Below, piece by piece: positions 1 through 64,000 of a stretch of DNA of 64,000 nucleotides. The DNA is from Malacoraja senta (Eukaryota): contig CM075993.1 in assembly GCA_038087875.1 (NCBI GenBank), positions 9,178,001-9,242,000 on the forward strand. Direction: 5' to 3'. The number at the start of each line of letters is the position of its first letter. Within the stretch, counting starts at the first letter, position 1. The translations under genes and the position numbers were made by a program. A model generated the notes under the pieces. That model was not told the DNA's origin, searched no databases, and saw only the letters and a program-made list of their open reading frames with translations.

Positions 1-598
1 AATTTTTGTCCTGTTGAGTGTAGTTTGGTTGTAGTTTATATATTATTTTTAGCTGTGTATATGTGGGGGGCGCGGGAAACTTTTGAATCTCTTCCCCTGT
101 CGGGTCTCCGTTGTTGTTGGGGCTAGCACCATGGAGCGGCCTCCAACCGGAACGACCTGGGGGCTCCGGTCGCGGACTCACCATTGTGGAGCTGGCTGGC
201 TTCGGAGCGTGGAGAGCTGTGGTGGTGCGTGGCCGCGACCTGACATCGGGAGCTCGCGGGTCCCTGGTGGGAGACCGCTTTTCAGAGCTCTCGCAACGGC
301 AACTTCTCCCTCCCGAATTACGGGGTTGAGAATGACCTGGAGCGGGGCCTTACATCGCCCGGCGCGGCTTTAACGGCCGCGGGACTTGCTATCGCCCGCC
401 GGTGGCTTTAACATTGGGAGAAGAATGGAAAACAAGGGAAATACAATGACTTTGCCTTCCATCACAGTGAGGAGATTCACTGTGATGGATGTTTGCATAA
501 ATTGTGTGTCTTGGTTTTTTTGTTGTATGACTGCAGAAACCAAATTTCGTTTGAACATCATTTGAGGTTCAAATGACAATAAACGGTATTGTATTGTA
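1..598 (+). mobile_element. GC-rich non-autonomous retroelement, same family as 61936-62722; 5' end lies outside the window
   Basis: Collinear blocks shared with 62020-62710 (e.g. gtccctggtgggagaccgctttt, catcgcccggcgcggctt); ATGACAATAAA plus (TATTG)n tail. Confidence 0.85.
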
Positions 599-3500
599 TG
601 ACAAAAGGTGGAGTAGATGGACCTGGGTCTTTGTTTTCCAATAAGTACAGCTGCTAGTTATCAGTGATCCAGAAATTAACTGGTGCAAAAAGAATAATTT
701 TATTAAGGTTGTATTTGGTGGCAAACAATTTAAACAAAACTAAATTAATATTCAATTTCTTGGCTGCTTTTCCAAAGATTTCTTAACACTAAGTTGCTCA
801 GGAGACTTTAGGGTACCAGTAATCTGGAACATCAGAATTAATTGGGTAATGGATCATGTTATGATAATTTTATTTTACAGGAAGAATCACACAGCTGTAA
901 TTCTAGTCAGGATATCACAGAAAGATAAGTGCACTCACCAAGTAGTACTTACATTTATATTTACCTGGACTATTCAGGAAGCATCATTTTGGGTCAAGAC
1001 CCTTCTTCAGAATGATGGGAGAAAGCTGGTGGAGGAATGTGAGGGAAGGGGTGGGCAAGTACTAGCAAGAGATAGATGGATTCAGGTGATTAGCAGACGT
1101 GTATGGTGAGATGGTTACAGATAGTAACCAAGGCTGTAGCTGATGTGGAATAAACAAAGTTGCGGATGTGAAATTTGAAGATGAACGAAGATGGGAGTGA
1201 AATATAGAACCAGAGAGAGGGATAGCAAATGGAAGGCAGAATATGACGTACTTTGCTTCCATTTTGTGTGTGGACTCACTCTAGCAGTGGGGAAGGCTGG
1301 TACAAAAAGGTCTGTATGGGAATGGAAATTCAAATGGTTAATAACCAAGACCTGAGCCAGGCCTTGGCAAACAGAGCACAAGTATTCAGTGAAACTATCG
1401 CTTGGTCTTGCTGATGTCGAGGCCACAATGAGACCTGAATGAAATAGGCAAGGTTGAAGCAGGTGCCAGTAAATTACTCTCACCTGGAAAATGAAGCCTC
1501 AATGTGGCACTACTTCATTACTTAGCCAGACTTGGTTTCCTGTGTCTCTAATCATTTTGCCCTCATTTACCCAAACAGCCTTCGCAAAGCTGCGTGTGTG
1601 TATATATTAGAAAATATTAGAAATCTGTGTAATAGCAACCAATATATTTATCACCACAGGGAACTACCTAAAAGCATCTGTAACCTTTTAATCAAATCTT
1701 GCACTCCCAGTATATAACTGCATACACTACAATCCCAACCTCAAGCATCTGGGAACCTGCCCACATAAGGTAGGTGAAGCTAACCAAGGATGTGCTAATA
1801 AAGCTTCACTCAATTAATGCCCAGTTGGGAAATACACAGAGGTCTCTCTGCTGTGGCCACAATAAACATGACCAAGTTTCATAAGGTGGAGGAAATTCCA
1901 TTTGATTTTAAGGTGTCTTTCCTATCCATGATTTTTTGCTCAAGTATTCAGAGCCTCATTCCCAAGATTATAAAGAACAGCTGTAAAGACACAAAGTGGG
2001 GCAGGCAGCATTTCTGGAAAACAATGATAGGTAACTTTTGGGTCGAGACAATTTTACAGACTCTTATAAAGTATGCACCCGATGTAGTCATCAAATCAGA
2101 ATATGCCACGTTTCTGTTCCCTGAATCTAGTTTCAGTTACACTAAACCATAACTAATTGATGAGTTTTGGATGTTTATCAGGCATGTACAATGTGTAACT
2201 CTCAGTGTCATTGTACAAGTACTAAATCAGTGTTTGAGTATTGCTAATTATCATGCACTAAAATCCATCGCTATTCTGAGCTTCTTCCTTCTGAATTTTG
2301 TAGTCGGCAGGGCAGTACTCTGCATATCGCCAACTTGGACAATTTTTACATTTACCAAGCCAATTAACCTACAAACCTGTACGTCTTTGGAGTGTGGGAG
2401 GAAACCGAAGATCTCGGAGAAAACCCACGCAGGTCACGGGGAGAACGTACAAACTCCGTACAGACAGCACCTGTAGTCGGGATCAAACCCGGGTCTCTGG
2501 CGCTGCATTTTGCTGTAAGGCAGCAACTCTACCGCTGTGCCACCGTGACTGCCCTTCATTTTGTACTAATCAGACATTGGGCTTGTGGACTGTTTGGAGT
2601 TTCTGCTGCAAGCCGTTTGCTTTTACTTTGAAGACTCCTGCATCAATATTCACTTTTGCCTTGAGGATATTCTAGAAATGCTTTATCTGCCCAACTCCTG
2701 GGCTTGTGATGTGACCAAGCTCAGAGAAGACATGGCTGGGTAGTGATGCTTATGTTGGCCCTTCATTGCTTCGAGGCTTGTTGTTTGAGGCAAACAGATT
2801 GACTAAAGCCTGCTGCAAGGCTCCCAGAACTTGAAACCATAAAATTGTGAAAGTTAATGGAAAAACAGAACTGGCAGAGAGAAGTTACTGAAAACACAAG
2901 ATCAACAATCGAGACTCATCTATTCCTCTCCGAAATGTATGTTCTAACTTTAAACATTCTTTGCCAAATAGTCTGATCAATGTCAAAGTCAGAGTCTTAC
3001 TATTTATTCTGTCGAATATAATTCCTGTCTGATAAAGCTGAACTCTTTATTTGTGGATATACCCCATTTTACCTATATATTGCCAGCTGCAAAAAAAAGC
3101 ATCCAACATTACTTCCCGATTCGTTCCAATCCACATTATTAACAAGTGCGTGCGTGTTTAAGCCCAATTGATTCAGTATTTCCACTTTTGATCTACAGAT
3201 GCCTCTAGCTGTTCATCATGATTTGTCTGTTCACACAGCAGCACCTACATACCAAATCTAGGGGTAGATATTATCTACTTAGTGACAGGCAGAATAGGGG
3301 CGGGTTTTCAGATTGTTGAGCAATTTTTTGATTACGCTAGAATGACTGACAATGAGCAGGTTTTTAATCACAAGCATCATGCTGCACATTTTTTTTACCT
3401 AGTGAACAGGGTAAACGAAAGGAAGAATGAGTTTGGTTCTGCATTAAAACGGATGCTGCCCTCATAAAGGAGCAAATCACAAGAACATCTGACAAAACTG

Positions 3501-6074
3501 GACATAATGGCTGATCTTTCTCAACATAATCTTCCTGCACTTTCCCTTATTTCTCAATTCCCTTCATATCCAAAACATTGGCAAACATTTTTGAATGAAC
3601 CCAACAATTAAGGCTTCACATCCTTTCAAGTTCTGTTGATTTTCCTGTGAATAACTCAAGTGATAACTCATTATACTCCGCTAATCAGTTTGTTGTGCAT
3701 TACACAATTCTTCATGTGCTCTGATCCCATTAACCAAAGTGCTGGGAGAGACCTTATCAAAAGGCTTCAGAAAATCTAAATACAGCACATTTAATGTCTC
3801 CCCATTAACTGATCTTCAGGACAGATCCTGTAAGAACTCCCAATAGTTTACTCAAACACTACTTGCCTGTCATAAATCAACAGACAGAATCATTACTTGT
3901 CATTACCTCAAGAACTGGAGAATGCCAAACATTGTTCACTGGTTCTTTAGCGAGATGGCCCAAAATTTAACGCACATGCTGCATACAGCTGCTGAATCTT
4001 ACAAAAGGGAAGATCAGACCATGGCACACACGTAAGGCCATCTGTGCTATACGGACCCAGTCAATGCAAGTTTACTAAAATGTCATCAGCGCCACACCTT
4101 GCTCAAACACTTTGCCTGGTATTCTAGCGACAGCTTTAAAGTTGCCCATATGAATCACTCGGTCGTTGCTTGTAACAAACTAGTCACATTTTGATCATAG
4201 CTCCTTCACTGAAATTTGGTTTAAAATAAATTATATGTTATTGCAGCACATGGTAGAGTCGTGCATGGGAGATATATTGCGGACTTGTCGGGCTGTGACA
4301 TTGGAATGCAACACTCAGCTTTTTCCTATACTCCCTAGATCTGCATGACTGCTTTTGTTTTCAATTTACAACTTTGTAGATGACACACCAGTGTCAAACA
4401 ATGAAACCGAGTAGAGGAAGAGAGATACGAATGGCACCTCAATCTTAGCAAAACAAAGAAACTGGTCACCAACTTCAGGAAACAGGGTGGATGGAGTACA
4501 TTCCCGGTCAGCCTCACTGGTGAAAATAGCACCAAGTCTGTCCTACCCAACCTTAGATACTACAACAAGAAAGCATATTAATGCCTCTACTTCAGCAGAA
4601 GGATTAGGAAATTCAACACATCTCACGCACTCCACAAAGATATACAGGTTTGTAGGCTAATTAGCTTGGCAAAATTGTAAATTGTCCCTAGTGGGTGTAG
4701 GATAGTGTTAGTGTGCGGGGATTGATGGTGGATGTGGGCCGAAGGGCCTGTTACAGTGCTGTATCTCTAAACTACGCATATGTTTGCTAGCATTGTCAGT
4801 GGAAAGGTAGCGTTCACTTAAGATGCTTGTATCTAGATAGGATTGTCAACCTGAAAATTTACCTCATCTCTTTGGAGCAAATATTCAGAATAAGTACAAC
4901 CATTTAGTGAAAAGTTGATCATAACAATAACAATGAAAAATCACAGTAGCCACACAAAAGTGGCCTCAGTTGGTGACAAGGTCATTGTTTTCTGGAAACA
5001 GATCATATATGGAATAAAAATTTCCTCAAACCCTGCATTTCCTTTTGGATTTTGTTTGGTGGAAGAGACACCGAGCCTTTATTGTCAATTTGCAAAATGC
5101 CATCATGTGTTTCCAGTGGATCCAACAGGAACTCTTCTCTCTGGGGATTATAGTAAGCAGGCTTCAGAGTACACCATCAATAAAATCAAGTATTTTTAAG
5201 TAAGCCTAAGAGCACAAAGTTTAACTTCATCAGAGACTCTTTGGTATGGGTCCAGTTGAGAATATTTGGAAGTGGTCTGAATGTTTATTTTGCCGTCCCC
5301 CCCACCCCATACCCCTCTATGTTTAAACCAATTTGGATACAGTTGGTCATTATTTAGATTTTGAATCAAACTTGTAGAAATATTATGTTATTACCCCAGA
5401 TTGGGGCCGAGTATATTTTACCACAGTGCTTGCACTGTAGTAATCAATGAACTATTCTGTAATGACATCCACCATAGAAAACACTCACGTAGATTGAAGT
5501 TTGAAAGTATCAGCTGAAAAGCTGCAAGATTGCATGTGCGGTGTGGCTGGCATACTTTGAGTACTAAGAAAACTTCACAGACGAATTATAGTGCATGGAG
5601 GATTAATCTGAAATCCTGGCCATTTCAACATTATTACTGCAGAGACCAGATAGAGCTCTTAGTTTGAAGGTAGAAACAATGAGCACTGCTCCATAAAATA
5701 TCTATGCATCTTCCTCAGCCGGTGATCATCTCTCCTGCTGTGGCAGATTCAGATTAACTGGTTAGCACTCGAAGAGAATGTCTGATTGCAAGATGAAGGA
5801 TTGCATGCAAAGATCATCTGGCCCATCTTCTCATGATTCCTGACATCACATGAGGACATCACATCATATTCAACTTGAAAACATACTATTACAGTGTTCA
5901 ACGATAAAATCCTGAAATGCTTTACCTAACATCTCTGTAGGAATATCTTCAATGCCTACATTCTAGCAGTTTAATAAAGAGAATGGGTGCCATTGTTCAA
6001 GGCCAATTATATGAATCCTCTAGAATAAAGGCCAATCCCATCGGTTCTTACAAAATTGTTAAAAGTGCTTTAGA

Positions 6075-6355
6075 CTTTAGAGATACAGCATGGAAACAGA
6101 TACTTCAGCCCACCGAGTCCTCACTAACCGGCGATCACCCCCGTACACTAACACTATCCTACACACTAGGGACAATTTACAATTTTTACCAAAGCCAATC
6201 AACCTACAAACTTGTACGTCTCTGGAATATGGGAGGAAACCAACGTGGTCACAGAGAGAACGGACAATCTCCATACGGACAGAACCCATAGTTAGGATTG
6301 AACCTGGATCTCTGGCGCCATAGAGCAGTAACTCTACCGCTGCGTCACTGTGCCT
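6075..6355 (-). mobile_element. tRNA-derived SINE
   Basis: Reverse-complement homolog of the 50620-50920 SINE. Confidence 0.85.
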
Positions 6356-6823
6356 CAGCAATTTAGAACCAGGTCAGTCTCTGAATGAGTGGTATGCAGC
6401 TTCGAACTGAGATACAAGGACATTTCTGCAGAGGGAGATGAAATGTTGGAATTGTCTAGTCCAGAGAAATATGCAGGCTCAGAGTTCATTCAAGAGTTTG
6501 AAAGATTCCTAGATAAAGACAATCAAGGGACATGGAGATAGTGCAGGTAAAAGCTCAGCAATATGATGAAAGATAAAACACATGAAAAGGATCAAATGGC
6601 CAACTCCTGCTCGTATCTATTTTTGCCAAAATGAACTTTAAGAATAGTAGTAAACATTCTATTTTCAGAAACTATGGATTGTTTCCCACCATTTGCCTTT
6701 AATGGCAAAGTAGCAAGTAGAATTCCATGCTTTACTGCCATATAAATTTTTCCACCAAGATGAACACATGAAAAAATTCCTTATATAGATTGGCAAAGGC
6801 ACTAGTCCATAAAAAAGTTTACA

Positions 6824-6829
6824 TTTATT
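6824..6829 (-). terminator. Candidate DUT polyadenylation signal AATAAA
   Basis: First minus-strand AATAAA noticed, about 250 nt after the DUT stop codon. Confidence 0.6.
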
Positions 6830-7077
6830 CCCGAAATAACCCAAAATGTCCCCAATTGTTCCGGCTGTGATTTACATGGTCACCATAGAGACCACTATCT
6901 CTTAACCACCCTGAAATACATACATGATGTCAGCTCATTTTTGCACTTTGGAAACATCCTGACAAAAGACAAAACAACTGGACCATCGATCACATTTTTT
7001 TCATGAAGAATCCACAGCTTTAAACATCTTTGAAGAGAATTAGGCAATGTCTGACATGCTTTGGCAGAACATCACGT

Positions 7078-7134
7078 TCAATTTGTACCAGAGGAGCCAA
7101 AGCCACCTGCACCTCGCTCTGTCTCATCCAGGCT
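7078..7134 (-). CDS. DUT: dUTPase last coding exon (SLDETERGAGGFGSSGTN*)
   Basis: Motif V RGxGGFGSSG; TGA at 7080-7078; acceptor tctctgcag. Confidence 0.98.
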   Translation of the reverse strand, partial: SLDETERGAGGFGSSGTN

Positions 7135-7218
7135 CTGCAGAGAAATACAATGGGTAAGTAAAATGAAAGGGTTCTTAATCAGAGAATAAAATCAAAGTAG
7201 CATTTTAAAATTACTCAC

Positions 7219-7289
7219 CTTTAACTCCTCAAGCTCTGGATAGCAGATGCGTTCACATATCAATTGGGCTATTCGATCACCCTTTTTAA
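7219..7289 (-). CDS. DUT: dUTPase exon 5 (VKKGDRIAQLICERICYPELEELK)
   Basis: 71-nt exon with motif IV GDRIAQL; AG/GT splice sites. Confidence 0.98.
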
Positions 7290-8129
7290 CTGTCAAAATA
7301 TAAAAATGCTTTCTTCAAACCATTTAATACAGATATTTACCTCTCCTCGATTAGATCATACACGACTGAACTCCATCTACAGCTCAAAAATAAACATATA
7401 TCAAAGTTCAGGAAAACTTAAGCTACTTGAGTTCTCAATAATGTTAACATCGCTTTTGCAACAAAACCTAAACCTTTTGCCAGTCATAAAACTATCTAAT
7501 AGTCTTTTTCCCCTTTTGATTAAACTTAAATGCTTGACAATGGTCTCAGTGTATAATGAAAATTATTCCATGCTTTATTATTTTATTATTTTATCTTGTC
7601 TGGTAACCATAACAACAAATAAATGGAGCCTAATCTGACACGTTTCTGGTAATCATCAAAGCAATTGGATAAATCTGCTCTCGCTCCACTTGGTAAGACA
7701 TTGAACATCAATCTCCTCTCCTGTTACAATGTGGCAGTTTATACTATCATCAGTTTCAGATTCAGCAGTTGCTTTGGTACCAGGTGGCCATTTGTCATGT
7801 GTCAGCCTCGATCTCTTCACATTTGGCAAGCAATTCAACTATGAAGCAAAGCCCAATTCCTTCTCTAACACCATTCTAACAGCTGTCACGAGAGATTCCA
7901 ATAACGATTCCACTCCCCCGCCACTCTAAACAGGATGATTGCGGCCAAATCATAGAAAGATCTACAACTTAACCCAGAATATCAAATTAGCTGGCGTCGC
8001 TGGGCCCTCTTGTAAAATCATTTTTTGAAAAGCAGGTAGAGTGTCACATGTTACCATCTAATACAAAATCATAGTATCCTTCAACAATAAATGCTAGCTC
8101 TTCCACTAGATTAATTTCACGATAACTCA

Positions 8130-8470
8130 CAGAAACTTACCAAATAGTGAAAGGGCTGGAGAGAGTGGAGTGGATGTTTCCACTAGTGGGAGAGTCTACC
8201 ATTAGAGGCCATAGCCTTGGAATAAAAGGCTTAAGAAAGGAGATTAGGAGGAATTTCTTTAGACAGAGGGTAGTGAATCTGTGGAATTAATTACCACAGG
8301 TTGTGGAGGCCGTCAATTGATATTTTTAAGGCGGAGATTGACAGATTCTTGATTAGTATGGGTGTCAGGGGTTATGGGGAGAAGGCAGGAGAATGGGGTT
8401 AAGATCAGCCATGATTGAAGGGCGGAGTAGACTTGATGGGCCGAATGGCCTAATTCTGCTCCTATCACAT
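8130..8470 (+). mobile_element. CR1 3' fragment
   Basis: Similar to the CR1 3' end (gtgaatctgtggaat...gggccgaatggcctaattctgctcctat). Confidence 0.8.
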
Positions 8471-8733
8471 AAAAAGAAAAAATTATAGCATGTGCCATAC
8501 ATATATTGGTAGGGTTTTCAATAGGGCATTTTGCTTGCCTATCAAAATTTATTCTGTAAAATAAACATTTTGTGACAAAAATATGAACAAATTGGCAATT
8601 TTATGGATTTTCTTAAATTCAAAATATCTTCTATGCCAGATCTAAACAATTGATTCACATCATAGTTAACTCCCACCCAAAGTTCTTTCAGTTTTTGCAC
8701 CCAGTGGATATTTACTGCCGATTCATCCCTTAC

Positions 8734-8808
8734 CTTCAAAACTTTCTTTTCCAAAATTGAACAGAACTACACCAACATTTCCTCTGTAATCCTCATCAAT
8801 AACCCCAG
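8734..8808 (-). CDS. DUT: dUTPase exon 4 ([25 protein letters not shown])
   Basis: 75-nt exon with catalytic motif [16 protein letters not shown] splice sites. Confidence 0.98.
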
Positions 8809-11800
8809 CTAAGACACAATAAGAAAAGACAAATTATTTTGGAGGAACTTAAAAAGCTCAAATACAACATTCATTATCGAGTCCCTTAGAAAATACAAGC
8901 AGAGTGATATCATTCACATCCACACCCGGCAATTCTTTGCTGTTCGTCTTTTGGAAAGTTTAATGAATGGCTGTACTTTAGACAAACAAAGCTGATCAGG
9001 AATTTGTAAAGCATGAACAACATTTATTTGTCTCTTTCAGAAGTAACCACAGGGACAGATACTCTAGTCTCTGATGGATTCCATAGACTGCCAAATGGCA
9101 TTCCATTCCGTTTCACACAAGAAACTGAAAAATAAGAACCCGTGGGACTGTATTTGTTACTATTTTGCGGCAGGATGTAGAAATGGGATAATGAGATGTG
9201 ACTATATCTCAGTGCCACATTTAGAAGTGATCTGGGCAAGGAAATAGAAAGTCATGAAGTTGTTGACAACTCTAAGGAGATGATGCAGAGGGTAGAGGTT
9301 ACAAAGGGACAATCAGCAGGCAAAATGGAAGGACAACCATGTTAATATTTTGTCAAGAGCAAGATCTGAGAAATTGTGGATGAGCACAGCAATTTTGGAC
9401 CCAAAGACCCTACACATTTGTTTTAAAACCCTTAAAGACTCAGAAATTCTGCTCCTAGTCAAGGAGTTAAACAATGAGTGCTCTCTCCCCCCCCCCCCCC
9501 CCCCCACACACACAAACTGGGCTACAGAGCTGTAATCATCTGGACTTGGGAAGGTTATATTTGCCTAGTCCAGTACGGTAACATTGATTATCAAAGACAA
9601 GACTTAAACACATTACAAATAGGAACAGGAATCGGACCGACACCACAAATCATGGATCATAGTCATACAGCATTGAAATAACTCAACTTGCCCCTGCTGA
9701 CCAAAGTGCCTTCCTGAGCCAATCCCATTTGGCCCATATCTCTTTGGTCTTTTATTGTCACATGTACCAATTAAGGTACGGTGATATGCGAATTACCATA
9801 CAGCCATACGAGAGAAAAAAAAAGCATCTGTAAATGTTGGTGAGAATTGTTGGGGACATGCCAAACTTCCTAAGCCTTCTAAGGTAATAGAGGCGTTTCT
9901 AGCTCCTCATCCCCTTTATAGTCTGAAGACAAATGTATCAGAATGTATCAGATGTATCAGAAACATCACCTACACATTTTTTCCAGGAATGATGCTGACC
10001 CACTGAGTTACTCCAGCAATTTGTCTCCCTTTTTGGGGGGGTGAACCAGCATCTACAGTTCCTTGATTCTACATTCTTCCTTAGTGAAATATTGAATTCA
10101 AACTGCAAGACTAGATCTGCAAGAATAAGAACTATGAGAAAAGGCGACTGACATTACACCAAACTGTTCTCTCGAGAAGTTGCAGTGAGATGCCACCGGA
10201 TACTTTTGCTGCAAATATTCCGTTAAACTCAGCACTTTTTTTCTGCAACAGCATGCTGGTCTCTCTTACAGAACCACCTCAGCACAACTGGTATTTGTGT
10301 GTTATCAATGAAAACAGAAAACCACTGACCTTGACATTCACGTGCATATGAAACAATCTGCACATCTGGCTAAACATGAAGTTCAACGCAAGCATCTTGT
10401 TTTAATTTCAACAAAAAGACTTGATTTAATCACATTGTTTTTTTAACGCAGTGTTACCAGGATTCGTGCGTGAAATTTGAAAATATTGGGCTTTAACCTG
10501 GTGGAAGAAGGTTGAAAACCCTTTGTCACGGGCAACTCACCTATGTTAATGCATCCACTGCTGATGCCCAACAGCTTTATCAGTTTGGAATAAGAATTCT
10601 GATTAAATCAGCCCAAAAATCTTCAATTTTTTTCCTCACTAAGTAGATTGCCTGCTAAATAGTTCAGCGGTTTGTTTTTGTTTACAAGTTTAGTTATTGA
10701 GTGTCCGATTTCCCTCGCTTCCCATGTCTTTTTTCCCCCCAGCTCTGAAGGGAGTCCTGTGGGATCTGCAACACAGCAGCGAGCACAAGGCGAGGAGCTT
10801 GTTGTAGGGCCAGGATAACTGGGAAATTTGCACCAAATTAAGATGTGGATGAATGGCAGAGAAAAGTTAGGAGGGTTAAGGTTCTCCCGACCTCACTTCT
10901 TGGTCACCAATGAGCATGTTCTGCAGATGTTGTATGGGAAATGGGTGAAGAGATTTCAACAAATCCTTAGTGGATGACAGGAGATTAAACTGGATAATTT
11001 GGTTGCAGACACATCTGGAGAGTTATGATGTTCTGATCAAACAGCATTTGATCAATTCCTTCTACATACATGCTTAGGGATTCACTATGGGATTCTGCAG
11101 TTGACAATTTTTATTTGTGGATTTTAATTTGTGTGAGAGAAGTTACAAAAATACAAGACCAGACAACATTCGCTGTTTGACATCCTTAATCCCTGCATTT
11201 TGACTCCCTTGAATCATCATTCCAAAGTCTTCTCCCTTGTTACCACCATCCATCTGCCTGAAGAAGAGTCTCGACACAAAAAGTCACCCATTCCTTTTCT
11301 CCAGAGATGCTGCCTGCCCTGCTGAGTACCTCCAGCTTTTTGTGTCTATCTTTGGTTTAAACCACCATTTGCAGTTCCTTCCTAGACACCACCCATCTGC
11401 CCACTGTTTTCACCGTGGTAATTCCACAACACTAGGTTCCCTATTCCACACCCTTAACCAATTTTTTAAGCAGTAAGATCCAATTTTAAGGACTGAACTG
11501 TCCACCCAGTATTCAAATCCAGGCTTATAGGTGTCCTTTTACTACGATGCACATCACATAGGATGACCACTTACACTGATGTGGCAGTTAATGCATTGAA
11601 GTACACAAAAGTTAACAAGGCTATTATGAAACCAAGCAATAGATTCCAAGGTACATCAAGGGAGGTCAGACAACAAAATGCTATATTTTACCACAATGGT
11701 GAATCAAGAGCGATGCTTAGGCAAAGATCTCAAGAGCATAGCATATCATTATTGGAATGATCAAAATCAGTAATGTGCGTCAGACTTGGAAGAGCATATT

Positions 11801-12656
11801 TTAGGCTTCTGAAGCTAGAGAAGGCTGCAAATATTGGATGGGATATGCAAAGATAGGAAAGGATGATAGTGTCAAGGGACAGAAAAATTAGGATCTTAAA
11901 ATTGAGTTAGGTTAGAAAACCAACATTTGGGGTAAATTATGAAATGGGAAGCACCCTTAGCTTAGAAGGCAGGAAATTGGCTGAAAGAATATTGGAAAAG
12001 ATAATCTATTGGAAATAAATGCAAAATGGTGAATTTTAACCAAGCAGACTCAGTGATGGATCAAATATTTAGTCAAAACCTTAGCTATCAAATTGATCAC
12101 ATTCAAAGGAGAGAATCAATCTTTGCGCAAAATTAAAAATTCATGAGCCAAAAATTCATAGTTACTGCTGGCAAGAGGGTGGAATCAGCAGGAAATGCTG
12201 CTTTAAAAATGACAGATCGTGGCGCCGAAGAGAGGCTGTAAGCTACCTTTGTATTACTGAATAAAATTACAGAGACAAATCACTTTAGGAGAGAGGAACA
12301 GAATCACATTTAAAGTGATTAAGCTCAATCTGGGAACATCAACCAGTGCTCATTTGTCAGGTTTCACTGTATTTCACAGTTTCGATCCATGTTCTGTCAG
12401 GTAATACATTTAATTATAAACATGATACATAAAGTTATCTATTTGTTTTAACTTCATGCTTTGCCCCCCTCCAAATCTGTCCTGTTGGTCGTTTCAGATA
12501 TTTGTTCTGTAAGACTGCATGTAAACCCATGTGATAACCATCAATGCCAACCACCTTGTACATTCCTCTGGCCACAACAAATTCAAAGTAAATCTTAGCA
12601 TAAAGTTGAGGTTCACAGGTATATCTTGTTTCAATACTTCAGAGCAAATACATTAC

Positions 12657-12701
12657 CTCCAACATCAATGAAGTGTTTTGCTGCCAGTCCAGATCTTGGA
12701 G
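12657..12701 (-). CDS. DUT: dUTPase exon 3 (APRSGLAAKHFIDVG)
   Basis: 45-nt exon with motif II PRSG; AG/GT splice sites. Confidence 0.97.
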
Positions 12702-12939
12702 CTAGGAAAAATTGTTGAAATGGAGAAGTTATTTACATTCCCATTTGTATTGTACAATCATAATATAAATTGTGTACTAATTCTATTTTTCCAACCTAAA
12801 ATATTACATGTAGATTTGAGGATTCTTAGTTTCTGATGGTGTGGCAAACATTTAAGGGGCTCTTTCAGAATAAGAGAAAGAACATTTAGAGTAAAGTATG
12901 AAATGGGGAAGACTCACCATGCATGATAGCTAAAAAAGT

Positions 12940-13770
12940 TAAATATCAAACAAAGTGCTGGTGAAACTCAATGGGTCAAGCCACATTTGTGAAGGGAAGA
13001 TGAGGTTTTGGGTTGGGATAGGTGGATACAGGTGAAAGGGTTTTTGATTGGCAAATAGGTGGAAAAAGTGACAAACGTTAGAGGTACAAAAAAAACCAAC
13101 AAATTGTGTCACATCCTTATGACAGAGGGGGAATGAACTGTAAAGCTGGAGGAAGCTATGTGGGTGGAAGGGAACAATGGCAAGGGGAATAAAGGGGAAA
13201 TGGGTGACTGAGGGATGGGAGTAAAATGTGCCAAAGAGGGGAATGATGGAGTTGGGAGACTGGGAGCACACCAGATTGGGAAGTGGGTTAGGTTTAATGA
13301 AGGGGAAGGCGAGGTATTACTTGAAGTTGGAGGACGAAACATGCATAGCACTTGGTTGTAAGCTAACCAAGCAGAATACAAAGTGTTGTTCCTCCAGTTT
13401 GCCTGTGGCTTCACTCTGGTAATACAAGAACAGAAAGGTTGGTATGGGAATGAAAGTTAAAATGGTTAGCAACCAGGAGATCCAGCAGGCCTAAGTCAGG
13501 CTGAGCTCAAGTCAATGTAAATGAGGTCACATTGCAAGCACCAAATGGAGTAGACGAGGTTTGAAGGGCATGTGAACTTCTCTCTCCCCTGGAAGTCCCT
13601 GGATGGAAATGAAAGAGGAGGAGTAGGTACACGTGTTGACATATCTTGAGTTTGCAGGGGTAAGTAAGTTGGTGGGGGAAAGAAGAGGTGTTAAACCAAG
13701 GAATTACAGAGGAAGTGGTCTCTACAGAAAGCCAAAAGGGACCAGGATGGGAACAAGCGGTATAGTCCAC
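12940..13770 (-). mobile_element. Degenerate Penelope-like remnant
   Basis: Contains the Penelope C-terminal KLEEQH...RL.SLQP-type block and a purine-rich pseudo-LTR-like segment; similar to 960-1490. Confidence 0.6.
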
Positions 13771-14637
13771 CACCGATTTTCCAGCAACTGGTGGTCCGTC
13801 GCCTCTTTAAATTATGAGAGTGCATTTGAGATCACCCTCGGAAGTACCCCCCAAAAATGTGACACTTAGGCCGGCCGATCTCAACCTAATCGAGACTTCC
13901 TCGCCGATCGGCAGGTCAAATTTGTCCCCCACTGCTGGGGCTCTGGAACACTGGCCCAGCCGACAGATCCGTTCCCATAGCCGACTTCCGCGGCAAATCG
14001 AGTTTAGACAATATATGCAGGAGTAGACCATTCGGCCCTTCGAGCCAGCACCGCCATTCAATGTGATCATGGCTGAGTTTGTCTGCTGCAGCGACTTAGA
14101 AAGTCTAATTAATGGAATAATTCATGCCACCTGTACACAATGGAGCAGTTGGCCTTGAGCAGTAATTCTGAACACTGTTAGGTCAATTTAGTTTAGACAT
14201 ACAGCATGGAAACAGGCCCTTTGGCCCACCAAGTCCACACTAACCATCGATCACCTGTTCACACTAGCTCTACGTCATCCTACTTTCTCACCCACTCCCT
14301 ACACACTAGGGGGCAATTTAGAGGTCAATTAACTACAAACCTGCACATCTTTGGGAAGTGGGTGGACACTGCAGCACCAGGAGGAAAGCCCAGCAGTCAC
14401 AGGGAGACATAAAAATCCATGCAGAAAGCACCCATGGTGAGGATCGAACCTGGGTCTGTGGCGCTGTGAGGCAGTCGTTCTACCAGCTGCACCATTGAGC
14501 TGACCTTTTTAAGAACATAAAATTAAACCTTTGCACAATCTCAGTTTGGGATTAATGAATACATTGGAGGACTCAAGTGTTAAAAGGTCAGATATACTTG
14601 AGAGAGAAAAAAATAGCAGTTTATTCTAAACACTTAC

Positions 14638-14729
14638 CCACTCTGCCATAGAATCCAGAAGGAAGTGCAATTTGAATATCAGTCTTCGCAATAACTTTAT
14701 CCTGAGGAAGGATCACGTAATCATAGGCA
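14638..14729 (-). CDS. DUT: dUTPase exon 2 (AYDYVILPQDKVIAKTDIQIALPSGFYGRV)
   Basis: 92-nt exon, tttgcag| acceptor and |GTAAG donor, phases match both neighbours. Confidence 0.97.
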
Positions 14730-15412
14730 CTGCAAAACATCAATAGAACAGAATAGTTGGATTTATAAGCCCTGGGAAAACAGTACATCATCGCTCCATA
14801 GATGCTGCCTCACCCGCTGAGTTTCTCCAGCATTTTTGTTAACCATCACTGCACATTACATTTTGGTACATGTGGGTTTCCTCCCACATCTCAAAGGTGT
14901 GCATTCTAGTAGGTTAATCAGCCGCTGCAAAAAAAAGTTCCTTGTCTACATGTTGGCAGAATTGAGAGGGTGGGCACAGGAGGGAGAATAGGTCACAGGG
15001 AAATGGGATAACCAGTTTGATTTATGGGCCAGCAAAGAATGAATGGGCAGGATGGTCTCCTATATTGTACAATGACTAAACTACAACTATAACATTATGA
15101 TAAACTGCTATCACAACATGTACAAAACATTTGAACAGGTACATGGATAGGACAGATTTAGAGGGCTATGGGCCAAACGCAGGTAGGTGGGACTAATGTA
15201 GCTGGGACATGTTGGTCAAGAGTGTTTTATTGTCATACGTCCTAGATAGAACAATGAAATTCTTATTTGCATCAGCACAACAGAATATGTAAACATAGTA
15301 CACTATAAACAATATAATAAACGAGGGGAAAAAAGTTCAGTGTGTGTAAATAACACGCACAGGATCTATCATGCAGATAGGACTTGTATCCACGACACTG
15401 TGATTCTAATTG

Positions 15413-15621
15413 TTAAAGAAGGAACTGCAGATGCTGGAAAATCGAAGGTACACAAAAATGCTGGAGAAACTCAGCGGGTGCAGCAGCATCTATGGAGCGA
15501 AGGAAATAGGCAACGTTTCGGGCTGAAACGTCTGAAGAAGGGTTTCGGCCCGAAACGTTGCCTATTTCCTTCGCTCCATAGATGCTGCTGCACCCGCTGA
15601 GTTTCTCCAGCATTTTTGTGT
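15413..15621. mobile_element. Palindromic Penelope-derived short element
   Basis: About 75-bp perfect inverted arms; 16-bp duplication ACTGTGATTCTAATTG at 15397-15412 and 15622-15637. Confidence 0.8.
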
Positions 15622-18600
15622 ACTGTGATTCTAATTGATCAATGCTGGGCAGGGGTTAGTCTGTTCCCCCGGCGCCCGGGGACTTGAGGAGGCGCCCCTC
15701 AGACCAAGGATTGGACCGTGGACTGGACATCTAGAGCCAGGAAAATAATCAAAGACCCCTTCCATCCTGGACAGTTCCTGTTCAACCTCCTGCCCTCTGG
15801 TAGGCGGTACAGCCGGACAAACAGACTCAAGAACAGTTTCTTTCCCTGGGCCATTAGAACTAAATTCCTCAAATATCCACACGACATGAGATAGGTATGT
15901 TACAATACTTGCCTTCAGCGGCGCTGTAATTATGTCACTGGCCGTGTGCGCGATTTTGGCGCCTTTAAGGGGGGGCGGGGTTAAAGCGCGGGTTTCTCCT
16001 CCCTTGTCCTGAATTATACTTTGTTGGAGTACCAGCTTCTGTGGAAGAAGCGTTCCGAGTGCCGTTTTGCGTAGTTTGTTTTAAAAATCTCCCAACAAGT
16101 TCAGCGTTGGAATCATTTTTAAATCATCTTCTGAAGCGTCAACGCCAACAACGGGGACAGATTTCACACAAGGGAAAGGTAAACGAAAGTGCTTTATTTT
16201 AACGTTCTCCTTAAGAGGCCTTTAATTCACATATTTACATGCGACACGGTGATTTTTTCCCCCGAACGGCAATAATTTTCATGCCAATACGGGGTTAAAT
16301 TCACCGCAAATGAACGTTCCAAATGATCGCGTTCCAGAAATCCCCATTCGCAAGATGATATAAATTCCCATTAATTTACAGGTATTAAACATTCAATTTC
16401 TTCCATTTGGCCTATAAATCCATGACAATGAGATAAAAAAATTATGTTATATTGTGAATTCTTGTGTGAATGTTATTTGGACACTTGAGCTTTTTAAAAA
16501 TGTTAATATTTTCTTAAATAAATGGATAGATGTTTAAATCTAGTAATTGAATTTAGATGAAACTGATGATTTTCTTGTTGAGTATTTACTATTTGTTTTA
16601 GCATTTAACTATCATTTCTACCTTTTTTTCTAAAGCTGCAAATAATAACTTGTTTCTGTTAATGATGTTGTGTTTTTTTTTAAATTTACATTGTAAATAG
16701 ATGTCTCCAAAGAAATGCAAAATTGACAATCCAAAAGCCCAGACAGGCATAGCTAGAGTTCAACTTGAAGAGAAGTTCTCTGTCATGCCTGAGTCTAAGA
16801 GGGATCTTAAAAATGGACACATCTTGTACTTGTATACCTCGTTTGGAAAAAGTCTGCCTGAAACAGAGAAATCGCTGAGTTCACATTTCTCTTTGTCGGA
16901 TGCAGAAGGCTATTCATTTGTTACTGTTAAGTTAAAAGTGAAGACTCTCGTTAACCGGACTTTGCTTAAGTTTAAAAAACTCACCAATCCCAAGGAACTT
17001 GGAGTATTTTTGGAAATTTGTGATGAAACTTTTAAACTTCCAGAAGGCAGTCAACACATTTCTTTAGATGATATTCCACTGCCTGGTGCTCAAGATCCTG
17101 AATCCTTGACATCTGCCGAAAGCCAAGTGCCCATATTTCAAGACACTGAGGACATGGGCGATGACAGTCATAGTCTGCATCCTCCACTGAATCTAGCAAT
17201 GCCAACAACACCTGCTGCCTCACCTGAACCAATGCCATCGACATCTAGTGTTTCAAAAAGATGTAGCAGAGAATTTCTAAGTCTTTCACCAGGGAAACAA
17301 AAATTTACGAAAAGACTAAAGTATATGTACGAATCCAGGGCTGCTCTTTCAACAAAGTATCACACAAAGATCAGTGAACTTAGGGCACGGTTGAAAACTC
17401 CCAAACGTATAGTTAATCAAGCCTTAAAGAGAAAGCAAAACCAAATAGATTTAAAGGACAGAAAGATTCAGGAACTCAAAACCAAATTACGTGATAATAC
17501 TTCTGCACGAGTGCTTGCTAACACCAAGTTTTTGAAACTTAAAAAAGCAGACAATTGCTGATGTTTCGTGGCAGTACGAAAAAGAGGAAAACTGTTTCAA
17601 TTCACCAGTACTGAAAAGTTCATGAAAATTTAAAGGACAGGGAAGAGGATGTGAGACGCCTCGAATTTGACAATCTTGTCCTCAAAGAAACAATCGAAAA
17701 TCTGCAGGCTGCCAGTATTGTCAAGGCAAAGGTGGGCCAGAAAACCTACTCAACAATAAGGATGCATGTGTTTGACTGTATTGTAAACAAAACTCCCACA
17801 GCAAACATTCCAATCCTGATAAGCCAGTTCTACAAGCGGAGTGGACTTCATCTGGATTATGTTCCTCGACGCAGTGCAGTTGAAGTTATGGCCCGAGAAT
17901 TGGGAGCTATTGCTGAGTTGCAAACAGCAGAGATGCTCCTTGCAACAAGGGGTTTGACTGTGGGGTTTGATGCAACCACCCAGGAAGAGACCCACATTAA
18001 CAGTGTTCATTTCACCACCACAAACAAATGTCTCTCTGCAGCAGTTGATGAATTGGCTGGTGGGACTGCTGAGGACTATGCACAACATATTTGCGAAACA
18101 ATTGACAATTTGTGTAAAACTTACATTTATTTTAATGAGCAAACAAATTTTCAAGATACAAGACAAAAGATAATCGACAACATTTCAAACACAATGAGTG
18201 ACAGGTGTGCAGCTAATCATGCTGCTATTAGAATTGTGAGTAGTGAGTGGGGTAAATATTTGAACGAGCTCTACTGCCACTTGCATCCTCTTGACTCCAT
18301 TGCTACATCAGTTCGCTCAGCCCTAAAAATGCAGAAACAATCCGGAGGACAATTCTTATTTGGGAAAGACTGTCTAGCAGTAAATGCCATACTGCAGATG
18401 AGCAAACTTAGATACAAAAACGGAAAAGGGGACCCAAAAGGATTTGTCGCATTTTTAGATGACAGGAACATCCCCCAAGGTGTCCTCCCACGGTACCGTG
18501 GCAACAGATTGCACATACTGTTTCATATTAGTGGCAAGCTGATAGAATACTTTGATGACTTTGTAGCACTGCTGAATAGCGGAACATCCTGTGGGGGGTT

Positions 18601-19444
18601 GAAAAGCGCCATCCTCCATGACTTCACCCAGGCTGAAGCAAAAGTAGAACTTCAGATATTGGGCTTACTTGGCAAATATCTGACTGGGCCTTGGATGAAA
18701 CGCTTCTACACTTCAAGCCAGAATCAGATCAACCATGTTGATGGCATCAAAGTGGTTAAAGGGGTGATTGCTGCTCTAAAGGAAGCCACAGAAAATCCAG
18801 AGAACATGATATTGGCAAGGGAAGATTTCTTCGGTGAGTAGGTACATCTTGACGCCACATTGAAAAAACTTTGGGAGCTACCAATACATCCACAGTTCAG
18901 TTCAAAGATGAGGAGCTGTCTTCAAGCTGTCATCACTGTGTTGGAGAGGCAATATAGTAAATACTTTGAACTTGATGTAACTGAGAAACTGAAGGAGACT
19001 GCATCAGCAAGATCACACAACATTGATGCGGAGGGAGATAATGGGTATGTTTAGCTCATCGAAACAGAAATCTCCCAATGCCACCATGTGTTATTTGTCA
19101 TGTCAAGTTCAAGTTCAAGTTTCCTTTATTGTCATTCAGACCTTTCGGTCTGAACGAAATTGTGATGCCTGCAGTCATACACAGAACCAATAATAACAAA
19201 CATACAATAAACACAAATTAAACATCCACCACAGTGAGTTCACCAAGCACACCCTCACTGTGATGGAGGCAAAGTCTTAGTCTCCGTCTCTTCCCTCCTT
19301 GTTCTCCCTCTGCGCTGAGGCGATCGATCCAGGCCGAAGATGCCGCCCTCCAGTCCAGCGGACCTCCGTGGTGATGTCGCTGCCGCCGAAAGCCGGAACG
19401 CCGTCTTCGCTCCGAGACGGCCCGCCACAGCATCAGCCCCGGGT

Positions 19445-19902
19445 CCCGCAGTCTCCGCTCCGGACCCCGCTGCACCAGCTCCAGGCCCCGCAGTCTCCGC
19501 TCCAGGCCGCTGCACCAGCTCCAGGCCCCGCAATCTCCGCTCCGGACCCCGCTGCACCAGCACCAGGTCCCGCAGTCTCCGCTCCGGACCCCGCTGCACC
19601 AGCTCCAGGCCCTGCAGTCTCCGCTCCGGCCCCGCTGTATCAGTTCCAGGTCCCGCAGTCTCCGCTCCGGACCCCACTGTACCAGCTCCAGGCCCTGCAG
19701 TCTCCACTCCGGACCCCACTGCATCAGCTCCAGGTCCCGCAGTCTCCGCTCCGGACCCCGCTGCACCAGCTCCAGGTCCCGCAGTTTCCGCTCCGGACCC
19801 CGCTGCACCAGCTCCAGGTCCCGCAGTCTCCGCTCCGGACCCCGCTGTACCAGCTCCAGGCCCCGCAGTCTCCACTCCGGACCCCGCTGCATCAGCTCCA
19901 GG
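19445..19902. repeat. 42-bp GC-rich minisatellite, about 11 copies
   Basis: Unit CCGCAGTCTCCGCTCCGGACCCCGCTGCACCAGCTCCAGGTC, giving 14-aa periodicity in all overlapping ORFs. Confidence 0.95.
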
Positions 19903-20175
19903 CTGCCGCCGAAAGCCAGAACGCCGCACCAGCAAGTCGGGCCACCGCTGCCTCCGCCCCGAAGACGGCCAGCCTCCCGTTGGTAAGTCCTGGCTGGCTC
20001 TGCCTCCGTAGCCTCGGGGTCGGTCGCAGGATGGAGGCGGCCACCCCCGCCATTAGGCCTCACCGCAGACGGAGGCAAGGAAGGGGGATACGACACGAAA
20101 GAGTCGCATTCCCCCGAAGGAGGAGACAGAGGACATGTTTCTCCCCCCCTAACACAACCCAACAAACTAAAACTT

Positions 20176-22510
20176 TTTTTCTTTTTTTTAAATTTGTATT
20201 TTATTAGAAGTACATTACATTACAACCACATACATTAGTACTTGTCATTTATATCTTCTTACAATTAATGTACTCCATTTATTTTTTACACTAGAAAAGG
20301 AAAAGATTGAAAGAAAGAAGAAAGTGAAGGAAAAAGTGAAAGTGTAGGAAATGTGACAACAAAAAAGGACGAAGACCCTATAAGAGCAAAATTAAAAACA
20401 AAAGAAAAAGAGTTAAGAAATAGACCCTAGGAAAGAAAGAAAGAGAGAAAGAGGAAAAAGAGAGAAACAAATATTTTTATGAGCATTACGTAAATGGGAC
20501 ATACCAACTCTTCAACTATCATCCCCCCTTACCTGACCTCAATTTTTTTTTTAAAGTACTTTTGCACCCTATGTTTGTAATAATTCTATAAATGCAGACC
20601 ACGTCAGGTGGAAGTGATCTGGTTTACCTGCTAGGAGGAGTCTTATCTCTTCTAGGTGTAATGTTTCAAACGTATTTGAAATCCACATATTTATAGTTGG
20701 TATTGGAGCCTTCTTCCAAAATTTTAGAATTAGCTTTTTTCCAGTTATTAACCCATAGTCCATTAGTTTCTTTTGAAACATTTAGATCTGGACCATCTTC
20801 CGTTATACCGAAGATAATCCATTCTGCTTTGGGTATCAGTCTTGTTTTAAATAACTTTGTAAAGATTTCAAAAATGTCATTCCAAAATTTTTGTACAAGA
20901 AACGAATGAGTGCGTTATGGTAGCTTCTTGGGATTGACATTTATCACAAATAGATGATACATTTGGGAAAATTTTATGAATTTTAGTTTTCGAATAATAT
21001 AATCTATGTAAAATTTTAAATTGTATTAAAGTGTGTCTTACATTAATCGAGCATTTATGCACGTTTAATAAGTATTCATTCCAACTTTCCTTTGAAATTT
21101 TAATAGCTAACTCTTGTTCCCAGTCTCTTCTGATACCCTCCGTAGATGGTATTTGTGCATTTAAGATAATATTATACAAATATGATATTAAGTTTGCTGA
21201 TTCCGCTTTTATCTGCATTGCCTCGTCCAGTACATCTGCTGGGTTATTATGATGATCTTTTGTATATTTTTTCAAATAGTCGCATATTTGAAAGTATTTA
21301 AAATATTGATTATTTCCGAGTTTATATTTTATTTGTAATTGTTGAAATGAAAGTAATTTTCCAGTTTCATACAAGTCACCAAGCGTTTTAATTCCTAATC
21401 TATCCCATTGTGTATAAGCTTTATCTATAATAGAAGGATTAAACGAAGGGTTATTGACTATAGGTAATAAAAGTGATAAATTTCTTAATTTTAAATTTTG
21501 TTTTATTTGTTTCCAAATTCGGATTGTACTATGAATAATTGGGTTCTTATTATAATTTATGTTATTCAATTTCATTGGAGAGAGGAGGATCGCTCCAATG
21601 TTTCTAGAGGAGCAATCCTCTTTCTCCATTACAATCCAGTCCGCTTGCTGGGCGGAGTTATCCATCAGTTGAATCATATTTTTAATATTTACTGACCAAT
21701 AATAATACATAAAATTAGGTAGTGCTAAACCCCCTAATACTTTAGGTTTATTCAGATGAGTTTTTTGTATTCTATGTGATTTATAGTCCCATATAAAATT
21801 AGTGATACCTGAGTCGAGTTTTTTAAAAAACTTCTTTGGTAAGTATATAGGAATTGATTGTAATAGGTATAAAATTTGTGGTAAAAAGATCATTTTTATT
21901 GCGTTTATTCGGCCTATTAAAGACATCGGGAGCGTTTTCCAGAATTTAATTAGTGTGTTTAATTTATTAAGTAAGGGGTCAAAATTTGCCCTAAACATAC
22001 CTTGATATGATCTGGTAATTTCGATTTCCAAATATTTAAATTTTTCTGTAGCTATTTTAAAAGGGAATTTTAAAAGATGTGTTGAATCTTTCGGTTTTAT
22101 TGACATAATTTCACTTTTATTCCAATTTATTCTATATCCAGAAAAAGATCCAAAATCTTCAATTAAATTTAATATATTTGGTATAGTGATTTGAGGTTTT
22201 GTAATGTACAGTAATATATCATCCGCGTATAAAGATATTTTATTATATGAATCTTTAGTATTATATCCATGGATATCAGGGTGTATTCTAATTTTTTCTG
22301 TTAGCGGTTCAATAATGAGAGCAAACAGTTGTGGTGATAATGAGCATCCTTGTCTATTTCCCCTTGATAGTTGGAATTTCGAGGATAATATGTTATTAGT
22401 TAGTATTCTAGCTGTAGGTTTGTTATATAGTAACTTGATCCATAGAATAAAATTCTCCCCCAGTTGAAATTTTTGTAATACTTTGTCCATATAATTCCAT
22501 TCTACTTGAT
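20176..22510 (-). mobile_element. 5'-truncated L1-clade LINE (RT C-terminal half, Cys-rich domain, 3' UTR, poly-A)
   Basis: ORF 22490-20877 with RQGCSLSP, YADD and a C-terminal CxxC...H..C; 13-bp TSD CAAACTAAAACTT at 20163-20175 and 22511-22523; T-run at the left end. Confidence 0.93.
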
Positions 22511-23678
22511 CAAACTAAAACTTAACCAAAACAAGACAAAAAAAACAGGAAAAAGTAAAAACAGACGGACTGCAGGCGAGCCGCAGCCGATTAACAGCGC
22601 CGCCACTTCCGGACATGTAGGATGCGGGCCTGCAAGAATAGAACGGTCAATTACCTTGATAATCTCGAGGAGCATCGTAGGGAGGAGGTGCTCTGTAAGG
22701 CAATGAAATTGGGGAGAGTGCAGAGGAACAGACGGAAGAAAAAACAGAAGGAATTGAGAGCAGAAATCATCAAGCGACAGAAAGGCAAGGAGCATGCTCG
22801 GGACACGAAAGAGAGGAAAAAATAGAAAAAAAATTGAAAGAGACTGATTTAAACAGCATTCGCAGAGATTATCCAAATTTGGACTACTCCAAATGTGATG
22901 ATCTACAGGACATACTTAATGGGAAAGTAGTGGGCAGAAAGGCATGTCATGTGTGGTTTGAAGAGCAAAAACCTGTAGTTTACAATGCCAAAATTGAAAA
23001 GTTGAGGAAAAACAAGGTGTACAGAGTTGCTTATTGGTTGCAATCTGACGAGTATGATGATGCTACTGATTTTGATATGCCAATGTACCAGCTAGCAGCT
23101 GATCTTCTCCTTAAAGATTTGGTCTTTTGCTAGAAATTGTAAATTAATTACCTATCTGTTATGGACTTACAGCATATAATACAATAATATTAAAGTTCTG
23201 ATCTTGAGAATATCACATTTTTGAATTTTCAAAGCAGTCTGGGTGTTTATTACTATTTCCGTCACAACGGTCAATTTTGTAATTAGCTACAATTAAGTAA
23301 CTAACTAATTATATGCTGCAATTTCAGGTCATCCAAGTAAGATTATTTTATATTTGTTTCAGAATGCTTCAATCTATAATAACTGAAAATTTCATTCAGT
23401 TCTCTTAATTTTTAAGAAAGTTATGGGCTTTTGACTGTCCTCGATCACAGCTTTTGAGACAAGTCAATGGAAAGGCAATAGGGAACAAGATGCTAATTTC
23501 CGAGTATGAAAATGGCCATAACTGTTTTAATACTGAAGATATGAAAGTGAATTAGGTGTCAAATTAAACTTCTTGTAATGCTTTATCTGATGGGATAAAT
23601 TACAGACTTGATTTTTAAAATCTCAAAATTTTGTAACATTGCTACATGAGAATGCTGTCATCCATTTCACTAAACGAC

Positions 23679-24096
23679 GTGTATGAGAGAGAAGCGAGTG
23701 TTACCAAACTTCTGAATTCTCTGGGGTGGAACCCTCTCCAAGACAGACGTGAAGCTCACCGTTTGACCTGTTTTTACAAAATGTTAAATGGTCAGCTCAA
23801 CATAGATTACAAGACCTACACCAAACCCAAACCAATTAGGAGCAGACGAGGACATTCGATCCAATTTGAGATTCCAGCTACCAAGACAGATGTGTACAGC
23901 AATTCATTCTTCCCCCGCATAATTAAAGCATGGAATAATCTTCACCCTACCATAGTTAACCAACCAGATGCAACTAAATTTAAGGTAGCTCTTTCTTCCC
24001 AAAAAACCTTTCTGGCTTAAGTCCTCCCTCCACCACCTCCAGTTTAAATTCCATTTGGAATATTTTGGAGGACTAAGAAACCAAGAAGAACCAAGA
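23679..24096 (+). mobile_element. 3' fragment of a CR1-group LINE
   Basis: SVTKLLNSLGWNPLQDRR...NSFFPRIIKAWNNL is a typical LINE ORF2 C-terminus; followed by a (CCAAGAA)n-like tail. Confidence 0.8.
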
Positions 24097-24247
24097 CGCC
24101 ATCTTTCTTTCTCCGATTTTCTCCGAAAACGACGCCATCTTTTATTCCACCATTTACACCCCGGGGTTTGAAGCACGTTCGGGAAAAACACCCCGGGGTG
24201 TCAAGCACTTTCGGGGACCAGACCCAACGGGTCTGCACTTGGTCTAG
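24097..24247 (+). mobile_element. Helitron-like 3' terminus
   Basis: Hairpin CAGACCC-AAC-GGGTCTG at 24219-24235, ending 8 nt before CTAG (24244-24247), which is followed by T. Confidence 0.6.
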
Positions 24248-24811
24248 TTTCACTATAAAGCAGGCCACTCACCTAATATTTCTTCTTTTTAAAAATTATT
24301 TTAAAGTATTTATTAAATTTTAAAGTGTAATATTCTCCCAGTGCAATGTTCTACCTAGGTGTGATAATTATAATTTATCTACTATTTTAAGCAGTTAAAT
24401 AACGTATTGGATGTGACTTTGTCTTGTGTTTGAACTTGTTTTGGTTGCACTGATCAGTGATCAGCTCTCCTAATTTCGTTGTATTTCTAAGTACAATGAC
24501 AATAAAGGCTTAGTATTATTATTACTATTATTATCAGTACCCGAGCAGGAAGTTTTGATGGTAAAAATGAATGGAAAGAAAAACCTGGCCCCGTAAATCC
24601 TGTAAATTGTTTTGCCTTTTATTTATTTTTTTAAAAGCGAGGGTAAAAAAAGTTGATGCGGTAAAATGGGAACAATTGAGGCAGAAAACTGAAGTAAAAG
24701 CTCGAAGAGGAAATAGAAGAAAAAATAAATACGCCAAGACAAATCCCCGGGGAAAGGGCAGCGTGACTCGAGGGAAATGTGAGGGGGATCGGGCCTCCTT
24801 CCCGCCCTCAC

Positions 24812-24984
24812 CTGTACAGGTCGTAACCCGCAGCCCGCTCCGAGCCCCGCGTCGGACGCTGCGCGTTCTCGCTGAGTTTGGCGAACTTGAGCACGGCCGC
24901 CCTCGCCGGGGACACGGGCCTCCTCTTCAGCGGGGACGCGGCGCTCTTCGCCGGGGAAGCGGTGGCGGTTTCCGAGGTCGGCAT
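24812..24984 (-). CDS. DUT: dUTPase exon 1b (nuclear isoform start; MPTSETATASPAKSAASPLKRRPV...RGSERAAGYDLYS)
   Basis: dUTPase motif I AGYDL; basic NLS-like SPLKRR; donor AG|GTGAGG; CpG island. Confidence 0.97.
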
Positions 24985-25085
24985 GGCTGCGGGAGAGACT
25001 CGGTCAGTCAGTCAGGGGGAAGACAGCCAGCACAAACTGCCCGCCAAAACCAGGCTCACCAATCAGCGCCCGAGACTGCTCTAAA
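24985..25085 (-). promoter_or_regulatory. DUT nuclear-isoform proximal promoter overlapping the exon 1b splice acceptor
   Basis: CCAAT at about 25059-25063; E2F-like TTTTGGCGGG at about 25040-25049 on the minus strand; branch-point-like CTGAC repeats, pyrimidine tract and AG. Confidence 0.6.
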
Positions 25086-25087
25086 GC

Positions 25088-25536
25088 CCTTCCCTCACCT
25101 TCCTCTCCCTTAATCCTCTCCCCTCACCCTCCTCCTCCCCTCTCCCTCCTCCCCTCTCCCTCCTCCTCCTCCCCTCACCCTCCTCCTCCCCTCACCATCC
25201 CCTCTCCCTCCTCCCCTCTCCCTCCTCCTCCCCTCTCCCTCCTCCTCCCCTCACCCTCCTCCTCCCCTCACCCTCCTCCTCCCCTCACCCTCCTCCTCCC
25301 CTCACCCTCCCCTCTCCCTCCTCCCCTCTCCCTCCTCCTCCCCTCTCCCTCCTCCTCCCCTCTCCCTCCTCCTCCCCTCACCCTCCCCTCTCCCTCCTCC
25401 TCCCCTCACCCTCCTCCTCCCCTCACCCTCCTCCTCCCCTCACCCTCCTCCTCCCCTCTCCTCCTCCCCCCTCACCCTCCCCTCTCCCTCCTCCTCCCCT
25501 CACCCTCCTCCTCTCTCCCTCCTCCTCCCCTCCCCT
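25088..25536. repeat. Polypyrimidine/polypurine minisatellite, unit about CCCTC(A/T)CCCTCCTCCTC
   Basis: About 450 bp almost entirely C/T on the plus strand, with 14/17-bp periodicity. Confidence 0.95.
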
Positions 25537-25839
25537 TATCATGGTCTTCAGGATGGCCATGTGTACTGGGACCTCTGCAGCTCCTGGAGGCTGTGATATG
25601 ACAGGTCACCACTGAGGTGCTGTCTGAGAGGAGCAAAGATGGGGTATTTGACAGCTTTAACCTCTTTGGCTTTAACAGATCTCCTTGCGGCAGTGATTCT
25701 GGCGAGGCTGTTGTTTTGGGGTCAAGTTGATGGAGGTAATAGTGCAGACTAGGAGTGGTCTGTTTAGGTGCATGTTACAGCACAGATCATGCAGACATTT
25801 TTGTGCTCCTTCAGAATTACTCTAGGTGGTGTAGAGTAG

Positions 25840-26490
25840 AGGGATCTAAGAGTGCAGGTACATAGTTTGTCTAAAGTGGCATCACAGGCAGATAGGGTGG
25901 TCAAGAAGGCTTTTGGCAAGTAGATAGGGTGGTCAAGAAAGCTTTGTCAATCAGAGTACTGAGTATACAAGACATTGGTGAGGCCACATTTGGAGTATTG
26001 TGTTCAGTTTTGGTTCGGTTATAGGAAAGATGCTGTTAAGCTGGAGATATATGAGGATGTTGCCAGGACTCGGGCCTGAGCTATAGGGAGATGCTGAGCA
26101 GGCTAGGACTTTATTCCTGGAGCGCAGGATGATGAGGGGTGATCTTATAGAGGTATATAAGATCATGAGGGGAATAGGTAGGGTGGATGCACAGAGTCGT
26201 TTAACCAGAGTAAGGGAATCAAGAATCAGAGGACATAGGTTTAAGGTGAGATGGAAAAGATTTAATAGAAACCAGGGGGGAAACCACACAAAGGGTGGTG
26301 GGTATATGGAACGAGATGCCAGAGGAGATAGTTGAGGCAGGTACTATCACAATGTTAAAAAAATATTTGGTCAAGTACATGGATAGCACAAATTTAGAAG
26401 GATATGGGCCAAATGCAGGCATATAGGACTAGTGTAGATAGCACAGCTTGGTCAGCATTGGCAAGCTGCGCTGAAGGGCCCGTTTCCATT
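25840..26490 (+). mobile_element. Degenerate CR1-type LINE 3' fragment
   Basis: RGDLIEVYKIMRG...RGHRFKV motif and a CR1-like 3' UTR. Confidence 0.85.
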
Positions 26491-26529
26491 ACATTCTCCA
26501 AGAAGTTACATCATCTAACAAGTGCCTGC

Positions 26530-27410
26530 CCTTGAGCTTCCAGTTGCCTGTAGCCTCAGCACTTCCGTTCAGTCTGACCCATCTGTCTGTGGCCTCCTAA
26601 GGTTATAGTGAAGCCCAATGCGAGCACCTCATCTTCCGCCTCAGTATTGAGTCTGGAAGGCTGCAACATGCTGCGTTCAACAGTTTTCACTTTTCCTATT
26701 TGATTAAAGGCCCTATGACCCACCAGGTCCAAGCCGACCATCGATCACCTGCTCATACTAATTCGTTGTTCCATTTTCTCACCAACTCTACACACAATTT
26801 ACAGAGGCCAAGTAACCTCCAAACCTGGGGATGTGGGAGGAATCCGGAGCACCTGGAGGATGCCCACGCAGTCACAGGGAGAACGTGCAAACTCAACACA
26901 GACAGCTCCCGAAGTCCAAATCAAATCTGAGTCTCTGGCGCTGTGGGTCAGCGGCTCCAAGTGTGCCTTGGCACTGAACTCTGATCGGTAATTCTGTAAT
27001 ATAATTGCGTAGGCCAAAGCAGACTATGCGTAGGTGGTCGACGAAACGATCGCCCAGATTGCGCTTGGTCTCGCCGAGGGGTCCACACCGAGAGCAACGG
27101 ATGAGGTTGGAGGAGGTGCAAGAGAACCTTTGTCTCACCTGAAAGGATTGTCAGGGTTCCTGGATGGAGTCGAGGGAGCCTCCTCTCAGGACCGGTGTTG
27201 CATATCCTGTGGTGCAGGGGAAATGAAAGTACCTGGGGTGGGGGTGGTTTGGGTGGGAAGGAATGAGTTGCGGAGTGAACGGTTTCTATGGAAAGCGGTA
27301 AGGGGTGAAGATGGGAAGATGTGACTAGTGGTGGGATTCCATTGGAGGTGGTGAAAATGCCGGAGGATTATGTGTTGTATGCGACGGCTGATGGAGTGAA
27401 AGGTTTCCAT
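26530..27410 (-). mobile_element. Penelope-like element remnant (GIY-YIG region) with a SINE nested at about 26700-26970
   Basis: Minus-strand RQRFSCTSSNL..CSRCG..GETKRNLGDRFVDHLR and PLTAFHRNRSLRNS, typical of the Penelope C-terminus. Confidence 0.75.
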
Positions 27411-29117
27411 TTGTCACGTGTTGATGAAATGCCTTCCCGTGGGGCTGGTGCTGAGTGGCCTGTCACACAGAGGTGGGGTTGGTACAGGGTTGTCTGAGCT
27501 CCGGGATGAATTGGTGCTGTTTACTGAGTGGTGGGGGAGGGAGGTGCTTTGGACTACGTGAAACAGCTCAAGGCCTGCAGTTTACATTTACTGATTGTCT
27601 ATTCCCATCCCTACCACCTCTATAACCTCTCATGCTTTTCCAATCATCCTTGAGCCTGGATCCATTCCAATATTTGAACCCACCCATTGTCCCTCAATCC
27701 TGGGCTCTGATTCTTTCTACATCCTCCCCACCTCCGACCTGTTCTCAAAGCACACTTTCAGCAATTTTGCCTGAAATGCCAAGATGATCTTTCAATTTTA
27801 ATTGTTAAGTCTGTTTCTCGTTTCACATATGGTACCTGGTCCACTGTGTGTTTTCAGCAATCTCTGTTTCTATTTAATATCTTTGGAAATCACCACAACA
27901 CTCCCATTTTTCCTACACTATGGAAATCAGAATTCCCAGTGGCTCTCCATCTGTGGTCCAAGATGCACAACCTCACTGCTCTTACGTTCAGGTAGCTCCT
28001 AACCTATTTCCTCACCTTCAACCACGCATTAATCATGGTCTCTGCATTTGCTGTGGTTCCAGGTGATGGCCACCATATTCACATGGCACTCAGGAATGGG
28101 CAATAAATATTGGCCTTTGCTAGTGATGCCAAGCAAAAGGCATGTGGCAGAAGAATAGAGCTTATTAAAATACCCCAGGCACTCTCTCTCCTGGGTCTGA
28201 GCTGTTTTAGTGACTATGGGGTTGGTCAGGCTGCTAACAAACTGCCTGGACCTCTGAACTGAGCCACCTTGAATGAAATAATAAATCTTTATTTGCACAT
28301 GTGACAAGTTACAGTGGAATTATTTGCTTGTTTTCTTTGCAAATAATCACCCATAAAGGGTACTTACAAAGTTACAAAATATCACGCCAGGTCCCCCTTC
28401 ACCAGCTCCTTCTGGTTTTTAATGCAATGTTTAAGACAGGTACATGGATAGGACAGATGTAGAGGGATATGGGCCAAATGCAGGTAAGTGGGACTAATGT
28501 AGATGGGACACATTGGTCGGTGTGGGCAAGTTAGGCCGAAGGGCCTGTTTCCACATTATGACTGACTTTATACCCTTGCCAGTGGACCAAGCAGTAATGG
28601 GTCACGGCATACAATACATTAACAGGCCCTTCCGACCCGAGTCTGTGCCAACCATCCACCGCCCACCCACCTGTCCCATTTCATCGTTCACTTATTCCCA
28701 TTAATTTCCAGGCATTGAATGGATGGCTCGAAGGGCCGGATGGCCTACTCCTGCACCTATTGTCTATGAATATACCTAGGAATGGAAAACAGCTGGAAAT
28801 GGAGCTGGAACTGTCTAAAGGCCTCCTGTAATCTATTGGTTTCTACGTATGTGGTAAACATGTCTGTCTGCAGGCCACATCCACCTGACGACACACTCAC
28901 TTGTCATGTTCTCCAGCTGCTCACACGGATAAAGAAAATAAATGAGATATTGTCACTGCACGACGGAAGTGAGAATCCGCTGCAGCCTAAAGATGGAGAC
29001 ACTGTTGGCTAAAATAAATGCAACGGGAACGCCGCACTGTCACTGTCGCCCAGGCTGATGGCAAACACTAGCAGCAATGTGCGAAAAGTGTAGCGACCGG
29101 CTGCTGCTCCGGGGTAC

Positions 29118-29226
29118 CTGAGTCGGAGCTAGTCCGCACCGCTGCCGAACTGCAGAACGCCCTTGCAAGAGCACGGATCCCGGCGGCCGAGCCGGCGCGG
29201 CGGAGAACCGGTGCAGCCGGAACCAT
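29118..29226 (-). CDS. DUT: DUT alternative exon 1a, mitochondrial targeting presequence (MVPAAPVLRRAGSAAGIRALARAFCSSAAVRTSSDS)
   Basis: ATG at 29226 in a CpG-rich patch. Peptide is Arg/Ala/Ser-rich with only one acidic residue. Donor CAG|GTACCC is phase 1 and joins the acceptor tctctcccgcag|CC ATG at 24986 in frame (G+CC=Ala). Confidence 0.85.
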
Positions 29227-29471
29227 GGGCGGCCTCTGCAATCAGAGTCGCTTCGAGCCGCCGCAGCTGCGAGTCAGATGAGGCGCCGGGGGCGGAGTAG
29301 GAAGCCGGCTGGGTCCTCCCTGCACTCGCGTGTGGGACAGCGGCGACCTGCCCGGGTGCATTCATGGGCCAAAGTCCCGGCAACGAAGCATCTATTCACC
29401 AAACACATTTAACATCGGGGAAACCCAATCTCAGGGAAATGTGAACGATGCGCCACTTCAATAGTCAAGAG

Positions 29472-30571
29472 CAAAGATCCTATAGCGAGCAAGATAGTCC
29501 ACTCCTGCTATATGCAATGGGCTGACGTGCGGAACGTGGGCCATTTTTACGTCCATTTCAGTAACCCGACCCGACTTTGTATATCCCTCTCGCAGTGTAA
29601 TCAGCGTTGCGGAGGAACAGTTTGTGTGTGAGATATAGGGTTAGATTCATAATTCTGTTCATTCATAATTCTGTTAAATTTTGGTAAAGATTAATATGTT
29701 AAATTATGATTCTGTTATTTGTCTTTTTTAATGGTTTTTTTTAAACGTTTCTTTTTAAATGGCTCATGTGCTGTGTTTGAGTTGATTTTTGTATTACACT
29801 TACTTGCACTCTGTAATTCATCTAATCACACTGTTCATAACTGCGCTATTTGGAAAAATAATAGCAATATGAAGATTCCAGTTGCTCTACTCTTGGAATG
29901 TTCCTTAATGATTTCTTGTGTCTATGGAATTGTTTTTCAACAATAACATGGGTCTGGTCTTCCCAATAGCCAGAGTGGAATGAGATCTGTCTGTAATTGT
30001 GGGGTTATCTAAATGAAGTATTTAACAATACAAAATTTGTTTTGAGCTAGATTAAAAAACGATGTATAACTTAAGGATGGTTTTATTCAGCGACCATACA
30101 ACTGATTAGATTGTGTAGGAAAGAACACACATATATGAATATGATATAGATGTATACAAATCATATAACACACATATATATTTCTCCAGATTTTTATATA
30201 TAATGATAAACTTTATTTCGGACTCAAGGCCCAGACAAAGGACAACGTTACATAAAAATACATTGCAAACCTCCCGCAACTTTACCCTGGCGTCCCAGCC
30301 GTGCTGATCCGAGCCAGACTTCGCACACGCTGTGGAAGGAACATAGGCATCTTTTTGCTTTTTATTGCGGCAGAGAGGCAGAAAGAAAATGAGAAGATTT
30401 TTTACCAAAGATGTTTGATTTTTACGAGGATGTTTCCGTAACCGGCTTCTGTCTCCGCACTAGTATCTTTGCTCCGTTATGGCGGAGACGGAAGCCGGTT
30501 ACGGAATCTGCCCATGACTGTACTACGTCTTTTTCGTCGAATGGACTATCGTGCTCACTATAGGACCTTTG
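29472..30571. mobile_element. Non-autonomous TIR element (MITE), P-superfamily-like
   Basis: About 32-bp TIRs beginning CAAAGA/GTCCTATAG; exact 8-bp TSD GTCAAGAG at 29464-29471 and 30572-30579; no coding capacity. Confidence 0.85.
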
Positions 30572-30649
30572 GTCAAGAGCGTTTAATTGTCATATGAGCC
30601 AAAACGGAACGATGAAATTGTAACTTGCAGCAGCATAATGGTTCTGTAA

Positions 30650-31878
30650 ATCTTCTGGAATTTGTTGATATAACATGTAGAATGGATAAGGTAGAGCCAG
30701 TGGATGTGGTGCATCTGGACTTTCAAAAAAGCCTTTGACAAGGTCCCACACAAGAGATTAGTGTGCAACATTAGAGCACATAGTATTAGGGGTAGGGTAT
30801 TGACATGGATAGAGAACTGGTTGGCTGACAGAAAGCAGAGTAGGAATTAACGGGTCCTTTTCAGAATGGCAGGCAGTGACAAGTGGGGTGCCGCAAGGCT
30901 CGGTACTGGGACCCCAGATATTTACAATATAACGATTTAGACAAGGGAATTAAATGTCACATCTTTACGTTTGTGGATGACACAAAGCTGGGTGGCAGTG
31001 TGAGCTGCGATGAGGATGTTATGAAGCTGCAGGGTGACTTCGATAGGTTGGGTGAGTGGGCAGATGCATGGCAGATGCAGTATAATGTGGATAAATGTGA
31101 GGTTATCCACATTGGTGGCAAGAACAGGTAGGCAGATTATTATTTGAATGGTGTCAGATTAGGAAAAGGGGAGGTGCAATGAGACCTGGGTGTGCTTGTA
31201 CATCAGTCACTGAAAGTAAGCATGCAGTGAAATAAAGCTAATGGCATGTTGGCCTTCATTGCGAGAGGATTTGAGTTTAGGAGTAAGGAGGACCTATTGC
31301 AGTTGTACAGGTCTCTGGTGAGACCGCACCTTGAGTATTGTATGCAATTTTGGTCTCCTAATTTGAGGAAGGATATTATTGCTATTGAGGGAGTGCAGCG
31401 TAGGTTCACCAGGTTAATTCGCGGGATGGTGGGACTGACTGAAGAATGGGTCGACTGGGCTTGCATTCACTGGAATTTAGAAGGATGAGAGGGAATCTTA
31501 TAGAAACATATAAAATGTTTAAAGGATTGGACAGGCTAGATGCAGGAAAAATGTTCCCAATGTTGGGGGAGTCCAGAACCAGGGGTCACAGTTTAAGAAT
31601 AAGTGGTAGGTCATTTAGGACTGAGATGAGGAAAAACTTTTCACCCAGAGAGTTGTGAATCTGTGGAATTCTCTGCCACAGAAGGCAGTGGAGGCCAAGT
31701 CACTGGATAGTTTCACAAGAGTGTTAGATTTAGCTCTTTGGGTTAACGGAATCAAGGGATATGGGGAAAAAGTAGGAATGGGTTACTGATTTTAGATGAT
31801 CAATCATGATCAAATTGAATGGCGGTGCTGGCTCAAAGGGCCAAATGGTCTACTCCTGCACCTATTTTTTTATGTACC
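30650..31878 (+). mobile_element. Degenerate 5'-truncated CR1
   Basis: Frameshifted RT C-terminal region and a 3' UTR similar to the 54-57 kb copy. Confidence 0.92.
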
Positions 31879-32307
31879 AGAATGTTCATTTCAATTTGTG
31901 TTGTCTCCAAAGCCTCAAAACCTCAGCATTTCAGCGTTAAAAATGCAATAATAGAGCGGCAATACAAAGTGTGCATTATCTGTATATTCCAATATTCTTC
32001 TTCTATAGTAACTTTTTAAACTTAAATAGAAAATGGAATTGAAATTTCATGTCTTCTAGAAAGACGTAAAACCCATATTTTTGTAATGGGTGAAATGTTA
32101 CCCAAGTTTGGATGCTAAAATATCAATTTAATGTCAATTTTTGTCATTTAAAACCTTTTTTGAATCCCGTCATTTTAAAAAAGGACACCATATAATGAAT
32201 TCAAACAAGAAATAAATTAGAGCAGCATTTTGTGAAAATAGTAGAAAATGCATTTTATATTCTACTATTTTGAATAAGGAAAAGGATAACATTAAATTCT
32301 AGTGCAA

Positions 32308-32313
32308 TTTATT
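32308..32313 (-). terminator. Candidate SLC12A1 polyadenylation signal AATAAA
   Basis: Minus-strand AATAAA about 820 nt after the stop, within an AT-rich UTR-like stretch. Confidence 0.45.
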
Positions 32314-33130
32314 TCAACAATTATTTGACACAAGGTTACAACAAAGTTCCCATTGTTTTACAGATTACATAGTTATTTAAATTGAACTCATGGAACAATA
32401 CATCTGAATGTCAACAAAATATTTGTATCGCATTGCAAGAAATCCCTCCAAAATATAACTGGCAACATGATAAAAGGTGTTTTGATTTTCATGAAATTTA
32501 ACATATTTTTCTCATTTTACCATTTCCCAATTTTCTGTCCACTTTGGTCAGAAACATTTCCATTTTGTTTAATATGACAAGTTCTCATCTTCCTTTTAGC
32601 TTATGCTGTTTCTGGAAGTCATCTTGTCAGACAACTCAACTCAGCAGACTTTTCTTATGTTTAAGCTCACTGTTGAATAATGCACTGAACATAATCATAA
32701 TCGTCAAAATGCTTGATAAAGTCTTGTTTTAATCTGAGATAAAGGAATATGGGGCCTTAACAATGGACTACAAACTCTGAAGATCTTAGCTGATGAATAA
32801 TTTTGGAACTACATAATTGCTACGATGACTATATCTCTTTGGTACAATGACTGTACAAGTTGGAATAATCTTTTATCATTGCAAAATTAAAACAAAAACA
32901 TTAAAATTGCACTTAAAAATTAACCTTATAATTACGTTTGGCGACCAAACATGAAAACCCAATTTCAGAAGAGGAATAACCATCGACATTATTTGTGAAA
33001 GGTATCAAAGAATTATAGAAACTAGAATTAAGCTTGTTTGCTACTTAAATCAAGAGATGCCCTTTAAACAATTCAAATATACTGGATGATAAATGCGGCA
33101 TTTGCTGCAGCCATGACATTCAATTTTCTG

Positions 33131-33266
33131 TTAGGAGTAAAAGGTCAGCACATTCTTTTGATTTCCTCTAATCATAATGACAGGAGGCAGATTTCTAGAA
33201 AGAATCTCCAACCAAGCCAAATACAGGTAGCTTGATACAGCTTCTTTTCTTGCAATTGGCAAACTC
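33131..33266 (-). CDS. SLC12A1: SLC12A1 last coding exon ([44 protein letters not shown])
   Basis: C-terminal NVLTFYS-stop. The [16 protein letters not shown] sequence and adjacency to DUT favour NKCC2 over NKCC1 or NCC. Confidence 0.95.
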
Positions 33267-33563
33267 CTAGAGTGTGAAAGAAAACCAAAAGTTAACATCT
33301 TAAGAAAAATAAATCTGAATATTTATTAGCATTAGGATTTATAAGCACATTCACATACGTTGATTGAACTAAAAAAAATCTTAAGATTGAGCCTATATTT
33401 TCACTATTTTGTTCTCAAATCTACACTTCAGGTAAATGTGTAATGACAGCCACTTTCTCCACTAAAAATACAGATAAATGTATTCTTGGATCTGTTATGT
33501 TACATTATCTATAGAGTCAGTCCCACTGCTTTATTGTGAATAGTATTCATGGAGTTTACGTAC

Positions 33564-33631
33564 ACAACAATGATATTGGCAGCTCGCGAGTTCTCCTGTA
33601 GAAGTTCGTTGAGTCTGACTTGCCGGTATGT
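33564..33631 (-). CDS. SLC12A1: SLC12A1 penultimate exon (TYRQVRLNELLQENSRAANIIV)
   Basis: 68-nt exon; RQVRLNELL motif. Confidence 0.97.
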
Positions 33632-33773
33632 CTAATTTAAACAAAGTCACAGAGTACATTACTATTTATGAGAACAAAATAATTCATGAATGAATGACAT
33701 ACATTCATGTAATAAATTACATTACATACATGTAATAAATATGAACACAATAGTTTACAGCATGTTTGTCTAC

Positions 33774-33909
33774 CTTGTCTTTAAATCTCTCTAACTCAGC
33801 ATCAGTAATTTTCCATGGATACTCCTTCTGCAATAACTCAGCGGTTACAGGATCCTTGGAGCTTTCATGCAGTTGATATGGTTCAATCAAATCTTCAAAT
33901 GCTTTCCAG
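33774..33909 (-). CDS. SLC12A1: SLC12A1 exon ([45 protein letters not shown])
   Basis: 136-nt exon; IEPY..HE and PWKITDAEL are typical of NKCC2. Confidence 0.97.
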
Positions 33910-36316
33910 CTGAAATTAGTTACAATGACCAAATCAAAGCACAATTAGTAGATCTTTAATAATAATTATTTAGAAACTAATGTATTATACACTTGATGTC
34001 GTACCAAAGTCTCACAATTTACTAAGTGCATCATTTTGCACTTTCACTGCAGATGTTCTGGATCTCCTATCTTCTTGATCCTGCTCTTTACACCAGTACT
34101 CCTGTGGTCTCCCTCCACAAGATGTGTTGTGCCTTTGATCAAGAGTGGGAGCGGCCAGATTTCTTAAAAGCCCCATGTGTGACTGGTAACACCAGTATAG
34201 TCGAGGTCCAGAGATTGTGGATTAAGAACACTACGGCTTAGTACAACTTCATCCTGCATCAAGTTGTGTCACTAAATGTAGCAATCAATGATGTTGCATT
34301 TCATTTAATCTCACTGAATGAACTGCTCCTCACTAAGCCAATGTTGGAGCTTAAATTATCTTAAATAATGCTGTGGATTTGTCGGTCAGCCTGAGTAGTG
34401 GCCAGATTACTCCTGTGTGGTCCTCATTACCCGTTCATTGGGTCATATTTCCGAAGGGATCAACAGCTTCAAATTAATGCCAAGCAGTTCATTTGTGCAC
34501 TTCTGCAACTTCGTACCGTCATTGTTGATTCAAGGAAACTGGTGTACAATGCTGAAGGGTATCAGTAAATCCAGACTGTGTTTGCAGGAGTAAATATTTG
34601 CTGAAAGAACATCACCCTACTTCTCCCTCCACTGAAGCTGCCTGACTTGCTGAATAGTTCCAACATTTATGTATTATTCCATCAATGAATGAGATCAACT
34701 TGCCTGAGAAGCTCCTGTGGCCATGTTAGTTATTTTAATTTTCTAAGTAACACTTCACAATAATTGTCAGTCATGACTGCTCTGAAACACCTTAGTTTGG
34801 GGGAGCAGCAAGCTTGATTTTCTGGGTCTACTGCCTCATATCGGGGACATCTGTGGGATTGGGTCCAATGAACCATCAAAAATAAATATTAATAGGAGAT
34901 TAGCTATGATGATCAGCCTAATAGGTAAACCATTAGGACAAGTGGAGAAGGCATTAATTGATCAAATATCTGAAATTTAGCCTGCATTTGTGAAGTGCAA
35001 ATATTATTCAATAAACTTAGTTTCATGAAGAGCAGTGTGGTTGGAATAGTGAAGATGGATTTTCAAAACGTTTAACAAAATGGACCAAATGGCACCCTTA
35101 AATCTCTGGTGTGCAGATACAAAAATGTCCAAGGAACACGATAAAGGAGCAATAAACATTGCCTCATAATCAAGACAATTAGGCGATTGACATCACTCAA
35201 GTTGCTGCTGAAATCACTGCTCCTTTTTGATGTGCCAACCATTTGGATGTCAGAGGAAATATTGTAATTCTAGATTTGCTAATCACATGAAATTCAGAAA
35301 TACCCATGAAAATTCATCCTCCAGGTGTATGTCCAATACATTAGTTGAAAGTTCTTATTGGATCTGGTTTTGCCACCTTTTCAGACAAAACATTCCAGAT
35401 GTTAATAATACTTAGAACATTTTTTCTCATGTCCATCCTTCTTGTTTGTTTGATTTGTCTATTATCTATAGATACTGATCCTAGGAAACAATTGTTCTCT
35501 ATTATAATTTTTCAGACACAATATTGAGTATTTTATGGACTAGATATTGCTGACTCTTGGGAGTAGCATGATTAGACCTGCTGGTGTTCAGCCATTGAAA
35601 CTTGAGCAAGTCCTAGACCACCATGTACTTAGGAAAGTGGAAGTGGAATGTTTAAGCAATAGTTTTAGAATATTTCTGAATATATAATATTCAGAAGCAA
35701 TCAGCCCTGGATTGTTTGTTGACAGAGGTCTCAGATTTTTTTCTCAGTTGTTTCACGAGCTGATGCCCCGTGTTGAGCAGAGCCTTGATATTTAGGATGA
35801 AGATGGCATTGGGCAGAAAGCTGATAAATCTGTTCACTGTTATCATGTAGATTATTGGGAAGTCATTGGCTTACTGCTGGCAGGAAGTTCTAGTCCATTG
35901 AATTAGGACCAAAATGTTGGCTAAAGAGGTAGAATTTTAAAAGTGCCACAAGGGTGTAAGAAAACAAAGAGATTTACAGGCACAGTCCTAATGCAGTGAT
36001 TAAATTTGGGAATAATAAAAATATCAGAATACATGCATAAACACATGAGGGTTGCCAAAGTGATTGTAGAGTTAGAGTGGTTAGCCATCATGGAAGTTTG
36101 AAAATGTAAGTGCTGTTTAACTGGGAATTCCGGGAGGAGAGGGGTGGGGCGAGTCCTGAATGGACATGAAGCAGCCAGCGCAACTTAAAATAGCAGGAGT
36201 GCAGTTTATGAAGGTAGAAGGAGGGATGTCCAGCCAGTAGTGTGCAGGAATGATTTAATCTGTCAACAAGGTAAAGATCTACTTTAATTAGAGGACCCCG
36301 GAGCAACCATTCATAC

Positions 36317-36403
36317 CTCTCCTTGCTTGGTTTCACGTTAATATCTCCAATGACCTTGATGTCAGCACACTGAATCCTAAATTTTCCCAGAAGTGCAGCC
36401 ATT
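36317..36403 (-). CDS. SLC12A1: SLC12A1 exon (MAALLGKFRIQCADIKVIGDINVKPSKE)
   Basis: 87-nt exon; MAxLLxKFRI motif; AG/GT sites. Confidence 0.97.
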
Positions 36404-39400
36404 CTGTAAAAAAGTCAGAGGAATGAAATGTGAAAAGAGCATTTAAAAGGAAAATTACACCAGGCTCTGTAAATCTGAATTAGAAACAAAGCATTGCAAA
36501 AACCTAGCAAAGTAAAGTGCAGTGGTAAGGAGCATAGGTGGATGCTGCACAACCTGATGTGAATGCTACTGATCTTAAACAATGTAATATTTATCTTGCT
36601 GTTCAATTCAATCATTCAAATGCTGGGGTTGGTCCTTTTTTTGATCACTACTACCATCCTGTTAAGAGATTTTTATTGAATCTACACTTTCTATAATTTG
36701 GGCTCAGAACAGCAGTTATTTGCCATTATATTCTTTTTTTTTAAATGCTATAGCCTTGGAATTGCAGTGCATGGTTAAGTGCATCATAAGGATGTTGACT
36801 GGTGTGCAAATGAGCTTTTAGTTTTAAATCTGCACACAAAAACTGTAGAGACTCGACTTGTGAAGACAAGGAAAATATGGTTTCAGAGACGACGGCTGGA
36901 TGAGAGACTTGGTGTGGTACAGGGGAGGATTTTGTAGTGCTTAGAGCCTCAGGGTTTTGTAAAATTGTACTTGGCTCCAGAAACAAACAATGCTATGCAA
37001 GATCAAATCTGTAGGCATATCATTTTGCATTCATTAGCATTTCATAGCACAAAAATATTCTTGTGGTACTTTGTATCTTGTGAAACCCAAACAATTCTTC
37101 CACATCATATGAAGTATAATTAATACTTTTGCTTAGCCAGGTTCTAATCTTCCACATTGCAACCAATTCTGCCATCTTACTAAAATCTCCTTTTGGCACA
37201 CTTTGGTCCTCAGTATGTGTATATTCAGCCTAGAAACTTTAAGATATCTCGAAGAACACATTAATTCAGCGGTGGGTGCAAACTCTCAAATGTTTTGTTT
37301 GAAGGCCACCATGTCAAAGTTCTATGTTAATGTTCACTGATTTTGTGCTTAGATTAGGCTTTGCACATTTTCTGCTTTGAACGGTATTGCAGATTGCAGA
37401 AAATAAGTCAATAAATCTCAAATCTAGGCCAGGGAGAACCCTTCTGTCATCATTTAATTTTGGTTACCCTAGACCGATTCCCAGTGGTCAGCTCTGCATT
37501 TTAAACAGTTTCCCTTTCAATATTGACTAAACTGACCTCACAAAAACTCAAGAGGTCTGCTGTTGCATACCACCAATGGGCCACGAGTGCCATGGACTAG
37601 TATCAAGTATGTCACTGTGCATGTTAAGATATTTATTTGCATTTACAGTTCTGATGCATGAAGGTCCATGAATATAAGGTGAGGAGTGTGTGGACGTCAA
37701 TGTTAATTCATTTTCCCCCTATTTTAATGATTTTTACGTTATTGATATTGTAATACAGATGTTGTAATAATAGGTGATACATTTTCTAAGTCTATATATA
37801 TTTAAGCATTATTTTCAAACACAGTGTATTCAAATTATGTACACAGGAATGAAACATATTAGAATTATTACTATTACTATTACATATTACTATTAGAATT
37901 ACCAGTGTCCACTGTATTTAAGAAACTTTTCTCGACTTTTATTTCTCTTCTTCTAACCAATTTTATAATCTTACTTGGTGTCTTCTTCATTCTGTACTGA
38001 GCATCAACACAGCCATGAAATATAATTACTCCAGTCTTCTGATATTTCCTTCCAAATCCTTCCTCCATGTAACCATACTTGAAAATTCCCCATGGCCAAA
38101 CCTTTATTTATTTAAATTGTCCAAACAGTGAATCAAGTGTCTGAAAGCAGTGTGGTTATTGGAGTTCATAAAAACTAATATTTTTGCATAGCCATTGGTT
38201 GGGGTCTGGAAGTCCAATAGGGGTAGAAGCGGTGGCATATTCATTTTTTGCATTCAAAAGGGAGCTGATTAATATCTAGAAAGAACAAAATTGCAGATAG
38301 AAGGCAGGAGAGGAGGAATAGCTGGATTGCTCTTGTATAGAGATAGCAGACTCAAAGGACTGAATGTCCCAATGTTACAATCATTGAGATTCTGAACTGC
38401 TGGCATGACAGAAAACCATTACTTAAAAATAGCTGAGGAGTACAGCAAAGGTCACAAACTACTTACACACCACTGTGAAAAGGTTATTGAAACCATTCAC
38501 TGCACATTTTAAATAAAATTATTAGTGGGGAGATTTCAAAGAAATTGTGTAATGGTATCAACTTGCAGAGATACGAATGTTATCCATAGACATTAATGTG
38601 AAATTTGCAATTTTTTAACTTGTATATGGCTGCTTATTAATGGAAAATTAAACAATGAAACTTTTACTAGACTTGCTTGTGCTGAAAATAGTTTGGTTAT
38701 TTAATGATTTAATATGCCTTGACCCCTCATCCACATAAAAACCAATGCGCTATCCACACATTTTTTTTTCTCCAGCTCTATTTCATACAGGCAAATTCTA
38801 AGCATGCAACAGCACTTCAATCCATTTCAATCAGTAGCAAACTGCCTCTTCCACCCCATTCCCCCACATCCCACTCTCAATAAGCAACATCCCAGTTCTT
38901 AAACATATCAGTTTCAAATATTGACCATTGATGTCCACAACTATTTCTAACTTCCAGGCAACTTGAGTGCCAACCATTTCCTAATCTTTCATTTATCCTG
39001 ATCCCAAGGACCAAAGGGAGCGAAAAGGAGTTTCTGGTAAGATGGCAAAATCGATTGTAAAGTGGAAGATGGGATTTGGCTGAAAAAATAAGTATGAGTT
39101 ATACTATATATGACATGGAAGAAGTGTTTGGGTTTCAATCACGATGCAGCTTCCCTCTCTCTGACTTTTTACAAATTCATCTAGTGTTTCTTAATTAAGA
39201 GTTTCCACTCCTAATTACCTTTCATCACAAAAGTTCAATGTTTTAACCCCTCTTTACCACTCTGCCATTTCGGAGAAGACATTTTACAGTGTAGTAAGCA
39301 GCATTCCAGCAATAAAACTGCTTTTCAGAAACACAAGGAACTGTAGATGCTGAAATCTTGAATAAAACAAAGTGCTGGAGCAACTCAGTGGATCAGGCAC

Positions 39401-39454
39401 CATCTTTGCAGGACATGGATAAGCAATATTTCAGTTGGGACCCTGAAGACTCTT

Positions 39455-39716
39455 CGTAGAGGTCCACGCGTTGTGTACACACTGTTTCTTTATTAATTGA
39501 TACAGCCCCGGCACTCGCACGCATTCAGTTAATATTTAACTAAAAACCTTGCCGTCGCTCGTGAGCAGCAGTTAAGCTCCAACTACTTAGTTCTCTAATA
39601 TCACAACGGCCCGCCCCCTGATTGGTCGGCCCAGATCACGCCAATTCACGAGAGAGTTCGAGCTCGACAATCGAAGGTTCGAGTGACAAGTGGCTCTGCC
39701 ACAAGATGGCGCCACA
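39455..39716 (-). mobile_element. Solo LTR (Gypsy-like)
   Basis: Minus strand begins TGTGG and ends CTACG (CA expected); 4-bp TSD TCTT at 39451-39454 and 39717-39720; internal CCAAT, GC box and AATAAA on the minus strand. Confidence 0.65.
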
Positions 39717-39734
39717 TCTTATCTGTTTAGACCA

Positions 39735-40993
39735 TAAAAATTAGGAGTAAAATGCGCCCATTCGACAGATTCAGTCTGCGCCACCATTCGATCATGGCTG
39801 ATCTATTTTCCCCCTCGCAACCCTATTCTCCTGCCTTCCCCCCCATAACCATTGACACCTTACTAATCAAGAACCTATCAATCTCTATTTTACAAATATT
39901 CAATAACAACCCCCACAGCCACCTGTGGCAATGAATTCCACAGATTCACCACCCTCAGCCTAAAGAAATTCCTCATCTCCATTCAAAAGGTACGTCCTTT
40001 TATTCTGAGGCTGTGCCCTCTGGTCCTAGACTTTCCCACTACTGGAAATCCTCTCCAAATCCATTCCATCTAGGCCTTCATTATTGGTAAGTTTCAATGA
40101 GGTCCCCTTCATCCTTCTAAACGCCAGTGAGTACGGGCTTAGAGCCATCAAACACAACTCATACATTACCCAATCATACCTAGGATAATTCTCATAAATC
40201 TCCTCTAAAACCCTCTCCAATGCCAGCACATCCTTCCTCATTTATGGGACCCAAAACTGCTCACTAAATTCCAAATGTGGCCAGACCAGCACCTTGGATT
40301 TACCTTTGTTACTACTGACTAATTAACCTTTGGGGAATCCTGCACCAGCACTCCCATGTCCCTTTGCTCAATCAATTTCTCAATCCACCCCACATTTAGA
40401 AAATAGTATGCCCCTTATTCCTCTACCAAATTGCATGACCGTACTTTGCCCCTTCTCCCAACCTGTCCAAGTCCTTTTGCAGTCTCCCTCCTTCCTCATC
40501 ACTACCTGCCCCTCCTCCTATCTTCTTATCATCTGCAAACATGGTCATAAAGCCATCAATTTAATCATGCAGATAATTAATATATAACGTGTAAAGTAGC
40601 GGACCCAACACTGATCGCCATGGAACACCACTAATCAGCGGCAGCCAACTAGAAAAGGCCCCGTATATTTGCACTCTTTGCATTCTGCGAGTCAGCCAGT
40701 CTTCTACCCATGCTAGTATCTTGCCTCTAATATATTAGACTCCTATCGTGTTTAGCAGCATCACAGGTGGCACCTTATCAAAGGCCTTCTGAAAATCCAA
40801 GTAAACAACATCCACTGACTCTCATTTGTCTATCCTGCTTGATACTTCCTCAAAGAATCCCAACAGATTTGTCAGGCAAGATCTTCCCTTACCAAAACCA
40901 TGCTGACTGGTCTATTTTGAGTACCCCAAAATCTCATCCTTAATAATGGACTCTAAAATCTTACCAACCACTGAAGTCAAACTAACCGGCCTA
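39735..40993 (-). mobile_element. Degenerate CR1 fragment
   Basis: Minus-strand RPVSLTSVVGKILESIIKD and a CR1 3' UTR. Confidence 0.88.
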
Positions 40994-41670
40994 ACCAGGG
41001 TGGGTGTGGGGGAGGAGGGGTTGTGGGGGAGGGGGGTTGTGAGGGCGGGGCGGAGGGGCGTGGGGGGAGCGAGCTCGGAGAAAAGATGGGGAAGAGCCAT
41101 GGGGGAGAGGGAGGCATCACGGGGGAGGAGGAGCCAGCGAGGGGGACCAGAGGGGTAGTGGCTGGAATTGGCGGTGCGATAGGGGCTCACAGCAGGCGCT
41201 GGTCGCTGGTCGTTCTCCTCTGCCGGGATCTGAGTCTCCGCTTTCCGTTTGGCGACATCTCAGACTCTGGGCTGGGGCGGGTCTCCAACGCTGGGCTGCT
41301 GCTTGGGACGGGGCAGCTGCTTGGGGCGGGGCTGGGCTACTTCGGGTCCCTCGAAAGTCCGGTTGGAAACTTCCGCCGGCCACCCTCAGCTCCAGTAAAG
41401 ACGCGATGGTGCAGGAAGGGACGGACCGTCACGGGGAGTGACAGGGGAAGAGGCTAATCCGCGCGGCGCTGACTGGCAGAAGCGATCGATCTGCGCACAC
41501 GCGGTTGTTAAGATTTTTAAACCTCGCTAACTTTAACGACATTCAACCAATGGAAATGAAACTCGGTGCACTGGCAGCACAGGAGACAAGTGAGTGAACT
41601 GCCGAAAAATCGTTGCGCTATCGCGAAGCGTTTTTGCCCAAATACAAAGACCGCCAAACCGGAAGATAAG
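40994..41670. repeat. Unclassified GC/CpG-rich interspersed repeat fragment abutting the CR1 copy
   Basis: Abrupt compositional switch at the CR1 breakpoint; no credible ORF; termini not resolved. Confidence 0.4.
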
Positions 41671-44050
41671 AGGGGGGGGGGGGGGGAAGGTGTGGGTGTG
41701 TGTATATATAATTAAACTCCCATCGTTTTTTTTTTACCCTTTTCCCTTAACTTTACCCACATGGTTTCTACTGTATATCTTCTGATCTAATGTCGTTTCT
41801 TGCCAAGAACAGGACCGTACACAACCTCTGCTCTTTCTTATACTTATTCCTCCTTATCTGCTTTAAATAGAGCTGAACATTGATTGAACTGCTGATAATG
41901 CCCAGCACCCCCCATCATCCATTTCCCTCGTTTAGGACTACCTCTGTGCTGGCAGGATAGCTGATAAAGTTATGGATATGACATTATTTCCTACAATTCC
42001 ATTGGGTTGTTTTTTTTGTTTTTTTAAACAGGGACAATTTATGGACTGTCCACCAAGGCTCTGCCACTAACAGAGTGCTTAACCCACAGCCTACTTCAAA
42101 CTCACAAAATGGATCTGTTAGATCCATTGTTAGAATAAAGCACTCTTTTAACCCTGTTAATGTCAAAACCTTTGTCTACTCGTCCATCATTTCTGAACTT
42201 TAAATTCTTCAATAGTGCTCCCATATTCTCCAACTTCCCAATTATTCCTCAAATAAAAATCTTCCTCTTTCATCCTGTTCTAGTCAGTCAAATACAAATT
42301 CCTATGACGCTTTGTCCCATCTTACATTCAAAAATTCCCAGCCTTAAATTCCCTCTTGTCCTGACTCCACCCGCTCACACATTCTTCCCTCATGCATCAT
42401 TCCCTTAGCTAGTAGAAGGGGCATTTAATGCAGCAGCCTTCCCTTGAGAACTCCTTCCCAAAACATTTGTATCACTCTGCCCCCTTCACTTCATTCAGAA
42501 GGCTTTCTCAAAAATTGATGTACATTAAAACTCTATAATCTGTAAATCACAATGGTTCCACATCTAGTTCTCTAGATGTGCTCCCTTACATCTCATTGGG
42601 TCCTAGCTCCCACACTTCCTTCAACACACTGGAGCCTCCGTTCTTCCATTCACTTAAAACTCACCATACTCACTGGAAAATGTGTTATAGTATTGTGTAG
42701 CATCATGAAAAAGTAAAATGTGCATTGGTGCATTAAGAAACAAAATCCAATTGTGCTCCCCTCCCTCTCACTTCTATATACTGGCCATCTTCCTTCTCCA
42801 CTGTCCTGTTGCTGGTTCTTGACCTGAAAAATGCTGACCAACCCTTTGCCTCCACAGATGCTGCCTAACTCACTGATTTCTTCCAGCAGTTTATCTTTTG
42901 CTTGAGTCTGGAAAGATCTTAAGTGTACTAGATTAACTGTTCAATTATTTAAAAGTCATTCAAATTTATTCTAATCTGTTGAAGGTCCTTTGGGGAATTG
43001 AAATTTGTCTGATGAGTGATGAAACAGGGGCTCTCAGCTACGTATCATGTATTTGCACAGTCTCTTCAACCTCCAAATTAAAAAGCATCAGTTTTTAAAT
43101 AAAACTCTGGTATCCAGGTGGTAAACTGTTGCAATTTTATTTTACTGTTGGATATAATTTGAATTTAAAATAAATATGTTTCTTTACACCTCAATGTTTG
43201 TTGATAAATGCCATGTACCTTGACAACTTAGCGTTAGATATTAATTATATTTGAAGGTCAGTACATATAAGCCTAACCTATTCATGAAGGTTGCAGCTAA
43301 TTTGGCACTTGACCTTTTACAGTCAACACAGAAATAACAGGGCTCTTTCACATACAACATAGAAGGCCTGTACTTCATCCAAACAAAGTAAGGTTTAACA
43401 GTAATGTTCCAAACACTCCTTGGCTTGCTGCATTTTCCAGCTAACCAACATTAAGCAAATGCATGAGAGAAAGTTACTATAAAAGGCACAGAAGAGGTAC
43501 ATATGCAACTCTTGCTTCCACTTCCAGGAAAGCAGTTTAAAAAAATGCTTTCTGCTTGAAACATCCATATCCAATTGTCATTTCATGACTGTTGCCTAGA
43601 CTATATTTAAATATTGCCAAAAAGCAGCATTGTGGAGTAATGAGCTCTGTTATCAGTTTCAAGCATGTGGACAAAAAACAAATGGTGGAAGCTGCCATTC
43701 ACTCAGAATATCTGTAAAGTTGAAAGCTCATGTAACTATGGTATTTTCTCAATACTTGTGACTTAAAATTAATAACTTTACCAGCACAGAAAAGCACATT
43801 CCTGGGACTGAAAAATAATCTACTTCTTACTGATCAAAATCTCAATTTCATGCAACTCACAGGAAACTCTTTTCAATCATGTCAAAAAGCAACCATTGAT
43901 GTAAAAGGAGTGAACACAACCAGCCCGTGAATATCCATGAGATCGCAATCCCCACCCATTTTAAGTCATTCCAACTGAACCAATACTGTGTTTGCTGCCA
44001 GATTAAAATGATCCTAATGCAAGACACCTGGTGCAAAAGATGAGAAATTA

Positions 44051-47000
44051 AACCCCTGTCTCACGGTGCGAGCTGACCCACGAGGTACCCCGAGCTTAAA
44101 ACAAATTTAACTCGTGGTAATCACTTACGATTAACATTGTGGGAACGTCGGAACTCGTGGACGCAACTTAGCGACTCGTGGCGCTAACGGCAGGTACCCG
44201 TGAAACTTGTTAACTCTTGAAAAAGTTCAAACATGTTTAAAGTTTTCCACGAGTAAAATTTACTCTTGAGGTTAAAAATGGAAACATTTAAACTCGTTGT
44301 AAGAACTTGGTGGCCCTTGAGTTAAACTTAGTGACTCTTGAGTCTACCGTGTTGGATTAACGTTTCGAGTGCGATCTTTCATCAGAGCCGCGTTTAATTA
44401 ATAAATCCAGCCACGGTATTTTGACATCAGTTAGAATTTCTTCTGGAATATGATCTATTTCGCTTTAATTCATAAAATGAGTGAGGAAGAGTCACTGGAG
44501 TTTGAAGAAGCGGTGAGAAACCACAGCCAGTCCGCCACGGAGAACATGCCAGATTATAAACCAGACCAAGCCACCACTCCAGAACCCAGGACTCAGCCAC
44601 CAACGGCAGCGGTGGCACCCAGGAGAAGAACCAGTGGCGGCGGGAGGTCCCGACGTTGAAGCAGCCCAGAAAAGTTGATCCCAAGCATTGGGCTGAGTAT
44701 CTGGAAAGAGCCAGGAAGAACGCCGCAGCCAAGCCAACAACAACAACGCGAGGAATCACAGATAAACCTCAGGGGGGTTCCCAGGCATCTGTGGAGGGAA
44801 GGGAAGCGTCGGGAGATGACCAGGATAGCCCAGTGGACGAGGAATTCATCGCGGTGACCACCAGGCGGCCACGAGAGGTTCCAATCACATTGGTATCTCC
44901 TCGCATAAGGCCAAAGGATCCCCATGCGAATGGAGCGCCAGTGGTGGCACAGTCTCCAATGCTGGTACAGACCACACCACCTAACGAAAGGGAGACAACG
45001 TTTCCAATGAGCCAGGTGTCCACATACCCCAGTCTGCATCCTGTGCCTACAGATTCCATTGATAAAAGGAGACCGGGAGGTGTCAAAGCCCCAACTGTAA
45101 CTCCCCAACAACCCAATGCTGAAGGGCAAATGACGTTCTCCGATGATATTTTGGATCTTCATGTTACCCATGCACCTACCCCAGCCACAATGCGGATGGC
45201 CACACCAGAGGCAGATATAATCCCACCAGGAGAACATACAACACAAGTGGAGGTCTCTAAAGGCGGGAGCGTGACCATCAGTGGCGGCCACCATCACCCT
45301 ATGACCACCAAAGACCATGGTCATCAAGTCCCGCTTGAGCCCAGGCAGAAAGCCACAGACTCTCCACCCCCCTTGCTATCCACCACTGTCAGCCAGCGGA
45401 GCCACACTGTCACCGACGCCTCAGTTTCCAAACCAAGGCTTTGGGGACGAAGACGGAAACAGCCATACAGGCGTCGATACGGCCGGCCAGGTGTTAACAA
45501 ACACTGGTATAGCATTGTGAGACCGGTTCGGCGGAGACACGGCGGGTCGGCACTGACAGTCACATCGCAACTCCGCTATCACCGAAGTCCCACTGCGACT
45601 CCCGTTCCCACTGTCCCTTCCCACACAGACTGAGATAGCACTGATGGAGAACGCCGGAGTTCCCCCTCAGCCACAGATCCAGTTTGGCAGAGGTCCCTTG
45701 GAGGAAGACGATCGGGCAATCAGTCCCGATAGCAACGCACAAGCCCCCACTTGGAAAACCACGACACAACCGCTGGCGACCAGTCCAGGCACCAGCCCGA
45801 ACCCTACCTTACTAGCTATCAAGAGACCTACAGAAAGTCCACCCCAAATTATCTACTCAACATATACTCCAACCACTATCCAGCCTACCAGCCAGCCCCA
45901 CAAGACTGTTCGTGGAAAGATCCCTTGGGATAGGCTTTTCGGGTTCAATAGTCAAAGGGATGTACTCCGGAGGCTTCGGAAACCCATGAAGGGTACCGGG
46001 CCTAAAATTGTTACTCAAAGGACGTTCGTTCTGACCAAGCCGACTCTCCAAGATGTGGTGACCTCGGTGCCAATGGTAGAACTCACGGTATTCCCTCTCA
46101 ACACCCCACGTACCCAAGACACCACCACCGGACAAACCACGCGGGTTACCATTACCTCTGCCGGCAAGATTACAAGGACCATCCTCCCATCTACCGTTGA
46201 AACGGCGGCGGTCACTACAGAGACCACCCCTATCACAGTCACCACTACCCGGGCAACCTTCACCACCAGACAACGGCCGTTCTTCCGGCGCAGGAGACCG
46301 GGAAAGCCCTTCGGTAGAACCAAGAGCCGAGCGTTCTTTTCGAGGCCCACCTCCGGACGGAATCGCTCGGTGGCGTCGGCGGCTGAGAACAGGAAGACAA
46401 TACTAGACACGACGAAAACTAGATTGGCCGTGACTCCGACTGTCCCAGTAACCACAAAAGCGCCTCTTCCTGTTGCAGTAGAGACCAGCACTTGGAACAT
46501 TGGTGCGCACTGGAGACGTTACCCTTACTCCAGCTTAAATTTATTACGTCGTTATTAACGGCCAGTATTTGAAAGGTTATCCTTTAAATGAAATAGTTAT
46601 TGCCATTCCTAAAGGCTTTTGCGAAAACTTAAACCGTGGTTTATTATTAAGATACTTGCGAATGTTGTTTCATTAACAAATGCTCCTGCAGTGTAGATGA
46701 CATGTGCATGTACCTTTAACATAGTGACCTCACCACTACTAACCACTCCCCACATCACTAGTATAATTACAACCTTCCCACCCAGTGCTCTCGCTCTCTG
46801 GTTCCGGTGACAGACCACGAACAGCTAGGGCAGTAAAGTATGTGTATCATGAATAAACAGTAGTAAAGACACAGTGTGTTATGACACCTCTTTACATGTA
46901 GTTACTGAGTTCAATTTAAAAACACAACAGTGCCTTCAGTGGATTTATTTCTAAAAAAAAACCTTTATTCATAAAAAGATGTACAGGATATGCAATACAC

Positions 47001-48039
47001 CAATGCCATGTGTAATTTCAAAAATAATCTTTCTCCTGAATAAAAATATGTATAAAACAAAAACCGTGCGAAATCTTTTCATAGATTCTCAGTGGTTAAT
47101 GCCTTCGGTATTTTTCTAAAATAAACTTTACTCAGAATAAGAAATGTGCACAAAACAAAAACAGTGCAATGCATTATCAGTGTCTATACATTCAATAGTG
47201 TCATACTTAGGACTGTTTCCATCTATATTTAAACTAAACTCTCTTGTCGCTATGTGCCCCTTGGGGTGATATCCCTACCCTTGTCTGACGGGTGTCCCCA
47301 TTTCAATATCCTGCAGCGGAAGGGCCATAGACTGTGGTCCAAATGAACTGCACGTAAATGCAATGCAGATACAAATATTCTGTGTCTGTGTCTGCCATTT
47401 CCGTCTTTAAGGCTTCCATGTCACAATTGCCAGTTCAATGAGTAATTCGGCTTAATTCAGATTTTATATGCGGATGCGAATAGTTTAATTATAAAGTTTA
47501 AATTCTATTAAATATGTTACAGGGGAAAAACGTCCAGCAATGAAAAGACATCCCTGTATTTAAATAGCGCCCATCACAAACTCAGGAGGTTCCAACGTCT
47601 ATTACAGTAAAGGAAGTACAGTGAACGTACTTGGATAAACATAATGTTGAGCATGAATATTGTTTCGTTTAAAAACGGTGGTAACAAGGTTTGTAAATAT
47701 GCAAAGGCAGACAAAAAATGCTGGAGAAACTCAGCGGGGGAGGCAGCACCTACGGCGAGAAGAGATATGCGACGTTTCGGGTCGAAACCCTTCTTCAGTA
47801 ACACTGTTGCTTATTAAAACAGACCTTCATTCACGTTTGGCTCAAGAGTAACTCGGGAGAGGAATTTGGTAACTCGGGAGACAAACTTGGAACATCGCAG
47901 AAATGACAAGTTAACGGCAAACCTAGTCATACCCGTGGGAACTCGGTTAAACTCTTGATCATACACTTGGAATCTCGTACACAACCACGAGTCTTTCACT
48001 CGTACCTCGTGGGTCAACTCACACCGTGAAACAGGGCTA
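44051..48039. mobile_element. Non-autonomous PIF/Harbinger-like TIR element carrying a captured host-gene fragment (Pack-type)
   Basis: 38-bp TIRs at 44051-44088 and 48002-48039 with 5 mismatches; TTA on both flanks (44048-44050, 48040-48042); subterminal ACTCGTG/CACGAG repeats; no transposase ORF seen. Confidence 0.85.
44477..46558 (+). pseudogene. IGSF10: Captured IGSF10-like central mucin-like region, about 690 codons with two frameshifts
   Basis: RKVDPKHWAEYLERARKN, EASGD..DEEFIAVTT, KHWYSIVRP and RGKIPW occur in the same order as motifs recalled from IGSF10 (RRIDPQHWAALLEKAKKN, SSG...EEF, RHRYSIFR, KIPW). No LRR, Ig or signal-peptide sequence. Confidence 0.75.
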
Positions 48040-48700
48040 TTATACCAAGCATTTATAAATCAATGAGTTATAAATCAGTTAAATTACAATATTTAATTAT
48101 AAACACTGTATTTAGAAAGGATAACAATTATTAGGGTAAACAATCATTCTTCAGCAATCAAATAATGTTTTGCTTGTGTGCACCCACCACTAGGAAATGT
48201 GGTTGTGTACAAGGCTTGGTCAGGCCTTACCTTCACATAGAATGCAGAGCAGTTTGTGAGATCAGGGAGGTTGACATGTTTAAGTACAGGGGCCACTAGA
48301 GTCAATGGTTAAAGAATGAAATTGGATATTAGTTCACAGTTGGGATGTACTGGGATGGGTGGGTTGCAAGTTAGGAGCTTGGGTGGGGAAGATTACTATT
48401 GACAAAGTTGAGGTGTTGGAAGAAAGTCTAAAGGAATGCTGGATAAATAAATAACTTAAGGGGCCAAGTTTTTACGGTGCTGCCGTGTCACCGATCCCTT
48501 TTGTTGCACAGGTGTCAGCTTCAAAGGAGCAATGAAAGCATGTATTTGGCATCCTCACTTAGAATGTCAGATGCAAAGCATCCAGAATCACAATCACAAA
48601 CTTCATGATACAAAGCTGATTTTCAGTGGAAGTGTCTCACTGTGATGGTAAATATTCAAATAATTTAAACACTGAGTTCATAATTTCAAACTAAACTTAC

Positions 48701-48812
48701 GCCCGTTTCTCCTCATTAATGCTATCCAACTTCCCGCCAATAAAGATACGCAATTTGCAACCAGACCACTTTTTCCGTGTCGTTAACAGATACGGAATGA
48801 GAATCGTCAAAC
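48701..48812 (-). CDS. SLC12A1: SLC12A1 exon ([37 protein letters not shown])
   Basis: 112-nt exon; conserved LIPYLL...CKLRI motif; AG/GT sites. Confidence 0.97.
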
Positions 48813-49798
48813 CTATTAAAGCAAAGATATTGGGATTAAAAATTAAGTGAGATTGGCTATATATTCATTTAACATTCAAAGATTTTTTTATACAATAGAT
48901 CAGTTATTCTAGGTAACAGATGAGAGCTAACTTTCACACCATCAATACATCAGATATGCTTTTAACATTTTCAATCAAAATATTTTTTACTCTATTATTG
49001 TTCCCCAAACATAGATTTTTCAGCTGGGAAAAAAGATACTGTACAGGTTTCATAAATGTTTTCAATATCAGCATACTTAGCCATGTTACGACATTCCTTC
49101 AAACCCCACCCCAGAAAAGGGTGCACAATCTACGTTAGCACTTCAGCGCATGACTGGGTTTGTGTTATACAGCTTTCAGATGTATTAAACCATTACCCCG
49201 TCTGCCCTTTTTAAGATGGATGTAAATGATCCAACCGCACGATCCGAATAGTACGTTGAATTCTTCCAGGAAGAATATTTCTCCCTTATTCAACATGATC
49301 ATTTTACCCCTGGATGTAGGAGTTTGCTATGTGTAAATTGGATGCCATGTTTTAAAATATAAAAGTGACTATGGTGTCACGGACACAGGCCAATCAGCCC
49401 AACTCAACAACGCCATCCAGTGGACACCCTCCATATTAATCCCAATCCCAGCAGTTGGTCCATTGCCTCATCTGCCAAGATCATCTAGATCATTAAATGC
49501 TGTTTGGAATTATTTCAATGACCATAAAATGCTTTCATGATCTTAATGTCATGAAAGATATCTTAATGCAAGCCTGTCCTACTTTCATAACCAAAGATCT
49601 TTTTAATTCAAATGAACACAGCCACAAAATCTTATAATTTTGATCCATGCATTAAAATTAGATGTGCTGGAAGGAACTGCAGATGCTGGTTTAAATCATA
49701 CACAAAATGCTGGAGTAACTCAGCGGGACATGCAGAGAAGGAATGTGGCCCTTCTTCAGACTGCATTAAAATTAGATGTTTTGGACAATATTTCATAC

Positions 49799-49921
49799 CT
49801 CCATCATCAAACAGCCACCAAACATCTATTGTGCCTTTCCCTTGATTCATTTGGAATTGAGCACTAGCTTCCAATTGGCGTTGATTGAAATTAGCAGCAT
49901 AGCCAGTAGCGATTTTAAAGC
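49799..49921 (-). CDS. SLC12A1: SLC12A1 exon (...[28 protein letters not shown])
   Basis: Hallmark [11 protein letters not shown] motif of NKCC/NCC; 123 nt; AG/GT sites. Confidence 0.97.
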
Positions 49922-50619
49922 CTGAATATGAAAAAGAAATCATTGTATTTTGTGTAGTTAATATTAACTGCCAAGGAACAGTGTACAAATTCACCAAGTC
50001 CTATTTATTCAATTTCGATAAATAAATCTAGTTTGTTAATTTGGGATTTGAGCCCATCTCAAATGTGGTCTGTTAATATTGGTTTCAGAGTGGTTTGAAC
50101 CAAAATCAAGCGAATAGGGCTCTAACATTTGACAGTTACATGGATCTAACAGGCTAAATGCCCCTGGAGAGGCAGAAATGTGCTGGACTGCAACATTTGG
50201 CTTAAAAGTCCACTGCTGGGAAAAGTGACAAGTCTTGTAAAAGGGAATAGCTCAAAGTATCAAATTACATCATCTTAGTGGAAAATATCCGTAAAAAGAC
50301 AAAGAGTTCTTTGTGATGAATAAGGTTCCCACTACAAGAATGGATGTGACATCTCACACAGCATTCATTTTCATGATCTTAAACACTATACAATTGCAGC
50401 ACAGAATTTTTGATAAATACATATTTGAAGGTCAGCCAGGAAGTGTCATGAAATTATTCCACTTGCATTGCTATTACTAGCTCTGCCCAAGGTGACCATT
50501 CCCTTAAAAATTGAGGATTGCATATTCTCAATCTTCATTTAATCTTATAACTCCCAAATTGGGGTCAAGCAAGGCTGTGTAAAATGTTGGGGGTTTAATG
50601 AACTAATTCTCACTGTAAG

Positions 50620-50920
50620 GGCAGCACGGTGGCACAGCGGAAGAGGTGCTGCCTTACAGTGAATGCAGCGCCGGAGACCCAGGTTCGATCCCGACTACGG
50701 GTGCTGTCTGTACGGAGTTTGTACATTCTCCCCTGCGTTTGTTTTCAACGAGATCTTCGGTTTCCTCCCACATTCCAAAAACATACAGGTATGCAGGTTA
50801 ATTGGCTTGGTAAATTTAAAAATTGTCTTTAGTGGGTGTAGGATTGTGTTAATATGTGGGGATCGCTGGTCGGCACGAACCCGGTGGGCCGAAGGGCCTG
50901 TTTCCGCGCCGTATCTCTAA
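50620..50920 (+). mobile_element. tRNA-derived SINE with CR1-like tail
   Basis: A box (GGTGGCACAGCGG), B box (GGTTCGATCCC), conserved core and 3' ggccgaagggcctgttt. Related copies at about 2340-2550(-), 4625-4772(+), 6075-6355(-), 14190-14505(-), 59349-59595(+) and 60808-61085(-). Confidence 0.88.
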
Positions 50921-52501
50921 AATAAACAAAGCCTCCTGCCGCCATGGAGCTAATCAGCAGGATAAATGAGAAGGTGATCAATCTCGGTTGCTTCCATTCC
51001 AGAACCAAGGTACTCCAATTTAATTTAGTACGTGCAAGTTGGAGCACATAGACAATGTTCATAAGGCTAAACTCTGAGCTCAGTGAAGTGTACAAGAAAA
51101 TTGACCTAATGCTTAAAATGTGCAAAAAACATCTTCCACCACTGCATATTACCATGCCCCCTCCCACCAAACAATGAAGATCCATGATAAAAGCCTGGAA
51201 ACTGAGGACCACTGCCCACATTTCAGGAGCCATTTCCCAATGAAGAGACACATCGATGAAGAAATTCTTAATTGCTTTCATTATGCCAGAACAACACTTA
51301 ATTATCTGGGGGAATTGGTTTTAAAATTAAGACCTCAAACATAACATAAACTCATGGTCCATTATGCACCAATCATCCCAGCGTGCTTCCCAGACATGGT
51401 TCAGCCATAGAGGGCAACTGATAGAACTAGAGAGGAATCACCAATTGGAGGGAATAGAAAGGGAGTTATTGGCAAAAGGAACAAAAAAAAAGTGATGAGG
51501 AAAAAAACTTACAAGTGGATATAAGAAATTGCAGATGCACGGGCCTAGAAAAAAATTACAGGTGAGGTGCTAGAAGACTGGAGAGTGGCAAACAATGTTC
51601 GTTCGAGGTTGTAAAATTAAGGTTCAAACAATTTTCTTGGTCTGTTTGTCAGGACTACCTAAACAGAAGAAACTTCTCACAAATAAAAGCCTAAACTCTC
51701 AACTTGGTATTGCAAGGATACTTGTGACAAGGGGTCTGAATGTTTACCCTATATTCCCTTATCTGGAGTGTGTCACTGATTCATTTGGTAGGCTTGAGGC
51801 TCCTTCATGCATGGCCCAGCCGGCTTGCCAAATTGCAAGCCACGCCACAAAGATTAACTATCACCAGTTACTATCACATACCCTGGCAATTATGCATTCT
51901 CTAATTGACTGTTACGATATTATTTCCAACTTCCAGATGTTTTACTTTTGATCTTTACTTGCCCATTGCTGGCTTCAAGTTACTTTTATTGCAACAATTC
52001 TTATCTTGTATGTCAGATTATATTTCTTCAACCATATGGCAACCTTGCCAGTTTAAACGTTTTTGTTAGATTCATAACCATACCACAGATCTTACTTGGG
52101 ATTACCTAATTGATCTTGGACACTATATTTCATACATTATCAAAAACAAATCTCAATCGTGGGTCAAAAGCTGTGAAGATAATTTTCCCCATTCTATTCT
52201 GTGTGGAGAATTGCTTACGACTTTATTGCATCCTCCTTCTGGATTCCTGCTTCGGAAAAACAATGCTTTTATCTGCCGTACATATTCTCATTTACCATTT
52301 TATTTCTCAGAGCCTCTCACAGCAATTCTAGCAAGTGACTAATGAAATCCTCAAAATTACAGATACCCAGATTCAACTATTTTGCCAAGAAACTCTAATC
52401 TTCACTTGCCACCTGCTGGAATTGTACTCCAAAATCGGGCAATCTCACTTAGTTCATTAACTAGCCATTTCCACATTTTAGTGTTGGTGGACATGCTTTA
52501 C

Positions 52502-52657
52502 CTTGCTGAGCATTCACTGCTAGTGAAGTATTTGCACTATATTTCACAGCTTTGTTCAAGAATTTCAGTGAACGGATACCACGCTTTCCATCCTCTTGTT
52601 CATCTTTCTTAGCAGATTCCAATGCTAGTCTTTCTAGTTCTTGCCTTTGCATTTCTT
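52502..52657 (-). CDS. SLC12A1: SLC12A1 exon (EEMQRQELERLALESAKKDEQEDGKRGIRSL...AQQ)
   Basis: 156-nt phase 1-1 exon with AG/GT sites; NKCC2-like ELERL...EDG.GIR segment. Confidence 0.9.
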
Positions 52658-54253
52658 CTAAAAACAAATGAAAATAATTATTGATACTAGCCGTCCACAA
52701 AAATGATTTAATATCAGAAGCAATTAACCTGCAGAATATAACCAAACATTATAACTGTTGCATGTATTTTCTCTACATTAAATATTTAAGGAAAAACTAA
52801 TTGTATTTCACAATAACTCATAGAGTTAATTTTTTCCCCTAGACAGGAAGCTGTTCAGACAACAGACTAGAATGACAAAATCTACGCCAGCTATTTTACT
52901 AATGGTCTAGTAACTAAGTTCTACCACTCTCGCTGTTTGTGCCAGGAAGTTCACAAGAGCAGTTCTGAACAAATTCAGTGCTTTGTCCCTCACCACAGCT
53001 GGCTGCCATATGGATGTTGCTTAATGATGACATGGAACTTTGCCTCAGACTCAGAAATTGAGCTCCACTTCCTATAGTCATCATACTAGAGCACCAGTAC
53101 ACTGAAGCATTGTACTATAATTCTCCTTTCCCAATTATTCCCTGCACCTTCTTGTAACTTTGTAAATGTTCAGCTAAACATTTGCCAATATAGTTATGAT
53201 ATATTAAAGTTGTATTCATCGACTCACAGGGGAAGTCTCGTACAGGAAAGGAATGGCAACATTTGAAGCCATGTAATATGTTGGAATCAGTTGCGCCTGA
53301 CTGTATTTGGCAGAAAAGTTAAATTTTTATTGGCTGATGGGCGTACTTTTTTCTTAACGTGGACGACAGAGAATCCTTACTGCTAGGAACAGCAATTAAA
53401 TTCGCACAAGGTTTTAGATTTGTATTTCTGTCATCTGCTCTTTATAATTCCTCCTTACATAAAACATGGGATTTCAATGTACTAAATGTAAGTAATTCAA
53501 AGAAAGAGGGCACGCTAACTTTAAGGAACCTAAACACTGGCCTGAAATTGATTTCTGAACTTCACTAGCCAACTTGTGGGTATTGTTTTGGCTTCCAGTT
53601 AAAGCACATCAAAAAAGGGCGAATGTCTTTTTGTTTGCTTCACTGGCAGTGATGGAGGGCTGGAGTGGTGGCTGATGAAAATAAGTTTCCACGCTTTTGT
53701 TTTCGGTAAATAGTCATCACTAAAATTACATTTTTGCAACATAAATGTGTAAAGTCGAGAGATTGCAGCATTTAAGACACTACTGTACAATTCTACAATA
53801 GGGCAGTAGCAATTTTGATTCAATTAGTATGACAATAGTATTTACGATACAACTTTATTCATCCCAGGAGGGAAATTGATCTGCCAGCAGTCAGAAACAC
53901 AAAATATATGAAACTTTAAATTAAAGTGATGAGTGGAAAGGATTGGGGATGTGCAAAGATTGGGGAGGGGTGGGGGGAGACCCCATGACAGAAGGGGGAG
54001 GAGTTGTAGTTTGATTTCCACCAAGATGCAGGATCACCTGTGGCATTCTGTCCTACATCTTGGTGGATCCAGTCTGTTGCTGAAGGTACCTCTATTGTCA
54101 ATCTTCCAGTTATCATACTGTTTAAATAATTTACGAGACATCAGTTTATTCTCGAACTGATATAATCAATAAGGCTTGAGGGACTGGATAGGTAGGAATG
54201 TGGAAGCTGTAATTATAAGAATGCTGTTGACCCAGGTAATCTACCTTCATTCA

Positions 54254-57200
54254 TATGTACAAAAGGGACGGATTGCATCTTAACAGGTGTGGGACCAGCA
54301 TTCTGGCAGGCAGGTTTGCCACTGCTACACGGATGGTTTTAAACTGAATAAGGGGGGTGGGGTTTCGAATGGGATAGTGGAGGATGGAGTTAAAGGGAAA
54401 GGGTTTCTTAAATGTGTGAGCGTAGAGACAGAGGAGTGTAAAATGAGGGTAGAAGCAATAGGTAGCAAGGTGAAAAGTAAAAGTGGAAGACAGACAAAAC
54501 CAGGGCAAAAATCAAAAAGGGCCACTTTTCAACATAATTGTATAAGGGGTAAGAATGTTGTAAAAACAAGCCTGAAGGCTTTGTGTCTCAATGCAAGGAG
54601 CATTCGTAATAAGGTGGATGAGTTGAATGTGCAGATAGCTATTAATGACTATGATATAGTTGGGATCACGGAGACATGGCTCCAGGGTGACCAAGGCTGG
54701 GAGCTGAACATCCAGGGATATTCAATATTCAGGAGGGATAGAGAGAAAGGAAAAGGAGGTGGGGTAGCGTTGCTGGTTAGAGAGGAGATTAACGCAGTGG
54801 AAAGGAAAGACATTAGCTTGGAGGATGTGGAATCGGTATGGGTAGAGCTGCGAAACACTAAGGGGCAGAAAACGCTGGTGGGTGTTGTGTACAGGCCACC
54901 TAGCAGTAGTAGTGAAGTTGGGGATGGCATCAAACAGGAAATTAGAAATGCGTGCGACAAAGGCAAAACTGTTATAATGGGTGACTTCAATCTACATATA
55001 GATTGGGTGAATCAAATTGGCAGCGGTGCTGAGGAAGAGGATTTCTTGGAATGTATGCGGGATAGTTATCTAAATCAACATGTAGAGGAACCAACGAGAG
55101 AGCAGGCTATTTTAGACTGGGTATTGAGTAATGAGGAAGGGTTAGTTAGCAGTCTTGTTGTACGTGCCCCCTTGGGCAAGAGTGACCATAATATGGTTGA
55201 GTTCTTCATTAGGATGGAGAGTGACATTGTTAATTCAGAAACAATGGTTCTGAACTTAAAGAAAGGTAACTTTGAGGGTATGAGACATGAATTGGCCATG
55301 ATTGACTGGCAATTAATTCTAAAAGGGTTGACGGTGGACATGCAATGGAAGACATTTAAAGACTGCATGGATGAACTACAAAAATTGTTCATCCCAGTTT
55401 GGCAAAAGAATAAATCAGGGAAGGTAGTGCATCCATGGATAACAAGGGAAATCAGGGATGGTATCAAAGCGAAAGATGATGCGTACAAATTAGCCAGAAA
55501 AAGCAGCATACCAGAGGACTGGGAGAAATTCAGAGACCAGCAGAGGAGGACAAAGGGCTTAATTAGGAAAGGAAAAATAGATTATGAAAGAAAACTGGCA
55601 GGGAACATAAAAACTGACTGCAAAAGTTTTTATAAATATGTAAAAAGAAAGAGATTAGTTAAAACAAATGTAGGTCCCTTGCAGTCAGAAACAGGTGAGT
55701 TGATCATGGGGAACAAGGATATGGCGGACCAATTGAATAACTACTTTGGTTCCGTCTTCACTAAGGAAGACATAAATAATCTGCCGGAAATAGCAGGGGA
55801 CCGCGGGTCAAAGGAGTTGGAGGAATTGAGTGAAATCCAGGTTAGTCGGGAAGTGGTGTTGGGTAAATTGAATGGATTAAAGGCCGATAAATCCCCAGGG
55901 CCAGATAGGCTGCATCCCAGAGTACTTAAGGAAGTAGCTCCAGAAATAGTGGATGCATTAGTAATAATCTTTCAAAATTCTTTAGATTCTGGAGTAGTTC
56001 CTGAGGATTGGCGGGTAGCAAACGTAACCCCACTTTTTAAGAAGGGAGGGAGAGAGAAAACGGGGAATTACAGACCAGTTAGTCTAACATCGGTAGTGGG
56101 GAAACTGCTAGAGTCGGTTATTAAAGATGGGATAGCAGCACATTTGGAAAGTGGTGAAATCATTGGACAAAGTCAGCATGGATTTACGAAAGGTAAATCA
56201 TGTCTGACGAATCTTATAGAATTTTTCGAGGATGTAACTAGTAGCGTGGATAGGGGAGAACCAGTGGATGTGGTGTATCTGGACTTCCAGAAGGCTTTCG
56301 ACAAGGTCCCACATAAGAGATTAGTATACAAACTTAAAGCACATGGCATTGGGGGTTCAGTATTGATGTGGATAGAGAACTGGCTGGCAAACAGGAAGCA
56401 AAGAGTAGGAGTAAACGGGTCCTTTTCACAATGGCAGGCAGTGACTAGTGGGGTACCGCAAGGCTCAGTGCTGGGACCCCAGCTATTTACAATATATATT
56501 AATGACCTGGATGAGGGAATTGAAGGCAATATCTCCAAGTTTGCGGATGACACTAAGCTGGGGGGCAGTGTTAGCTGTGAGGAGGATGCTAGGAGACTGC
56601 AAGGTGACTTGGATAGGCTGGGTGAGTGGGCAAATGTTTGGCAGATGCAGTATAATGTGGATAAATGTGAGGTTATCCATTTTGGTGGCAAAAACAGGAA
56701 AGCAGACTATTTTCTAAATGGTGGCCGACTAGGAAAAGGGGAGATGCAGCGAGACCTGGGTGTCATGGTACACCAGTCATTGAAAGTAGGCATGCAGGTG
56801 CAGCAGGCAGTGAAGAAAGCAAATGGTATGTTAGCTTTCATAGCAAAAGGATTTGAGTATAGGAGCAGGGAGGTTCTACTGCAGTTGTACAGGGTCTTGG
56901 TGAGACCACACCTGGAGTATTGCGTACAGTTTTGGTCTCCAAATCTGAGGAAGGACATTATTGCCATAGAGGGAGTGCAGAGAAGGTTCACCAGACTGAT
57001 TCCTGGGATGTCAGGACTGTCTTATGAAGAAAGACTGGATAGACTTGGTTTATACTCACTAGAATTTAGGAGATTGAGAGGGGATCTTATAGAAACTTAC
57101 AAAATTCTTAAGGGGTTGGACAGGCTAGATGCAGGAAGATTGCTCCCGATGTTGGGGAAGTCCAGGACAAGGGGTCACAGCTTAAGGATAAGGGGGAAAT

Positions 57201-57476
57201 CCTTTAAAACCGAGATGAGAAGAACTTTTTTCACACAGAGAGTGGTGAATCTCTGGAACTCTCTGCCACAGAGGGTAGTCGAGGCCAGTTCATTGGCTAT
57301 ATTTAAGAGGGAGCTAGATGTGGCCCTTGTGGCTAAAGGGATCAGAGGGTATGGAGAGAAGGCAGGTACGGGATACTGAGTTGGATGATCAGCCATGATC
57401 ATATTGAATGGCGGTGCAGGCTCGAAGGGCCGAATGGCCTACTCCTGCACCTAATTTCTATGTTTCTATGTTTCTA
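54254..57476 (+). mobile_element. CR1 LINE: ORF1 3' end, intact ORF2, 3' UTR and (TTTCTATG)n tail
   Basis: ORF1 remnant MYKRDGLHLN...VLN* (SGNH esterase-like DxxH) ending about 54347; ORF2 uninterrupted; octamer tail. Confidence 0.97.
54287..57379 (+). CDS. CR1 ORF2: APE endonuclease plus reverse transcriptase (true start codon uncertain)
   Basis: 1030 open codons; NARS, ITETW, GDFN and SDH endonuclease motifs; NYRPVSLTS, GVPQGSVLGP and FADD RT motifs. Confidence 0.97.
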   Translation: MWDQHSGRQVCHCYTDGFKLNKGGGVSNGIVEDGVKGKGFLKCVSVETEECKMRVEAIGSKVKSKSGRQTKPGQKSKRATFQHNCIRGKNVVKTSLKALCLNARSIRNKVDELNVQIAINDYDIVGITETWLQGDQGWELNIQGYSIFRRDREKGKGGGVALLVREEINAVERKDISLEDVESVWVELRNTKGQKTLVGVVYRPPSSSSEVGDGIKQEIRNACDKGKTVIMGDFNLHIDWVNQIGSGAEEEDFLECMRDSYLNQHVEEPTREQAILDWVLSNEEGLVSSLVVRAPLGKSDHNMVEFFIRMESDIVNSETMVLNLKKGNFEGMRHELAMIDWQLILKGLTVDMQWKTFKDCMDELQKLFIPVWQKNKSGKVVHPWITREIRDGIKAKDDAYKLARKSSIPEDWEKFRDQQRRTKGLIRKGKIDYERKLAGNIKTDCKSFYKYVKRKRLVKTNVGPLQSETGELIMGNKDMADQLNNYFGSVFTKEDINNLPEIAGDRGSKELEELSEIQVSREVVLGKLNGLKADKSPGPDRLHPRVLKEVAPEIVDALVIIFQNSLDSGVVPEDWRVANVTPLFKKGGREKTGNYRPVSLTSVVGKLLESVIKDGIAAHLESGEIIGQSQHGFTKGKSCLTNLIEFFEDVTSSVDRGEPVDVVYLDFQKAFDKVPHKRLVYKLKAHGIGGSVLMWIENWLANRKQRVGVNGSFSQWQAVTSGVPQGSVLGPQLFTIYINDLDEGIEGNISKFADDTKLGGSVSCEEDARRLQGDLDRLGEWANVWQMQYNVDKCEVIHFGGKNRKADYFLNGGRLGKGEMQRDLGVMVHQSLKVGMQVQQAVKKANGMLAFIAKGFEYRSREVLLQLYRVLVRPHLEYCVQFWSPNLRKDIIAIEGVQRRFTRLIPGMSGLSYEERLDRLGLYSLEFRRLRGDLIETYKILKGLDRLDAGRLLPMLGKSRTRGHSLRIRGKSFKTEMRRTFFTQRVVNLWNSLPQRVVEASSLAIFKRELDVALVAKGIRGYGEKAGTGY

Positions 57477-59348
57477 TATTCTCCATACACAACTAGAGAC
57501 TGACAAGCTGCGGCATTATGAAATGTTCACCTGAAGACGCAAGCCGGATGGATTTAAGAAAGCAGATGATATTTAGCTCCACAGATAACTAATATCAATT
57601 TATGTCAAAGGTTGACATTCAAATTTTGTGGTTTGCCTTGAAGTATATTTTTGCCAGAAGAAATGAAAATGACAATGTGGGGAGGGAGAGACAGAGAGGG
57701 GCATTATATGATCTCTTCCCTCTATTTACAATTGGGGTTATCGCTCCTATTATCTTGATCTAGTCCCATTTTTCACAGGCAATCCGACAGTAATGTGGTG
57801 GGGCACTAAAGTAGTGCAGGGTGCCACACACACAGAATATATACTGTATGTATGTAGAAGGCATGAAAAGCAATCAGTGGTGTTAGGTCAAAATTATCAG
57901 AGTTAGACTGGGAGGTAATCTTGCCAAATTGCATGACGAAACAATAAAATTCACCTCCCCAAATGAATAACTTTTGTATTCAATAATCTTTTTTAATATA
58001 AATTTGTAATTTATTGAATTTAGCTAATTTACCTATTAATGCTTTTCCTATTGAATCACCTCCATGAAATTCCACCAAGTCCTATCTTCAAATTGATTAT
58101 ACTTGATTCTCACTATCCACTGTATTTGCAATTCTCAGGTCTATGTACTCATGCAGTGGAGGATTTTTGTCAAGTATCTACATATGTACACACTATGGAA
58201 TCAATCATTGTCTGTACAAATACAGTGATCAGTTTCCACACAATTTGTGAAAAGGCGTTTCCTGCTTTTCACCATTCTCAGAGAGTAGTCTTTGTTTGCA
58301 TTGGTTCACAGTGATTTCAAAACTGTTCATTGCTTGTATTAATACCTTGAATTAAAGTAGTTTGTTAAGCTAATAAATATTTTACTTTGAAGTATTTCCT
58401 TTGATGTGTTTGATACATATTAATTTGTTATTTTAAAACATTACAGGGAATATTTCTATTTAGTTGAAAGTGCTGGGTGCAAAGGATACAGTAGTATACA
58501 CAAAGGATACAGGGTGCAAAGGATACAGATACAGTAGTATCTGTCGTGTTTTATTATCGATGGGAAGTTGTTCCTAACCCTTATGAATAATGAAAGCTTA
58601 ATATATGCATTAATCATTATAGGCTTTCAAACAAAACATTGATGGCTTCTATTAAATCACATCTTTATTCCAATACATAAATGCTGGGTTTTAAACCTTC
58701 AATCGTAACTATAAATGGATCTTAAATAAAAGAACAGAAAATGTTGGAAACATTCAGCAGGTCAGGCTGCTTCTATGGAAAGACAAATTGAATTACTGTT
58801 TCAGCTCAAAAGCCTTCATCAGAACCAAACATATTCATGCTGAATAGCCCTAACATATTTTATAACTGTTCTCAAAACAGCATATTGTTCTTTTATGGAG
58901 AAAAATGGGATGTTAATGTTTCAGGTAATTATAACTTTAAGGTGCGAGGAAGAAATTTAAAGGAAACATGGGGTGCAAAGTTTTCCACACAGAACTGTCA
59001 GAGGAGTATGTAAAGATGGATACAATTACATCATTGAAAGAGCATTGGGACAGGATACGGGCCTATTACAGTTAGCATGGAAGAGCTGGGCTAAAGGGTT
59101 ATTTTCTGTGCTGTACAGCTGTCATTATCCCCTTTAAAGACTTGCTCCTCACTGTAAACCCATGCCCACTAATTCTAGGTATCAATGCTTATGGGAAAAA
59201 GATTGCTACCTTATCCAGACCCCTCAAATTTGGATTCTTCTCTGGTCATGCCACAACTTCCTTCCCTCCAAGGAAAATAAACACAGCCCATCCATTTTCC
59301 CCTCATAATCAAAACATTCCATGCTAGGCAACATCCTGGTGAATCTTG

Positions 59349-59595
59349 GGCAGCACAGTGGCGCAGCGGTAGAGCTGCTGACTTACAGCGCCAGAGACAC
59401 TGGTTCGATCCCGACTGCAGGTGCTGTCTATATGGAATTTGTATGTTCTCCCTGTGACCATGTGTGTTTTCTCTGGGTGCTCCGGTTTCCTCCCACATTC
59501 CAAAGACATGCAGGTTTGTAGGTTAATTGCCGTCTGTAAATTGTCCCCATTGTGTAGGATGGAACTAGTGTATGGATGATCATCGATCGGCGTAA
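59349..59595 (+). mobile_element. tRNA-derived SINE
   Basis: A box (gtggcgcagcgg), B box (ggttcgatccc) and the same core. Confidence 0.85.
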
Positions 59596-60157
59596 ACTAA
59601 CATCTCCTCTACACCATTCCAGCGCATCCATCACCTTCCTACAATGTGGTGAACATTCCCTGAATTGCCCCCAATAATTGTCTATCTTTCCTGAAACAGT
59701 TTGACCTCAATTCCTAACCACTTACTCAACTGTCCTTTCAATTTCTTTCACTCACAATCCGTGCCTATGACATGCCATAATGTACTTTCACAACTACCTT
59801 TTAATAGAGTGATGTCAACCCAGTGACAAACTCTTATATAGTATGTAATACTTTAATGAACATACGCAAGATTCTATAACTTCCAAAATCTGGTGGATAA
59901 AAAATATTTTTTACTATCACACAAAATCAAACTCTACTCCTTTTCAAAGGATTTCTTGGAAAAGAAAAATCTTTTAATATTTGCATGTTCAGTTTTGTAG
60001 TTGGTTCTGATAATGGATTTATAACTGAAACCTCAACCGCCTTTAGATGGCACCCAATCCAGTGTTTGTTTCGACCAGGGAGTTTTTAAACTTGCATTTC
60101 AGATTTCCAGAATTTGCAGTTTATTACTTTTGTTTTATTGTGGCTGTATTGCCCTAC

Positions 60158-60240
60158 CTTGAATCTGAAGTATACGAGAGATATCAAGTCCTTGGCTAAT
60201 CCTCAGAATTATCAAACCATACTCAAAATCAAAGGCATCA
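60158..60240 (-). CDS. SLC12A1: SLC12A1/NKCC2 internal exon ([27 protein letters not shown])
   Basis: 83-nt exon, gcag| and |GTAGGG; matches the cation-chloride cotransporter C-terminal domain. Upstream exons were not found in the window. Confidence 0.93.
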
Positions 60241-61584
60241 CTGCAACAAAAGTAGTACATTTCAAAATGGTAAATGTATTCTCATATTTAGCTCCTTTGC
60301 TGAAAATAAGCAAGTTAAAAATATTTATAAACATGTCAAACAGTTTCATGTTAGGTGTTCATGCCAATGGTGTGAATGCTGTTAAGATTTTCCATTTACT
60401 CGTTTATTAAAATGAAAGGATAGAAAATTCTGCAGGACTTGACTAGCCTCAGTGTCAGGATTTCGCAAAGCCTCATGCTGTGAATGCAAACTGTCTAAAT
60501 AAAATAGTGTATTTAAGTTTCTCGATTAAAATAACAAGAACAGTTAGAATAAACATGTTAAACATGGTTTGGCATTATAGAATAAACACATTCAACACTA
60601 TTCGGTCACATAAATATTTCTACCATCCACAATAAAACCCGAAAAAAACGATCAAAAAATGCAGTTCTAACAGAATTCTCTATCCAAAGTACTAAAGCTA
60701 ATAGTCACTTTGTAGTCAAACTTACTCTTGAACAAAAGAAAATTAGAGAAACCAGTAACATATTTGTTGTATTGGTCATTAAGATAAGACTGATCTTCAT
60801 TTTTCTTGACATACAGCATGGATACAGGCTGTTCAGCCACCGAGTCGATCACCCACAGACTAGCTCTGCTGTCCCACTTTCTCATCCACTCCCTCCACAT
60901 TAGGGGCAATTCTTTTTGTTGCAGAGGTCAATTAACCTATAAACCTGACCATCTTGGATGGGGAGGAAACTGGAGCACCCGAAGGGAACCCACAGTCACA
61001 GGGAGAACATGTAAACTCCACAGCACCAGAGGTCAGGATCAAACTTGGATTTCTGGCACTGAGATACTGTACCAGCTCCACCCTCATTCTGAGAGCACAT
61101 TATAAATTCTTACATGGTGAGAAAAGTGCAAATGCCTAGATTTTAATCACTGTTGTGTTCAACCTCATCACAAAGTGCCATTTATTTGTTAATTAGAAGT
61201 GGTCATTGATTTTATGATCATATTAGCTAAATTGTTTTACTAAGAGCAAGCATTTTGTTTCATCTATACATGTAGGATGAAGATATCTAATTTTACCTGC
61301 TGGATAATTACTGTTGTATCAATGACACAGCTGATCCCATTATTCTCAGGCTTACACCTTGTACATACAGTAACATTGAAAAAATATAATGTCTGGGAGA
61401 GTAGTAGATATTCCCCACCAGAACTAATTCTTGTCGCAGTTACATTGAAAAGGTGTTTTATTTAAGTAATCTGGCACAAAGATCCATGCAGTGTATACAA
61501 AGTTATAACATTGAATACAGCCAGGTATTTTATTTAAATCAAATTCAAGTCAGGGAAACTAGAAATAGAGAGTTCATAATACTA

Positions 61585-64000
61585 ATGACCATAATATGAT
61601 AAGTTTTAATTTGCAATTTGAGATGGAGAAGGTTAAATCAGAAGTGTCAGTGTTGCAGTTGAACAAAGGGGACTATGAAGGCATGCGAGAGGAGCTGGCC
61701 AAGGTCGACTGGAAAACGACCCTAGCAGAAATGATGGCAGAACAGCAATGGCAGGAATTTCTGGGCATAATCCAGAAGATGCAGGATCATTTCATTCCAA
61801 AGAGGAAAAAAAAAGATTCTAGGGGGAGTAAGAGGCAACCGTGGCTGACAAGGGAAGTTAGGGATGGAATAAAACTAAAAGAAAAGGTGTATAACATAGC
61901 AAAGAGTAGCAGGAAGCCAGAGGATTGGGAAACTTATCTGGTGCGGCGGCGCCTAACGGCAGCGGCTTGACTGCAATCCGTCTGTCTTTTTTTTTTTAAT
62001 GTTGTCTCGTTAAATGTGTTGATTCTAATTTTTATTATTTTTTTGCTGTGTATATGTGGGGGGTGGGGGAAACTGTTTAATATCTTCCCTGTACGGGGGA
62101 CCCGACTTTTTCCCTGTCGGGTCTCCGATGTCGTTGGGCCTAACATAGTGGAGCCGGCGGCGGCCTCCGGCCGGAACTAACCTGAGGGCTCCAGTCGCAG
62201 AGCCTGCGGACTCGCCATTGCGGAGCTGGCCGATTTCGGAACGGGAAGAGCTGTGGTAGCGCGCGGCTGTGACCCGACTTCGGAGCTTCGGAGGCTCCGG
62301 CCGCAGGCCCGGTGAACAGGAACATCGGGAGCTCGCAGGTCCCTGGTGGGAGACCGCTTTTCGGAGCTCCCGCAACAGCAACTTCTCCCGCTGGAATCGC
62401 GGGGTTTAAATGACTCGAAGCGGGGCCTAACATCGCCCGGCGCGGCTTAAACGGCCGCGGGACTTACCATCGCCCGCCGGGGGCTTTAACATCGGGAGCC
62501 CGTCGCCTCGACGTTGCAGTTGGACCGCGGGAGAAGAACAAAGGGAAGAGAAGACTTTTTGCCTTCCATCACAATGAGGAGGTGTTGGAGATTCACTGTG
62601 ATGGATGTTTGTGTAAATTGTGTTAAGTGTGGGTCTTGTTTTTTTTTGTAATGTTAAGACTGTAGAAATGCAATTTCGTTCAAACCAAGCTGTTTGAATG
62701 ACAATAAAAGGCACTCTATTCTACTTTCAAAGGACAACAGAAGGTAACAAAAAGGGCAATATGGGGTGAAAAGATGAAGTGCGAGGGTAAGCTGGCAAAG
62801 AATATAAAGAAGGATAGTAAAAGCTTCTTTAGGTATGTTAAGAGAAAAAGATTAGTAAAGACAAATGTGGGTTCCTTGAAGGAAGAAATAGGTGAAATTA
62901 TTATGGCAAGGAAATGGCAGAAGAGTTGAACAGGTACTTTGGTTCTGTCTTCACTAAGGAAGACACAAACAATCTCCCAGATGTAATAGAGGACAGAGGA
63001 ACTGAAATAAATTTTCATTAGGCGAGAAATAGTATTGGGTAGACTGATGGAACTGAAGGCTGATAAATCTCCAGGGCCTGATGGTCTGCATCCCAGGGTA
63101 CTCAAGGAGGTGCTCTAGAAATCGTGGAAGCATTGGTGATTATTTTCCAATGTTGTATAGAGTCAGGATCAGTTCCTGTGGATTGGAGGGCAGCTAATGT
63201 CATCCCACTTTTCAAGAAAGGAGCGAGAGAGAAAACAGGGAATTATAGACCAGTTAGCCTGACAACAGTGGTGGGGAAGATGCTGGAATCAATTATTAAA
63301 GAAGTAATAATGGCACATTTAGATAGCAGTAAAAGGATTGGTCCAGGTCAGCATGGATTTATGAAGGGGAAATCATGCTTGATTAATCTTGTGGAATTTT
63401 TGAGGATGTAACAAGTAGAGTGGAAAAGTGAGAGCCAGTGGATGTAGAGTATTTGGACTTTCAGAAAGCCTTTGATCAGGTCCCACACAGATTAGTGAGC
63501 AAAATTAGAGCACTTGGTATTGGGGACAGGGTATTGACATGGATAGAGAATTGGTTGGCAGACAAGAAACAAAGAGTAGGAATAAACGGGTCCCTGTCAG
63601 AATGGCAGGCAGTGGCGAGTGGAGTACCGCAAGGCTCGGTGCTGGGGCTATTTACAATATATATATATATTAATGATTTAGATGATGGGATTAAAAGTAA
63701 CACTAGCAAATTTGCAGATGACACAACACTGGGTGGCAGTGTGAACTGCGAAGGGGATGCTATGATGTTGCAGGTGACTTGGACAGGTTGAGTAAGTGGG
63801 CAGATGCAGTATAATGTAGATAAATGTGAGGTTATCCACTTTGGTGGTAAGAACAAGGAGGCAGATTATTATCTCAATGGTGTCAGATTAGGAAAAAGGG
63901 AAGTGCAACGAGACATGGGTGTCCTGCTACACCAGTCACTGAAACTAAACATGCAGGTACAGCAGGCAGTGAAGAATGCTAATGGCATGTTGGCCTTCAT
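61585..64000 (+). mobile_element. Degenerate CR1 ORF2 fragment, interrupted at 61936-62722, continuing past the window end
   Basis: Frameshifted segments homologous to the 54287 ORF (PWLTRE, NYRPVSLT, FADD). Confidence 0.93.
61936..62722 (+). mobile_element. GC-rich non-autonomous retroelement, uninterrupted copy inserted in CR1
   Basis: Removing it restores CR1 codons ...EDWET-FKGQQ...; possible ACTT duplication; 3' AATTTCGTT...ATGACAATAAA end. Confidence 0.8.

Follow-up and report, generated by a model that had tools for sequence, protein, structure and literature searches.

A multicopy Pack-TIR element, probably of the PIF/Harbinger superfamily, carries an IGSF10 exon fragment in a skate genome

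Animal Pack-TIRs are the closest described systems. The survey by Tan et al. (2021, PMC8277862) reports 370 of them in 100 genomes, with a median cargo of 224 bp and 13.4% exonic. Four (1.4%) are multicopy, the example shown has three copies, and the authors found no orthologous evidence for the origin of these four. PIF-Harbinger accounts for 21 rows, from frogs and alligator, with source spans of about 105–805 bp; elephant shark has no Pack-TIRs in the survey. A larger single cargo than ours is on record, human ARF6 (3,585 bp). The initial annotation of our locus held that such elements are sparsely documented in vertebrates. These counts qualify that view for the class and leave it standing for multicopy cases.

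The skate element described here resembles these Pack-TIRs in having host DNA between its ends, a unique TE-free source and short junction overlaps (median 2 bp in the survey). With the multicopy cases it shares distinct target-site duplications (TSDs) and a distant source. It differs in that its cargo is about 2.1 kb and all coding, in its 22 loci and in a second-round chimera. The cargo also replaced half of the parent element, whereas the median gap in single-copy animal Pack-TIRs is 4.6%. Ssk-FB4 of Drosophila, described in the same paper, is likewise one coding capture followed by repeated transposition, but it contains almost an entire gene, is translated, shows positive selection and has four copies, whereas the skate cargo is an internal exon piece that evolves neutrally. 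Plant Pack-MULEs and Pack-TYPE elements, as described by Gisby and Catoni (2022, PMC8903248), are also non-autonomous TIR elements that multiply gene fragments and recombine within a family. Their cargo is GC-rich too, and Harbinger-PIF is among the superfamilies surveyed. The skate element differs from MULEs in superfamily (3-bp TWA duplications, short TIRs) and in its animal host. In literature mostly outside subscription journals, we found no report of an IGSF10 transposon, of Harbinger elements in skates or of such captures in cartilaginous fishes; the family is possibly catalogued in Repbase or Dfam.

The window, that is, the whole 64-kb stretch analyzed, contains one such non-autonomous TIR element. 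Its features are as follows.

44048–44050, plus strand: left TTA target-site duplication, from the flank reading and an empty site shorter by the element plus 3 bp
44051–48039: whole element, 3,989 bp
44051–44088, plus strand: left TIR, 38 bp, 33 of 38 bases matching the right TIR
44089–44350, plus strand: left subterminal region with a cluster of ACTCGTG-like motifs, from motif counts against shuffles
44351–44479, plus strand: inner left arm, common to cargo-free parents, with ATGs at 44450 and 44477, both in the cargo frame
44480–46525, plus strand: captured IGSF10 DNA, 96.2% identical to C8:22187251–22189327
46526–46691, plus strand: element DNA 3′ of the cargo junction, common to cargo-free parents, with a stop at 46556–46558
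46692–46896, no strand assigned: 205-bp TG...CA insert with 5-bp flanks TGCAG/TGTAG, solo-LTR-like
46897–47809, plus strand: inner right arm, with a high-copy SINE-like piece near 47700–47800
47810–48001, plus strand: right subterminal region with a repeat cluster, from motif counts against shuffles
48002–48039, minus strand: right TIR, pairing with the left TIR
48040–48042, plus strand: right TTA target-site duplication, from the flank reading and the empty site
48700–48813, minus strand: SLC12 exon of NKCC type on the upstream side of the insertion, with the next one detected at 36307–36405

The initial annotation had claimed 38-bp TIRs, TTA on both flanks, ACTCGTG clusters at both ends and the absence of a transposase, and all four were borne out. 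ACTCGTG-like motifs were counted on both strands with at most one mismatch. Positions 44051–44350 held 10 of them against a shuffled mean of 0.6 (maximum 5, 300 shuffles), and positions 47810–48039 held 8 against 0.5 (maximum 3). Each of the cargo, inner right arm, left flank and right flank held 0–2. The left cluster probably provides binding sites for mobilizing proteins. No transposase was found in the window by tblastn with a Harbinger transposase from the same genome as query, and the two long cargo ORFs had no Pfam match. The 205-bp insert is high-copy elsewhere and private to the window copy among the loci compared.

The TTA flanks are a true duplication. In all three other, related organisms, a single contig runs directly from 44046 to 48039, and the skipped 3,992 bp equal the element (3,989 bp) plus one TTA. 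The empty orthologous site whose presence had been put forward as a check was thus found. Depth over the cargo region in these organisms was no higher than flank depth, and contig alignments ended at the cargo edges. In the skate, short-read contigs from run X1, possibly the same sample as the assembly, spanned both flank–TIR joins without differences, and also the 3′ cargo join. SLC12-family exons flank the element at 48700–48813 (PF03522 positions 245–283) and 36307–36405 (positions 283–315). Both exons are on the minus strand, which puts the cargo in antisense orientation within this SLC12 intron. The gene is of NKCC type, as judged from a neighboring exon, with a dUTPase exon located around 24810–25000. 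The insertion had been placed in an SLC12A1 intron. An NKCC-type SLC12 intron is confirmed; the gene itself is presumably the kidney transporter SLC12A1, a name taken from the SLC12A1-DUT gene order.

The cargo matched Amblyraja radiata IGSF10 with 89% identity over 319 aa (E 2e-179), and gecko MXRA5 with E 0.02, the ranking that the initial annotation expected. The source exon was 94% identical to Amblyraja IGSF10 and 28–30% to MXRA5, and its best database matches were IGSF10. By similarity, the source gene is identified as the IGSF10 orthologue rather than MXRA5. The window cargo was recognized as IGSF10 through the source-exon search and not through its 357-aa ORF, which had no match among proteins of 626–2,000 aa, all of them shorter than full-length IGSF10. 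The cargo is the middle of a giant IGSF10 exon, the Thr/Pro-rich stalk, at residues about 691–1376 of the Amblyraja protein. Its GC content was 56%, compared with 36% for the parent interior. The cargo consensus and the source differ at 20 residues, and the cargo holds the Amblyraja state at 15 of them.

The source gene is intact on contig C8. Over the 24 kb mapped (C8:22176000–22200000), residues 1–2408 of Amblyraja IGSF10 aligned in five stretches, four of them 92–96% identical and the first 79%; the last 162 residues fall outside this interval. No TIR-like motif was present around the source in that interval, and both source flanks are IGSF10 exon. The element took 2,076 bp from the exon and retains 2,046 bp in the window copy, which differs from the source by 49 substitutions and three deletions. 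Those of 25 bp (near 44652) and 2 bp (near 45556) shift the frame, and the third, of 3 bp, is in frame. The interior had been described as about 2.1 kb of coding sequence. The IGSF10 cargo stands, but the captured part is 44480–46525, and the 33 bp at 46526–46558 are element DNA; the frame of this copy is also shifted twice relative to the source.

The TIR pattern had 2,453 matches in the genome and a control pattern had none, corresponding to a family of about 1,200 members. All 23 candidates from the cargo search were scored: one locus is the non-element source, and the other 22 are element loci, about 20 of them independent insertions. Twelve copies have the full cargo, and ten loci (eight independent insertions) have a second form. 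An intact right end was absent from two of the 22. Each copy had been expected to have its own TWA duplication. The copies are there, but matching trinucleotides flank 16 of the 20 loci with both ends, including one non-canonical pair (TGA/TGA). The other four had TAA/TTA, TTA/TAA, TTT/TTA and one damaged end. After merging two pairs of loci with shared flanks, 14 of 18 matched (P 0.015 against 0.5). The right flank was TWA in 18 of 20 loci and TGA in the remaining two. The other cargo loci have flanks unrelated to those of the window.

Some copies look mosaic: L046 has the flanks of L041 but clusters with L039, and the C5 locus changes identity within its right arm. Conversion or assembly misjoins in mosaic copies therefore blur the copy counts. 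A C5 site at 44.6 Mb was considered as the other allele of the window site with a cargo-free element, and was rejected because its left flank is unrelated.

Cargo-free parents are 3,689 bp long with an AT-rich interior of 1,943 bp. They align to element bases 1–429, diverge, and rejoin from base 2474. The longest frames in the C2 parent were only 86–119 aa. Both ends of the window copy thus belong to one TIR element, as the parents with the same arms and the empty site indicate. For a Pack-TIR as defined by Tan et al. (2021), 100–5,000 bp of non-TE interior with a unique source of at least 90% identity is expected; here the values are 2,046 bp and 96.2%. The source is not TE-flanked, which is the control for segmental duplication, and the 22 loci, with matching flanks at 16 of 20, provide the several sites with their own TSDs expected of a multicopy case.

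The full-cargo copies share 29 consensus differences from the source. Sixteen of these are in the 3′ part, and the second form has them too. Because all copies carry the same fixed differences, we favor one capture followed by one burst. The tree of copies was star-like, with copies 1.0–2.0% from their own consensus. The cargo junctions have overlaps of 1 bp and 2 bp, which are within chance and are no proof of a repair pathway, and neither poly(A) nor duplication at the joins. In the second form, the cargo is reduced to its 3′ 915 bp and the left part comes from a sister subfamily; the switch point lies in a short, imperfectly matching stretch, with 21 of 22 bases identical and a gap of 3 bases. 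Its placement within the first form has support of 75/90, an open fork in the tree, so its derivation from the first form is based on the sites and the 3′ junction that the two forms have in common, not on the tree alone.

These results point, with high probability, to a multicopy Pack-TIR on a non-autonomous PIF/Harbinger family that captured IGSF10 DNA, burst, formed a second chimera and decayed neutrally. The skate has about 1,200 elements with these TIRs. In one member, the 1,943-bp interior was replaced by 2,076 bp of the giant IGSF10 exon, most likely through a template switch to IGSF10 and back during DNA repair or replication synthesis. A Harbinger transposase with a Myb/SANT partner may then have mobilized the chimera in trans through its intact ends. 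One burst placed it at new TWA sites, giving the 12 full-cargo copies, the one in the SLC12 intron included. One full-cargo copy swapped its left part with the sister subfamily, giving the second form at ten loci, and the copies have decayed neutrally since, with the cargo as a passenger. The initial proposal of transduplication into an intron is directly borne out by the source gene, the cargo-free parent, both junctions, the copies and the empty site, all of which were recovered.

The PIF/Harbinger label for the vehicle is well supported by its sequence features. The 38-bp TIR has A as its first base in the family and the duplication is TWA, in agreement with Han et al. (2015, PMC4482050), where non-autonomous PIF/Harbinger elements have TWA duplications, TIRs mostly <60 bp and an A/G start. 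An autonomous member has a DDE transposase and Myb/SANT ORFs; the skate element has neither, and its interior is host-derived. Seven Harbinger-transposase loci were examined among 150 transposase matches listed, of 534 candidates, and one end-like motif, not both termini, was seen at each. At three of the seven, that motif, beside a DDE_Tnp_4 transposase, matched the family TIR at 14 of 16 bases, a score reached by none of 30 shuffles of each locus; two other Harbinger loci, L052 and L053, had no end-like match. One of the three also has a MADF-like ORF, weak and below the cut-off (E 0.003). No autonomous element with the exact TIRs or subterminal repeats was present in the seven loci, and no tblastn transposase match was found in the family loci examined. 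The superfamily claim is thus upheld by the TWA duplication and the end matches, but not by a cognate partner. A long family member, C878, was rejected as transposase carrier because a LINE insertion accounts for its length. The Harbinger transposase at L033 (C8:22.2046 Mb, 15 kb from the source exon) was rejected as a local donor because its arms and TIR do not match, save for a SINE-like piece. The same capture by another superfamily with 3-bp TWA duplications is quite unlikely. Zator-1, according to PMC12905397, combines 33-bp TIRs with a TAA duplication, and the loci examined held no cognate Harbinger. For Zator, however, the TAA/TWA duplication alone is compatible, whereas the TIR resembles motifs beside DDE_Tnp_4 transposases.

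An RNA route, in which CR1-type LINEs reverse-transcribed a piece of IGSF10 mRNA that was joined into a broken element, is very unlikely. With the whole cargo inside a single exon, intron loss gives no signal, and LINE reverse-transcriptase ORFs occur in the window and in the loci. However, the joins have no poly(A) or duplication, the cargo ends are not splice sites or transcript ends, and the 1,943 bp of the parent were replaced, not interrupted. The right arm also points to earlier non-mRNA captures (introns or intergenic DNA) by the family. Positions 47049–47738 have single-copy depth in the three other organisms and up to 741 candidate places here, and probably stem from host DNA captured earlier; no non-element source was singled out among the 40 of the 741 that were scored. 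The single-copy state of the right arm in those organisms lends some support to serial capture: there is about an even chance that the right arm, the parental interior and the sister interiors are successive host-DNA captures, and that this Harbinger lineage is a serial Pack-MULE-like vehicle.

Across the copies, the distinct substitutions number 296: 209 are nonsynonymous, 79 are synonymous and 8 create stops, against a neutral expectation of 200, 85 and 10.5. This test is blunt, as the stalk of the real gene is also near-neutral (20:9 fixed differences). The cargo is, on these counts, without detectable protein-coding constraint, apparently a passenger and no new gene. A working new gene, present or past, is highly improbable: the left arm would furnish the promoter and the ATG, and the product, made today from L008 (C2801:235825–237948), would be a stalk-only protein of some 700 aa that lacks a signal peptide. 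The arm ATG is in frame in 12 of 12 full-cargo copies, the consensus is stop-free, an element-derived stop follows 11 codons past the 3′ junction, and L008 is open for 707 aa from the left-arm ATGs. Yet the frame is broken in the other 11 copies, and a mean of 3.25 disablements per copy would leave 0.47 copies intact by chance, with a probability of 0.38 for one or more. In L008, nonsynonymous changes number 22 (20.5 expected) and synonymous changes 8 (8.5 expected). Its 707-aa ORF had no protein of similar length among 7,999 candidates scored, a weak search that is silent on expression. The chimera may be expressed and functional, the open frame being the one observation that points this way. 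It is unlikely that serial capture was combined with transcription from the left arm, with L008 still making the 707-aa protein or with RNAs of the 22 copies, one of them antisense in the SLC12 intron, acting on IGSF10.

The rival view, that no unit transposed and that the locus is a segmental duplication, an assembly artefact or a duplicated stretch between two independent MITEs, has next to no probability: duplicated or chimeric copies do occur (two locus pairs with 99.7% identical flanks; the C5 locus), but the empty sites, which lack exactly the whole unit plus 3 bp in three organisms, and the distinct, unrelated flanks of the other cargo loci rule it out, and X1 contigs bridge the flank–TIR joins. 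The three outcomes that would have spoken against the initial reading did not occur: IGSF10 similarity was significant, no cargo without TIRs was present at the orthologous site, and the TIRs are not those of two independent MITEs.

The skate element is a multicopy Pack-TIR of a class known in vertebrates, unusual in cargo size, coding content and copy number. It is an exceptionally large and well-documented animal example of a process mostly familiar from plants. The source exon, parent, junctions, second chimera and empty site together make the steps of capture and spread readable in a vertebrate. The cargo copies risk being annotated as IGSF10 paralogues or mucins and may divert reads from IGSF10, and they seem to be behind at least one misjoin in the assembly. 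They also serve as a dated fossil of the IGSF10 gene.

The element at 44051-48039 is flanked by TTA on each side and ends in two inverted repeats:

44051-44088, left TIR, inverted repeat, 33 of 38 bases matching the right TIR
48002-48039, right TIR, inverted repeat, 33 of 38 bases matching the left TIR

ACTCGTG-like motifs were clustered at both ends, with 10 in 44051-44350 (shuffled mean 0.6) and 8 in 47810-48039 (shuffled mean 0.5). The decisive test was the empty site. Contigs of sequencing runs X3, X6 and X7, from three related organisms, all linked window position 44046 to 48039 (3/3), skipping 3,992 bases. This is the length of the element (3,989 bp) and a single TTA together, so the element went in as one unit and duplicated 3 bp. 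It sits between SLC12 exons 48700-48813 and 36307-36405, antisense to the SLC12 gene, with a dUTPase exon 20 kb away. The gene is of the NKCC type, with SLC12A2 as the best solved match; from the known gene order of SLC12A1 and the dUTPase gene, we take the host gene to be SLC12A1. The initial annotation had described the ends, the TTA flanks, the terminal motif clusters and the insertion into this intron, and had proposed looking for an empty orthologous site; all were borne out. A 205-bp TG...CA insert at 46692-46896, solo-LTR-like with near-identical 5-bp flanks, is private to the window copy and very high-copy elsewhere.

The cargo had been read as an IGSF10 fragment, with MXRA5 expected as the weaker match. 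A genome search with the cargo as query gave 23 candidates, all of which were scored. C8:22187251-22189327 matched element bases 429-2475 only, at 96.2% and without the arms. The surrounding exon is open over 1,413 codons and encodes three Ig domains; its best database matches were IGSF10 of Amblyraja radiata (94%) and of other cartilaginous fish, which marks the host as a skate, and MXRA5 reached 28-30%. Residues 1-2408 of Amblyraja IGSF10 (2,570 aa) were placed across 24 kb of C8, and no TIR-like motif was present in this stretch, which stops 162 residues before the protein end. The longest ORF of the window cargo matched Amblyraja IGSF10 at 89% over 319 aa (E 2e-179) and had no real match to gecko MXRA5 (E 0.02). 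The cargo corresponds to the IGSF10 stalk, residues about 691-1376, and contains no Ig domain, LRR domain or signal peptide.

A 34-base TIR pattern had 1,212 forward and 1,241 reverse matches in the genome (control, 0), which gives a family of about 1,200 elements, sister subfamilies counted in. Cargo-free members have element bases 1-429 and 2474 onward in common and differ in the interior. One complete example measured 3,689 bp, of which the interior made up 1,943 bp (36% GC), and it had no frame longer than 119 aa. The cargo, 2,076 bp and 56% GC in the source, replaced about half of the parent. Compared with parent and source, the left join overlapped by 1 base and the right join by 2, which is within chance, and neither poly(A) nor a duplication was seen at the joins. 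Interiors also differ among sister subfamilies (L030, L049 and other cargo-free members). They contain GC-rich and CT/CA-repeat-rich pieces as well as SINE-like fragments, and such interiors may likewise have been taken from host DNA.

The inner right arm (47049-47738) was found on single-copy-depth contigs in X3, X6 and X7, with about 5% divergence in X3 (30 differences in 650 bases), and had up to 741 candidate places in the Malacoraja senta genome. Read most simply, this arm is a piece of single-copy host DNA that the parent had taken up beforehand. One old element, at a locus single-copy in the other organisms, fits too; among the 40 of 741 candidates scored, none stood out as a source locus for the arm.

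Cargo-bearing copies were counted genome-wide with their flanks, as had been proposed. There were 22 element loci with cargo, 12 with the full cargo (window included) and 10 with the 3' 915 bp only. Two pairs, L041 with L046 (C2:11.05 and 10.98 Mb) and L038 with L040 (C2:159.37 and 159.50 Mb), lie in opposite orientation with flanks 99.7% alike, leaving about 20 independent insertions. Flank trinucleotides matched in 16 of the 20 loci with both ends, and in 14/18 after merging flank-sharing pairs (P 0.015 against one half). Flanks were unmatched in four cargo loci, and the right end was not intact in two. One insertion has TGA on each side, which is not explained by target preference alone.

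Between source and full-cargo consensus there were 29 differences, nearly all of them common to every copy; the 16 that fall in the 3' part were also present in the short form. Because the two forms share these differences, we infer one capture. The cargo tree was star-like (16/20 inner branches open) and full-cargo copies were 1.0-2.0% away from their consensus, indicating one burst. The left arm of the short form is that of a cargo-free sister subfamily (L049), and its join to the cargo, read from the alignment, had 21/22 bases alike and a 3-base gap. The short form thus stems from another switch of template, this time at genuine homology, and transposed further afterwards. L046 clustered with L039, not L041, in this tree, pointing to conversion among copies or to a mosaic in the assembly. 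The window copy and L002 (C17:8.38 Mb) are on the same contig, 0.84 Mb apart, with different flanks; they have a 25-bp deletion, a 3-bp deletion and several substitutions in common and represent a local hop.

The left arm supplies two ATGs in the cargo frame and the right arm supplies the frame end, indicating that the founder's frame was open for about 700 codons. L008, a full-cargo copy, has an open frame of 707 codons. The frame was broken in 11 of the 12 full-cargo copies, in the window copy by two frameshifts; 0.47 intact copies were expected by chance. The 296 distinct substitutions divided 209:79:8 (nonsynonymous:synonymous:stop) versus 200:85:10.5 expected with the mutation spectrum unchanged, and L008 alone gave 22:8 (nonsynonymous:synonymous) versus 20.5:8.5. 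This test is blunt for amino-acid changes, since the stalk is under weak constraint in the native gene too, and not blunt for frameshifts. By these counts, the open frame does not look selected.

Cargo consensus and source differed at 20 residues, where Amblyraja had the cargo residue at 15 and the source residue at 4, and matched neither at 1. Both differed from Amblyraja at 44 more. If both lineages changed equally fast, the capture would fall about halfway between the Amblyraja split and today. In X3, X6 and X7, the cargo region did not exceed flank depth and the aligned part of the contigs ended at the cargo edges, contigs showing presence rather than absence. In X1, the best match and possibly the assembly's own sample, cargo depth was 22 and 42 versus 4 in the flanks, the value of 42 being where full and short forms overlap.

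TWA duplications and short TIRs beginning with A or G define PIF/Harbinger (PMC4482050). DDE_Tnp_4 matches number at least 150 across the genome, with 150 of the 534 candidates scored. Among seven loci inspected, three had a motif equal to 14/16 of the first TIR bases and a fourth 13/16; 0/30 shuffles of each locus reached 14/16. The seven appear to fall into about two related families; a weak MADF-like ORF is present at one of them. A Zator vehicle would also account for the duplication, as Zator likewise duplicates TAA (PMC12905397). The TWA flanks and TIR matches make Harbinger likely, in line with the initial annotation; an autonomous Harbinger with the exact element ends was absent from the seven loci.

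L050 (C341:14000-19500) encodes a DDE_Tnp_4 transposase and a second ORF (551 aa) with YqaJ/alkaline exonuclease and PHD matches, adjoined by a Harbinger-like end motif; it would be an exonuclease-bearing Harbinger/ISL2EU group member. A broken Harbinger transposase gene (L033, C8:22204621-22205118) lies 15 kb from the source exon; it is of a family other than that of the Pack element.

On C5:44595893-44626504 or beyond (L014, L031), a cargo-free family copy has a left flank unrelated to the window's and turns identical to the window within the right arm (compared over 46897-54000: 12 differences in 46899-47162, 0 in 47163-49539). It runs on into upstream SLC12 exons, without downstream ones. 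X1 right-flank depth was not doubled (3.97 versus 4.18), making a misjoined alternate haplotype likelier than a real duplication. One SLC12 intron of the window has an open LINE frame of 1,031 codons at 54284-57379 (+), presumably CR1-like endonuclease plus reverse transcriptase. The matching C5 intron is about 3.2 kb shorter, so the LINE insertion may be polymorphic. At 16701-18841 (+), a pair of long ORFs, of 286 and 408 aa and with no Pfam match, looks like a broken DNA-transposon gene, and GC-rich tandem arrays at 19218-20219 and 24891-25615 give spurious long ORFs in several frames.

A survey of 100 animal genomes reports 370 Pack-TIRs with a median cargo of 224 bp, 13.4% exonic and four multicopy; its 21 PIF-Harbinger rows have sources of about 105-805 bp, and elephant shark has none (Tan et al. 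2021, PMC8277862). By the definition used there, the skate element is a Pack-TIR, the retrocopy control being not scorable inside one exon. It belongs to this already described class, at its large, high-copy end among the vertebrate examples there. Our literature search, which covered few subscription journals and no repeat libraries, found no report on skates or IGSF10. The initial reading as a whole was real and rightly interpreted, of a kind already known. Very probably, a non-autonomous Harbinger captured the cargo once, then transposed and decayed neutrally, and the evidence that links the source to the empty site has unusually few gaps.

Follow-up and report, generated by a model that had tools for sequence, protein, structure and literature searches.

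Pack-TIRs are transposons with terminal inverted repeats (TIRs) that hold host DNA in their interior. A survey of animal genomes reports 370 of them, four of which are multicopy, with a median cargo of 224 bp and 13.4% exonic (Tan et al., 2021, PMC8277862). In the tables of this survey, PIF-Harbinger Pack-TIRs are listed for a frog, and the elephant shark, the only cartilaginous row found there, has 0 Pack-TIRs. The same source describes Ssk-FB4, which took up a nearly whole gene together with its upstream region and which is transcribed, and is reported to be translated and selected (PMC8277862). A 3-nt target duplication of TTA or TAA has been described as a feature of PIF/Harbinger transposons (PMC3014272, PMC8903248). 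The element analysed here is a Pack-TIR by definition, and its copies lack the selection that would mark a new gene of the Ssk-FB4 type. It is a real, young and multicopy Pack-PIF/Harbinger element with an unusually long in-frame coding cargo, and its gene-like organisation is largely a by-product.

The window, as the whole analysed stretch of 64,000 nucleotides from Malacoraja senta is called here, contains a non-autonomous PIF/Harbinger-like DNA transposon whose IGSF10 cargo replaces the interior of a cargo-free parent. The element (44051-48039) is positioned within an intron of SLC12A, and the cargo is antisense to the host transcript. Its features are as follows.

44048 to 44050, no strand: left target-site duplication TTA, read from the sequence, with its right partner TTA at 48040-48042.
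44051 to 44478, plus strand: 5' arm of the non-autonomous element, holding the TIR AACCCCTGTCTCACGG..., the AT-rich motif TTAATTAATAAA, an in-frame ATG at 44450 and the A and T of the ATG at 44477.
44479 to 46525, plus strand: captured IGSF10 exon piece, identified by the host locus match, matches to named IGSF10 proteins and the junctions.
44651 to 44659, plus strand: 25-nt deletion (frameshift 1) and premature TGA at 44657-44659, with the same deletion in copy L002 at another insertion site.
45555 to 45556, plus strand: 2-nt deletion in an AC repeat (frameshift 2, which restores the phase), also found in L003 and absent from the sister copy L002.
46526 to 46558, plus strand: ten element-derived codons and the TAA stop, found in cargo-free parents.
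46692 to 46896, plus strand: solo-LTR-like insert of 205 nt (TG...CA), containing AATAAA at 46852-46857 and showing a near-perfect duplication of 5 nt (TGCAG/TGTAG).
46897 to 48039, plus strand: 3' arm with an ancestral SINE-like piece at about 47704-47798 and the right TIR, from the sequence and parent comparison.
48040 to 48042, no strand: right target-site duplication TTA, from the sequence and the family tally.
33134 to 49889, minus strand: host context, with SLC12-family exons at 33134-33265, 48700-48813 and 49791-49889 that bracket the element.

Two smaller repeats lie inside these borders. The piece at about 47704-47798, which we take to be SINE-like, recurs across the window; it had been read as a later insertion near 47700, but it is ancestral, being also present in the cargo-free parent, and is not specific to this copy. 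The stretch 46692-46896 is presumably an LTR, a label that follows its anatomy and LTR features with no library match behind it. This 205-nt insert is a young high-copy repeat (98–100% identity among matches), its empty site is seen in the parent, and duplications of 4–5 nt flank four of the six other copies of the repeat. It is private to the window copy and absent in 21/21 other cargo-bearing copies, so the AATAAA at 46852 that lies in it is no part of the gene-like cargo to which the preliminary description had assigned it. An ancestral AATAAA is found 265–376 nt past the stop in 20/21 other copies. Elsewhere in the window, two GC-rich tandem arrays occupy 19383-19926 and 25025-25554, with units of about 21/42 nt and 17 nt.

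A search of the species' own genome (1.94 Gb), which gave 43 matches from 40 scored of 1,154 candidates, revealed a single host donor on the minus strand (G000:C8:22187251-22189327) that matches the window only at 44479-46525. The donor locus lies inside an open frame of 1,413 codons, and IGSF10 with its Ig domains continues on both sides. The protein of the one intact copy matches eight named IGSF10 proteins of rays and sharks, the best being that of Amblyraja radiata (P0001, 89%), and the C8 locus is therefore identified as the donor. The captured piece is 2,077 nt long in the host and 2,047 nt in the window copy, with 97.6% identity over aligned bases. It corresponds to the stalk between Ig2 and Ig3, starting at residue 690 of the 2,570-aa Amblyraja protein, and comes from the middle of one exon, without a splice site, promoter or domain. 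The donor locus and the named matches thus confirm the earlier assignment of the cargo to the IGSF10 stalk within a TIR transposon. The absence of a signal peptide from the stalk-only frame was also borne out; the cargo is low-complexity and holds no Pfam, Ig or LRR domain.

The joints show microhomology of 1 nt (G) on the left and 2 nt (CT) on the right, and such lengths of 1–2 nt are within the range published for Pack-TIRs (PMC8277862). A question raised earlier, namely which terminal codons derive from IGSF10 and which from the transposon, can be answered: codon 1 consists of A and T from the element and the shared G, IGSF10 supplies codons 2–683, and the element, after the shared CT, supplies the ten final codons with the stop. 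As for a retrocopy, no A-run is present at the 3' joint, and intron loss cannot show since the captured piece lies wholly within one exon. Horizontal transfer of the cargo was ruled out by the donor in the same genome at about 97.5% identity, and a viral origin by the non-coding arms and the host-exon cargo. No family TIR was found within the 80 kb searched near the IGSF10 donor. Template switching fits better than the fusion of neighbouring insertions, because the interior of the parent was replaced and the donor has no family TIR within that distance. About 14 kb upstream of the large IGSF10 exon there is a decayed Harbinger-type transposase copy (C8:22204621-22205118), without the ends of the element family.

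The relatives of the element in the genome fall into cargo-bearing and cargo-free forms. With a 121-nt probe across the junction, the 40 scored of 47 candidates sorted into 12 chimeric loci, 1 host locus and 27 parent-type matches, and the 12 chimeric loci have an identical 5' joint and distinct flanks. The cargo-free parents have the same two arms, with the 5' arm running on into ATGTCAAAA..., after which the frame is short (at most 32 codons in 18/20 parent loci), and their 3' arm already contains the later stop of the cargo frame. No transposase frame was found in 20 parent loci, and no host donor for the parent's own interior among 40 scored of 100 candidates. Ten more loci (L014-L023; eight distinct sites by flanks) carry cargo only from 45614 on, without the junction ATG and the 5' half. 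In these half-cargo loci the 5' part is that of a sibling high-copy family (L200-L219), which meets the cargo over about 25 nt of similar sequence. Five of the ten keep a frame of 303–305 codons from an internal Met to the element stop.

Eleven copies are 96.7–97.6% identical to the host exon. A tree of ten copies and the host is star-like, with one well-supported pair, the window copy and L002 (support 96/94). The window copy and L002 (both on C17) are 0.84 Mb apart, and L007 and L009 (both on C1) are 0.14 Mb apart, all with different flanks; the closeness of these two related pairs, each on one contig, suggests local hopping. About 50 kb of the SLC12A region recurs at G000:C5:44595890-44647204 (L113, L179-L185) with 98–99.7% identity to the window from 46897 onward and to C17 beyond. 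This recurrence starts inside the 3' arm of an element whose 5' part is cargo-free and whose flank is different, and the C5 element shows the private changes of the window copy onward from between about 47160 and 47520. Either the region was duplicated by recombination between two members of the family, or a haplotype was mis-joined there at the repeat.

Assembled reads of other organisms were also considered. In organisms B, C, D and E (one run each), arms and host exon lie on separate contigs that break at the joints, with no bridge among the contigs listed; this hints at a lineage-specific capture, as far as contigs, which show presence and not absence, can do so. In run X20 (organism D; that it is RNA is a guess), the contigs continue into host IGSF10 at both joints, and this run therefore speaks to the host gene of another organism and not to the element. 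No RNA run was listed as covering the stretch, which speaks neither for nor against transcription, and run X24, from the same study as the runs that cover it best, gave 0 records, which does not prove absence.

The placement with PIF/Harbinger is based on the TTA/TAA duplications and on the ends. The window copy has TTA on both sides, and both ends were called by script in 18/22 copies; 12 of these 18 have TAA or TTA on both sides and 12 have identical triplets, some ends being mis-called or eroded. The right TIR of the family agrees at 14/16 positions with the TIR of L172, a 4.7-kb element of the same genome with a DDE_Tnp_4 frame and a TTA duplication. L172 is one of 20 extended transposase loci, and the other 19 have no such end. 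An autonomous partner was not found among the 150 scored of 534 transposase candidates, and comparison of the arms with 30 + 20 transposase loci gave nothing clear, with one weak match of 47 nt. Many Harbinger-type transposase frames of the genome are intact and have identical scores (a group of 478 codons), and the superfamily has therefore been active very recently.

The signals that had given the locus the look of a self-contained gene are in place. TTAATTAATAAA occupies 44394-44405, the ATG at 44477 has an A at -3, the TAA ends at 46558, the span is 2082 nt or 694 codons, and AATAAA is at 46852. A second in-frame ATG lies nine codons upstream of 44477, at 44450. The two frameshifts are of opposite phase, as proposed, but the second is not at 45600: 25 nt are missing after about 44651 and 2 nt after about 45555, and since this makes 27 nt in all, the phase returns. 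Relative to the donor, the window copy has an additional in-frame 3-nt deletion after 45856. As it stands, the window frame that opens at 44477 runs for 60 codons to a stop at 44657 and is followed by a stretch of 357 codons in another frame and then by 333 codons in the first frame.

The AT-rich motif, the ATG and the stop all pre-exist in the cargo-free parent; TTAATTAATAAA is found in 20/20 parent loci and does not match TATAWAW, for which the 5' arm holds no match. Both Arg-rich clusters proposed as NLS-like are present, but they are conserved in the host IGSF10 of sharks and rays, so the element is not where they arose. What makes the locus look like a gene is a cut inside an open exon beside an ATG and a stop that already stood in the AT-rich parent. 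In 4,000 simulated random captures of the same length from the IGSF10 exon, an ORF of at least 600 codons arose in 96% and one of at least 690 in 49.5%, AATAAA fell less than 300 nt from the stop in 33%, and the start was supplied by the element in 23%. This shows that the long frame is the default outcome of capture from this exon, and not more than chance. An ATG touching the junction occurred in 1.7% of the simulated captures, a post hoc figure and, though chosen after the fact, the only result that favours the gene reading of the preliminary description.

The copies preserve the founder well enough for its frame to be read. Their consensus is one open frame of 693 codons with 0 stops, as had been predicted, and this openness follows from its 98.6% identity to the host exon. 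Consensus and host differ at 29 bases (20 non-synonymous, 9 synonymous), which affect 28 codons; polarised with Amblyraja as the outgroup, the 20 amino-acid differences divide into 15 on the host side, 4 on the element side and 1 that could be placed on neither. With only 4/20 on the element side, the founder had little time to break before it spread. On the host side, about 15 amino-acid changes in 693 codons have accumulated in the stalk since capture, and omega between host and consensus is 0.97; constraint on this stalk portion of the gene appears very weak.

After the spread, the copies decay neutrally and without sign of selection. A dN/dS near 1 had been named beforehand as the pattern of a passive fragment, and omega is 1.1 over 12 copies (private changes 1.08, shared changes 1.19). 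Distinct changes amount to 209 non-synonymous, 8 stop and 81 synonymous, where 202.3, 9.0 and 86.6 are expected after correction for CpG, transition and transversion classes, with L012 and L013 cut at their large deletions. Frameshifting indels make up 26/32 in the cargo and 19/25 in the arms (P 0.75), counted, like divergence, in 10/12 copies, L012 and L013 being left out for the same deletions. The TIRs had been described as diverged beside a preserved cargo; arms and cargo differ by 1.1% and 1.0% in the window copy, and by 1.27% and 1.43% over the ten copies. Eleven of the 12 copies are broken. The remaining one, L008 on contig C2801, has kept a 698-codon frame that is free of frameshifts, though it has two in-frame deletions; its 22 non-synonymous and 8 synonymous changes stand in the neutral ratio, and at least one intact copy in 12 is expected by chance with P of about 0.44. 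The 25-nt frameshift occurs both in the window copy and in L002, which sit at different insertion sites, and L003, L004, L007 and L009 have a 4-nt insertion at one site (captured position about 811) with slightly different letters. The latter may be one event with later changes, or two, and gene conversion or recurrence is also conceivable. Broken versions thus kept spreading.

The explanation that accounts best for these results, and that can be held with considerable confidence, is that 2,077 nt of the IGSF10 exon took the place of the transposon's interior, likely by template switching, and that the cargo is likely a passive passenger. The sequence comparisons show the donor exon, the parent without cargo, both junctions, the 12 + 10 cargo loci, the TWA duplications and the neutral decay. 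From these we infer that a break or stalled fork inside a parent element would have been repaired from the IGSF10 locus, with template switching in repair or replication, in what was probably one capture event with 1–2 nt of microhomology, itself a weak basis for a mechanism. The chimera would have kept both ends and gone through a burst of transposition soon after, presumably driven in trans by Harbinger transposase. The 3'-half recombinant likely goes back to a later template switch with the sibling family, over the roughly 25 nt that the two have in common. No function of the cargo would be needed for any of these steps.

The open consensus, the intact L008 and the junction ATG, the last a post hoc observation, speak against a passenger. 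They could be explained if the founder, and perhaps L008 as well, were expressed from a start and promoter in the arm as an intracellular Arg-rich stalk protein of about 700 aa that served its own function; a DNA transposon would then have given rise to a vertebrate gene in a single step. The ancestral AATAAA behind the stop of most copies would suit such a gene, and the fly Ssk-FB4 family provides a published precedent (PMC8277862). However, the changes in L008 and the odds of finding one intact copy are those of neutral decay, the arm has neither a TATAWAW match nor a captured host promoter, the product would have no Pfam domain, and broken or half-length forms have spread no less than whole ones. 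A stand-alone protein of 383–1,222 aa was found nowhere among 7,989 candidates scored, which is weak evidence. When the product of a DNA transposon acts in trans, selection does not see the individual copies, and their neutral decay is expected; an omega near 1 is thus compatible with a brief role of the founder. On balance, such a gene is improbable. The founder could have encoded the stalk-only protein of about 690 aa that the preliminary description envisaged, as the open consensus and one 698-codon copy indicate, but its re-purposing as a transposon-borne ORF is not supported, given the omega of 1.1, the 11/12 broken copies, an intact copy at chance level and the multiplication of frameshifted copies.

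An action of the cargo as RNA is a similarly doubtful proposal. The intronic window copy would be transcribed in antisense within the SLC12A pre-mRNA, and small RNAs directed against the family could act on the roughly 97% identical IGSF10 mRNA. Its orientation and intron position and the close identity of the 11 copies to the host exon would permit this, and transcription of Pack-TIRs from host promoters has been reported (PMC8277862), but the cargo shows no conservation above what neutral evolution gives. The 15 amino-acid changes of the host stalk since capture are no sign of an interaction, since this stalk (37–54% identical to those of other rays and sharks) evolves fast anyway. An assembly error as the source of both frameshifts, or even of the chimera, is very unlikely: contigs of two runs that hold most of the stretch do show the non-deleted form where they cover the sites, but such contigs drop rare variants and cannot confirm one copy, whereas the 25-nt deletion occurs in a second locus together with other shared changes, the 2-nt deletion recurs in the assembly sequence of L003, 12 loci have the same 5' junction, and a contig of run X1, which may be the source of the assembly, bridges the 3' junction by 56 letters.

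With capture of a passive cargo as the preferred reading, the locus is a clean vertebrate case of a multicopy Pack-TIR in which donor exon, empty parent, chimera and later recombinant are found in one genome. No paper on an IGSF10 cargo in a transposon was found, and the family may already be catalogued in the subscription journals or repeat libraries that lay outside the search. It illustrates that one switch at the DNA level can give by chance a complete ATG-to-stop frame of about 700 codons, the raw material for new genes. Since the copies preserve the exon as it was at capture, they allow recent change in the host stalk to be polarised. They are also an annotation trap: with some 20 IGSF10 pieces that are nearly identical, reads could be mapped wrongly or genes miscalled in this species. 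Expression of the intact copy, together with selection on it, would make it a vertebrate counterpart of fly Ssk-FB4, but the present evidence stands against this.

Codons 2–683 of the window frame stem from host IGSF10 (Amblyraja radiata protein, 89% identity), and so do the two Arg-rich clusters and the motifs VDPxHW and RGKIPW that lie in them. Unlike the full host IGSF10, however, the element took the low-complexity stalk only, and the signal peptide, LRR and Ig domains were left out. Like the plant Pack-PIF elements, it has PIF/Harbinger ends, TTA/TAA duplications, non-Pack and Pack groups in one family and nearby family insertions; unlike those described (PMC8903248), it lives in an animal host and its cargo replaces the interior. 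Like the multicopy animal Pack-TIRs, for example Pack-hAT-N8_XT with the CAPSL 5' UTR, it combines host DNA inside a TIR element, apparent short microhomology where the two meet (the survey gives a median of 2 bp), a distant donor and repeated transposition with distinct flanks (PMC8277862). Unlike the Pack-TIRs reported there, the skate element has a cargo of 2,077 nt of pure coding DNA, wholly coding and about nine times the published median length, at about 20 sites, with the cargo-free parent still present and a recombinant subfamily (PMC8277862). The likeness to Ssk-FB4 of Drosophila melanogaster is that coding DNA was taken up by a non-autonomous TIR element and multiplied (PMC8277862). 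Unlike Ssk-FB4, the skate cargo is a mid-exon piece that has no host promoter, signal peptide or domain and that evolves neutrally.
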